Shown: piece by piece, positions 1 through 64,000 of the stretch
Numbering within the stretch: the first letter of the stretch is position 1
How the letters are laid out: each line of letters begins with the position of its first letter
Assembly: GCA_951406725.2 (NCBI GenBank)
Contig: OX597826.1
Span: forward strand, 69,006,001 to 69,070,000
Length of the DNA stretch: 64,000 nucleotides
From: Octopus vulgaris
Lineage: Eukaryota
Reading direction: 5' to 3'
The notes under the pieces: model-generated
What the model saw: only the letters and a program-made list of their open reading frames with translations
What the model was told of the DNA's origin: nothing
Databases searched by the model: none
Translations under genes and position numbers: made by a program

Positions 1-19
1 ATAAATAGTAATATAAATA

Positions 20-20
<1 letters not shown>

Positions 21-97
<77 letters not shown>

Positions 98-147
98 ATA
101 TATACATATTTATATCTACATACTTACATATATACTTAGATACATAC

Positions 148-222
<75 letters not shown>
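21..222. repeat. Compound (TA)n/(TG)n microsatellite
   Basis: Visible dinucleotide runs; source of the spurious VC/YI ORFs. Confidence 0.95.
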
Positions 223-224
<2 letters not shown>

Positions 225-320
225 GCTGCATTTAAATTGATGTAATGATTGCGTTGTTCAATTATATGAAGCCTCTTGAAACAGTCGTACTGCTTCACTA
301 CTCTACAACCTGTGTGTGTG

Positions 321-380
<60 letters not shown>

Positions 381-699
381 TGTATGTGTGTATTCATATA
401 GGTGCGTGTATGTCTCTGTATGTAAATGTATGCATGTGTCTGTATTCCTGTATGTATCTATGTATGTATGAATGAATGTACGTATATATATATATATATA
501 TATATGTATTCGGATATATTATGTGTTCTCTATCCGTGGATGTGTCTTGCTGTTATACCTTACAATATGTATATGCATACCCATAGATACACACACTCAT
601 ATACACATATATAATTATATATTTTAAAAGCCAAAAGCAATGCAATTTATAAAAATGAACCAGGCTGATAGCTTTATCTATTATTTCGATATTTCCTGT

Positions 700-1430
700 T
701 GAAGACCACGTACTCAAGAAATCTCTGAAGAAAAGTTGGTACTCATTAACTTCTCTCCTTTGTGGGAGTATTTCATATGCATCCTCATAACAAACAGTTG
801 GCTGTCTGCGACTATTTTTTGTTATCAATGTATGCTGTCTATTTCTTTAATTAGAAGCGCTTCTTTAATTCACAGGTTTCCTATATTCCTTTCTATGGCT
901 TCAATGGAAACATTGTCTGTGTTGGATGCTGCATTTCTATAGATGTTTATTTATTTATTTATTTATTTATTTATTTTGGCGGAAGATACCCTTAGCACAG
1001 AAGCGTAATGTAATGCTTATGTCTAATTTGCTGGTAGTATTTCCGAGGTAGTATTCGTTGTATTAGCTGCACGTGATTCTATACCTAACGAAATAATTCA
1101 GACAACTATTTTCGCTTTTTGTATGGATTAAGAACTCATTTGTGTTAATGCTTCTTCCATCAGTAAACATCTTCCGAAATTCCACAAACAAGGCATCCAG
1201 ACTTTCATTGAACTAATAGAAAGAAACACAGGAAAATTGAGTATAAAAGTTCTTTTTATTGAGAAATATACACGACGCATTAAGAACACGGCAGAGTTTC
1301 ATGCAGAAAATTGGTTACTATAGCGACAGATATGAAATACACAGACGCTAAAGGATAAAGAAGTTAGCGAATACTATTTTTTTCTCCAAAGATTTCCTGA
1401 CGAGGCGTTCCTTACCATGAAATATTAATA
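700..1430. mobile_element. Two divergent degenerate Penelope-like (GIY-YIG C-terminal) fragments
   Basis: Plus 1130-1295 translates ..SSISKHL..TFIELIERNTGKLSIKVLFIEK; minus ~830-930 translates VSIEAIERNIGNL*IKEALLIKE. The two resemble each other and the GIY-YIG ..EAL.I....N tail. A CTGACGA..TGAAA relic follows at 1397-1422. Confidence 0.35.
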
Positions 1431-2160
1431 TATCAAGTAAAGCTATCAACTTGTTATATTTTTATAAATTGCGTTGTTTTAGAGTTTAAAATATATAATT
1501 ATAAGTATTTATATATAATGAGACTATGCTTCGTGAAAACTATGCTGTTCTTATTTATACAAGCATGTATGAGTGTTTATGTTTGTGTATGTGTGTGTGT
1601 GTGTCTGGTGCGTGTGTGTATGTATATATATAAACTCATACTGACACATATATATATATATTTATCAAAGTCTGTATGCGTCATTATGCGAAATATTATA
1701 TAAGACACTATACATATACATTTACGCATATATATACGTATATATTTACGTGTGTATGCAATATATACTATATACTGCTCATAAGTTTTCGCAATTTATC
1801 TTGTGAAATATTTAGATAACATATTTATATTAATAATGATCTAACATTAAGTATATTATGAAGTCTGTAACATCTGACCGTCTGTTTGTAGACATAAAAC
1901 TGCGTCGAGTCCTTCGTCTTGTTAAACATCAGGTGTTTATTAAAACGAATAATAATGTATAACCAAAATGACCTCTGTTGTGTATGTGTGTAAATACATA
2001 TGTGCTTGTGTAACCACTTGTCTAGTATTCAACATAAGTATTTGTGTTTTCAGCATCACTAGCTGGCCAAACCCACTGTTTTGCCGGGTAGATTTCTGTC
2101 ATTAAATAACTGCAATTTTTTTTCTAATTTCCTCTCTAATAATCTTAAATTTTATCGGTT

Positions 2161-2361
2161 ACTCTTTTTCTCTTTTACTTGTTTCAGTCATTTGACTGTG
2201 GCCGTGCTGGAGTACCATCTTTAGTCGAGCAAATCGACCCCAGGACTTATTCTTTGTAAGCCTAGTACTTATTCTATCGGTCTTTTTTGCCGAACCGCTA
2301 AGTTACGGGGACCTAAACACAGCAGCATCGGTTGTCAAGCGATATTGGGGGACAAACACAG

Positions 2362-2400
<39 letters not shown>

Positions 2401-2573
2401 CATATATATATGACGGGCTTCTTTCAGCTTCCGTCTACCAAATCCACTCACAAGGCTTTGGTCGGCCCGAGGTAATATTAGAAGACACTTGCGCAAGGTG
2501 CCACGCAGTGGGACTGAACGCGGAACCATGGGGTTCGTAAGCAAGCTACTTACCACACAGCCACTCATACGCC
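2161..2573 (-). mobile_element. SINE family A (tRNA-derived head, CORE-like body, internal (TA)n(TG)n, GTAAAAGA tail), full length
   Basis: Reverse complement of the copies at 24673 and 28155. Confidence 0.9.
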
Positions 2574-3452
2574 TATTTTATGTATTTCTCTTAAAAGCCC
2601 CACACGTAGAAACGGGTGCATAAATGATTTTAACTATAAACGATTCTCAAGAATTTTCAAACGATATAGAATTTTGTCGTGAACTTGTACTGCCATTTCA
2701 ATTTGATTCAAGTCACTTGCTTCACTCTAGTGCTAACTTTTAGCCCTCTATTAAATGTAATCCGAAAACCTTACAGAAGAAAACCCCGAACATGGTATTT
2801 GCAGATCACGAAGCCAATTTTGCTAACAACAAGATTTATCAACCCAAGGAAATTGCTGTTGAAAAAAAAAATCGCCAAGCCCTTTATCGAGGAGATAACT
2901 CCTTGAATTACGACATCTTATTTGGTCCTTTGGAGCAATTCCAATATCGATTATTAGCGAGGTTTAAATCCACGCTCACAGATAGAGGAAAACTACAAAT
3001 TTGATATACAAAATTTTTACCCATCAATTTCCGAAGTCCTATGAATGTATTAGTTACATTTCGCAGACACCTTTTCAGCTTTCACTTTCTGAAATTTCTA
3101 TAATTCTGCCCGTTAAGGAAAATATAGTCTATCATGCAAATGTGTAGCTAGCGAAACGCTCTAGCTATCTGTTTAACGTTAACATAGGAGCCAAGAATTG
3201 GCCATAAATAATGTTGGTGCTATATTTCCTTCCCCGTTTGCACACGTAGTTATCACATGTTATCAGCGGCTTATATAGAGATAATGGCCTTCGCATGCTT
3301 ACAAACATAAATAAACATCAGATACAACAATGATTTAGACATTTTTTCTGAATTTATCTTTAAAGTTAAAACTAAGATAGTAAATTAAGGTTGTGCATTG
3401 TTCAACGTAGAAGATCGATATTTTCCATGTAAATAGAAGCATGCACTATGTT

Positions 3453-3504
<52 letters not shown>

Positions 3505-3796
3505 CTACATTTGTCCTAATTATCTTCTTTGCGCTAAGTTTTAAAATATTCTGACGAAGCTACATTTAATAACACATCGGAATATAATTCGATATAATTT
3601 CATAATGATTTCGATGAAAATAATTAGATACATTAAAACGTTTTCTCAAAAACTCATACAAAATCAGAAATTCGAATAAGGAATACCGCCCCATATAACC
3701 CTTCTTTTTAAAAGCTCTGTGACCCAGATTTTATTTAAACCGTTTCTAAATCATCTCGTCTAACCACAACTAGTGTAAAATTCTATTCATCTACTC

Positions 3797-4325
3797 TTAT
3801 TGCCGCCGCCTTAGCGAAGGCGGTGGTATTGTTTTTCAGTCACGTTTGCTTGTTTGTTTGTCCGTGGTCACGATATTTCAAGAACCGCATGATGGATTAA
3901 GATGAAACTTTCAGGGATGTTTGACTTCAACACTGGCACGAACTGATTAGATTTTGAGATCGATCTGGCACCGGACAAGGATTCTCGATTATTTGTTATA
4001 TTTACTTTACTTTACATGATTTCGACCTTACGTTAACTTTCAAGTCATTCACAACAATCTCCCTTTAGGCTATAACTACTTTGAATAGTGAATTTGTTAA
4101 CTTTGGCTTATATTAGATAAGGATAAACTATCTTTTACTGTTACTAAATTTTTCTATAGCCACCTTCACATTCCATGACTAGCATTGGGATCGATCAGGT
4201 GCCGGACAAGGATTCTGGATTATTTTTCCGTTTTTTTTTTTACTTAATTTCTGAGAGCGGTCGGGTTCCTTTTTAGTATTCTCGTTTGTGAGAGCAGTCG
4301 AGTTTATTTAAGATATTCTCAATTT
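3797..4325 (+). mobile_element. Helentron/HINE-like non-autonomous element (degenerate)
   Basis: TTATTGCCGCCGCC..GGCGG sub-terminal hairpin, then a GTTT/GTCC repeat and GATGAAACTT. GATCGATC..CCGGACAAGGATTCT is repeated at ~3958 and ~4189. Confidence 0.5.
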
Positions 4326-5248
4326 AATTTGACTATATTTTCTTGCAAAGTGAATCACAGTTGAATATAGTATCTTGCAAATGAATCTCTATAGGCTGCT
4401 AGATTTAACTAATACGGAAGTAAATTCCATATATTCATGACAAGAAGCCTTTAGAGAATATTCGCCACAAACAGAAGGTACACTTTCCATAACCTTATAC
4501 GAACATTGTGAAATGCAGTAAAACTAAATAAGCACGACAGTATTTCATTAGATCTCATTAATTACTTTCCAGTACATAATATTTACTCTAGTTCTGTTTA
4601 CTAGTCACAACATAAGCTGCAGCTGTCTACTAAACTATTCCAGCATTATTAACGAACACAAATCAAAGTCATATTCTATTAGTACTGTATGTAAACACCG
4701 TATTATAATGTCACCCAACTAAAAATATATGTTCAAAGAACGAAAAAATTCTAATATATTATGCAAAGACTAAAGTCGAATCATGAACAGCTGCATAAGC
4801 CTCTCATAACATAATTTTAAAAGAAAGGTACGCCAGCACAACATCATGTTCTGACAATGCTCTGCACAAACAAACAAAAACCGCACATTTTGAGATTTAT
4901 ATAGCAAACATAACATCAACAAAATAATCGTTTGTTTTATTTCATTTAATAATAATGTTTCCTTTAGATATACAAGCTGAATGTCTTTAGACTAATATAA
5001 TATATTAATTAACAAATTGATCGTTGACAAATGGTATTTATATTAAAATTTAAGCAATTTATATTAAAGAGTAACATTATATAATTCATCATTCTATCCT
5101 GACAAAACAGCTGATGTTTGACGATTTACGAAAACCAATAATCTGAATAAACTGTCTTGTGAAAACTTCTAAATAGATTTACTGATATACCAGAAGGAAA
5201 CGTGAACTAATTAGTTAAGGACATTCAGCGAAGATAGTTTTGACAATG

Positions 5249-5295
<47 letters not shown>

Positions 5296-5600
5296 TGTGT
5301 GTCGGTCTGTCTGTCTGTGTATACATGCATACACACACACACGTTTATATATATATATAGTAAATCATCTTAAGAGATCGTCAACGTATAGGTTTGAACG
5401 AGTTTGCGAATGTATCTTCGTGAGTGTTTAAATGGTTGTATTTTTAGGTATGTATGTGTATATACACATTCATACTGTCAGCTGCACTTTAACTAAATCA
5501 TCCCTCAATATATTTCAGTATGTTTCATAGTGTTCACATAAGGTAAGTCATGGCAGTAAAATCATGTCTTCGTCTCAGTTTCACACAACGAATTCAATGA

Positions 5601-5820
<220 letters not shown>

Positions 5821-6279
5821 AGTGTAATTAAATATAAAAAAAACAACTCTCGGGAACAATAATGTCTGATTGAGACGCAAGGTTGTAGATTTTTTCGTAT
5901 CGAAGAGCGATAAGCTGAAAAGAAGAAGCTCTTTATGTTCCACGTTACGCGACCAGGGTTGCCGGGTGTGCGAATGAGAATACCAGATTTACGGAATGGA
6001 GTAGGTAAGATCCGGGCTGCATATAGCGGGTGGAATCTCAGAATTGGTCGAAATCTAAGCGAGGTGTATACCGCCGGCTACTCTTCAGGCCAAGGGTATC
6101 GTGATTAAAGTAAAGGTTACATTTCAGTCACGTTTGTTTGTTTGTCTGTGTTGATGTATGGAAGATTCTGACTGAACAAACGAAAGACAGCACCACAGGC
6201 AGGTGTAGGATTTAATTGGTATTCTGTGTATCTAATTATAATTTGATTTAGTCCTACATAAAATTTAATGATAAATGTT

Positions 6280-6518
6280 GTCAGAATTTCGATTTTCAGA
6301 CTGAGGCGAGATCTTGATTCTTCTAATGCGTCAAACGTATAAAGAAAAGTTGATGGCATTAAATATTTATAATACCCTCCTGAACTACTCAATGGAGACT
6401 AAATACTTTCCTCTAGAAGCTATTTTGCATTACTTTTAAATTCTTTTTCTTCTGTCTCCGAACATCTGATGATGTGGACGTGTTGTGCGCTCATGAAATT
6501 TAAAGTATAGTTGAGATA
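6280..6518 (+). mobile_element. Penelope-like 3' relic with degenerate hammerhead
   Basis: Frameshifted (EI)LDSSN..RK..(AL)NI..PELLNGD resembles a GIY-YIG end; followed by CTGATGA..GAAATTTAAAGTA at 6466-6507. Confidence 0.4.
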
Positions 6519-6532
6519 TACCTACCTGTTAA

Positions 6533-6647
6533 TATACATACATACACACATACATACATACATACATACATACATACATACATACATACATACACACATA
6601 CATACATATATACATACTTACATACATACATACATACAAATATACAT

Positions 6648-6680
<33 letters not shown>

Positions 6681-6922
6681 TATATACATACTTATATACA
6701 TACATACATACATACATACATGCATGCATACATGCATACACACACATACATACATACATACTTACATACATATATACATACATACATACATGCATACACA
6801 CATACATACATATATACATACATACATGCATACATACATGCATACATACATACATACATACATACATACATACATACATACATACATACATACATACATA
6901 CATACATGCATACATACATACA
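6533..6922. repeat. (CATA)n tetranucleotide microsatellite
   Basis: Direct observation. Confidence 0.95.
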
Positions 6923-7168
6923 TTTACCATGTTGAGTCACAAGATTTCGGTTTGTCACGGATGATATTTGGTAATTTGTATCTCAATGTTATCTCCTTAA
7001 TTTCACACAAATTGTTGTCCAATCGTTGCTGATTTTTTTCTTTATTTTCATATATAACATATGTTTTAATTGTAATATAACATTTGTTTTAATTGTAATT
7101 AGATCCAATTAGATATTATGCAGAATGTGACCACCTCATATATGTACACACAGACACACACACACACA

Positions 7169-7235
<67 letters not shown>

Positions 7236-7615
7236 CATCAAGTACGGGACATTACCAACGAGTGAAAAATTCGTTTGTTTGTTCGAAGCTCTACCCCTCC
7301 ACAAGCTTTATACTTCTTAAATTTCTGGATGCTGGTGGATGCCGAAACTTTCCTATCTTGTCGTTGAAAGCTCGAAATAGGGGGTAACAGTCGACAACTG
7401 AGGAGGGGGTTTGACTTCGTTTGGTATTTTGTCCCGCACTTGTCTCTCGTTATGTGTAAACGTATTTTTCACTCGTTGGAGATATTCTGTTCTTATTGTA
7501 TATTTGTTGGTATTCTGTCCTGTATTTATCTCTCGTGTGTCTACATAATTTTCGATCGTTGGTGATGTCATGCACTTGATGTTTTATATATTCATTTCTT
7601 TATAATCGAACGCTA

Positions 7616-7781
7616 GGCATCCGGTAAGTAGCTTACTTCCCAACCACATGGTTCCGGCTTCAGTCCCACTGCCTGGCACCTTGGGCAAATGTCTTCTACT
7701 ATAGCCTCGGGTAGACCAAAGCCTTGTGAGTGGATTTGGTAGACGGAAACTGAAAGAAACTCATCGTATATGTGTATGTGC

Positions 7782-7839
<58 letters not shown>

Positions 7840-8066
7840 TTGTGTGTAAATGTTTCTGTGTTTGTCCTCCCCCCCTCCCCAATATCACTTGACAAGCGAT
7901 GCTGGTGTGTTTATATCCCCGTAGCTTAGTGGTTCGGCAAAAGAGACCGATAGAATAAGTAGTAGGCTTACAAAGAATAAGCCCTGGGGTCGATTTGCTC
8001 GACTAAAAGGTGGTGCTCCAGGATGGCCGCAGTCAAACTACTGAAACAAGTAAAAGGGTAAAAGTG
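7616..8066 (+). mobile_element. SINE family A, near full length
   Basis: Aligns by eye with the other family A copies. Confidence 0.9.
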
Positions 8067-8089
8067 TATCTATCTATATCATATATATT

Positions 8090-8161
<72 letters not shown>

Positions 8162-8499
8162 AAAGAGAAAGAGTGATATTTACATACATACAAGCTTACA
8201 AACATAAAAAAATAAGTGTGTGTAATTTAGCGGTAAGTTGTTAATGGTGAAATAATTTTCAGATTTAGTATTTGCAGCGACTTTCAGTCTATTGATTCTG
8301 TAATTGTCTCTTAAGATTGAGCACTATTTTTACAGCATCATATATTTATGTGTGTGCGTGTACTTTTTATTTTGAACAGCGAAATAATTCTCTTAGAGTA
8401 CAGCATGCAATTAATTTCTTCGTGACATTACGTTTTATTGAATGTTGTCTTATATTTGTAGATCATGCATATATTATTTTTATATGATTTCGATTAAGT

Positions 8500-8765
8500 C
8501 TCGCAATGAAAAACAAAGTAATCAGACTCATTACGCTCCAAGTGCTGTTTCACACATTTTTGAATTTCTCTGAAAGAACTTGAAGCTCTTCGGATATCTT
8601 TATTCTGTATCTCTCTGGTGTACAATGCTTTATAATGCTGTCTAATCCCGGGTCTTTGAATATTTATTTGAGATAATGTGATAGAGGGCACGATTATTTT
8701 GACTGTGTATTTTCAATCTTGTATAGATATTTCTGAGGTAAAGTCTCCTCCAGCGTAGAAGAATA
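8500..8765 (-). mobile_element. Penelope-like GIY-YIG endonuclease relic
   Basis: Frameshifted minus translation FY.G(G)ET..RNIYTRLKIH resembles the YIGET..R...H motif. Confidence 0.35.
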
Positions 8766-8992
8766 AGAAGCTTCGGTTTGTGTTTATCGCCGTAATTAGT
8801 TTATTCAGCTCAAATTTTAATTGGTTAGTATTATCTTACTGAATCCTTATGAATTTATTTTTGTTGTTAAGTAAATTGCAGATTCTTCCCGTATGTTCGT
8901 CTTTATACATGATTGCAATTGTATAACTTCCTTCCACTCCTGTCTGCTTCTCTTTCTTTCTCTCTGTTTCTCTATGCCTATGTCCCCCTCCT

Positions 8993-9038
<46 letters not shown>

Positions 9039-11071
9039 TATATATATATATATAGTGCATTCAAAGCAATGAATAGTTGTATTCAAAGCAATGAATAGTT
9101 GTATTTAAAGCAATGATTAATAGCTTACGAAACCGGTATGCTTGAATCTCTTTAACAATTCACAACAATGACTTTTATTACTTTTATTCCTACCTCAGTA
9201 CATGTAATTGTATATATCTTTCGTTACTTTTCATAAAAAGCTTTTACTTTCTTAGATTTACAATGTGCATTTTCTTACTTTCCCCGAACATTACCACTTG
9301 TACTATCTATTTCCTTTTTGTAACATATGCCTATTATACATACACTATACATATATCTTTTATTAAACTTTTAATACTTTTGATATATATTTAAAATAAT
9401 ATAAATTAATTAATTTTATGTATTGGCTTATGTTTTTCATTATTTGATTTGCCTAATAGTGGTTTTTATCTCTAATTTAATATAATATAATATATTTTAC
9501 TATAAAATTGGATTTAATCCTAAATCTGATTTTTCCCTGTAAGTTTGGATTTATTCCCTAATATTTTATAATTAACATATATATATCGGTCTCTAAGTTA
9601 TAATATTGTTTTTGTTTTGTTGTTGCTTTTTTAAATCCCGCAGCGTTTTTAGACTGTTATGTTGGAGTATACTCTGTATAAATTCACCTCGGACTAGAAA
9701 TCTGTTGTCTATTTACAAGAAACTAGGATAATACCATAAGGAAGCAGAATATTATACTTCTCTCGGATAAATCATTTACAAATTTGACAAAAGATCGAAA
9801 GTAGTGAATTTTACAAGGCAGTTATTATTCATCGGGAAAATATTCAATTACTAATTGGCTAAAATAGTTTATTTCCAAATTAGGGATTTACTACAATCTG
9901 AAACATGGCCATATGAAAAAAAAAACCATGCACATTCAGTTAATCGTAAACACGAAAACGTCTTTAAAATAAGAACACTGCTCCTTTTTGTGTGTTTTGA
10001 ACATAACGAATATTGGGAAATATTACGCGTTATACATGCAAATGTATAACTGTATTAAGTGTTCTTCACATGATAATGCATTACATATAAATGTAATACA
10101 TTTCTTTACTGTTTCTCGAACAACCAATGATGTTTTGAGGACTAATTAATTGTTAGTGTATTTATAAATATTTTTCCTTACATATTATCACGCTGCTTCC
10201 ATTCATTAATCAGCTCAATAAAAAATAACATGAAACTCAGCGTTACAATTCGAGAAATTTCAGTTTGTGATAAAATATACGCATTCTACTAAGTTAAAAA
10301 GAAAGTCTAGTTCTATCCTAAGATGACTGCTTTGCGTATAATTTTTATTACCATAAATTAAGCATTAATTTCTGCAGTATACCTTTTGTCATTCTGTGCA
10401 AATTACTTAAAATCATAGTGGTAAAATTCCCACGCATTTTACTCTTTTAAGATCAGTTTAAATCAGGCCCATATCAGCCTTTCTGGCTCTATGACTGCGA
10501 GTGTGGCTCTTTAGCTATGGAAGCGGCAAGAAATATTCTGGTCATGTCAACGATGGCTCGGGAAATTTGTCTCCAACATATTTCCCTCGATCTGGAAAAC
10601 CAAGTTCTTTCGATTTTAATTTTTTAATTCTTAAAATTATTTCAGCTTTAATGTTAGGGTCATGCTGCGGCAGGGGCATCTTAAAATAGTAGCAGAGGAA
10701 ATTCTAAAACTAACTTGAGAAACAGTAAAACCTTTCATGTCATATTTCGATCATAAAATGTCATCATAAATAAGGAAAATAATGAATGTCTTGGTTAGTG
10801 TGTTTCTCTTCATCTGATTACTTCTTTCCATAATCAAAGCATCAGTCTCTGCTAACCATTGAAGTGTAGACTTGCTTCCGATCACTTTCCTGAGCAGAAT
10901 GATCACAACAAATTGGAAGTGTGTTCTCTGTAATCATTTCCAATGAAAACGAAATAAAGCACTACGGAAAGGAAGAATTCCTTTCCCAAACAGAACAACA
11001 ATGGACAAAAATGTTTGGTGAGATATAAAGGGTGACAGTGACATCTACTAATAACTAAAAGAAGTATAATA

Positions 11072-11574
<503 letters not shown>

Positions 11575-11579
11575 TAATG

Positions 11580-12046
11580 CGGGTAAATATTGTCGGCGGT
11601 CGGAATCCTTGTACAAAATATTGCAGAAAAGACGCCCGTCATTGGTCAGTCATAAAAGTGTGTTGCTCCTACGGAATAACCAAAAGCACGTATTGTCCAA
11701 TTCACTTAGGAAAGGATTATTTCCTTAAATATGGAAATGTTACTTCATCATTGTTACTGTTTTAGCATTGCTCCTTATCACATTCATCTTTTCAAGCAAT
11801 TGCGACGTAATTTAGAAGAAAAACCGTTCCTTAATTGTGAAAAGGTTAAAGCGATATTGCGTGTCTCTTCGATAGGAAACCTGAGAAATTTTACACCCGA
11901 TGTATCGACATTATGCCAAATGGATGGGATTATATCACCAATAATGAGACAAATATTGTCTTAATTTAATATATCAATTAAGACAAAACAAGTATTTGTT
12001 TATTTCCCATCTTGAAATATGACAGGACGTTCTTTACCACTTAATA
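11580..12046 (+). mobile_element. Mariner transposase 3' fragment (pseudogenised)
   Basis: IAPYHIHLFKQLRRNLEEKPF resembles the mariner LAPSDYHLF region; ends in a TIR-like ..TTTACCACTTAATA. Confidence 0.6.
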
Positions 12047-12496
12047 GATTTATATTAAATAATTCTCATTATGTAAATACAGGCGTTCACCAATACATTC
12101 CTTCCCCACTCGCTCCCTTTCTATATATCTTTATACACACAGACACACACACACACACATACAGACACACACCACACACAGCCATAAATGTATATACATA
12201 CGCACATACACATACACATATACACACTCATATACTTATATACTTATTTTAGAGAATCTGAAGGTCTATTTCGTTACTACAATTTCTAAATATACTCCTT
12301 AAAATGAAATAAAATCTCCTTTGTCATTCAGTTGATATATTTGATGATTTATGTTGCGTATAGGTATATATGTGTATATATGTATGCATCTGTATGCATC
12401 TGTATGTTTGCGTTTATGTATAAGTATGTATATGTGTATGTATGTACCTATCTATCTTTCTGTCTATCTATGAATATGTGCATACATACATGCAAT

Positions 12497-12546
<50 letters not shown>

Positions 12547-12634
12547 CATGCATAGGTACAAACATACATACATACATACATGCATAGGTACAAACATACA
12601 TACATACATACATACATACATACATACGTACATA

Positions 12635-13392
12635 TGTTAGTAGAAATCTCCGAGATGATAGTGACATCGATCATCAAAGCGGTTTATCATGGACCAATAG
12701 CCGGATTACTACTCGTACCTCACTCTTTGAAGGGTATGTGTTTGCAATCCAGGAACAGGAAATATCAACCAAGTACCTGATGCACAAAAGGGATAGAGAT
12801 GCAGGAAGAGCCATAAAATATGACACTCGATGCAGACTTTGTGGAGTTCACACTAAAGATATGACCCACAACCTAAGCAGTTGTCTGAAAGTGTCATCAC
12901 GGGATCATCTACCGATGAGACACGATGTTGTAGCTAGGACACTCTATGATGAAATCCGTCGAAAGGATAATCTCGAGGACAAAGAATTAAGAACCCACAA
13001 TATGGTAGAAGCCATAGCCATCTATAATAAAAATGAATACTGGTGCAATGTACCAGTGAAGATCTCAATGAGATGAAAGCACAACAGACCTGATATAATG
13101 ATTTGGGATCGAGAAGAGAAACTGTGCACAGTTGTGAAAATTAGCTGCCCAGTAGATGCTAACATAAAGCAGAAGATCAATGAAAATGAGAAAACCTATT
13201 CTTAACTATTGAGAAATCTGCAGTTACTCTCTCCAGAATAAAAGTTCAGGTTTATACGTGTAATTATTTGGACCCTGAGATATGTAACACACCACCTAAA
13301 TACCAATCTTGTGAAATTAGGCTTCTCAACACCAGAAAGAAGAAAGTTATTTCGAAGTCTAGAGATTCAATCCATCACCGGAACTGTAAAAG
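12635..13392 (+). mobile_element. R4/Dong-like non-LTR retrotransposon ORF C-terminus (CCHC knuckle + restriction-like endonuclease), degenerate
   Basis: AIQEQEI..CRLC..H..SSC..RHDVV, then HNRPDIMIWDREEK..ISCP (PD-D/E motif); contains internal stops; preceded by (CATA)n. Confidence 0.8.
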
Positions 13393-13396
13393 CAAT

Positions 13397-13530
13397 GTGA
13401 GTGGAGTTAGGCGGAAACTGAAAACACTCGTTATATGTGTGTGTGTGTGTGTATGTGCATATAAATATGTATATGGGTGTATGAGTGTCGTTGTGTCTAT
13501 CTCTCTCGAAAACCACCGCTTAACAACCGA
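13397..13530 (+). mobile_element. SINE family A, degenerate middle fragment
   Basis: GTGAGTGGA..GGAAACTGAAA..(TG)n..CGCTTAACAACCGA. Confidence 0.55.
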
Positions 13531-14523
13531 TTTAATTTCTATTAATATTATTCAAATAAAACAAATAAAATGTAGATGACAAAAGATAAAATATACGCGC
13601 GGACACACACACACACACAAACAAACTCACACACGCACATACACACGAAAACGTAAAGATGCATAAACACGCACATATATTTATATACACGCACACACAT
13701 ATAACTTATGTATATATATACGCACATTCAAATATAGGTACATATGTATATATACATATACAGGTACATATATAGGTACTTATGTATATATATAAATACA
13801 GGTGTATACGAATGTGTATGTGTGTGTGAATGTGTGTGTGTGAATGTGTGTGTGTGTGAATGTGTGTGTGTGTGTGTGTGTTCAATCGAACACTGCACTG
13901 CCTCGGTCAGCTGCACATCATTGTCTTGCCAACGCCCACTTTTACATTAATCAATACGTTGACATACCCGTAGACAATCGGTATTTGTCCAAGTTAATCA
14001 AGCACTATACGTAATTAAGAAAATGGTTTTCTGGTTTCTAGACTTTATGTGAGATAAAATGCTTCTCTGCTTGTGCGGTCGTTGAGTTCCGGTGAAGAAA
14101 GCTGCAAACCTGAGAAAATGTGAAGATGTGAAGATGTGGCGTTGAATATGAAGCATTAGATGGTTATGACATGTGTTAGCTACTGAAATCAATATTTCAT
14201 CTTGTTATGGATGTTTATAAACTGTAAACGTCACCATTAATCTGGGAGGATTTGACAGAGAAAATCACATTGGACAAATTCACACAGGCAAGTGCATACA
14301 TTCACACACACACACACACACACACGCACACACACACACACAAATATACACAGAAGCATTCAGACAAATATACACGCGTATAAATACACATAAACTCACA
14401 AATATTCATACACGTCGTTTCCTTCATATGAATTCCATATTTGGTTGTGAATACCTGTTAAGATAAAAACCACATACGAATACTTGTATGTACGTACGTA
14501 CAAGTGTGTGTGTATGTACGTAC

Positions 14524-14561
<38 letters not shown>

Positions 14562-15120
14562 ACGTACGTGCAAGTATGTGTGTGTGTGCATGTATATATT
14601 ATATAAGTACATATGTTTCAACATGTGTATGTACATATTAATATATATGTAATTGCAGTATAAATGTGTAGATCTTGGTCTATACGTGTGCACACGTATG
14701 CAAGCTATTCTGCGTTTATACGCAAGTATATGTAAATACTGCGGGCTAAATTCCTTGAATATTTTGCATATTGTTGCAATTTCATAATGGCTTGTAATTA
14801 TAACTTCGTAGCCAAGTTATTTTCGCTTTGTGAAGCCCAACCTCTCAAGACTGGTACGGAGGCAAGAAATTATCTTACCTGGAGTCTTAATAATGAAAGG
14901 TATAAATCTAATGCTCCATAGCTTTGCTGTAATTACTCGCGATTACAAATTAGTTTGATACAAATGTGTTCCTTTTAGATTTCATTTTACGCTAAACGTC
15001 GGCTGTACAAACAATTTCTTTTGGAGTGTGCATTTGGCCTTGGTCTTTGTATTGGCACTGGTTTGCCTACACCGCATTAATGTCTTAACAAAGACAGTCT
15101 TTCAAAATTCGTTTATATTA

Positions 15121-15277
15121 TAAGCTTGCTTCCCAACCACATGGTTCTGGGTTCGGTTCTGCTGTATGACACGTTCCGCGGGTAACATCTACTTATAGCC
15201 GTCTGCCAATCAAAACCTTTTGAGTGGATTAGATAACTGAAACTTAAAGAAGCCTGCCGTATATAAATATATGTATA

Positions 15278-15333
<56 letters not shown>
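15121..15333 (+). mobile_element. SINE family A, diverged 5' half ending in (TA)n
   Basis: Head and CORE-like segment recognisable. Confidence 0.75.
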
Positions 15334-15336
<3 letters not shown>

Positions 15337-15446
15337 GCTACCTTTGTTATTTAATTAAATTAAAGGCATACCAGCGAAAACAACGAGGTTCTCCTTGATA
15401 TTTATATCCATTTTCTTCTTGCATATAACCTAAACTACGGTTTACC

Positions 15447-15569
15447 CTTGTCACCTTGTCACAGATATCTGAGCTTTTGTCACCTTGTCACAAATATCTG
15501 AGCTCTTGTCATCTTGTCACAGATATCTGACCTCTTGTCACCTTGTCACGGTTATCTGTGCTCTTGTCA
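15447..15569. repeat. 29-bp minisatellite x4 (CTTGTCACCTTGTCACAGATATCTGAGCT)
   Basis: Four near-identical tandem units. Confidence 0.9.
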
Positions 15570-15709
15570 ACTTGAGTATGTCTTTTGATTTAACTACCCA
15601 TGACTTCTCTTGATAAATAAAAAAAATCGTTCTTCTGGTGTTCTATTACGATAGAACTACTGGAATTTCCAAATTAGGATACTTGGACACCTTTCTATTG
15701 TCTTATAAT

Positions 15710-15905
15710 TTATTTGTTTGATTCATTGGACTGCGGCCATGCTTAACTCGAATAAATCCACCCCTGGACGTATCTTGTGTTAAGCCTGGTACTTATTCTA
15801 TCGGTCTCTTATTTCTGCTAAGGTACAGAAAACAGAATCACCAACACTGGTTGTCAAACGGTGAATCGGAGAGAAGCATGGGCACAAAGGCACAATCACA
15901 CACAC
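15710..15905 (-). mobile_element. SINE family A, diverged 3' half
   Basis: GACTGCGGCCATGCT..GTACTTATTCTATCGGTCTCTT..GGTTGTCAA. Confidence 0.65.
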
Positions 15906-16459
15906 ATATTGTTTGTGTGGACTAATTATTTTCACCTAATTAGGTACCTTAATTTAAATACTTCATTGAACTGAAACTTAATCCTTTATATCTATAAAGA
16001 CGACATTATAATGGAATAACTACTGTGAAGCATTGTATAGAATATATTGTATAAAAGATCGTGGGTGTAGGTCAAAATAATGCGAAGTAAATGCAAGGTA
16101 AATCACAAGAAAACAAATATGTGAATTAATGTAGACTTACCTTGTATTCAATATTTCGGGGTTATGACCCCATTTTTAAGCAATTGACGAATATTGCCGA
16201 TGTGCGTTTTTGTGAGCGTGTGTGAAGTGGACATACGAAAGAAGGGTGTTGTTATAGCAACCAGCTGGCTTCCGTATGTACGAACATGATTTAAGACAAG
16301 CGAGATAAAATGAAGTCTATACTAAGGTCAGCGGGATTAATGCAAAAAATAGTTTCACACTTAATGTAGATACTAATTAAATCAATTTGAAAAAAATTAA
16401 TTTAATTTAAATAATTATATACTACGGTCTTCAATTGTATACTCCATACTTTATGAAAA

Positions 16460-16845
16460 GTGGAGGCGCAATGGCCCAGTGGTTAGGGCAGCGGACTCGC
16501 GGTCATAGGATCGCGGTTTCGATTCCCAGACCGGGCGTTGTAAGTGTTTATTGAGCGAAATCACCTAAAAAGCTCCACGAGGCTCCGGCAGGCGGTGGTG
16601 GTGATCCCTGCTGTACTCTTTCACCACAACTTTCTCTCATTCTTACTTCCTGTTTCTGTTGTACCTGTATTTCAAGGGGCCGGCCTTGTCACTCTCTGTG
16701 TCACACTGAATATCCCCGAGAACTACGTTCAGTGTGCACGTGTCTGTGGAGTGCTCAGCCACTTACACGTTAATTTCACGAGCAGGCTGTTCCGTTGATT
16801 CGGATCAACTGGAACCCTCATCGTCGTAACCGACGGAGTGCTTCC
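16460..16845 (+). mobile_element. SINE family C (tRNA-derived head with A/B boxes, tail type 1), full length with 12-bp TSD
   Basis: TGGCCCAGTGG A box and GTTTCGATTCC B box; ACTTTATGAAAA duplicated at 16448-16459 and 16846-16857. Confidence 0.9.
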
Positions 16846-17499
16846 ACTTTATGAAAAATATGCATAACTTTAAGGTATATTTACCTTTATTTATCCACAT
16901 CAATTCGTAATTCAAGGTATACAACATGTTAAAATAGTAAGACAGAAGTCCTGGCATTCAATACGTATGGAGTTTGGTTTTTGTAACTGCTCTTCTCCCC
17001 CTCTCTATATCCTTATATATGAGTTTTCACACGGCTAGAAAACCGATTATAGTAGCGACTCCATTTAAGACTTTCTGAAGAAGGAATATTATTCCGAAAT
17101 ATCATATCAGACTATGGGTGACTTAATTACAACAGGTATATAGCCCATTGTTTGTATTATAGTGCATTGTTGTACTATTCAAAACTTTTTATTCTTTACA
17201 GGCAATACACAATGCTTCAAGCGAACTACAATGTTCTCCTAATATACATTATGCTTGTGCGTTTGCATGTATAAATCTTTCTCCACCAAGGATGATCTTG
17301 CCTAATGCTTGGGAATGAGGCAATGGGTTTTTTTCTTTGAACTCGCCATTTCTGCTGCTGCTGCTGCTGCTGCTGATATTTTTAGCAATATTAAAAACAG
17401 CATAGACAACTTCAGAATCCCCACTAATACCACCACCACAACCATCACCACCACCACCACCACCACCGCTAATAATAATGGTCCTTTCTACTAGAGGCA

Positions 17500-17622
17500 T
17501 TTATTTAATCGACCTCGAAAGGATGAAAATCAAAGTCGACTTCGGCAGAATTTGAACTCGGAACGTAGCGACGGGCGAAATACAGCTAAGCATTTCGTCC
17601 AGCGTGCTAACGGTTCTGTCAG
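17500..17622 (-). mobile_element. SINE family B fragment (tRNA-like head + Meta-like domain)
   Basis: Matches the reverse complement of 54375-54510. Confidence 0.8.
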
Positions 17623-17639
17623 TGCATAAATAATGTTGT

Positions 17640-17658
17640 TGATGATAATAATAACGAC

Positions 17659-17754
<96 letters not shown>

Positions 17755-17869
17755 CTCGACTTGTACTTATCGCTGGTGTATGCCAGATAAAAATAATTCT
17801 AAATATGAATATTTGAAGCAAGTAATCACTCTTGGAAAATTTCGTCAATATATTTCGCATAAAACTATT

Positions 17870-17925
<56 letters not shown>

Positions 17926-18066
17926 TTGCTACTATTACTACTATTGCCGCTGCTAGACTTCCAAATAGTACTCTAGTTTAAAACACCTCTCTCGATGATT
18001 TCCCACGGGAGATACATGTCTTACATGTTAATCTTCTTCTTATAGCTACTGCTTCTTAAACTACTA

Positions 18067-18143
<77 letters not shown>

Positions 18144-18284
18144 GCTACTACTACTACTACAACTACTACTACTAATCCTAGTAGCAGTATTGCTGCTGAA
18201 GTTGCTGTTGCTAACACCACTGCTTTTGTTGCATCCGACAATTATGATGATAATGACGACGACGACGACGATGATGATGATGAC

Positions 18285-18320
<36 letters not shown>

Positions 18321-18349
18321 AGTGATGATGATGATGATGATGATGATAG

Positions 18350-18380
<31 letters not shown>

Positions 18381-19211
18381 AGTGTTGATGATGACGAGGG
18401 GCAGGAGGAGGAGGAGGTGGAGGAGGACGGTGATTATGATGAAGGTGATGATGATGACGATGATGATGTCTCCTCAAATTCATCATCATTCACAGTAAAC
18501 AAACTATCAATACAACACTACCATCATCACCATCACCATCACCATCAGCAATACGACCCTCACATGCAGCAGCGCCACCACCACCACCACCACCGCCAAC
18601 ATTTCGGCATCACCTGCACCACAGAGACAGCACCATAGCCACAGCACCACCAGCACCATCTCCATCAACCTTTTCACTCTCTAGCAGCATCTGATCAAAA
18701 CACTCAACGCCACTATCTTCATCTCTAGTACGAAAACCAACAGCAAGGGTACCAACACCACCACCATTATCATCACCACTGCAGCATTGCTGATATTGAT
18801 GTCGTCGTCGTCGTCGTGATCATTAAAATCATCGTCATCATCATCAACATTCTCATCATCATGATCATCAGTATTGTCATTATCCTTGTCCTCCACTTCA
18901 TCATAATCATCATCATCATCATCATCATCATCATTACTTTCATCATCATCGTCATCGTCATTATCACCATCAACATTTTCATCATCATCATCATCATCAT
19001 CATCATAATAATAATAGTAATAATAATTATAATAATCATAACCATCATTACGATCATTCTCATTATCTGCATCTACATTATCATCATCCCCCTTGTCGTT
19101 TTTATCATCATCATCATTCTTATCATCATCATTCTTATCATCCTCATAATGATCATCATCATCATCATCATCGTCATCATCATCATCATCATTCTTATCA
19201 TCCTCATAATG

Positions 19212-19243
<32 letters not shown>

Positions 19244-19328
19244 CATCATCATCTTCATCATAATTATCATCATCATCATCATCATCTTCATCATAATTAT
19301 CATCATCATCATCGTCATCATTATCATC

Positions 19329-19367
<39 letters not shown>

Positions 19368-19640
19368 GTCATCATCGTCATCATCGTCATCTTCCTCCTC
19401 ATCATCAATATCGCCATCATCATCTTTCTTGTCATCATCATCATCTGCATTATTATCATCACCTTCCTCCTCATCATCGACAGCATCAACATCTTTCCTC
19501 ATCATCAGTACAACCATCTTCATCGTTGTCATCGCATACATCATCACTCCCATAATTACTAATACCGTCATCACTGTCGACTTCCCCGTCGTTGTCATCG
19601 TCGTTATCTGAAGACACTCATCGCCATTGTCATCGCGATT
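17640..19640. repeat. Cluster of trinucleotide microsatellites (TAA, ACT, ATG/CAT, CAC) with decayed tracts
   Basis: Direct observation; produces the poly-D/I/M/H pseudo-ORFs. Confidence 0.95.
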
Positions 19641-20164
19641 CATCGTCGTCGTCTTCGTCCTCGTAATCGTCACAATCAAACCGCTGCATTCGTCACGATA
19701 TTCCTTTACATTCATCCCTGTGTCTTCATACCACCAACAGTTACTGGCTTTTTTTTCTTTCTTATTTCCTTCCTCTCTTTCGCATCTTCCTACCTCTTCT
19801 TATGCAATAACTACTTAACGTTTTTTTCTATCCGCCCCATATCCTCCTCCACCGCCTCATTCACCCACTTCACTTTTACATTCATCACCGTTTTTTTTTT
19901 AATCCTATGTCTTCTCCTCCGTCTTCTAGTAGTACCTTATCTTTTTTCTTCACACACGCAGACACACACACACACACAAACACACGCACAACGACACACG
20001 CAGACACACACATACACACACACACACACAAACTCACCTATATATATACATATACATGCAGATTTATATGTTGATGATGATGATGATGACGACGACGACG
20101 ACGAAGATAATCGTGATAAGGATGTGGTTGATAATGATGATGATTACGAAAACGATGATGATGA

Positions 20165-20180
20165 CGTAATATATATATAA

Positions 20181-20232
<52 letters not shown>

Positions 20233-20248
20233 TAAATATATATATATA

Positions 20249-20291
<43 letters not shown>

Positions 20292-20383
20292 GCACATGTA
20301 TAAACACATGTATATACACACATACACATATATATATATATATACACATATATATACAGACATATAGGCACACATATATATAC

Positions 20384-20415
<32 letters not shown>

Positions 20416-20420
20416 TATAT

Positions 20421-20479
<59 letters not shown>

Positions 20480-21010
20480 TATTTACAGGTAGGTATATCT
20501 ATAAAATATCTAGATATCTGTATGTAGAAGTACATGGAGATGTTTTCATGTATAAATCTGAGTGCATACATACGCATGAATATATAAAACAAAAATATGT
20601 AAAAACAACAGAAACGCATATGTTTTTGTGTGTGTGTCTGTGTGTGCGTGTTTGTATACATATATTCATATTTGTGTAAGTCTGTGTGTGCTTTTGCACA
20701 TATGTACGCCACAATTTACGTACAAACAAATACATGCATAGATAGATATATATATATGTACACACACATATATCTACATATATATACATATACATATATG
20801 TATATATATGTGTACATATATAAATATATACATGCATATATATCTATAAATATATACATGCATATATATATATGTATATGTATATATATGTATGTATATG
20901 TAAATATATATACATATATGTCTTTTATGTATGTATATATATATACATATATATTCGTGAGTGTTAGAGCATGTATGTATATCAATGCATAACTTCATAT
21001 TTACATACAC
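20165..21010. repeat. Decayed (TA)n/(TACA)n low-complexity tract
   Basis: Direct observation. Confidence 0.9.
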
Positions 21011-21187
21011 TTCCATATCTATTCCAGACAGCTGTAGGTCTCGAAAATATTGATAACAGACATCTTATAACGCGTTAAAATATAGAGACGTCTATAATAT
21101 TTTATCTTAAATTTTTTACACGTTAGTCTCATTGGACTGCGGCCATGATAGGGCTGTATTTGAATACGTCGACTGTATACCTGTTCA

Positions 21188-21357
21188 TATTCTTTTCTTC
21201 TCTAGGCACAAGGCCCGAAATTTTGGGGGAGGGCCCAGTCGATTAGATCGATCTCAGTACGCAACTGGTACTTAATTTATCGACTTCGAAACGATGAAAG
21301 GTAAAGTCGATTTCGACGGAATTTGAACTCAGAACGTAAAGGCAGACGAAATGCCGC
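21188..21357 (-). mobile_element. SINE family B variant-tail fragment
   Basis: Same tail as 29325-29490 and 30440-30508. Confidence 0.75.
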
Positions 21358-21737
21358 TCTCAGTTCATATTTCAAGACAAATGTTTACATCGGTGTCCAT
21401 TTATGCGACTGCTATTGCACATTTTTAACAAGAAGGTACTTGACTGACTCTACACTTGGGTTTCACCAATTATTGTAAACATAAAAACATGCCAGCACAC
21501 GCAAGTATAATATATACGCAGATATGATGGCTGCAAACTCGTATTTGTGTATTGTCTTCGCCTAAACGAAATTCCTACACATGTGAGGCTAGGGAACAAC
21601 CAGCCATTTTTGTGACGGGTCTTAATTTTTGAAGCGTGCTTGTGCAAAATAAGATTCTTTTATAGTGGGGTATGGATTTGGGCAGATCCAATTCCACTCT
21701 TTGTACATGGACAAAATAAACTCAAAAAGAAGAACTA

Positions 21738-21887
21738 GGCGCAGGAGTGGCTGTGTGATAAGTAGCTTGCTAACCAACCACATGGTTCCGGGTTCAGTCC
21801 CGCTGCGTGGCATCTTGGGCAAGTGTCTTCTGCTATAGCCCCGGACCGACCAAAGCCTTGTGAGTGGATTTGGTAGACGGAAACTGA
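21738..21887 (+). mobile_element. SINE family A 5' fragment
   Basis: GGCGCAGGAGTGGCTGTG..GGAAACTGA, truncated before the microsatellite. Confidence 0.85.
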
Positions 21888-22636
21888 GTTTTCTCTCAAA
21901 GTTTCACCTCTCCGAGAGGAATGTTGTGACAAAAACAGAGGGGACCCCCACTGCCAGTGGGTCAGTCAGAGGCCTGGACACCAGCCCAGGTATTTCCACG
22001 TCGCCGTGCATACATGCATGCATACATACATATCTACACAAATTGTTGGATGGCCGTTGACTGCTCATGAGAGCTCTTCGTACTGTACGGAGTCCAACAT
22101 TCCCTCCTCACCAAGCCAGCTAGATAGGGTTGCCAGTTTAGTCACCGACGACCCCACCATACTACAGGTTGTACTGGGTTACATATTACTTGTAGAGCCC
22201 AGGAGCGACATACGCAGACACATACGCTCATACACATAAACATCGTATGCATGCACATGTACACGCAGACATACGTACACATATACACACACATACACCT
22301 ACACATATCCACATATATATTTTTTATATATGTGTGTATATGTATATTATGTACTGGCAATGGATGTAATGTCCTCAATTGAGGAAATTCACTATCGGCG
22401 GACGTTTTTGATGTGATATTTATAAGGTACTTAAGGAAAACATCTGTTACTTAAGTTTCATCTTAGCAATTCTATTTGATAAGTGCTTTATAAATATCAT
22501 ATCAAAATCTACAATCGATATTATGTTCTCTGCACTCCGCCAATGAACACCCAGTCACATTTATACACAAATACACACATATACTCATGTCCAGACACAC
22601 ATATGCACACACACACACATATACACACATCTATGT

Positions 22637-22703
<67 letters not shown>

Positions 22704-22807
22704 TATTAATAATAATAACAATAATAATAACAATAACAACAACAACAACAACAAAAACAACAACAACAACAACAATAATAATAATAATAATGATAATAAT
22801 AATGATG

Positions 22808-22888
<81 letters not shown>

Positions 22889-22890
22889 TT

Positions 22891-23663
22891 AAATGCCCTG
22901 ATGCGGTAGCACATAGTAGCTCTTATGGCTTCTAGGCTTAACTTATTGGAAGTGTTATCATGTACATTGTTTGACTTCGTATAAAATATGGGCTACAGCA
23001 AAATATTCTGCTCAGTACCACAGATTTGCTTGTCAGTTGTTTGACCTTAACCAGTTGAGCATGTGGCTGACAATATGTACATTTCCGATCTTGAGCAGAA
23101 GTAGTGGGGGAGTATCATAGCCGTGTGTTGAAAGGCATTCTTAGAGGTTTGGATAATTCACCTTTGGAAACCTGGATGATTCGTTCAACATCCTTAACCC
23201 TTTAGTGTTCCGATTATTCTATCAAACATAATGCTTATTGATTGCCATTGATTTGAATTAATCATGCATTTTCTCATATCTTCAAGATCTTGATGGTGTA
23301 ACTACTTAATGTAGAATAACATTGTAGGGTAGGTGTGAGAGCCTGGATCTGGTCAGTTTGAACATAAAACAGATTAACTATTTTGGCCGGATATGGCCGG
23401 TTTAAATACTAAAGGGTTAAACAAGCCTTATTCAGGGACCGTTTGAGAGGGATGGGTTACTCGACCAGAAGAAAATTCTAACTGAGCCCCACCTGCTAGG
23501 TCATGCGCTGTTTGTCTCGAAAAGAGATCACCATGTCGCTCACATATGCTTGTAATGCATGTGCCTGGTGTACCCTTATCAGATGGGTAGTAATGATGAG
23601 TATACTGGGCTTCGTATATTTTACTGCAGTGTCACTTTGATGGCATGCACTGCTCTCTCACTC
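22891..23663 (+). mobile_element. Non-coding interspersed repeat (family E) embedded in (AAT)n arrays
   Basis: Second copy at 55028-55454 (minus); (AAT)n at 22636-22890 and 23664-23728. Confidence 0.8.
23198..23416. mobile_element. piggyBac-type MITE with TTAA target duplication
   Basis: TTAA|CCCTTTAGT...ACTAAAGGG|TTAA; the family E copy near 55146 has a single TTAA at the same site. Confidence 0.85.
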
Positions 23664-23667
23664 AATG

Positions 23668-23729
<62 letters not shown>

Positions 23730-23937
23730 CTTTTCTACTAGAAGCACATGTCTTCAAAATTGGCGGTGATGGTGTTATGGTTCTTGTTATTTAGACAGAG
23801 ATAAATATACAAAACTAATGCCGCAAAGCCACGGTGGAAACCTCTGAGTGGTGGTGCACCCTGGAAGAATTCGCAGACACATCACTGGCAGTTCTACTGT
23901 TTTTGATGGACAAAATGTTGCAGCAGATTGTACAGCA

Positions 23938-24094
23938 AGAGTGGCTGTGTTGTAAGTAGCTTGCTGACCAACCACATGGTTCTGGGTTCAGTCCCACTGC
24001 GTGGCACCTTAGGCAAGTGTCTTCTAGTATAGCCTCGAGCCAACCAAAGCCTTGTGAGTGGATTTGGTAGACGGAAACTGAAAGAAGTCCGTCG

Positions 24095-24143
<49 letters not shown>

Positions 24144-24349
24144 TTGTGTGTCTCTGTCCCCTAACATCGCTTGATAACCGATGCTGGTGTGTTTACGTCC
24201 CCGTAACTTAGCGGTTCGGCCAAAGAGACCGATAGAATAAGTAATAAGCTTACAAAGAATATGTCCTGGGGTCGATTTCTTCGACTAAAGGCGGTGCTCC
24301 AGCATGGCCAGAGTCAAATGACTGAAACAAGTAAAAGAGTAAAAGAGTA
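23938..24349 (+). mobile_element. SINE family A, full length
   Basis: Head, internal microsatellite and GTAAAAGA x2 tail. Confidence 0.9.
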
Positions 24350-24360
24350 ATCATATCTAA

Positions 24361-24537
24361 CCTACTTCTTTACTACCCACAAGGGACTAAACACAGAGAG
24401 GACAAACAAGGACAGACAAACGGATTAAGTCGATTATATCGACCCCTGTGCGTAACTGGTACTTATTTAATCGACCCCGAAAGGCTGAAAGGCAAAGTCG
24501 ACCTCGGCGGAATTTGAACTCACAATGTAACGGCAGA
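24361..24537 (-). mobile_element. SINE family B, headless 3' part
   Basis: Matches the 183-bp units at 29491-30041. Confidence 0.85.
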
Positions 24538-24672
24538 ATCTAACCAAAAGGAGGAAACGATTACGGCTTTCTATTTCCATAAAGGGGAAAAAATGAAGTA
24601 AATATTCCTAAATAAATCTGTAATATCCTTAAGAACGAGTCTTTACAACATTTCCATTGATCTAATGTAAAT

Positions 24673-25070
24673 AGGCGCAGGAGTGGCTGTGTGGTAAGTA
24701 GCTTGCCTACGAACCGCATGGTTCTGGGTTCAGTCCCACTGCGTGGCATCTTAGGCAAGTGTCTTTTGCTATAGCCCCGAGCCGACCAATGCCTTGTGAG
24801 TGGATTTGGTAGGCGGAAACTGAAAGAAGCCTGTCGTATATATGTATATATATGTATTTGTTTGTGTGTCTGTGTTTATCCCTCTAGCATTGCTTCACAA
24901 CCTATGCTGGTGTGTTTTCGTCCCCGTCACTTAGCGGTTCGGCAAAAGAGACCGATAGAATAAGTACTGGGCTTACAAAGAATAAGTCCCGGGGTCGATT
25001 TGCTCGACTAAAGGCGGTGCTCCAGCATGGCCGCAGTCAAATGACTGAAACAAGTAAAAGAGTAAAAGAG
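24673..25070 (+). mobile_element. SINE family A, full length, possible TSD TAATGTAA
   Basis: TAATGTAA at 24663-24670 and 25071-25078. Confidence 0.9.
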
Positions 25071-25630
25071 TAATGTAACCCAGAATATTGTAGTTTGTAC
25101 AGAAAAACACAATTAAAGCGCTACACCGTATTCGAACTCTGATATCTGCAAGATTTACTAAGTATCTACTGAGCCATACAACCTCAACTAAAGAGAACAT
25201 GTGTCGTCTATTTATTAGTTCCTGTTAATCGATTATCAATTCGTGTTTATGTATAGACAAAGGAAAACATAACTCATTGAGAGCTTCATGATCAGAGAAC
25301 ATTGAAACTTCCGGTTTTTGTCTCTTAAACAAATTTCACTTTTCAAGTGCATTATGCCTTTACACACATATGCACAAATGTATGCAAGTATATATGTATG
25401 TATGTATGTATATCTCACACACTAGATGTATCTGCATATATGTATCTATTTGTATCTTCATATACATATGCATAGATTACACACACATATGTATATATCT
25501 ATATACATATATACGTATGCATATACATGTATATATACATACATATGCATAAATATACACTCATATATATATATACTACATTATCTACATATATGTATCT
25601 ATTTGTATCTATATATACATATGCAAGGTT

Positions 25631-25681
<51 letters not shown>

Positions 25682-25802
25682 CGTATGCATATACATGTAT
25701 ATATGCATACATATACATAAATATACATATATATACAGACACACAACTAGTTATCTGAATGCTTATGGCTAAGCGGAATCATATATATATACACATATAT
25801 AT

Positions 25803-25864
<62 letters not shown>

Positions 25865-26441
25865 ACACGAAGGAAGAGAGAGAGAGAGAGAAAGATAGAG
25901 ACAGAGAGAGAGAACGAGATGTGGTTAGAGTAATAAACAAGAGAAGGAACCTTCAAAACATGAAGTAGAGATTATTAATTTGATGATTTCCTTGGAAAAT
26001 ACTCAGATTTTCCTGTGTGTTACGATTTGTCACGCGACAAAAATACGCGCGCGCATGCAAACACACAGACATGTTTATGATACAGGGTTTTTGTTTATTA
26101 TACTAGCAATAAACGAGAAACATCAATAATGCACTCAGCAAACTAAAGAACGCAATGGTTTATTAGGTAGTAGAACAATCTAATATATTTATTAAAGCTG
26201 AAAAATCGAGGTACAAAGTTACCGTAATATATTATGAGTAAATAAGTGGCTAAGTTAATTTAGAATGTAAACATAAAAGAAGGAAGGTGATGTTGTATAG
26301 TCATAAAGTATTATGAAGTGAAAATGAGTGTGTCGGTTTTAGATTTATAAAATAGTGGAAGCGAACGTAACCAGAAACGAAGAAGAATGATCGAAATTAC
26401 TTCAGCTTGTTCACATATTAAAAGAAATCAGTGAGTGAAGT

Positions 26442-26747
26442 GTGTGTTCTTTCTTGAGCCATGCTTGGCTCATAAGGGCCGGTTTCCCGGTTTCTGTGGT
26501 GTATAGGTTCCCCCACCTGGACGGGACGCCAGTCCGTCGCAGGTGAGCTCAGCAAGATGCAGGAGGAAAGAGTGAGAGAACGTCGTGGCGAAAGAGTCAG
26601 CAGAAGTTCGCCTTTACCTTCTGCCGGAGCTGCGTGGGGCTTAGGTGTTTCGCTCATAAACACACACATCACCCTGACTGAGATTCGAACCCGCGATTCC
26701 TCGTCCGCGAGTCCGCTGCTCTAACCACAAGGCAATGAGCCTCCACG
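26442..26747 (-). mobile_element. SINE with C-type head and tail type 2 (V-domain-like GCGACGGACTGGCGTCCCGTCCAGG)
   Basis: Head resembles 16460; tail resembles 58955-59050; possible TSD AGTGAAGT at 26434 and 26750. Confidence 0.8.
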
Positions 26748-28154
26748 CAAGTGAAGTATTTTATATGATTTCAAATTTGCCATACAAATTTAAGAGCGAA
26801 GTGTTCTGATGAATTTAAAGTCGTACATGTACAATGTTCTCTAAAGATTTACACGTCTGGTATTTCCAATTAGTGAATGAACACGTAAAGATGAAATCAT
26901 GTCTGTGATGAGAGCCTGAGACAAATTTAAGAGGTTGTTTTAGTTGAATTGGAAATGATTACTGAATAATGACGAAAAGAAATCTAATTTTTGTGATCTT
27001 AATTATACCGATGTGTATAATATTTATCGTGTGTATAGAAATGGGAAACGTTATTAGCTGTAATTTGTAGTTTTAGAAAGATCTGAAAGAGTTTTCTATG
27101 TTATGAAGAAATGGCTAGACATGTTGTTTCGAACAGAATTTCTCTCTTCGGTGAAAAATACTCCGTACTTTTAATTTAATTCTTGCCTGGCTAGCTTTCG
27201 TTCATAACTGTAGATGTATTGTTTATAGATTTCCATATCCAAAAAACTATTTTCAGCTTATCTCAAATTCGTCACTGAGGTGAAGAAATCACGCCGAAAC
27301 ACCAGTTTCTTGCAACCCGCCTGTGATATGAACGATGCCTTGTGTTTTTAACACACAAGTCTCTTCGCGAAGTTTTTCTGACGTAAGTCATTACAGCGAA
27401 TGTCCTTACCTCTGCTTATTATGCATATTATAAATGGTATATAGACCGGTGTTTAAATAACGGTTGTTTCAGGTTTATTTACGTTATTGGGTTAGAAGAA
27501 AACAAAACACCTTCTGAAGTAGTATCAAATATGAGATAGCTCCTAAATTGTGTACTCAGAGACATTTCGACTAATCAATAGCACTAATTATATACCAATA
27601 AAACTACTTTGAGAGGAATAATACGGAGATTCATAATGATAGCTGACGAAGATATAGACAGTTAATTTAGTAAAGCTACCATAGTCAACTAATGATTACT
27701 TCACTAAAATTACAAATCGTTAAAAGTGTAACGAATTATTTACCAGTCTAATTTTGAATATTTTAAACAATTTACATTGAGTACAATATATTATAGATAC
27801 TAAGTGCATTCCAACAGTTTTAAGACATTTTCAGGAGCGATAGTCATTAATTTCAAACAACTATAGGTCTCACAATGATTCTTAAATTTTTGGCATTTTT
27901 TCTTTTGTTTTTTGTTTTTTTTTGTCATAAAAATAATGCTATGTTTATTATGCATTAAGTATTGTCTCTCTGTATGCTAAAGTTTTCTAGAAATATCCTT
28001 TGATCATTTTCAAAGATACGAAAGTATGAAATGTTTTCTTAATCGTAACTGGAATTTTGTTACATTATTTTATTTGGAAATCTTTTTGGTTAAAACTAGC
28101 ATAGATCATCCGCAATGTTATGAATTGTTTCGGATATGCATACACCACATAGAT

Positions 28155-28317
28155 AGGCGCAGTAGTGGCTGTGTGGTAAGAAGCTTGCTTACCAGCCACA
28201 TGGTTCTGGGTTCATTCCCACTGCGTGGCACCTTGGGTAAGTGTCTTCTACTATAGCCTCGGGCCGACCAAAGCCTTGTGAGTGGATTTGGTAGACGGAA
28301 ACTGAAAGAAGCCCGTC

Positions 28318-28380
<63 letters not shown>

Positions 28381-28643
28381 TGTGTGTGTGTGTGTGTATG
28401 TGTGTGTGTGTGTGTATGTGTATGCTTGTGTATCTGTGTTTGTCCCACCAACTTCGCTTGACAACCGATGCTGTTGTGTTTACGTCCCCGTAACTTAGCG
28501 GTTCGGCAAAAGAACACGATAGAATAAGTACTAGGCTCACAAAGAATAAGTCCTGGGGTCGATTTGCTCGACTAAAGACGGTGCTCCAGCATGGCCGCAT
28601 TCAAATGACTGAAACAAGTAAAAGAGTAAAGAGAGTAAAGAGT
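28155..28643 (+). mobile_element. SINE family A, full length
   Basis: Aligns with the other copies. Confidence 0.9.
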
Positions 28644-29324
28644 GTAGATGATATTTATCAGTTAAATCGTAGGAATTGAAGTGATTGTTTAGTAAAAGGG
28701 AAAAATTTAGTAAGCCCTCGAACAAAATATCTCGCTATATTTTCAACAAGTCCTTAAGATCTGATTTCGAGTCCTGCCTAGATAAATGATGATATCAAAA
28801 AAAATATAACACAAAGAAACTGGGAACAATATTTATCGATTATACCACTTTTTTTACTAAGAGGCCTCTTTTTCTATTTTACAAGTAAGTATTATTGTCT
28901 TTAAATATTACATGACTTTCTGCTGTAACACTAGGTGTCCTTCTATCTTGCAAATATCTGTCGCCGTGTGGTCTTTCAGGGATGCAGGGCAGTGATTGTG
29001 CACAACATCAATTTTAAAATGTTGTACACTAATTCGCGTGTTATGTAGTGTACGACAGCGTTAGATATATTATTTTGTTAAACTGTATCTGCGTTTCATG
29101 TGTAATAAGCGTGTTGTTTTCCGTATTTTAGTATCGGACGTTGCTTGTTTAGGGCATGTGGAGTGCGTGGGTGTGTGTAGGTGTGAGTGTTATATGTATT
29201 AGCTTTAGCGTCAGCATGTGAAGGTTCCTATAGTATTAATGGTTCCCACCTGTGTTGAATAACAGGTGTGTAATTGGTTTAGGTTAGATAGTCACGTGTC
29301 AGTTACGACAGCTTTTGTAATATA

Positions 29325-30333
29325 TTCTTTTCTACTCTCGGCACAAGGCCTGCAATTTTGGGATAGGGAAGGGCCAGTCGATTAGATTGACCCCAGTATG
29401 CAACTGGTACTTAATTCATTGACCCTGAATGGATGAAAGGCAAAGTCAACCTCGGTGGAATTTGAACTTAGAACGTAGAGACAGATGAAATACCTATTTC
29501 TTTATTACCCACAAGGGGCTAAACATAGAGGGGACAAACAAGGACAGACATAGGTATTAAGTCGATTGCATCGACCCCAGTGCGTAACTGGTACTTAATT
29601 TATCGACCCCGAAAGGATAAAAGGCAAAGTCGACCTCGGCGGAATTTGAACTCACAACGTAACGCAGACGAAATACCTATTTTTTTATTACCCACAAGGG
29701 GCTAAACACAGAGGGGACAAACAAGGACAGACATAGGTATTAAGTCGATTACATCGACCCCAAGTGCGTAACTGGTACTAAATTTATCGACCCCGAAAGG
29801 ATAAAAGGCAAAGTCGACCTCGGCGGAATTTGAACTCACAACGTAACGCAGACGAAATACCTATTTTTTTATTACCCACAAGGGGCTAAACACAGAGGGG
29901 ACAAACAAGGACAGACATAGGTATTAAGTCGATTACATCGACCCCAAGTGCGCAACTGGTACTAAATTTATCGACCCCGAAAGGATGAAAGGCAAAGTCG
30001 ACCTCGGCGGAATTTGAACTCACAACGTAACGCAGACGAAATACCGCTAAGCATTTCGCCCGGCGTGCTAACGTTTCTGCCAGCTCGCCGCCAACGTAAC
30101 GCAGACGAAATACCGCTAAGCATTTCGCCCGGCGTGCTAACGTTTCTGCCAGCTCGCCGCCAACGTAACGCAGACGAAATACCGCTAAGCATTTCGCCCG
30201 GCGTGCTAACGTTTCTGCCAGCTCGCCGCCAACGTAACGCAGACGAAATACCGCTAAGCATTTCGCCCGGCGTGCTAACGTTTCTGCCAGCTCGCCGCCA
30301 ACGTAACGCAGACGAAATACCGCTATGCATTTC
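29325..30333 (-). mobile_element. SINE family B concatemer: 4.5 x 69-bp heads, 3 x 183/184-bp bodies, 1 variant-tail body
   Basis: Body units start at 29491, 29674, 29858; head units at 30024, 30093, 30162, 30231, 30300. Confidence 0.9.
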
Positions 30334-30336
30334 ATC

Positions 30337-30508
30337 GAGATGCTTAGCGGTATTTCGTGTCTTTACGTTTTGAGTTCAAATTCCACCGAGATCGGTTTTG
30401 TCTTTTATCCTTTCGGTGTCGATAAATGTAAGTACCAGTTGCGTATTGGGGTCGATCTAATCGACTAGCTCCTTTCCCCAAATTTCGGGCCTAGAATAGA
30501 AAAGGATA
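30337..30508 (+). mobile_element. SINE family B variant, 5'-truncated, head-to-head with the concatemer
   Basis: GAGATGCTTAGCGGTATTTCGT..GAGTTCAAATTCC..GTCGATAAA..TACCAG. Confidence 0.85.
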
Positions 30509-30812
30509 TTTCACTTCCACCTTATAGTCTACTACCGACCATTATGCAGAAGGAGCTTTCATACAGCACGCATGGACTCTCCTTTCATCAGTGTAATCAA
30601 GATGTGTGTCAGTGACTTTCAGACATTACTCAACAAAGTATAGATGCTAACATACTTCAATGTTAATGTTTCCATATACGGAAACACTGAGCCTTGTAAA
30701 ATATACATACAATCAGGTCTTTAATCTGTTTAATCTAAAAAGATTGCAATTTACATGAATGTTCTCTCCAAGAAATGCTACGCAAGATCCCGGTTTTACG
30801 ATAAACTGCTCC

Positions 30813-31968
30813 GTGCGTGTATACGTGTGTGTATGTGTGTGTGTGTGCGTCTTTGTGTATATATGCGTGTGTGTGTGTGTGTGCGTGTTTGTGTATATAT
30901 GCGTGTGTGTGTGTGCGTGTTTGTGTATATATGCGTGTGTGTGTGTGTGTGCGTGTTTGTGTATATATGCGTGTGTGTGTGTGTGTGCGTGTTTGTGTAT
31001 ATATGCGTGTGTGTGTGTGTGTGCGTGTTTGTGTATATATGCGTTTGTGTGTGTGTGTGCGTGTTTGTGTATATATGCGTGTGTGTGTGTGTGTGCGTGT
31101 TTGTGTATATATGCGTGTGTGTGTGTGTGCGTGTTTGTGTATATATGCGTGTGTGTGTGTGTGTGCGTGTTTGTGTATATATGCGTGTGTGTGTGTGTGT
31201 GTGCGTGTTTGTGTATATATGCGTGTTTGTGTATATATGCGTGTGTGTGTGTGTGTGCGTGTGTTTGTGTATATATGCGTGTGTGTGTGTGTGTGAGTGT
31301 TTGTGTATATATGAGTGTGTGTGTGTGTGTGAGTGTTTGTGTATATATGAGTGTGTGTGTGTGTGTGGGTGTTTGTGTATATGTGAGTGTGTGTGTGTGT
31401 GTGCGTGTTTGTGTATATATGCGTGTGTGTGTGTGTGTGCGTGTTTGTGTATATATGCGTGTGTGTGTGTGTGTGCGTGTTTGTGTATATATGCGTGTGT
31501 GTGTGTGTGTGCGTGTTTGTGTATATATGCGTGTGTGTGTGTGTGCGTGTTTGTGTATATATGCGTGTGTGTGTGTGTGCGTGTTTGTGTATATATGCGT
31601 GTGTGTGTGTGTGTGCGTGTTTGTGTATATATGCGTGTGTGTGTGTGTGCGTGTTTGTGTATATATGCGTGTGTGTGTGTGTGTGCGTGTTTGTGTATAT
31701 ATGCGTGTGTGTATGTGTGTGCGTGTTTGTGTATATATGCGTGTGTGTGTGTGTGTGCGTGTTTGTGTATATATGCGTGTGTGTGTGTGTGTGCGTGTTT
31801 GTGTATATATGCGTGTGTGTGTGTGTGCGTGTTTGTGTATATATGCGTGTGTGTGTGTGTGTGTGCGTGTTTGTGTATATATGCGTGTGTGTGTGTGTGT
31901 GCGTGTTTGTGTATATATGCGTGTGTGTGTGTGTGTGCGTGTTTGTGTATATATGCGTGTGTGTGTGA
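30813..31968. repeat. Minisatellite of GCGTGTTTGTGTATATATGC(GT)n units (~30-36 bp, about 33 copies)
   Basis: Fixed core with a variable (GT)n spacer; produces the 410-457 aa pseudo-ORFs. Confidence 0.95.
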
Positions 31969-32132
31969 GAAAGAGTGTGTATGTGTGTGTCTGTATGGCA
32001 CTAAGAGTGTGTGTATCAGTGTGTGTAAGTGCATGAGCTTGTGTGTGTGTTGCTGTATAAATATACATACGTATGTGCATGTGCAAACACTTGGACTTAT
32101 AGATTAATCAATCTCTATCTCTGATCCTGTAT

Positions 32133-32215
<83 letters not shown>

Positions 32216-32268
32216 GTTACACATGTATATATAAGTTTGTGCATGTGTGTGTGTCTGTCTATATGTAC

Positions 32269-32316
<48 letters not shown>

Positions 32317-32325
32317 TTATGAATG

Positions 32326-32373
<48 letters not shown>

Positions 32374-32393
32374 TACCTCAATATATATATATT

Positions 32394-32607
32394 GCCCAAT
32401 GGCCCAGTGGTTAGGGCAGCGGACTTGCGGTCGGAGGATCGCAGTTTCGATTCCCAGACCGGGCGTTGTGTGTGTTTATTGAGCGAAAACACCTAAAAGC
32501 TCCACGAGGCTCCGGCAGGGGATGGTGGTGATCCCTGCTGTACTCTTTCACCACTCTAAAGGCGGTGCTCCAGCATGGCCGCAGTCAAATGACTGAAACA
32601 AGTACAA

Positions 32608-32624
<17 letters not shown>
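32394..32624 (+). mobile_element. Chimeric SINE: family C 5' half + family A 3' end + poly(A)
   Basis: Matches 16466-16627 up to TTTCACCAC, then CTAAAGGCGGTGCTCCAGCATGG..AAACAAGTA. Confidence 0.8.
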
Positions 32625-32648
<24 letters not shown>

Positions 32649-32702
32649 ACGCACATACAGATAAACATATACGTACTGAAGCATTTATATATCCACACAT
32701 AG

Positions 32703-32743
<41 letters not shown>

Positions 32744-33149
32744 CATACATATTTATATGTGCGCATTTGTGTTTGTGTTTGTTTGTGTTTGTAGTTGTAC
32801 ACAAAGTGAAAGAGAACAAGATATAAAGAAAGGCAACAGAAAGGGATTCATACGTTAAAATAGATTATAGAAAATAATATGATAATACAAGATATAGATT
32901 AGTGCTGTATTTCATGTTCAACAATCGTCATGGCGACCTATATTAGATTTAAATAAGAACGATGTATATGAAAAATTAAAACCTATAATCCAGATTCTCC
33001 TTTAATTAAGGAAATAAAGAACACTTAATCCGCTAAGATCCGATGTTTATTCTGCTGAAGTAGAATAACATAATAGCATTTAATCTCTTCAAAACCCCTC
33101 TGAATATGCATATGAATGTATAAGCATGTATACTGAGTATAACTTTATT

Positions 33150-33207
<58 letters not shown>

Positions 33208-33439
33208 TGAATGCATGTATGTATGTATGTATGTATGTATGTATGTATGTATGCATATTTATGTATTTATGTATGCTGTATGTATGTATGCATGTATGCT
33301 TGTGTGATGTCTATATGTATATATGTATGTATGTGTGTGTGTCTTTCTACATATATTTATATATTATATACATGTATCTATAAATATATGTATTTATATA
33401 TATGTAAGTATGTATATCCATATACATATATATATATAT

Positions 33440-33501
<62 letters not shown>

Positions 33502-33779
33502 GCACACACACATATATATGCACATATAGAAATACATAATATGTACGTGCGTATATATATATACATGTATCCACGAATGTACGAGAGTAAATCTTCATAT
33601 CTCTTTGCAGACACGTATAGAGATAGATATATATGTATGTGTTTGTATGTGTGTGTTTGGCCGTGTGTGTGTCTGTCTGTCGGCATTTCTGTTTAAATAT
33701 GATTACAATGTAAATATTTACAGATCTGTACTCATGCAAATGTTGGTTTTATGACTCACCATAGGTATACATGTGTGTG

Positions 33780-33822
<43 letters not shown>

Positions 33823-33854
33823 ATAGATAGATAGATAGATATATAGATATATAA

Positions 33855-34055
33855 AGTTGTGCTGAAATGTTCTTGGTTTTAATGATATCGCGAAAGGCCT
33901 GTTTAGAGGCCCAACCTGAGATCATCTACAGGGTTTAGAAAAACTGAAGGACGGCTGTAAAATGTGCAGGAATTTCTGAGAGGGGAATACGTTAAACAAG
34001 ATAATAGACTAATTCTCCTGTGTTTTTATGCCCAAAGCCAGAAATCTTTCACGTG
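33855..34055 (+). mobile_element. Degenerate mariner-derived MITE
   Basis: TIR-like GCTGAAATGTTCTTGGTTTT / AAAGCCAGAAATCTTTCA; internal LEKLKDGCK..LRGEYV resembles a mariner C-terminus. Confidence 0.55.
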
Positions 34056-34091
34056 TATGTATATCTATATATTTATATATATACATATATA

Positions 34092-34117
<26 letters not shown>

Positions 34118-34122
<5 letters not shown>

Positions 34123-34332
34123 CCTTCAACATGTGATCCCTTAAGCACCACCAGCTCAAATATTGTCTCCTCTGTCTTCCCTCCTTGGGATCTTTCCTTC
34201 TCCTTGTTTCCGACGAAGAGCTCCGCTCGAAACGTTAAACCCTCCTTCCCTTCTTTCCTGAGCGTCAATAATACTTTAATTGTTCCACGTCCTGCGTTGC
34301 TGTGTTTTTTCTTTTTTTCTCTTTTTTTCTGT
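34118..34332 (+). mobile_element. Penelope pseudo-LTR-like fragment in (TA)n
   Basis: Contains a minimal hammerhead fold at 34206-34240 and a T-rich tail. Confidence 0.55.
34206..34240 (+). ncRNA. Minimal (dimeric type I) hammerhead ribozyme-like motif
   Basis: GTTT-CCGACGA-A-GAGC tcc GCTC-GAAACGTT-AAAC: stem I, stem II, palindromic AACGTT stem III; U4->C in the core. Confidence 0.55.
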
Positions 34333-34347
34333 GTTTTCTTGTTTGGA

Positions 34348-34388
<41 letters not shown>

Positions 34389-34396
34389 TATATGTA

Positions 34397-34453
<57 letters not shown>

Positions 34454-35072
34454 TCACACATATATATACGTGTGTGTTTGTGTGCAATAGTAAACACCTA
34501 ATATAATAATGAGCGTAGTGTTTTTATATATTGGTATATATATGTATATATTTCTCCAAAATCAAGCAGTAGGGGTGAAGGTAGAGGTGAGAAAATAGTA
34601 ATTCAGTGGAGGAGAAGTAGTGAGAGTAATAGCCTGGCCGAGAGGGCGTGTGAGTAAGTAATAGCAATGAGAGTGAGTCAGTGGTAAAGAAAGAATCGCG
34701 TATCTACTACTATAATTATCTACTATAATAATACTCTTGTGTATCTACGTAAATAGAGTAAATAAATTTTTGATTGCTTTTAAATATTTCGGCATAAAAA
34801 TTCATTACCCCCACACAATATGCTATCGTTACCATCGAGTAACTTCTTTCAGAACAACAACAGAAACACACAAACATCAACAGTCAGCCACCCCAAATCT
34901 AACGAAAATTTTGTATGTATTAAAATAAACTACTGTCATCCACCCGTTTCTTCCATAAATATTACTAACAACATTAAGAAAATCTTCTGCAATCTGTCGT
35001 CAAGACATCGTTGATAAGCATACCGCGTATTATGATAGTGCATAAGACAAGGAAACCATTGTTTTGAGTAAC

Positions 35073-36180
35073 GTATGCATGTATGTATGTTTGTATGTAT
35101 GTATGTATGTATGTATGTATGTATGTATGTATGTATGTATGTATGTATGTATGTATGTATGCATGTATGTATGTATGCATGCATGCATGTATGTATGTAT
35201 GTAAGTATGTATGTATATATGTATGTATGCATGCATGTATGTATGTATGTATGTATGTATGTATGTATGTGTGTATGCATGCATGTATGTTCGTATGTAT
35301 GTATGTATCTATGTATGTATGTATGTATGTATGTATGCATGTGTGTGTATGCATGTATGTATGTATGTATGGATGGATGGATGGATGGATGGATGGGTGG
35401 ATGGATGGATGGGTGGATGGATTGATGCATAAACTTATGTAGATATATGTGCGTGTGTGTATATACATACATATTTGAAATGAATGTATACCTTCATACA
35501 TGTATGTGTGAATTCATATATGGATATATGCGTGTGCACGCACACATACATACACACACACGTGTGTGTGTATGTAGCTTGCACTCTCAACCCCACGCAT
35601 ACACGTATACACAACCGCATACACACACATATACACACGCACGTACACGCGCACACACAACTCCATACACGCACACATACATGCAGTCACAACTACACGC
35701 ACATACAAATAAACACGCACACGCATACACGCGCAGAAAATCGCACATATACCTTCCCACACAACTCCTCATTCAACCACACATCCACACACACGTACAT
35801 ACACATGTACACACGCACATACATTCACACGCACACACGTATATACACTCACACACATACGCAAACACGCACAAGCAAATAAACCCACACATACCTCCCA
35901 TACACAGCAACACGCACTCATATATACACACACCATACACACACAAGACACACTCATACATACACGCACACAATTATACATACATGAACACAGACATGCA
36001 CATATAAGCACACACAAACACACATAGAGTAACTTACATTTACTCCACAGACACAACCACCACACAACCACACGCGTACACATATACCCACACGCACGCA
36101 CACATACATACACACACAGACACACTATGCACGCAAAACACACACACACAACATATGCATACACGCACGCACACATACTT
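35073..36180. repeat. (TATG)n, (GGAT)n and decayed (CA)n tracts
   Basis: Direct observation. Confidence 0.95.
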
Positions 36181-36299
36181 CAAACTACCATTTAAACACC
36201 TTTCTACTGACCATTCTTCTACACACGTGTGTAGGGAGACACACAACAGACAGCCTCTCCTACCAAAATTCTTACTATAAATTCTTCCTACGACACTAG

Positions 36300-36701
36300 T
36301 CCAACGAATTTTGACCGAGGAACTGCGAATGCCAAGAGTTGCTGCAAAATTTGTACCTAACTTACGCATGGAAGGAAGTTCAAAAGCAGTCACGACTAAT
36401 GCGTGTCATGAACCGAAGGAACAGTTGATCCGGACCTTTATTCGAAGGTCATCACTAGTGACTAAAGCCGGTGCTACGAAATTTGCAGACGTGAAAGAGG
36501 TGAAGAAAAATACGTCGAAAGCATTAAAATGCCCCACTTTGCAAGAGTTACAGCACTGCTTCGAAGAGTGGAAAACGCGTCTGGACCGATGCATTGCTTC
36601 TCATGGGGAATACTGTGAAATCGATAAAAGTGTAAGCATGTAAAACTAAGAGAATAATATAATATTGCAAAATTCTGGTTTCTGTTGTGTATCCCTTCGT
36701 A
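36300..36701 (+). mobile_element. Internally deleted mariner transposase pseudogene
   Basis: ILTEELRMPRVAAKFVP (N-terminal mariner motif) joined to FADVKEVK..QHCFEEWKTRLDRCIASHGEY (C-terminal motif); TIR-like end ..CCCTTCGTA. Confidence 0.8.
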
Positions 36702-37478
36702 TATATGCAGATCATTTGTATAAAAAGGTGTGAATATCAAATGCTTAATAATAATTAATTCAGTCAGTGATGTCAACTATGACTGTCGTCTGCTGTTTCT
36801 TGTGGTCCGAAAACTTCACTTTCTCCCATGGTAATAGTGTTGATGGCTGAGAAACCAAATCGTCATACGAAACAGACATTCTTTTAAATGGGACGGAAGA
36901 AATGTTGGCGTACCTGATTGTCGCAATTGTTGTTGTTGCTGTTGTTGTATCTTGCGTTCTTTATATATTCTTCAATTGTTCTTTTGACTACAATAAGATC
37001 AGTTCCGGTGGTGACGAAATGACGGCAGCTGGAACTGTTCTGGGCTTTAGTTTCGCAAGTTTTTGTCTCAGTTCCAGCTATTTTGTAGCTTGAAATTAGT
37101 TGGCCTTCGTAATTGAGGAAATGATATCTTTGTGGCTGTCTTTGTTCCCGGTAGTTAATTCACTGAAGGTGATTTCACGATGAAATATCTCTTCTTTCAC
37201 AAGTGCTAGTCATCGAAGCCGATGTTTTATCATAGCGGAATCCATGCTTCAACAGTTCACCTTTTCAAGAACATTAGACTATAAAACACACCGAATATAA
37301 AACACATTCACACACACAAACAGAGAGGCACACACACACACACACATACACACACACACACACACACGCACACACACACAATACACACATGCATACATGC
37401 GCACATATATCCACGCGCGCATACGTTTATACATTCAAGCATACATACATGTGTATATATGTATATACACACGCACAC

Positions 37479-37546
<68 letters not shown>

Positions 37547-37553
37547 GACAGAC

Positions 37554-37601
<48 letters not shown>

Positions 37602-38242
37602 GCAGATATGTATATATATATATATGTATGTCCGTGCATGTATGTCTACTTGCCTGTGTTTGTATAGGTCTATGTATATATTTGTATGTGTGTACGTAAC
37701 CGTAGACGCCTGTGATCAATACATCAATATTTATGCAGATCAATATTTATACGAGAGCACTTACGTAATATGGCATAACCTAATGACTGTATGCACTTCA
37801 ATATATAGGTATATACGCTTATATCATTCTTCGCATATATATATATATATATAATAACTTGTACCTAAGGGTATTTCTCTATATGTGTTTATGTGTTTAT
37901 ACGTATGCGTCTGTATGAGTCTCTGTGTTATACATATGTACGTACGAATGAATATAAAATTGTGATGGTATTTTGTGTTCCTCTGTCTGAGCATGTACTT
38001 ATGCCTAAGTATGATAATGAGTGATAATCTATGTTTGTATTTTGTATATATGTATGTGTGTCTCTTATATGCAGTTTCTGTACGGTTTTTGTACGGCGTG
38101 GGATTTTGTCTGCGCATGCGTGCTTAATGGTAAATATAACATTCCGTAAGCGTGGTTCTATGTGTGTCACTTCTAGGTCAACATATATTTAATAGCTGTA
38201 TTATTTTACTCTTTTGAGTAAAATAATACAACTTTTTTTTTT

Positions 38243-38366
38243 TACTTGCTTCTGTCATTTTCACTGCGGCCATGCTGGAATGCCGCCTTCAAGAGTTTTA
38301 AGCAAAAAAAAATCGACCCCATGATTTATTTTTTAATCCTTGTACTTACTCTATTGATCTCTGTTT
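38243..38366 (-). mobile_element. SINE family A, diverged 3' fragment
   Basis: TTACTTGCTTCTGTCATT..CTGCGGCCATGCTGGA..ATCGACCCC. Confidence 0.6.
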
Positions 38367-38404
38367 GTCTACCTACCTACCTACCTACCTACCTATATAT
38401 TTAA

Positions 38405-38645
<241 letters not shown>

Positions 38646-38646
<1 letters not shown>

Positions 38647-38970
38647 GTTTCTTTATTGGCCACACAGAGCTGCACACAGATGGGACAAGTTACAAGGTAG
38701 AGCTTTTCTTTTGGGGGATGAAAAAAACAAAAAACAAAAGAAACAAAAATAAAATAGATATGTTTCTTTATTAGACACACAGAGCTGAACACAGAAAGAC
38801 AAATTTCGAAGTAGACCTTTTCTTTTTGGGGAGAAAAAAGGGGAGGTTGGTTTTCGATCAAAAGGGATCGTAAAAAAAGGAAAGAAAGAGAAGAAAAAGA
38901 AATAAAAAAATCGATGAATAGGGATCGTGTATCACAGAAATCTCATGATGTAAAATGTAAAGGATGAAAC
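38646..38970 (-). mobile_element. Two tandem 3'-UTR fragments of the Tx1-like element (38646-38754, 38761-38970)
   Basis: Homologous to 45948-46195 (GTTTCTTTATT.GCCACACAG.GCTG.ACACAGA..GATCAAAAGGGATCGTAAAA..ATCACAGAAAT); flanked by (GATA)n. Confidence 0.85.
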
Positions 38971-39017
<47 letters not shown>

Positions 39018-39471
39018 AAGATAGACAGACAGACACACAGACATACAGACAGACAGATTTGTGCTTGTTTGTCTCCGTGCGTTTATATATGAGAGCCAAT
39101 GTGATTTAATTTGAGTATATATAAGACAAGGAATTTGGATTCGTTTCGTTTCTAAGTGTTCGAATGCGTAATTATCCATAGGTACACATACACACACACG
39201 CAAGTACACATACACGCACTCTCACGCACATCCATATACGAGAATGTATGTGTGTCTGCGCTTCGCTTACATCTGCGTATCTGTCTGTGCGCTCGTCAGT
39301 GATTCTGTGTGCGTATGTATCGACATTGACGACACACATATATCAACTGTCTATTTAGTGCTACATAAATATCTGGTAATTATGTATATTTATCAAGAAT
39401 GATAAATATACTCTAAAGTTATTATTCTTTATTATACAAACACACATACACACCTATGTTTGTATATACGA

Positions 39472-39514
<43 letters not shown>

Positions 39515-40182
39515 GACAGACAGACAGATGTGTAACATATGTAAGAATGTATGTACGTATGCAGTAACAGACAACCTCTTCCACTCTCTGTAATTAATTA
39601 TTGATCTAGGAACACGCACACACACACACGCACAAACATGTATCTATGTATGCATGTATGTATATATAAATATATAGATACATTTATATATATTTATATA
39701 TAAGCATTATAAATGTATATATATATATATATGTATATACATATATATAGAAATATATGTATTATGTATATACATGTATATATATATATATATATTTATA
39801 TACATATATATATGTATATATATATATATATTTATATATATAAATATTTATATACATATATATATATATGTATATATATATTTGTCTATGTATATATATA
39901 TACATGCATATATATATGTGTGTGTATGTGTGTAAATACGTATTTTCACTAGTATGTCCATAAAAGCAAGCGCCTACGTCACGAAAAGTGTGTCTGTCTC
40001 TGAGTGGATGAAGTTACAGTGCTGCAGAAGGTAGACACAACATAATGATAACTAATAAACAGTAATAAATAAAGTATTATTTTGACAGTCAGACATAACA
40101 GATATAACAAAAGATAGGGAAACAATGATGAAAGATGACTTTGTTTATATATTCTTCAATTATTATTATTATTATTATTATC

Positions 40183-40244
<62 letters not shown>

Positions 40245-41389
40245 TTATACACCTCCGTTGTTGGACTGTGGCCATGCTAAAGAACCTATTCGTTTCCTCA
40301 ACCAAATCACTTCCGGTGCTTATTCGAAGTCCTTTACTTATTTTACGGGTTTTCTGTTTTTCGTTTGTTGCCGGAACAGCTATGTCACAACAACGTGGTC
40401 AACTAACCAACACTTCTTGTCAAACATCGAAACGCAAACACTCACCCACGCACACACACACACACACACACACACTGACAAGCAAACCTGTAGTGTTGAG
40501 CAAGATATTTGCTGTAACGATAGATCTGCTGCAGCATCTCAGCGCTGAATCTGTCTGAAATGTCATGTAAAATAATTCGGCTTCAAAACATTGATGTCAA
40601 AGTCACAAAAGCAAGGTTTGAAGAGAATAGCAGTCGTTTCCTTTGATTTCTAGATAGAAGCAAATTGGAAATAACACTTTCTGACCAAATACGAAAATAA
40701 ATAAAAATTTTGTTATACGCTGTAACTGATGTGAACACATAGTATATTAAATATTTTCTTTGATAGAAAAAAGGATTATCCAGCATAATTCCAATGCCAA
40801 GCATGAACTTAGTAACCTCATTAGCTGATAATCACAATGTTCTTTACGAATCCACAGTTAAAAATGGCTTAAGCAAATTAGAGGGTCTAATTCGCATATA
40901 TAACATCTTAATTATTCTAATTGGTATTTTATCGGTACTTTGCTTAAATGCCACGTTGTGATATCGATCACGATCTTATCTATTTTAACGGCCAATACTG
41001 TATTTAATAATGGATAGGTGCAAATGCAATATTTTATACGAAGTATTTTCTTGGATTCGAAACAAGGAATCAGCCGGAGTAGTTTCAAGCCTTCTATTAG
41101 GATTCCATCAAAGTTTGGAAAAGTCTATGCACCATTGACTTCGGGCTTAGGTCAAATGGCTAAACAAACGTACTTGCAAGGCGTTTTGATGCCATGGAGT
41201 ATGATAATTATTTCAGTGGTGCAAAATGCAATATTTTATACGACCCAAGCATTTCCTAAGCAGTTCTATATGTTTTGTAAGAAATAATTATTATTATTAT
41301 TATTATTATAATGAGGCTAACTCATGGAGAGTCAAGCCGCTTGACAAAGATTAACCTTAAACGCTGCTGTGTATGCGTAATACATTTTA

Positions 41390-41661
41390 ACGTTCTATCT
41401 TACTTCCGCTGCTTACAGCAGTGCTTGGGAGGAGCGTGTGCAGAGTGTGACCGTCCAGTTGACCATGACAGAGAGACTTGAGTAGAGAATCTGCATCAAA
41501 TTTTGCCGAAAGTTTGGCGATACCCGCTCAGAGGCCTACGAAATTTTTCAAGAAGTTTTCATCGTTCACGACATAATTAAAGAGGTCTTGTGCAACTGAA
41601 ATCCGAGTGTCCTTTTGGTCAGCCTAAAGCGGTTTTGGTGTAAACTAGGCAGACACGCGTA
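41390..41661 (+). mobile_element. Mariner 5' fragment
   Basis: MTERLE*RICIKFCRKFGDTRSEAYEIFQEVF at 41465-41560 resembles the mariner N-terminal HTH (EQRICIKFC..LG). Confidence 0.65.
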
Positions 41662-42570
41662 TCATACCCAAATCTTCAGTGATAAGGGACTGAATTGAAC
41701 CATAACAAATCTGCACACCCTCTGACAACTCAAAGATGGAGATTTGATTACTGGTCTTACACGAACATCCTTGTCCGGACTTGTGTCTCGGAGGGGGAAC
41801 GTTTTAGGTTTGATGTTCTGATCATTGGAGATCGAAGGGGGTGTTTTATGTATAAAAGAGAAACAAGCAGCTCTCATGATGCAATCATTATTAATGTCAC
41901 ATACATGATGTATATATTTTATATAATCGCTTTCAGACTGCAGCATTTCATCCTGGAATAGTCCCCTTTATAAGAAGAGTGTTAAAAACACAGTATACCC
42001 CAAAGCCAGGCGAAACGAATCGCCCTGTACGTGAACGAGAGGAGTAGATATCTATTACTTTGCAATTATTTCAGCTCATTGATAGCTTATACGTTGTCTG
42101 TGTGTGTTTTTCTGTGTGTGTGTTTGTGTGTGAGTGTGAGTGTGTGTTTGTGTGTGCATGTGTGTGTATTGAAATAAGAAAAAAAGCGATATGACTAGTT
42201 TGAACCATGAACCAATTAGACCCCTTTAGCTGCAAACAGGTTTGCATTTTAAATCAGAAATTACAGGTACATATTCTAGAGCTACTAATATATTTAATTT
42301 GACTAACATCACACGAGAATGCTAGACTGTGTCGTGACTACTTAATCGTTTGTACATAGACCAAGCTTAACTAGTGCCTAACACATTCCATTATTAAAAT
42401 GAAATTAAACTATATTTATGACTTGGAGGAAGACAGTGAATATGAATAGCAATTTACTGTAGTGTAAACGGTTAAGATAAAATCTCGACTGTCTATGTTA
42501 TACCTAATTAGTTTTTGCGTGCGTGTATATATATATGTAAGTGTGATTATTCATATACATATACATGTAT

Positions 42571-42645
<75 letters not shown>

Positions 42646-43235
42646 GTATACATATATATAAAACATCTATATGTGTATGTGTGTGTTTGGGTACATGTAC
42701 ATATATGTACATACATAGATATATGCATGCAAACACGTATAGAAAACGTTAATATTTACGAACGAAAGTGAATGGATTAATTCACGAAACAGCAAACACT
42801 TTAAAATGTCAGTTAATTTTTCTTTCCATTGCTACACAATGCTCCGCGCTACTTACGTTTATTCATAAAGACGATGTAATAAAATGAAATGAGATCAATA
42901 CTGTCTCAGCGAGCCCTCAACAGAGGTAATTCATGCTGGATAGGGAACCGTCAGCTGGTTGATTGCATGGCAGCATATAAATATAATGTTGCTTCTTAGC
43001 TTGTCTTTAGCTACTCTGTTTAGGTGAGTTCAATCAGATTTGATCTGCCGATGTCGAAGCCGGGTATTTTACAACGATTAGGGTGTATCAATCTTGCTGA
43101 CTATGCACGCTGCGCAAATACATTATACTAGCGAAAGAGATGTTGCGAAAGAGATGTTGCCCTCATGCGACAGATTGATACTGCACCATGTATTGAAAAT
43201 TTCTTTCTCATTCGTTCGACATAAAGCAATGCACC

Positions 43236-43509
<274 letters not shown>

Positions 43510-43590
43510 AAGATAAGATCGTTATTTAAAATACCGATCATATCAGGTGGCTAGCATGGGAATAAAAACCTCATAGGTAATAATTATTAT

Positions 43591-43733
43591 TAAAAATTAT
43601 AATGATGGATATCTAAGAGATACCGCCATGCTAGATATAGCAGCCAATACTTGACTCTATAACAACGAGTCAAGTATTAGCTGCTATATCTAGCATGGTG
43701 GTGTCTCTTAGACACCCTTGATTATAATTTTTA
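43591..43733. repeat. Long inverted repeat / fold-back hairpin
   Basis: 46-bp core arms 43612-43657 and 43667-43712 with a 9-nt loop, plus outer arms. Confidence 0.9.
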
Positions 43734-43869
43734 TATGTGTGTGCATGTGTGTCTGTGTGTGTATCTCACTCACTCATTTCTCTGTATATATACATGCTAT
43801 ATATATAGATATATAAATACACATATATAGACACATACATATACATATAAACACATGTATATATAATTA

Positions 43870-43913
<44 letters not shown>

Positions 43914-44301
43914 CATCTATTTGACTCCTGCAATATGCAGTTACTGTTCAGATCCCTTCACCTCGACGGTCATTGTATTGTCAGACACGTGAATACTCAT
44001 TATTTTCTCTCTTTAATTAGTTAATTACTTACTGCATTGGCCTATTTTCATATTGGATTTCTATTTCCTGTCAGCCATATTCATTCCGCATTCTCCACAC
44101 CCGAAACTGTGACGTACAAGGACACATGGACAAGAACAAACAGTGAAACAGATAAATACCATAAATCTATACAAGGCAAGAATACAAAGTAGGAAACAGA
44201 TAAATACTATAAATTTATACAAGGTAGATAGCAAAGCAGCTACATACAGGCAGATAGACATATATGGAAACCGATTTACACATATACATACATATATATG
44301 C

Positions 44302-44396
<95 letters not shown>

Positions 44397-44503
44397 AAGA
44401 CAGACAGACAGAGACAGACAGACAGACAGAGATAGAGGCAGAGAGACAGAGAGACAGATATGGAAACTGATTTATACATATACATACATATATGTGCATG
44501 TAT

Positions 44504-44572
<69 letters not shown>

Positions 44573-44645
44573 CAGACAGACAGACAGACAGAGAGACAGA
44601 GAGACAGAGACAGATAGACAAAGACAGATAGAGATAGAGGCAGAG

Positions 44646-44680
<35 letters not shown>

Positions 44681-44887
44681 CAGGCAGACAGACAGACAGA
44701 CAGACAGAGAAAGAGGCAGAGAGACAGAGAAACAGAAAGAAAAGTGAGAGAGAGAGAGATTCGTGGAAATCCTTACATTAAAGTGTATGTTTAGTGATAG
44801 GAGGATAAATGGTAATCCAATTATAGAATGAATAAAGTTTAATTCATCTCTTTAGGAAATGCAGATTCGTAAACGGATATACATACA

Positions 44888-44953
<66 letters not shown>

Positions 44954-45433
44954 TAAGTATTTGTATAAACAGGTATAAATAATACCTGTGTGTGTGTGTG
45001 TGTGTGAATGTGTGTATCTTGAATTTCGATATAAGATTTTAATACTAAATGTTATTTTTCAAAAATTAAAATACAAAGACAATCATTTACAAATTTATAA
45101 ATCCATACAGATATGTGATGGGGCGTATTGGCTGGGGAAGGTTATATTATATCATCAAATTTATAGCCATATTCTACTTAGAAATGAGTCTCAAGAGGGA
45201 GTGATTATTATTGTTGTTGGTGTGGTTGTCGTTGTCAATGCTGTGGATGTTGCTATTTTTGTAGTTATTATTATTATTATTGTTGTTGTTGTTGTTGCTG
45301 TTGTTGTTGTTTTTTTGTTGTTGTTATTATTATTAGTTTTGAATGCGTAGAGATTAACAGGAAATTACAGTGAATTGCGAAGCAGAGAACAATCACGTGA
45401 TGATTATGATGATAACATGTGCGTGTGTGTGTG

Positions 45434-45489
<56 letters not shown>

Positions 45490-45737
45490 TGTGTGTGTGC
45501 ATGTCTGTATGTGTGTGTGTGAGTTAGATGGTTGAAACGTATTTGACACAGGCAACGTATCTTGAGTTTTATTGGTTGGTTATATAGATGTTGAAGTATA
45601 TAAATGCCTACACACGCATCACAGAGAGAGAGAGAGAGAGAGAGGGAGGAGAGAGAGAGAGAGAGAGAGACGCACGCACACAGACACACACACACGAACA
45701 GACATATACACACAGAAGCAGAAATATATATATATAT

Positions 45738-45863
<126 letters not shown>

Positions 45864-45882
45864 AACTAAGAAAGCTGTAGAC

Positions 45883-45947
<65 letters not shown>

Positions 45948-47394
45948 TGTTTCTTTATTAGCCACACAGGGCTGCACACAGATAGAACAAATTACAAGGT
46001 AGAGCTTTTCTTTTGAAGGTTTAAGAAAGAAAAAAAAAAAAAAAAAAAAGGAAGGGGGAGTTTCGATCAAAAGGGATCGTAAAAGGAGAGAAAGAGGACA
46101 AAAAAAGGGGGTTTAAAAAAAGGGGGGAGGAAAAAAAATTGATCAATAGGGATCGTTATCACAGAAATGTCGATATGAAGTGTAAAGGGGAGGACAGGTG
46201 AGGTTTACCCGTGCAAAGAAAAGCCTACGGAAAAGACCACGGTAACCTCGGTCAATGATGTCACATTTTATATTTCTTTTTTTTTTTTTTTGCAAATAAG
46301 CAACTCTCTGTTTTCGATTTCTGGGTTCATAGGACTATGCTCAAGGTGGCTTCGTCATTCATACGTGCCATTCTTGCTACATTCACCCATCTTTTTTTAA
46401 AACATTCGCTAGACAAAACTTGCCTCTCTACTCTCACTTTCCTTTTCAAGTGGTACTTGAAGAAGTTGATGAGAGATTGACCAGAGAGGAAAGTGTTTGT
46501 CTCCAATCCTTTCAGACGCGTCCACCAGATACATTCTTTCGCCATAGCCACAAGGATGATGAAAATAGCTCTTCCTTCCCGTTTGAAGGAAGGAGGCGTG
46601 ACAATATTGACGATAGACTCAGCTGATAAACCGACTCGTCCCACACGTGACAGCAGTTGTTCGACATAAGCCCACAGGTCGGAAATTGTTGGACACTGAA
46701 CGAGTGCGTGCAGAACGGTTTCGTCGCTCTGACCGCATCTCGGGCAGGTCGGCCCCGTGTTTCTCGAGCCGTGTCTGTAGAGCTTATCCCGAACGGGTAG
46801 CGCTTCTCGGTAGCACTGCCAGGCCAGGGATCTCTGGAAGTTGTCCATGGGCCCTGGCCCGAAAGTCGTCCTGAACAGGCGGGTCAGGTACTCCTCGTCG
46901 ACGTCCAGGTTCGCCCCGAGCTCGTCGTCGTACCTCCCTTCCACTAAACCCCTATAGAATGCTTTGGTTGTGTTGAAGTCACTTAAGGTCGACCCAGGAC
47001 GGCAGAGTTGCTTGAGAGCAACGCGACACTCGCGGTGCCATTCGCCCTTCCTCGGCCTCTTTTTGATCCACGACTGCAGTTCGATCATGGAGACGAGCTG
47101 CGGGAAAGCGTGCCTCACAAACGGCGACCACACCTGTTCACCGTCGTCTACATAGAGCCAGAGATGCCGCAGTCTCAGCGCGTGTCTGCGCATCATCAAC
47201 CACGGCATGCCCAGCCCTCCTTTTAACGGGTGTTGACAGCAAATGGATCGCCTGACCATCGGGACGCATCCTTTCCACAAGAAGCGAAAGAGGATGCGTT
47301 GTAGTTTGGTGATGGTAGGGTCGGGACAAGGTACGACGGTCAGGCGGTAGTAGATGACGGACGCGATGTACGTGTTCGCCACCTCCGCTCGACC
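45948..47394 (-). mobile_element. 5'-truncated L1/Tx1-clade non-LTR retrotransposon inserted in (GATA)n
   Basis: GC-rich island with open ORF2 C-terminus; 3' UTR ends AATAAAGAAACA-(TATC)n; (GATA)n at 45883-45947 and 47395-47510. Confidence 0.9.
46327..47394 (-). CDS. Partial ORF2 (post-RT region + zf-RVT) of the Tx1/L1-like element; no start codon, truncated
   Basis: GR..VAN..I.S..YY..P..FLWKG..P..GGLG.P and CPRCGQSDETVLHALVQC; ~355 codons without a stop. Confidence 0.85.
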   Translation of the reverse strand, partial: GRAEVANTYIASVIYYRLTVVPCPDPTITKLQRILFRFLWKGCVPMVRRSICCQHPLKGGLGMPWLMMRRHALRLRHLWLYVDDGEQVWSPFVRHAFPQLVSMIELQSWIKKRPRKGEWHRECRVALKQLCRPGSTLSDFNTTKAFYRGLVEGRYDDELGANLDVDEEYLTRLFRTTFGPGPMDNFQRSLAWQCYREALPVRDKLYRHGSRNTGPTCPRCGQSDETVLHALVQCPTISDLWAYVEQLLSRVGRVGLSAESIVNIVTPPSFKREGRAIFIILVAMAKECIWWTRLKGLETNTFLSGQSLINFFKYHLKRKVRVERQVLSSECFKKRWVNVARMARMNDEATLSIVL

Positions 47395-47407
47395 AGATAG
47401 ATGGATG

Positions 47408-47512
<105 letters not shown>

Positions 47513-47980
47513 AGTAGACAGACAAATTGCACTTGTGTGTAAGGCAGTGAATTCTGCACATTGTATGTAAATGTTACGTACGTAAATTGGATAATAAGGG
47601 ATATTAAGTGGATGTTAAAAAATACATGACTTATGAAAGAAAATCAATATGTTTACGTATAAATAAGAACTCGTATTATATACAAACATTGATATACGTA
47701 TACATATAAATACACACTTATATAGCCATGCATATGTATATATAAACACACAGCTCATACGTTTATGCAATGCATTGCGAAGGAATATAAGCATACACGT
47801 TTCCTGTTTATGTGCATATCACTTCATCTTGACATTTATCATAACAAGGATCAACTACTCACATTTATTAAAACCTGATTGCTGAACAGATATATAAATA
47901 TTATGGAATATACTGGAATCGCATGTAAACACTCACACAGATGCAAATGCGCGCGCAGACACTTAAATACACAATCACAC

Positions 47981-48021
<41 letters not shown>

Positions 48022-48069
48022 TATAGATAGGTAGATAGATAGATAGATAGATAGATTGATTGATGGATT

Positions 48070-48178
<109 letters not shown>

Positions 48179-48361
48179 GTAGTATTCATGATTTTAATAT
48201 TGAATTCAAAGCATGAATACTATTCTTCACTGTTTATATTTTATGTTATATAAAATGGGCATTCGGTTTAAAATTATATTTCCATATATAAACCTTAACA
48301 CGGTAGTCCATAGAATAGTGGTCTGTCTGTCTGTTTTCTCCAGTCTCTATCTCTCTCCTTC

Positions 48362-48404
<43 letters not shown>

Positions 48405-48774
48405 CTCTCTCTGAGTATATATGTGTGTGTTTGTGTGTCTGTCTGACCATATATCTACACACAACACGCAGGCTTGTGTGTGTATATATATGTACCGGTA
48501 TAATCTGAGTTTATGAGCGTGTAGTGTGTGTAGGGAGAGGCGAAATGTTCAAAACAGTATTCAATGCCTTGGGACAAGATATGTTTTTTTTTTATGTTTA
48601 TTGCAGATGGGAATACAATATTAGTTCTTTGAATTTTGTGTTCCCGAAAATCAGACTGGATATGAAGTCATGAATTCCAATCCGGCACTGACTGGGAACC
48701 TGATATTCAAATAAACACATGTTAGATTCCAGATTCAATATATACATGCATACATATTATACAATAAACAGGAT

Positions 48775-48870
48775 TTATATTTTGTTGTTGATGATGAAAT
48801 ACCAAGGAACCTTGTATCTAGGTTAGAAACGTTTGAAATAAAACTGAATAATGACAGACATACATACACA
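48775..48870 (+). mobile_element. 3' terminal fragment of the R4-like family followed by CATA repeats
   Basis: GTTGTTGATG..CCAAGGAA..TCTAGGTTAGAA..TTGAAATAAAACTGAATA matches the minus strand of 50705-50810. Confidence 0.6.
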
Positions 48871-48944
48871 CATACATATACTTATATACACACAGCATAC
48901 GAACACACGCACAAGTATACACACGAACATATGTGTGTATATGA

Positions 48945-49015
<71 letters not shown>

Positions 49016-49581
49016 CAGTCTCTAGGATTTTAGTTTTGTTCCTCATCCGTCAGGCCTGTATTATGTAATAAAAACGAGAAAGAGTTCCCTATACACTGAA
49101 CATGCTGTGAGGAATGGACGATCCAACGTTTCGTGCACTGTCATTATTCAGAGAGAAAAGTCGAAAAGAGAAAAATTACTTAGGGACTGCATAGTTTCAT
49201 AGCCGCTAAGTATGCTGCCTCTTTGTATTTTAACCTCGAATGTTAATTCATTAATTTCTCTTTTCAACTTTTCCTCTGAAGAAGGAATATGTCCGAAACA
49301 GTGGATTTTCCACTCACCATGCAAGTTCACTGAATTCCTTTTATCGATTATATTAAACACCCCTCCCAACCACACACATATAACGACGTATGGATAATGT
49401 ATCATTCGGCTACAGCTGTTTCAACGATTTTTTTCTTGATTAAAGGAAACATTACGTCATTAAAAAAAAAACTGTTTCCATCAGGTGAATGCATGGATCA
49501 CAACATACAAAACATTCTAAAGCTAGCAGTGTGTGCAAATTCATGATTCTATGTCTATTGCTGGTTGGTTCATTTTGGTAG

Positions 49582-49667
<86 letters not shown>

Positions 49668-50059
49668 GTTTCACTCACAATGTATCGTTTAAGGCTGCAG
49701 TAGAAGACATTTCCCACAAGGTGCTACGCAGGGTGACTGAATCGGAAACCTTTTATGAGTGGACTCCGTTCAACCATATTCTGTGCCGATCTAGTTAAGG
49801 AATTCCCTAACTAGATGGGCATATAACAACATCGGTTACGTTCTCATTCTGATTTGTGACTTCGTTATTTGCCCCCCTCCCTCCACACGCCCTGGCTCCT
49901 AAGAAAATCCATATTAGAAGTGCTAAGCGCATTGCTATAACGCTGGAAGATGAACTATGATAAAACGCTATGAAAAAGAAGACAAAGTCGTAGCAAGTGC
50001 ACAATCTTTTGGAATGTGTAGGACAACTGCATCGACAAGATTTTAGAACGTACAACTTC

Positions 50060-50067
50060 TGCTGCTG

Positions 50068-50127
<60 letters not shown>

Positions 50128-50128
50128 T

Positions 50129-50163
<35 letters not shown>

Positions 50164-50227
50164 TCACTACTACTACTACTACTGTCACTACTACTACTAC
50201 TACTATTACTACTACTACTACTACTAT

Positions 50228-50282
<55 letters not shown>
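50060..50282. repeat. (CTA)n trinucleotide microsatellite
   Basis: Direct observation. Confidence 0.95.
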
Positions 50283-50287
<5 letters not shown>

Positions 50288-50440
50288 AGTGAATGGTTTT
50301 ATACCCATATATATATATGCTTGTGTATGTGTTTTTACATACATATACATGTGTGTGTATTTATATATGTACGTATACATATATGTATAAACACACACAT
50401 ATAACTAACAATTTATTAGTCATGTGTATGTATGTATGTA

Positions 50441-50694
50441 TAGTGGTGGCCAAGGTTTAGAACATAGGTCTGAAAATTAGAATTTTATATTAAATGCCCA
50501 AAGTTATATTAAAAATAAGCAATTTGTTCTAGAACCATATTTTTCATTTGGCTTATTTTTCCATTTAGATATTGAACAATTGCATCAGTTATTAAGCAAG
50601 TATATCTCTATATTGTTTATACTTAAATCGATATGTACTAGGGCATAACAATTTTAACTTTTAAAAAGTTTTTACAAACGTTTGGCCACGACTG
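50441..50694. mobile_element. Tc1-type MITE flanked by TA
   Basis: TA|TAGTGGTGGCCAAGGTTT ... AAACGTTTGGCCACGACTG|TA. Confidence 0.7.
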
Positions 50695-50696
50695 TA

Positions 50697-51945
50697 TGTA
50701 TGTAAGTAAGTCAATATTCAGTTTATTTCAAGATTTCGTGCCAATAGAGAAAGAACCGGGTTCTAACCTAGATCCAAGGCACCTTCCTTGGAATTTTAAT
50801 ATCAACAACAGGGTATATTTTATATGTATGTATATATGTATGTATGTATGTATTTATGTATGTATGTATGTATTTATGTATGTATGTATGTATGTATGCA
50901 TGTATGTATGTATGTATGTATTTGCTTCAGACGGATCTATGGCATTAAGTGGAATGACTGCATCAGTGATCTTGAAATACTCGAAGGCTCTCGGTGTGGA
51001 AGTATAGAAGCAAAGGCTCAGATGGCGTGGTCATCTGGTCAGAATGAAGGGTTCAAGGATGCCAAAACAACTCTTTTATGGAGATTTAGCTAAAGGAGAA
51101 CGACCTCCACATAAACCAAAAAAGAGGTATAAAGACTTGCTGAAGGCTTCTTTAAGAGATACTTTAAGAGAAGGATTGTGCATGAGGGGACAGCCACGTT
51201 TGAGAAATCTTGAGTTGCACATGAGAAAGTAAGGAGGGATGTCAGGAAGGGCATCGCTGTTAGACTTCCAGAAGGGAAGGGTCTTCCTTTGATTCGGACA
51301 TGCAATGTCTGTGCAAGACCCTGCCTCAGTAAAGCTGGACTCATGAGTCATCTTCGTAGTCATAAAACGAGACAGATGAGTGACAACCTGGCCACTGGTG
51401 GTGGTGTAACACACCACACTAATCATATCTGTCAGGCATGTGGAAGAGAGTGTAATTCGGCAGGAGGACTTAAACGACATGCAAAGGTACATGAAGCCCA
51501 GTTACAACTACAGCCGGCTATTACCAGTAAAGGTTTTAGTTACCAATTTTGTACAATACATTGTAAATCTTTAGCTGGGCTAAAAAGTCACATTCAATCA
51601 CAGCACCAGTAACAGTTAAGCTTCGTGCAATGGCCTTACTCGATAACGAGGGGGCAGCCATAATGTATGTATGTATATATGTATTATGTATGTTTCTATG
51701 TATGTTTTCTCTTATGTATGTATTCTCATGCATATAGTTACATACCTAGACATGCTCATATATATTTAAATGATAAACTTCTGGAAACTTTTACAGATTT
51801 TTACAGTTCCAGTGATGGATGGACTGGATCTGTAGTCTTCGAATTATCTTTTTCCCTTTCTGGTTCTGAGAAACCTAATTTCTTAAGGTTGGTATTTAGG
51901 CAGTGTTTTATATATCCCAATGTCCCAATAATTACAAATATAAAC
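50697..51945 (-). mobile_element. R4-like element 3' end (ORF end 51760-51945, 3' UTR to 50697), interrupted by an RTE insertion
   Basis: 51800-51945 is homologous to 13250-13390 (IIGTLGY..LNTNL.KLGF); 50705-50810 is homologous to 48775-48855. Joining the two segments into one element is inferred. Confidence 0.7.
50918..51662 (+). mobile_element. RTE-clade LINE 3' fragment with three C2H2-type zinc fingers, in (TATG)n
   Basis: RRIYGIKWND.IS; WRGHLVRM..SRMPKQLFYGDL..G.R...PKKRYKD; CNVC..HLRSH, CQAC..HAKVH, YQFC..HIQSQH; frameshifted. Confidence 0.85.
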
Positions 51946-51956
51946 TACTATGTATG

Positions 51957-51990
<34 letters not shown>

Positions 51991-52074
51991 TGTATGTATG
52001 TATGTATGTATGTATGTATGTATGTGTGTGTATGTATGTATGTATGTATGTATGTATGTATGTATGTATTATAT

Positions 52075-52217
52075 GTAGAAAAATACAAACTGGGACAAGA
52101 ACGTAAAACATTTAGGAGACGATACAAAAAACACGGACGGGACATTCGAAGCCTTCAATCTTCAGTCAAGAAGCGGATCATCCTCGCAATTTCGGCTGAT
52201 TAATCTTGAGATCGCTG
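52075..52217 (-). mobile_element. Possible Penelope pLTR-like fragment
   Basis: CAGCCGAAA..CTGAAGA and a T-rich tail similar in style to 34118-34332; no complete ribozyme. Confidence 0.3.
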
Positions 52218-52921
52218 TATGTATTATGTATGTATGTATGTGTGTGTGTGTATTTATGAATGTATACGCTTATTAAATAATCGGTAGCTGCTCGATAATA
52301 TAATCTCCAACCACTCTTTGCGACAAAGTACATAGGGGTCTCCACCTCCCTGGTAGGACTGGATCTTTCTTACTGACAACAAGTTCAACCTATGATTAAA
52401 ATTACTCTCACATAAATTATAGTCATATTCCGCTAGTGATACAAAAAATAAATCACGAATTAGAAAAAGCATATTTTCGCATGACGATTACGCCGTTTCA
52501 AGGGCTTCACAATGGCCCCTAATAAAACTTGCTAAATCTATGACTTTCAGCCACGCCTTTAGATACAACATTGGTCTGAATGTTGTGTCCCACCAGAAAT
52601 AATTCCGCAGGTGCTCTGCATTTATACCGCGCTGTTGGAAGCTGAGCAGAACCAAATGGTCTATACTTCATGCCATTCGAAAAAGAACTGGGTGTGGAAG
52701 TAATTTGGTTGAGGTAATACTGGATGATAAATCCATCTCCATTGAATGCTGGGGGTATTTTCCTTAACGCCCTTATCCTTCAGACTATCGTCGACGCCGT
52801 GACTTTTATAAGTTGCGGCCTTACGGTAGGTTTACTTGTGGGCGATTATGAAGCGGAGGTAGCACCAAGAGCCGTCCGAACTGGTTCTATCAGTGACCTC
52901 AGCATTCTATGCAAGCAAATG

Positions 52922-52972
<51 letters not shown>

Positions 52973-53256
52973 TGTTTGTGTATATGTATGTGTGTGTGTG
53001 CGCGTGTCTGTGTATGTTTGTGTGCGTATTACATATATATATTTATACATGTATATATATATGTACTTTTGTGTGTTAGTGTGTAGGAGTATATGTTGTA
53101 CAATGTATCTGTTCACACACACACATATATATCATTTTATCTAGATACTTCAAGAACATTCTCTCTCTCTCTCTCACGCTGACCTCTCCCAACTCAACAA
53201 GTTCTTTCTTACTAATATTCCCTATCGCTCTTTTTTTCTCACTCCCTCACTCCTAC

Positions 53257-53291
<35 letters not shown>

Positions 53292-53690
53292 TCCTTTATT
53301 TTACCTCACCTCTCTCCCGACAACAATGTCTAGTGGAGATAGTCTGATTGAATTAGATATAACATTCCTGTGACATGTTGTCTCGGTTCTATTTCCTACA
53401 AACACGCTTGCTTTTGTTAATGACTTCATAATGTCAGCAAGAAGAGAGACGAAGACGGAAAGAAATATTTCATTTTAGATGGCGTCTGATAGAAAAGGCT
53501 AAATGACAAAGATATATATGTATGTATATCAGTGTGTGTATGTATGTATGTATGTATGTATGTATGTGTATATATGTATGTGTATGTCTGTGTGTATGTA
53601 TATATATATAGGTATATACGCAACACGGACACACACACATATATATGCATATACAAATATACACATAAGCATATATATACTTATATATAC

Positions 53691-53751
<61 letters not shown>

Positions 53752-53817
53752 CACATATATTTATATATATAGAGAGAGAGAGACAGACAGACACACACAG
53801 AGGGAGAGAGAGAGATC

Positions 53818-53880
<63 letters not shown>

Positions 53881-54374
53881 GGATTGGTATACATATATAT
53901 TTACATATATCTATATATATGTAACAATATATATATATACACACATATGCACACACACTCAGACACACCGATGATGCATAAGTTTCCAGTTGTGTTTAAC
54001 TGTTCACCTCCCCTCAGACGAGACAACGCAATTCTTTTGTACAGATCAGTGACCACCAATGCTTAATGGGGTGAGAACAAACCGAAGTAATGAATGTTGC
54101 GTCCCTGACGACGGCGGCAGCGGTGGAGGTGGCGCGATTTCTGCGATAATGCTATTGTCAAAGCAAGTAATGGGTGTAGTGGGACTGGGGTGTTAGTGGG
54201 GCTGGAAATGAGGTGTGTTGTTTTTCTTTAACACCAGTTCATACCCACAATGATTATGTCTTGTTTTATATCCGCTTTTCTTTCTTAAAAGCGGCTGGGT
54301 GTGATTGGAGGTAATTTCGGTTGGTACTTCTAGCTGTTCAGGGTACTATATTGAAGATGATATATCTGTTTGTG

Positions 54375-54606
54375 GGCGGTGAGCTGACAGAGTCGTTAGC
54401 ACGCCGGGCGAAATGCGTAGCCGTATTTCGTCTGCCATAACGTTCTGAGTTCAAATTCCGCCGAGGTCGACTTTACCTTTTTTTACTTTCGGGGTCGATA
54501 AATTAAGTACCAGTTACGCACTGGGGTCGATGTAACCGTTGTTATCTGTTTGACTGTCCTTGTTTGTCCCCTTTATGTTTAGCCCCTTGTGGGCATTAAA
54601 TAAAGA
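54375..54606 (+). mobile_element. SINE family B, full-length monomer
   Basis: GGCGGTGAGCTG head, GAGTTCAAATTCC B box, GGTCGACTTT..GGGGTCGATAAATTAAGTACCAG (Meta-like domain), CCCCTTGTGGG tail. Confidence 0.9.
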
Positions 54607-55027
54607 TATATACGTTTATGTATATCCTCAGTTATCCCTAAAAACAGGAGTCCCATGACATACTTTCGGGTTGTCTACCATACCCTAGGAATCACCAACA
54701 AATCCATAATTTTAGTTATACCATGGCTTCGCTTAATTTGCCACCATATTTCCCACTCTCACATGCACGAAAGAATCGTATCTTGACTTGTGTAAAAATC
54801 TGTCTTCTTGTGTGTGCTTTTTCTTTTTTCCATTGTTGGAGACTACGACTGTAATCTGAAGCACGACCTTGAAGGACTCCACTAATTATTTTTCGACAGT
54901 CTGGTTAATTTCAGGGACAAAAAGAAACCAACATCGATTGTCAAATAGATGGGGACAAACGGTGACACAGGCACATACATACATACTCACACACACACAC
55001 ATATCTATATACAAGACAAGTTTCCAC

Positions 55028-55454
55028 GCGACATGATGGACTCATAGCAAGATAAACAGTGCATGAACTTGTCGGTGGGGCCGAGTTAGAATTTTCTTCA
55101 GATCGAGTAGCCCATCCCGCTCAAAAGTTACCTGAATAAGGGTTGTTTAAGGGTGTTAAACAAATCACCCATGTTTCCAGGAGTGAATTATTCGAACTGC
55201 AAAGAATCCCTCACAACACATGGCTATGATGCTCCCCCACTACTTCTGCTCGTGATCAGAGATGCACATATCGTCAGCCATTAAGGGACATGGTCAACTG
55301 GTTAAGGTCAAACAACTGACAAGCAAATCTGTGATATTAAGCAGAATATTTGCTGTAACCCATCTTTTATAACAAGACAAAACAATGTACATGATAACAC
55401 TTCCAATCAGTTAAGATCAGTTAAGATACTGCCTGGTACTGCATTAGGGCATTT
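55028..55454 (-). mobile_element. Family E repeat, second copy (no MITE)
   Basis: Reverse complement of 22891-23540 without the piggyBac MITE. Confidence 0.85.
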
Positions 55455-55490
<36 letters not shown>

Positions 55491-55850
55491 GTCGTCGTCG
55501 TCGTCGTCGTCATCATCATCATCGTCATCATCATCATCATCATCGTCATCATCGTCGTCATCATCATCATCGTCATCATCGTCGTCATCATCATCGTCAT
55601 CATCATCGTCATCATCGTCGTCGTCGTCGTCATCATCATCATCATCGTCATCATCATCATCGTCGTCATCATCGTCGTCGTCGTCGTCGTCATCATCATC
55701 ATCATCATCATCGTCATCATCATCATCGTCATCATCGTCGTCGTCGTCGTCGTTGTCGTTGTTGTTGTTGTCGTCGTCGTCGTCGTCGTTGTCGTTGTCG
55801 TTGTTGTTATTATTATTATTATCATTATTATTATTATTATCATCATTGTT
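55455..55850. repeat. (ATC)/(GTC)/(GTT)/(ATT) compound trinucleotide microsatellite
   Basis: Direct observation. Confidence 0.95.
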
Positions 55851-55898
55851 ATTATAATATTTTTAAAATCATTGATGTAACTCTTCACAAACGTAAAC

Positions 55899-56146
55899 AG
55901 TCAAGACGAAGAGCGCGATTCGATTGTATTAGATATTTTATTACTTGAACAATATTTCAACAGTACGTCTGTCCTTGTCAAGGTTTGTGGACTCTGGTTG
56001 CTCTCGTTTATATTTTACGTTTAAATTTCTGTAACTTTGAATTTTTATCGCTCCTTATTTTGAACTTGACAAAGACAGACGTACTCTTGAAATATCGTTC
56101 AACTAATAAACTATCTTACAATAGAATCGCGCTCTTCGTCTTGACT
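55899..56146. mobile_element. MITE-like element with ~87-bp imperfect terminal inverted repeats
   Basis: AGTCAAGACGAAGAGCGCGATTC.. / ..GAATCGCGCTCTTCGTCTTGACT. Confidence 0.75.
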
Positions 56147-56166
56147 ATTATTATTATTACTATTAC

Positions 56167-56212
<46 letters not shown>

Positions 56213-56419
56213 GCGAAAGATGTCTCGATCATCATCCCAGCCCCTTTTTCTTTTAAACTTTTGCATCCGATGCACATGTCCCTTCTTTTTCAGTGTATAA
56301 CGTGTATACTTTCTTTCTTTTATTTATTATTATTATTATTTCATGAAATGTAGGTCCCTCACTTTATTCTGTCTTTATATTGAGGCCACTCATCCTTGGC
56401 TCTTGTGGCAAATAAATGC

Positions 56420-56457
<38 letters not shown>

Positions 56458-56566
56458 CCATCACCATCATCATCATCATCATTATTATTATTGTTATTAT
56501 TATTGTCATCATCATCATCGTCAATATTATTATTATTATTATTATTATTAATATTATTATTAGTAT

Positions 56567-56662
<96 letters not shown>

Positions 56663-56706
56663 CAGTAGTAGTAGTAGCAGCAGCAGCAGTAGTAGTAGTA
56701 GTAGTA
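56420..56706. repeat. (ATC)/(ATT)/(AGT) microsatellite
   Basis: Direct observation. Confidence 0.95.
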
Positions 56707-57655
56707 TCTGGTAGTGTTTTTAGGATATTGTTTTATGAAATTTATTGCGTATCTTTTGGATTTGGAAAATTAATCGAATGTCGGGCGATGTTCCGCGGTT
56801 GATGCTTTCTGGGAACAAATTGTACCTTTCGTCTCGTCACGGATGGCCTTTGTGCCGATGTTAGCACTTACGTTGTGCGAATATACAGAATGGAAAAAAA
56901 ATCACTGAACGACTGATTGTCCGGATGAGTGGTTTCCGTACCTGAGCGAATGAGTGCCTGCGTAATTGTGTGTACGTGTCAGTGAAATTGCTGAGTGGTT
57001 GCGCGTTTGAATGATTGAATGCTTGTAAGTGCTTGAGTGATGATTTCGACAGGAAATGCGTGGGCTTGTCAGTGAGTGCATGACTGAGTGAAACTGAATG
57101 AGTGAACGTCTGCTGTCTGGAAAATAAACCAAACGCAGACACAAGTCCGATATTTTGGTGATTAAACCTGATGAAATGGAACTTAAACGATTTTATTGTT
57201 ATTGTCATTGCTATTGTAGATGTTGTTATGTTTGGCGTCGTTATTGTTGTAGTTATTGTATAGCTTAAACCCCCCGCGGGCCGGCTCATATCGTGCATAC
57301 TTATGCGAGGCATCATACAACCACCATTTTAAATCGTCTTTATGATGCGACGTAGTTATACATTCTCCGACGTGTCTTCAACTTATTTACGACCTATCTG
57401 TCTATCTGTATGTCTCTATGTCGAGGCAGTGTGTCATTGAACTATGATACCGATATTTGATGCGACTGTTTGATAATGTGCCTATGTGAACAACACAAAA
57501 ACAACAACAACGACAATAACAACGACAGCAAACACAACTTCGAAAGCTACTAAAACTATAATTAATATTACGACTACAAACGATAGGAACAACAAAGATG
57601 ATAAAACGATGACATAAACGGCAGCAGTAATATTCAAAAGCATTACAGACGTTAC

Positions 57656-57707
57656 CATCTTCATCATCATCATCATCATCATCAATATCATCATCATCAT
57701 CATCAAT

Positions 57708-57740
<33 letters not shown>

Positions 57741-57756
57741 GTCGTCATCATCATCC

Positions 57757-57788
<32 letters not shown>

Positions 57789-57789
57789 G

Positions 57790-57839
<50 letters not shown>

Positions 57840-57917
57840 GTCATCATCATCCTCATCATCATCAGCATCATCATCATCATCATCCTCATCATCATCATCA
57901 TCGTCATCGTCATCGTT

Positions 57918-57967
<50 letters not shown>

Positions 57968-58002
57968 CATCATCATCATCATCATGATCATGATCATCAT
58001 CC

Positions 58003-58048
<46 letters not shown>

Positions 58049-58101
58049 TATCATCATCGTCGTCGTCGTCGTCGTCGTCGTCATCAACATCATCATCGTC
58101 G

Positions 58102-58148
<47 letters not shown>

Positions 58149-58149
58149 G

Positions 58150-58184
<35 letters not shown>

Positions 58185-58200
58185 GTCATTATCATCACCA
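57656..58200. repeat. (CAT)n microsatellite
   Basis: Direct observation; produces the poly-D pseudo-ORF. Confidence 0.95.
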
Positions 58201-58302
58201 CAATATATTATCAAATACATCAACGATTACGTTCAGAATAATGCTAACATCATGGAAATATCTATCTTCAAGAAGAATAACAATAATTTCTAATTTAGAC
58301 AC

Positions 58303-58468
58303 AGGAGTGGCTGTGTGGTAAGTAGCTTGCTAACCAACCACATGGTTCCGGGTTCAGTCACACTGCGTGACATCTTGGGCAAGTGTCTTCTGCTATAGCC
58401 CCGGGCCGAGCAATGCCTTGTGAATGGATTTGGTAGACGGAAACTGAAAGAAGCCTGTCGTATATATG

Positions 58469-58499
<31 letters not shown>

Positions 58500-58687
58500 A
58501 TGTGTTTGTCCCCCTAGCATTGTTTGACAACCGATGCTGGTGTGTTTACGTCCCCGTCACTTAGCGGTTCGGTAAAAGAGACCGATAGAATAAGTACTGG
58601 GCTTACAAAGAATAAGTTCCGACTAAAGGCGGTGCGCCAGCATGGCCGCAGTCAAATGACTGAAACAAGTAAATGAGTAAATGAGTA
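58303..58687 (+). mobile_element. SINE family A, full length with a small 3' deletion
   Basis: Aligns with the other copies. Confidence 0.9.
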
Positions 58688-58803
58688 AGGGCAATGATAT
58701 TTTGAGAAGAGAAGCTTCGTCAAGTCAATGAAATCGGTCCCAGTATATGAATGACACTTTAATTCTTAGATCTTGAGTATTAACTACTGCTATTTTATCA
58801 CGT

Positions 58804-59062
58804 GTGGAGGTGCATGGCTTAGTGGTTAGGGTGTCGGCATCATGATCGTAGGTTTGTGGTTTCGATTCCTGAATCGGCCGACGCGTTATGTTCTCGAGCA
58901 AAACACTTCGTTTCACGTTGCTCCAGTCCACTCAGCTGGCAAAAATGAGAAACGCTGCGATGGACTGGCCTCTCATCCTATTGGGGAACACATACGCCAT
59001 TGAAACCGGGAAACCGGGTCCATGAGCCTGGCTAGGCTTTTAAAGGGCGCATTTATGATTTA
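58804..59062 (+). mobile_element. SINE with D-type head, CORE-like body and tail type 2, 14-bp TSD
   Basis: TGGCTTAGTGG and GTTTCGATTCC boxes; CTATTTTATC(A/G)CGT at 58790-58803 and 59063-59076. Confidence 0.85.
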
Positions 59063-59431
59063 CTATTTTATCGCGTCATGTAAACGGAAACGTCTAGAAA
59101 ACACAACTAGTCGTTCAGTGAGTTTTTTGTTTCCATTCGGCATAATCACACAACGTAAGAGCTAACATCGCCACAACGGCCATCCGCGACAAGACGAAAT
59201 GCACGGTTTGTCCCTAGGAACCACCAGCCGCGGAACATCGTCCGAAAGACGATTTAAAATGGTGGTTGTACTTTGCTTCACATAAGGACGCTCGATATGA
59301 CTTAGCCCGGAGGGCTAAGCTATACAATAACTACGACAATGATGACGCCAAACACAATAACTATAATAGCAATAACAACAACAATAAAATCATTTTCGTA
59401 AGGCTTTAGTCGAGCAAATCAACATTAGTAT

Positions 59432-59600
59432 TTATTTACGTTATTTACATTTGACGGATTTTTGTCCTCATCTTGTTTGTTGTTAACACAACGTTTCGTC
59501 GGATATACCCTCCAGCCTTCATTAGGTGTCTAGAGCAAATTTCGAACCTGGGTTCTCATTCCTAAGGTATTTTTCGATGTTGTTGTTGTTATTATTATTA

Positions 59601-59661
<61 letters not shown>

Positions 59662-59672
59662 CATCATTATCA

Positions 59673-59736
<64 letters not shown>

Positions 59737-59829
59737 CATCATCATCATCATCATCATCATCATTATTATTTCGATCACTGCCTGGAATCGAACTAGGAAT
59801 CTTGGGTTAATAGCCCGCACTGTTAACCA
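59432..59829 (-). mobile_element. tRNA-headed element with internal (AAT)n and a hammerhead-bearing Penelope-like tail
   Basis: Minus strand: TGGTTAA..GGGCTATTAACCC..GTTCGATTCC, microsatellite, hammerhead motif at 59485-59530, tail GTAAATAA x2. Confidence 0.7.
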
Positions 59830-59830
59830 A

Positions 59831-59876
59831 AACACCTGGTGAAGGCTGGAGTGTATATCAGCCGAAACATTGTGTT
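59831..59876 (+). ncRNA. Minimal hammerhead ribozyme-like motif (inverted copy of 59485-59530)
   Basis: AACAC-CTGGTGA-A-GGCTG..CAGCC-GAAACATT-GTGTT; the two-copy consensus gives CTGATGA..GAAACGTT. Confidence 0.65.
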
Positions 59877-59898
59877 AACGACAAACAGGATGAGGACA

Positions 59899-59950
<52 letters not shown>

Positions 59951-61034
59951 CAATTCTACATGTACTATAGAATTTCGTTTCTATCCGAGATTTCGTGAAA
60001 CAGAGAGTACCGCTAGAAATATTCATAGATAGAGTAACTATATAAAAATGCATTTTTATCGGACATGTACGCCATATTCCCTAAAATAGGGAAACTCTGG
60101 CATTTGTAGGTAGTGAGAAAACCCTTTGATAAAACAAATTCTTGCTAGGAAATTATATAAGCAACGTCATAATTTGAAATTTGCTAGGCCCCTGTTGTGG
60201 TAACGATGACAAGCACGGTTTAACCTGTCAAAAACTGTTTAGTTCGAATTCCAATAGAATTGAATGTTGTGAAAGATAAAGAAAAATATTATTAGCAGAA
60301 ATGTATACAAATTTTTGTGCATAGGATACCTTAACCACTGAACATATTTCATGCGTCTCCTAAGAGTAGAAAGGTCGTGAAAACTTGCTATATAGTGACA
60401 CGGTAAACAAGTAGTTTATACCTTACAGAATGGAGACTTAAATGCTGACATTAAACATGAAGTCGAGAACCATTGATAATTATTCGTATCTTGGGCATAA
60501 GCTGTACTAATAACCAATTGTTAGAACTCGATATACATACTTATGATTTAGTGCAAAATGTCAAGAGATCAGCGAGAGAAATATCATTCATTGAATGACA
60601 AATTCAAAGCAGTTATGCAATCACGTTCATTAGCTTACGGCTATTACTGCAATACGACATAGCAGACAGAGATGAGTGTTTGTACGACATGTTACAGCTT
60701 CCTCAGAGCCATTGAAAGGAAGCACGTTCGTATATAAAATTTACAGATAAATCGACCGTGTCATAACCTTTCTTTTAGGGCCTCCGCTATAATAGATAGG
60801 AAGAAAAGGCGGGAGAAAGCAGGTTCGCGGGGTTTAAAAAGCAACGGATTAGTTAATTCTTCCCGCCGCCACCTTAAAGAGAGTCTAACTTCGCTGATCA
60901 AGTGATTCATATGAATTGCGTGATACAGCGACACTTGTGAAGCTCTGTTGTAAGAGAAAATAATGTTCCTTTCTACACAAAATGATTACAGATGGCTTCA
61001 ATGGTAAGTATTTTACAGACTGTTTGGAAGCCTG

Positions 61035-61201
61035 TAACACACACACACACACATATATACATACTTATATCTACGCATACTTACTCGCACACTCATTGGT
61101 ACATATGTATATACATGTATATATATATATACATATATATATGTGTGTGTGTTTACATATATGCTTATATATATATATATATGTATATGTATGTGTATAT
61201 A

Positions 61202-61248
<47 letters not shown>

Positions 61249-61249
61249 G

Positions 61250-61313
<64 letters not shown>

Positions 61314-61509
61314 TGTGTGTGTATACATGTGTGTGTACATATGTATTATGTATGTATATCTCTATGTATTGAGAACGAGAATAAAAGAAAGTAAAATATA
61401 TATACCTGACGGTTAGAAAGAAAAACAACATAGACAGGTAGATAGGAGATATCGATTGATGGATAGATAGATACATATACAGATACATACACAAATATAC
61501 ACACACACG

Positions 61510-61578
<69 letters not shown>

Positions 61579-61710
61579 ATATATATATGTGTGTGTGTAT
61601 ATATACATAAACATATACATATACATAGGTATATATATTTACATGTATATATGTGTGTGCGTGAGTTTGTGTCTGTGTGCATGTATGTTTTGTATTTGTA
61701 TATGTGTACG
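61035..61710. repeat. (TA)n/(TG)n low-complexity tract
   Basis: Direct observation. Confidence 0.9.
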
Positions 61711-62174
61711 AGTGTGCTTGTATGTTTAGACCGACACAGACAGACAAGAAGAGACACCTGTAATAAAATATATTATAAACCTTTTCTTAAAATGAATAAG
61801 ATTCTTAAAAGCGTTTGAATGTAGAAGTTGGAAAAGAAATAAAATTTAAACCACAAAATCTTAACTTCGTTTTGTTATAACAATCTTGCTTTGTTAAAAC
61901 GAAAAACTTGACTGAATATCAGGTGACAGACTTGATTGAGTCACGTTGAAAGAAAGTAGGAAAAGAAAAGCAAAAAGAAGACTATAAATAACAGACAGAC
62001 ATGTGTGGTGTGTAGTAGCCATTGTTTCGTGCTTTCACGGTGAACGCTAAATAATAATATAAACGGGTGTAATTGGCACAGCGTCTGAACGTCAGAGCCT
62101 GGTTTCGACTTCCTCTTACAGCTAATTTCCAGTTTAAACTTTTCTATTCATGTGCCTCTGTGCATGTATATATA

Positions 62175-62347
62175 TGTGGCTGTGTGGTAAGTAGCTTGTT
62201 TACCAACCACATGGTTCCCGGGGTCAATCCCACTGCGTGACACCTTCTTGGGCAAGTGTCTTCTACTATAATAGCCTTGGGCCGACCAAAGCCTTGTGAG
62301 TGGATTTGGTAGACGGAAACTGAAAGAAGCCTGTCGTATATATGTAA

Positions 62348-62379
<32 letters not shown>

Positions 62380-62590
62380 TTGTGTGTTTGTGTTTGTCCC
62401 CCTAGCATTGCTTGACAACCGATGCTGGTGTGTTTATGTCCCCGTTACTTAGCGGTTCGGCAAAAGAGACCGATAGAATAAGTACTGGGCTTACAAAAGA
62501 ATAAGTCCCGGGGTCGAGTTGCTCGATTAAAGGCGGTGCTCCAGCATGGCCGCAGTCAAATGAGTGAAACAAGTAAAAGAGTAAAAGAGT
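62175..62590 (+). mobile_element. SINE family A, near full length
   Basis: Aligns with the other copies. Confidence 0.9.
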
Positions 62591-62626
62591 ATGTGTGTGT
62601 GTGTCTGTGTGTCGTTATGTGCGTAT

Positions 62627-62951
62627 GTGAAGGCGCATGGCTTAGTGGTTTAGGGCATTCGGCGCACGACTGTAGGGTCGTGAGTTCCATTCCCGTCGAC
62701 ACGTTTTGTCCTTGAGCAAGATACTTTATTTCACGTTGCTCCACTACACTCAGCTGGCAAAAATGAGGTGTACCTGTATTTCAAAGGGCCGGCCTTGTCA
62801 CTCTCTGTGTCACGCTGAATCTCCCTGAGACCTACGTTTGGGGTACACGTGTCTGTGGATTGTTCAGTCACCTGCACGTTAATTTCACGAGCAAGCTGTT
62901 CCGTTGATCGTATCAGCTGGGACCCTCGTCGTCGTAAACGACGGAGTGCTC
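62627..62951 (+). mobile_element. SINE with D-type head and tail type 1
   Basis: Head and body match 58804-58948; the tail from GTACCTGTATTTCAA matches 16661-16842. Confidence 0.85.
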
Positions 62952-63557
62952 CTCTATAAATATATTTGTATCGTTTACATATTCCTGTCATTATACTACG
63001 TCCATGCTGGTGCTCTACCGTAAAGAGATTTTACTCGAGAAAAGCGATACCTTATGGGTGCTTAAATTTCTAGACTTTTTTTCTATCTGATATATTGGAC
63101 ACCTGCCAACTGCTCGATTATGTAGACATAAAACAAGCCAACACAGGTTTTTAAGCAATGTTAGGGTACGAATATAAGCACACTGACACGCATACACGCG
63201 CACACACACATATATATATGTATGTATGTCGAAACCATAATGATATCCGTGGGGCAGCTGATGATGGAGGCATGCTGGATTGTTGGTATGGCTGGTTTTG
63301 TATATGTGCAATAGTTTTATAATACATCTTTTTGATATATATGTATATCTCTAAACATAATAAATAGGGTAATAATGAATCATTATTACCAGTGGCCTAG
63401 CACAAAAAACGAATTAGTCATTAGACTATATATTATTCATATAGAAATACAATAAGAGGCTTCCAATTCCTTTCGAGAATTTATACTTTTTTGTGGTTTT
63501 TGAGTTTTCTACTGCTCTTTCTAGCACAACGCTCTCCTATTTGGAAGCCTCTTATTG

Positions 63558-63594
<37 letters not shown>

Positions 63595-63599
63595 TAATT

Positions 63600-63830
63600 G
63601 CCACTCCATAGGTTATGAGGACGAGAGCTGCAATTGTTCTGCTCAGCGGAACAGGCTGCTTGTGAAATTAACCTGCAAGTGGCTGAGCACCTCACTGACA
63701 CGTATATACGTATCGTAGGGAAATTCATTGTGATACAGAATGTAAAAAGGGCCGGCCCTTTGAATTACGTAAAATAAATTGTCTTGCTCAACGATCCAAC
63801 GAACCGCCACGAATCGAACTCACGACCGTA
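63600..63830 (-). mobile_element. Diverged SINE with tail type 1
   Basis: CGGAACAGGCTGCTTGTGAAATTAACCTGCAAGTGGCTGAGCAC..GGCCGGCCCTTTGAA..ATCGAACTCACGAC. Confidence 0.7.
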
Positions 63831-64000
63831 TGTGTGTATGTGTGTGTGTGTGTGTGTGTGTGTACATGATATAGCTAGCTAATTCGTAATTCTACAACCA
63901 AAAGGCAGAAATATATACGTCACTAAAGTGACCAAGGGCACTCGTCGGCACCAGTATCGCTAGAAATAAGAGTCAAAACAACTCAATTACCACAAAAAGG

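Follow-up and report, generated by a model that had tools for sequence, protein, structure and literature searches.

The window analysed here, a 64-kb stretch of Octopus vulgaris DNA, is intergenic animal DNA (GC 35%), and simple repeats occupy 15% of it when perfect and about 24.5% in total. Its 173 repeat arrays sum to 15,771 bp, with AT (4.4 kb) and AC (3.7 kb) as the biggest classes. At 50421-52215, an R4/Dong retrotransposon copy, an RTE-type LINE, a Tc1-type element and a Penelope-like piece all lie in the ACAT repeat class. The first-pass annotation had read the first three as a nested stack, and its R4-like element (reverse strand), RTE (forward strand) and Tc1-type element were all recovered in place. 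It had also put them in one CATA/TATG array; the repeat is the same throughout, but it is divided among four TATG tracts (50425-50441, 50823-50921, 51663-51705 and 51949-52069). On the forward strand, the (TATG)25 array at 50823-50921 lies to the left of the RTE and is likely the expanded CATA run of the R4/Dong 3' UTR; the imperfect tract at 51663-51705 is either the RTE tail or the second half of the split UTR run; and the (TATG)30 array at 51949-52069 stands at the 5'-truncation junction of the R4/Dong copy, reads CATA in the sense of that element and is likely its original target. The piece at 52070-52215, with TATG on both sides, is the fourth user of the class, and we take it to be Penelope-like as judged by eye. 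Evidence was drawn from the window, from contigs of four public runs (at most three studies) aligned to 50922-51948, from four metagenome loci (L001-L004) and from the literature. Exact patterns of the host repeats had no match in viral, metagenome or prokaryote-genome contigs, and protein scans of viral contigs and genome contigs returned no relatives.

The R4/Dong copy at the locus (copy A) runs on the reverse strand and is found in three parts: the ORF end and proximal 3' UTR at 51706-51948, with the last ~60 codons and a stop at 51766-51768; an inner tail with what is likely the distal 3' UTR at 50695-50822; and an outer (CATA)n tail at 50421-50440, which ends in the TA adjoining the Tc1-type element. 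Read on the reverse strand, 51948-51766 corresponds to the C-terminus of a protein with reverse transcriptase (RT), a CCHC finger and a restriction-like endonuclease (E 5e-7 to protein P0169), and copy A shares 80% identity over 147 bp with copy B (12636-13392, forward strand). Copy B contains the CCHC finger and endonuclease region, with the motifs CRLC..H..SSC, RHD and RPD-E; a CATA array (12481-12634) stands at its 5' junction and its 3' end has been replaced by a SINE piece. The distal piece of copy A (50707-50822, reverse strand) recurs with its CATA tail at 48762-48853 on the forward strand, where it forms copy C, a distal piece alone with CATA on each side. Copy D (14745-15121, reverse strand) is decayed, with a SINE hiding its 5' junction and a decayed CATA/CA array downstream. 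Between the RT and the C-terminus, a profile built from full-length relatives fits R2 proteins (E 2e-50; profile positions 368-1135). Copy B and its relatives carry, C-terminal to the RT, a CCHC finger and a restriction-like endonuclease, and they have no APE domain, as do members of the Dong/R4 clade (Dong of Bombyx mori, DongAg and DongBg), and, like Dong/R4 elements, the window element has a microsatellite at both ends. We take the R4/Dong label from this domain order, from motifs and from reports of Dong-R4 in Octopus. Unlike Dong in the narrow sense, whose target is (TAA)n, the window family uses (CATA)n, and its flanks are CATA. In O. vulgaris, Dong-R4 elements are described as abundant, with recent activity, 5 families and 1,129 young insertions, in the available text of PMC13282606.

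Relatives of the family occur in the metagenome loci, two of which, L001 and L002, are 41% and 37% identical to copy B; proteins near these two are among the best matches of copy B (E about 1e-58). In an RT tree with unnamed rows, copy B was unplaced and fell in no supported group with L001 or L002. Directly after the UTR, both loci have (ACAT)n in sense (14.5 units in L001 and 18 in L002), so that an ACAT tail is present in 2 of the 2 loci with a visible tail, L003 and L004 stopping too early to show one. L002 contains an intact R4/Dong-type ORF of 1,161 aa (304-3789), followed by a 600-bp UTR and the CATA tail; Pfam recognizes RT and zf-RVT in this ORF, no APE and no Myb domain, and Atlas lists Myb families at 0.76-0.85 for its residues 1-90, values that serve as leads only. 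The window copies themselves lack the N-terminal part in which R4/Dong elements have a Myb/SANT-like domain without zinc fingers. The L002 locus begins with one ACATA unit. Because L001 and L002 display tails and no upstream flanks, they document a conserved tail and not targeting. Unlike L001 and L002, the window family likely has an extra CATA run inside its 3' UTR.

The Tc1-type element at 50441-50694 is 254 bp long, non-coding (longest ORF not over 55 aa) and 72% AT, with terminal inverted repeats of about 13-16 bp and a TA on each side. Its 15-mer end motif has two matches in the 64 kb, inverted with respect to each other and forming the two ends of the element; the chance expectation is a mean of 0.19 matches, two were reached in 4 of 100 shuffles, and deletion of the element together with one TA puts the TATG phase back, leaving an empty site in phase. 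On the motif count against shuffles and the restored phase, chance inverted repeats were rejected as the source of these ends. The right end matches 14 of the 16 bases of a Tc1 primer published in PMC3680223 (as given in the available text). Tc1-type terminal inverted repeats and a TA duplication are features that the element has in common with non-autonomous Tc1/mariner elements (MITEs); MITEs are short, non-coding and of high copy number, and the window contains one copy of this element. The earlier description of a Tc1 MITE in the CATA tail is borne out for the ends, the TA and the tail position, and the element is a candidate MITE. Runs of ACAT contain 255 of the 7,382 TA sites of the window, and because a single insertion that needs just TA is at hand, the element carries no information on repeat preference.

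The RTE-type LINE is a 5'-truncated, frameshifted 3' end at 50923-51664 on the forward strand, with three C2H2 fingers, a stop at 51610-51612 and a 3' UTR of about 50 bp, after which TATG follows; a target duplication would be indistinct inside the array. The relic aligns to residues 923-1164 of its best relative, P0002 (E 7e-22), a single 1168-aa ORF in which Pfam finds APE, RT and three C2H2 fingers; the single-ORF APE-RT structure of the RTE clade is thus seen through P0002, the window holding the C-terminal quarter only. Single-ORF APE-RT structure, 5' truncation and a microsatellite after a short 3' UTR are likenesses to the RTE clade, including RTE-2_OV of O. vulgaris and lepidopteran RTEs; to RTE-2_OV and to an O. 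bimaculoides RTE the likeness is at the level of the clade, and these may be separate families. A host zinc-finger gene at 51214-51612 was considered and rejected, as the reading frame is the continuation of an RT thumb and thousands of contigs look like it. Between 8,221 and 19,397 contigs per run aligned to 50922-51948, and the RTE and R4/Dong families are both high-copy. Upstream of 50923 the RTE continues in 7 and 3 contigs of two of the four runs, which fixes its truncation point beside the array; its final bases before that point are similar to the array, as joining by microhomology would give. Since 51659-51693 is skipped in the contig alignment, the RTE's own tail and its target are indistinguishable there. 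The one RTE copy of the window has TATG on both sides, a setting that would also fit targeting by the RTE.

The first-pass annotation held that this RTE splits the R4-like element in its CATA-rich UTR. The pieces, strands and arrays of that account stand, and the RTE likely splits a single R4/Dong copy, copy A, with no bridging contig among those listed. The two reverse-strand R4/Dong pieces have the same orientation, are complementary and non-overlapping, and meet at the TATG tracts that border the RTE. Contigs that depart from the window at 51712 number 76-123 in each of the four runs, and they pass through a short TATG run into a T-run like the start of the distal piece (50816-50822), although agreement in the consensus of these loose ends is only 0.53-0.56 and the overlap with the distal piece is a T-run of few bases. 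An alternative interpretation is that the R4/Dong pieces are independent of each other, the first stopping at the internal run and the second being distal-only, and that they lie side by side with the RTE in a CATA array. Copy C provides an example of a distal-only insertion, being the distal piece alone between CATA tracts, no distal piece was found after copies B or D, and because of these two observations the pieces at the locus could be separate; in addition, none of the contigs listed in the four runs bridges the proximal and distal parts, the window holds no joined copy, and plants have side-by-side arrays of microsatellite-targeted elements (available text of PMC5907723). We nevertheless consider this alternative improbable because the two parts are co-oriented, complementary and without overlap where they join at the array, and because the loose ends at 51712 lead into a T-run resembling the distal edge. 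The accumulation of unrelated elements in one microsatellite is shared with the SaTar arrays of guayule and rice, but those arrays consist of Mutator-like DNA elements that are not nested, whereas the window retroelements are likely nested (PMC5907723, in part).

Links between families and repeat classes were scored at the junctions of 41 pieces bounded by hand from self-BLAST and reading, with the repeat class noted at each junction; as background, 21% of window positions lie within 12 bp of a simple repeat. Copy D was found after this scoring and is outside the table. Targeting was judged at 5'-truncation junctions because an element's own tail cannot supply their repeat. At these, ACAT in sense adjoins both readable R4/Dong copies (A and B, 2 of 2), against oriented ACAT backgrounds of 1.7% and 1.1% (joint probability about 2e-4, post hoc), and copy C starts in CATA. 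The L1/Tx1-like LINE has GATA on both sides in 2 of 2 copies, with a probability of about 2e-4 for its 5' junctions: a 3' part at 45948-47395 (reverse strand) has an open 357-aa frame and GATA arrays on both sides, and a second 3' end, in two pieces at 38647-38968 (reverse strand), likewise has GATA on both sides. Its assignment to a clade is weak (LINE-1 ORF2, E 0.11; APE-RT-zf-RVT proteins, E about 1e-6), and Pfam recognizes zf-RVT in it at E 3e-8. In the first of these copies, the open C-terminal frame with zf-RVT (46327-47400, reverse strand) is truncated exactly at the GATA array, and the copy is likely young. Beside the second, at 38407-38645, a TATC array passes into a GATA array in a perfect inversion adjoining the Tx1-like 3' end.

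Random insertion, with flanking repeats grown later from tails or proto-repeats or with insertions simply tolerated in repeats, would be favoured by a window that is 24.5% repeat, with 21% of its positions within 12 bp of one, and by the small counts. We consider such an absence of targeting very unlikely: repeat class and polarity agree at the 5'-truncation junctions of two families, at about 2e-4 each, SINE junctions stay at the background level, and the CATA tail recurs in distant R4/Dong relatives. R4/Dong at CATA and the Tx1/L1-like family at GATA look like specialists. Having one repeat class on both sides is a property that the latter has in common with the Tx1-clade elements Kibi and Koshi (TC and TTC) and with crocodilian Tx1, but its class is GATA/TATC, unlike the TTCC and TTTC of crocodilian Tx1 or the classes of Kibi and Koshi (PMC4494074, available text). 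Waldo, an R1-clade element with target ACAY, uses the same repeat class as the window R4/Dong (PMC3812793, in part); since it is an APE-type element of insects that differs in enzyme and clade, the shared class is likely convergence.

Other families follow no such rule. An unclassified family has AAT on both sides of its copy a (22890-23662, forward strand), and its copy b (55028-55453, reverse strand), with the same end, adjoins an ATC-class array. Copy a is split at 23197-23417 by an insert of ~220 bp that has short inverted ends and is bordered on each side by TTAA, as judged by eye and from a gap in the self-comparison. Penelope-like pieces have a repeat at 13 of 20 junctions, divided among five classes (AT 7, ATGT 2, ATT 2, ATC 1 and GT 1), and look like generalists. 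Self-inverted pieces lie beside (TA)n or (ATT)n at 7233-7615, 43507-43733, 49013-49350, 55880-56145 and 59440-59902, some of them with hammerhead-like core motifs by eye; they are putatively Penelope-like. The 150 of 158 Rfam matches listed for 33000-64000 were all sub-threshold microRNA matches on repeats, folding of four hammerhead-like motifs gave nothing above shuffles, and the fold of 52070-52215 was uninformative; because of these null results, the Penelope-like label derives from self-inverted structure and motifs.

SINEs, with a repeat at 6 of 44 junctions against the 21% background, have no link and look indifferent. The commonest SINE (10 pieces, including 2159-2578, 7623-8064, 11072-11571, 23935-24350, 24668-25073, 28150-28646, 58296-58690 and 62176-62590) contains an internal (TA)n(TG)n run, about 0.7 kb in total, and carries the two biggest repeat classes along passively. 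In one SINE family, the last ~50 bp match the GATA-flanked L1/Tx1-like 3' end (45948-46030 against 24360-24440, 29858-29960 and 54520-54615), a match reached in 0 of 500 shuffles, which suggests that the two may form a LINE-SINE pair; GATA occurs at 0 of 12 junctions of this SINE family. Elsewhere, at 29376-30333, a SINE is repeated as a tandem with a 184-bp unit (3.6 copies), after which comes a tandem with a 69-bp unit (4.5 copies) that is near-perfect; an inverted copy adjoins them at 30336-30509. A GT/AT minisatellite of 32 copies of a 36-bp unit occupies 30834-31990, and two long diverged inverted-repeat pairs (69-81%; 599-909 with 1203-1516, and 56772-57341 with 59103-59395) are possibly the ends of old DNA transposons.

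These patterns bear on the proposal of microsatellite niche partitioning, in which every family of retroelements would target and regenerate a repeat class of its own and the families together would make the repeat load. It gains from the 5' junctions of R4/Dong at CATA and Tx1/L1-like at GATA (2 of 2 each), from the use of the ACAT class on opposite strands by R4/Dong and the RTE, and from the addition of repeats by tails described in the available text of Tay 2010 (PMC2887409). The same text states that insertion into an existing repeat adds no repeats, whereas a tail does, and that RTE insertion is not sequence-specific. We nonetheless consider the proposal unlikely, because the ACAT class is common to four families at the locus, the AAT family sits in two classes, four LINE families touch arrays amounting to 12% of repeat bases with 9 of 13 GATA arrays and the two largest ACAT arrays having no such neighbour, and the 211 rows of a published insertion file for an O. 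bimaculoides RTE (PMC9115989, supplement 1, in part) include 10 with TA-type duplications, of which one has a CATA run. Two motif searches of that file found GTATG or GATAG duplications in 0 of 211 rows, and in one part of it no duplication was called in 15 of 19 rows; its method is biased against repeats and its family may be another than the window RTE, and a motif search of the available parts of supplement files 1-4 did not find the family sequence. The window pattern is therefore a partial specialization, not a clean partition. The statement that each family uses its own class is not supported here, given four families in ACAT, AAT family copies at AAT and ATC, and Penelope-like pieces in five classes; of the GATA and AAT families invoked alongside it, the first holds in 2 of 2 copies and the second does not.

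The further suggestion that these families drive an extreme microsatellite load finds no support in the window. Arrays touching the four LINE families number 16 of 173 and cover 1,905 of 15,771 bp (12%), and those touching any annotated element number 42 of 173 and cover 4,043 bp (26%), both figures being lower bounds, as old or single-copy elements are missed. AT and AC are the largest classes, 9 of 13 GATA arrays have no neighbour from the four LINE families, and neither do the two largest ACAT arrays (6531-6926 and 35070-35379). Most repeat DNA of the window has no recognized LINE beside it, and because LINE-touching arrays are just 12% of it, a driving role of these families is not demonstrated.

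We favour, with a probability of roughly 70%, the reading that the R4/Dong element inserted into CATA, the RTE in the CATA run of its 3' UTR and the Tc1-type element in a TA of its tail, one repeat class having been used by three unrelated families for different and mostly known reasons. What the three pieces are, how they are oriented and where they lie was established directly, as were the CATA junctions, the tails of the relatives and the TA duplication with its phase; the order of events is deduced from how the pieces are arranged. A 5'-truncated R4/Dong retrotransposon would likely have entered a pre-existing CATA microsatellite, where its putative endonuclease, likely steered by an N-terminal Myb-like domain, would cut (CATA)n and prime reverse transcription. 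The intact UTR order would then have been proximal part, CATA run, distal part and CATA tail. The RTE likely landed afterwards in the CATA run within the 3' UTR, and the Tc1-type element would have taken a TA in the CATA tail; both may be opportunists in AT/TA-rich slippery DNA that tolerates insertions, and the tracts may subsequently have been lengthened by slippage. The pile-up is real and made of known element types, and its nesting is likely.

CATA, rather than the reported TAA, is likely the target of the window R4/Dong family. Tentatively, and as something that we rate as possible but doubtful, an old and widespread Dong/R4 sublineage may have switched from TAA to CATA; its member in this genome, by carrying its target in the 3' UTR and tail, may with each insertion seed arrays in which it, the RTE, Penelope-like pieces and Tc1-type elements could land, with the Tx1-like family doing the same with GATA. 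The evidence is modest both for a Dong/R4 variant that uses CATA and for a Tx1-like family that uses GATA. Microsatellite-targeting retrotransposons have long been known, with targets given for Waldo (ACAY), Mino (AC), Kibi (TC), Koshi (TTC) and Dong (TAA) in the available text of PMC3812793, for Tx1 (TTCC/TTTC) and Togen (TG) in that of PMC4494074 and PMC4640811, and a bias towards (TA)n among Penelope-like elements in that of PMC8557442; the new part is narrow, namely CATA instead of the usual TAA of Dong at the ends of this family and of its two distant metagenome relatives, together with the likely CATA run within the 3' UTR of this family. A CATA-target Dong was not found in the mostly open-access literature searched, and Repbase, Dfam or the Zenodo library of PMC13282606 may hold one. 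Dong-R4, RTE, L1-Tx1, Penelope and Tc1 elements are described as abundant in octopus, and the available passages of PMC13282606, PMC8967140 and PMC9115989 give no target sites for them; PMC12988792 treats niches, and the word 'microsatellite' is absent from it.

Transposons nested in the repeat-rich DNA of animals are known, as are LINEs that target microsatellites, and the stack itself is therefore ordinary. A causal role of retroelement niches in the extreme repeat load would be of greater consequence, but the numbers from this window point against it. For the host, tetranucleotide markers may have multi-copy flanks in common. If the CATA preference holds genome-wide, TAA-using and CATA-using Dong elements would form a pair for locating the residues that set the target, in the Myb-like or the endonuclease domain, and the intact 1,161-aa ORF of L002 would be usable to test target choice.
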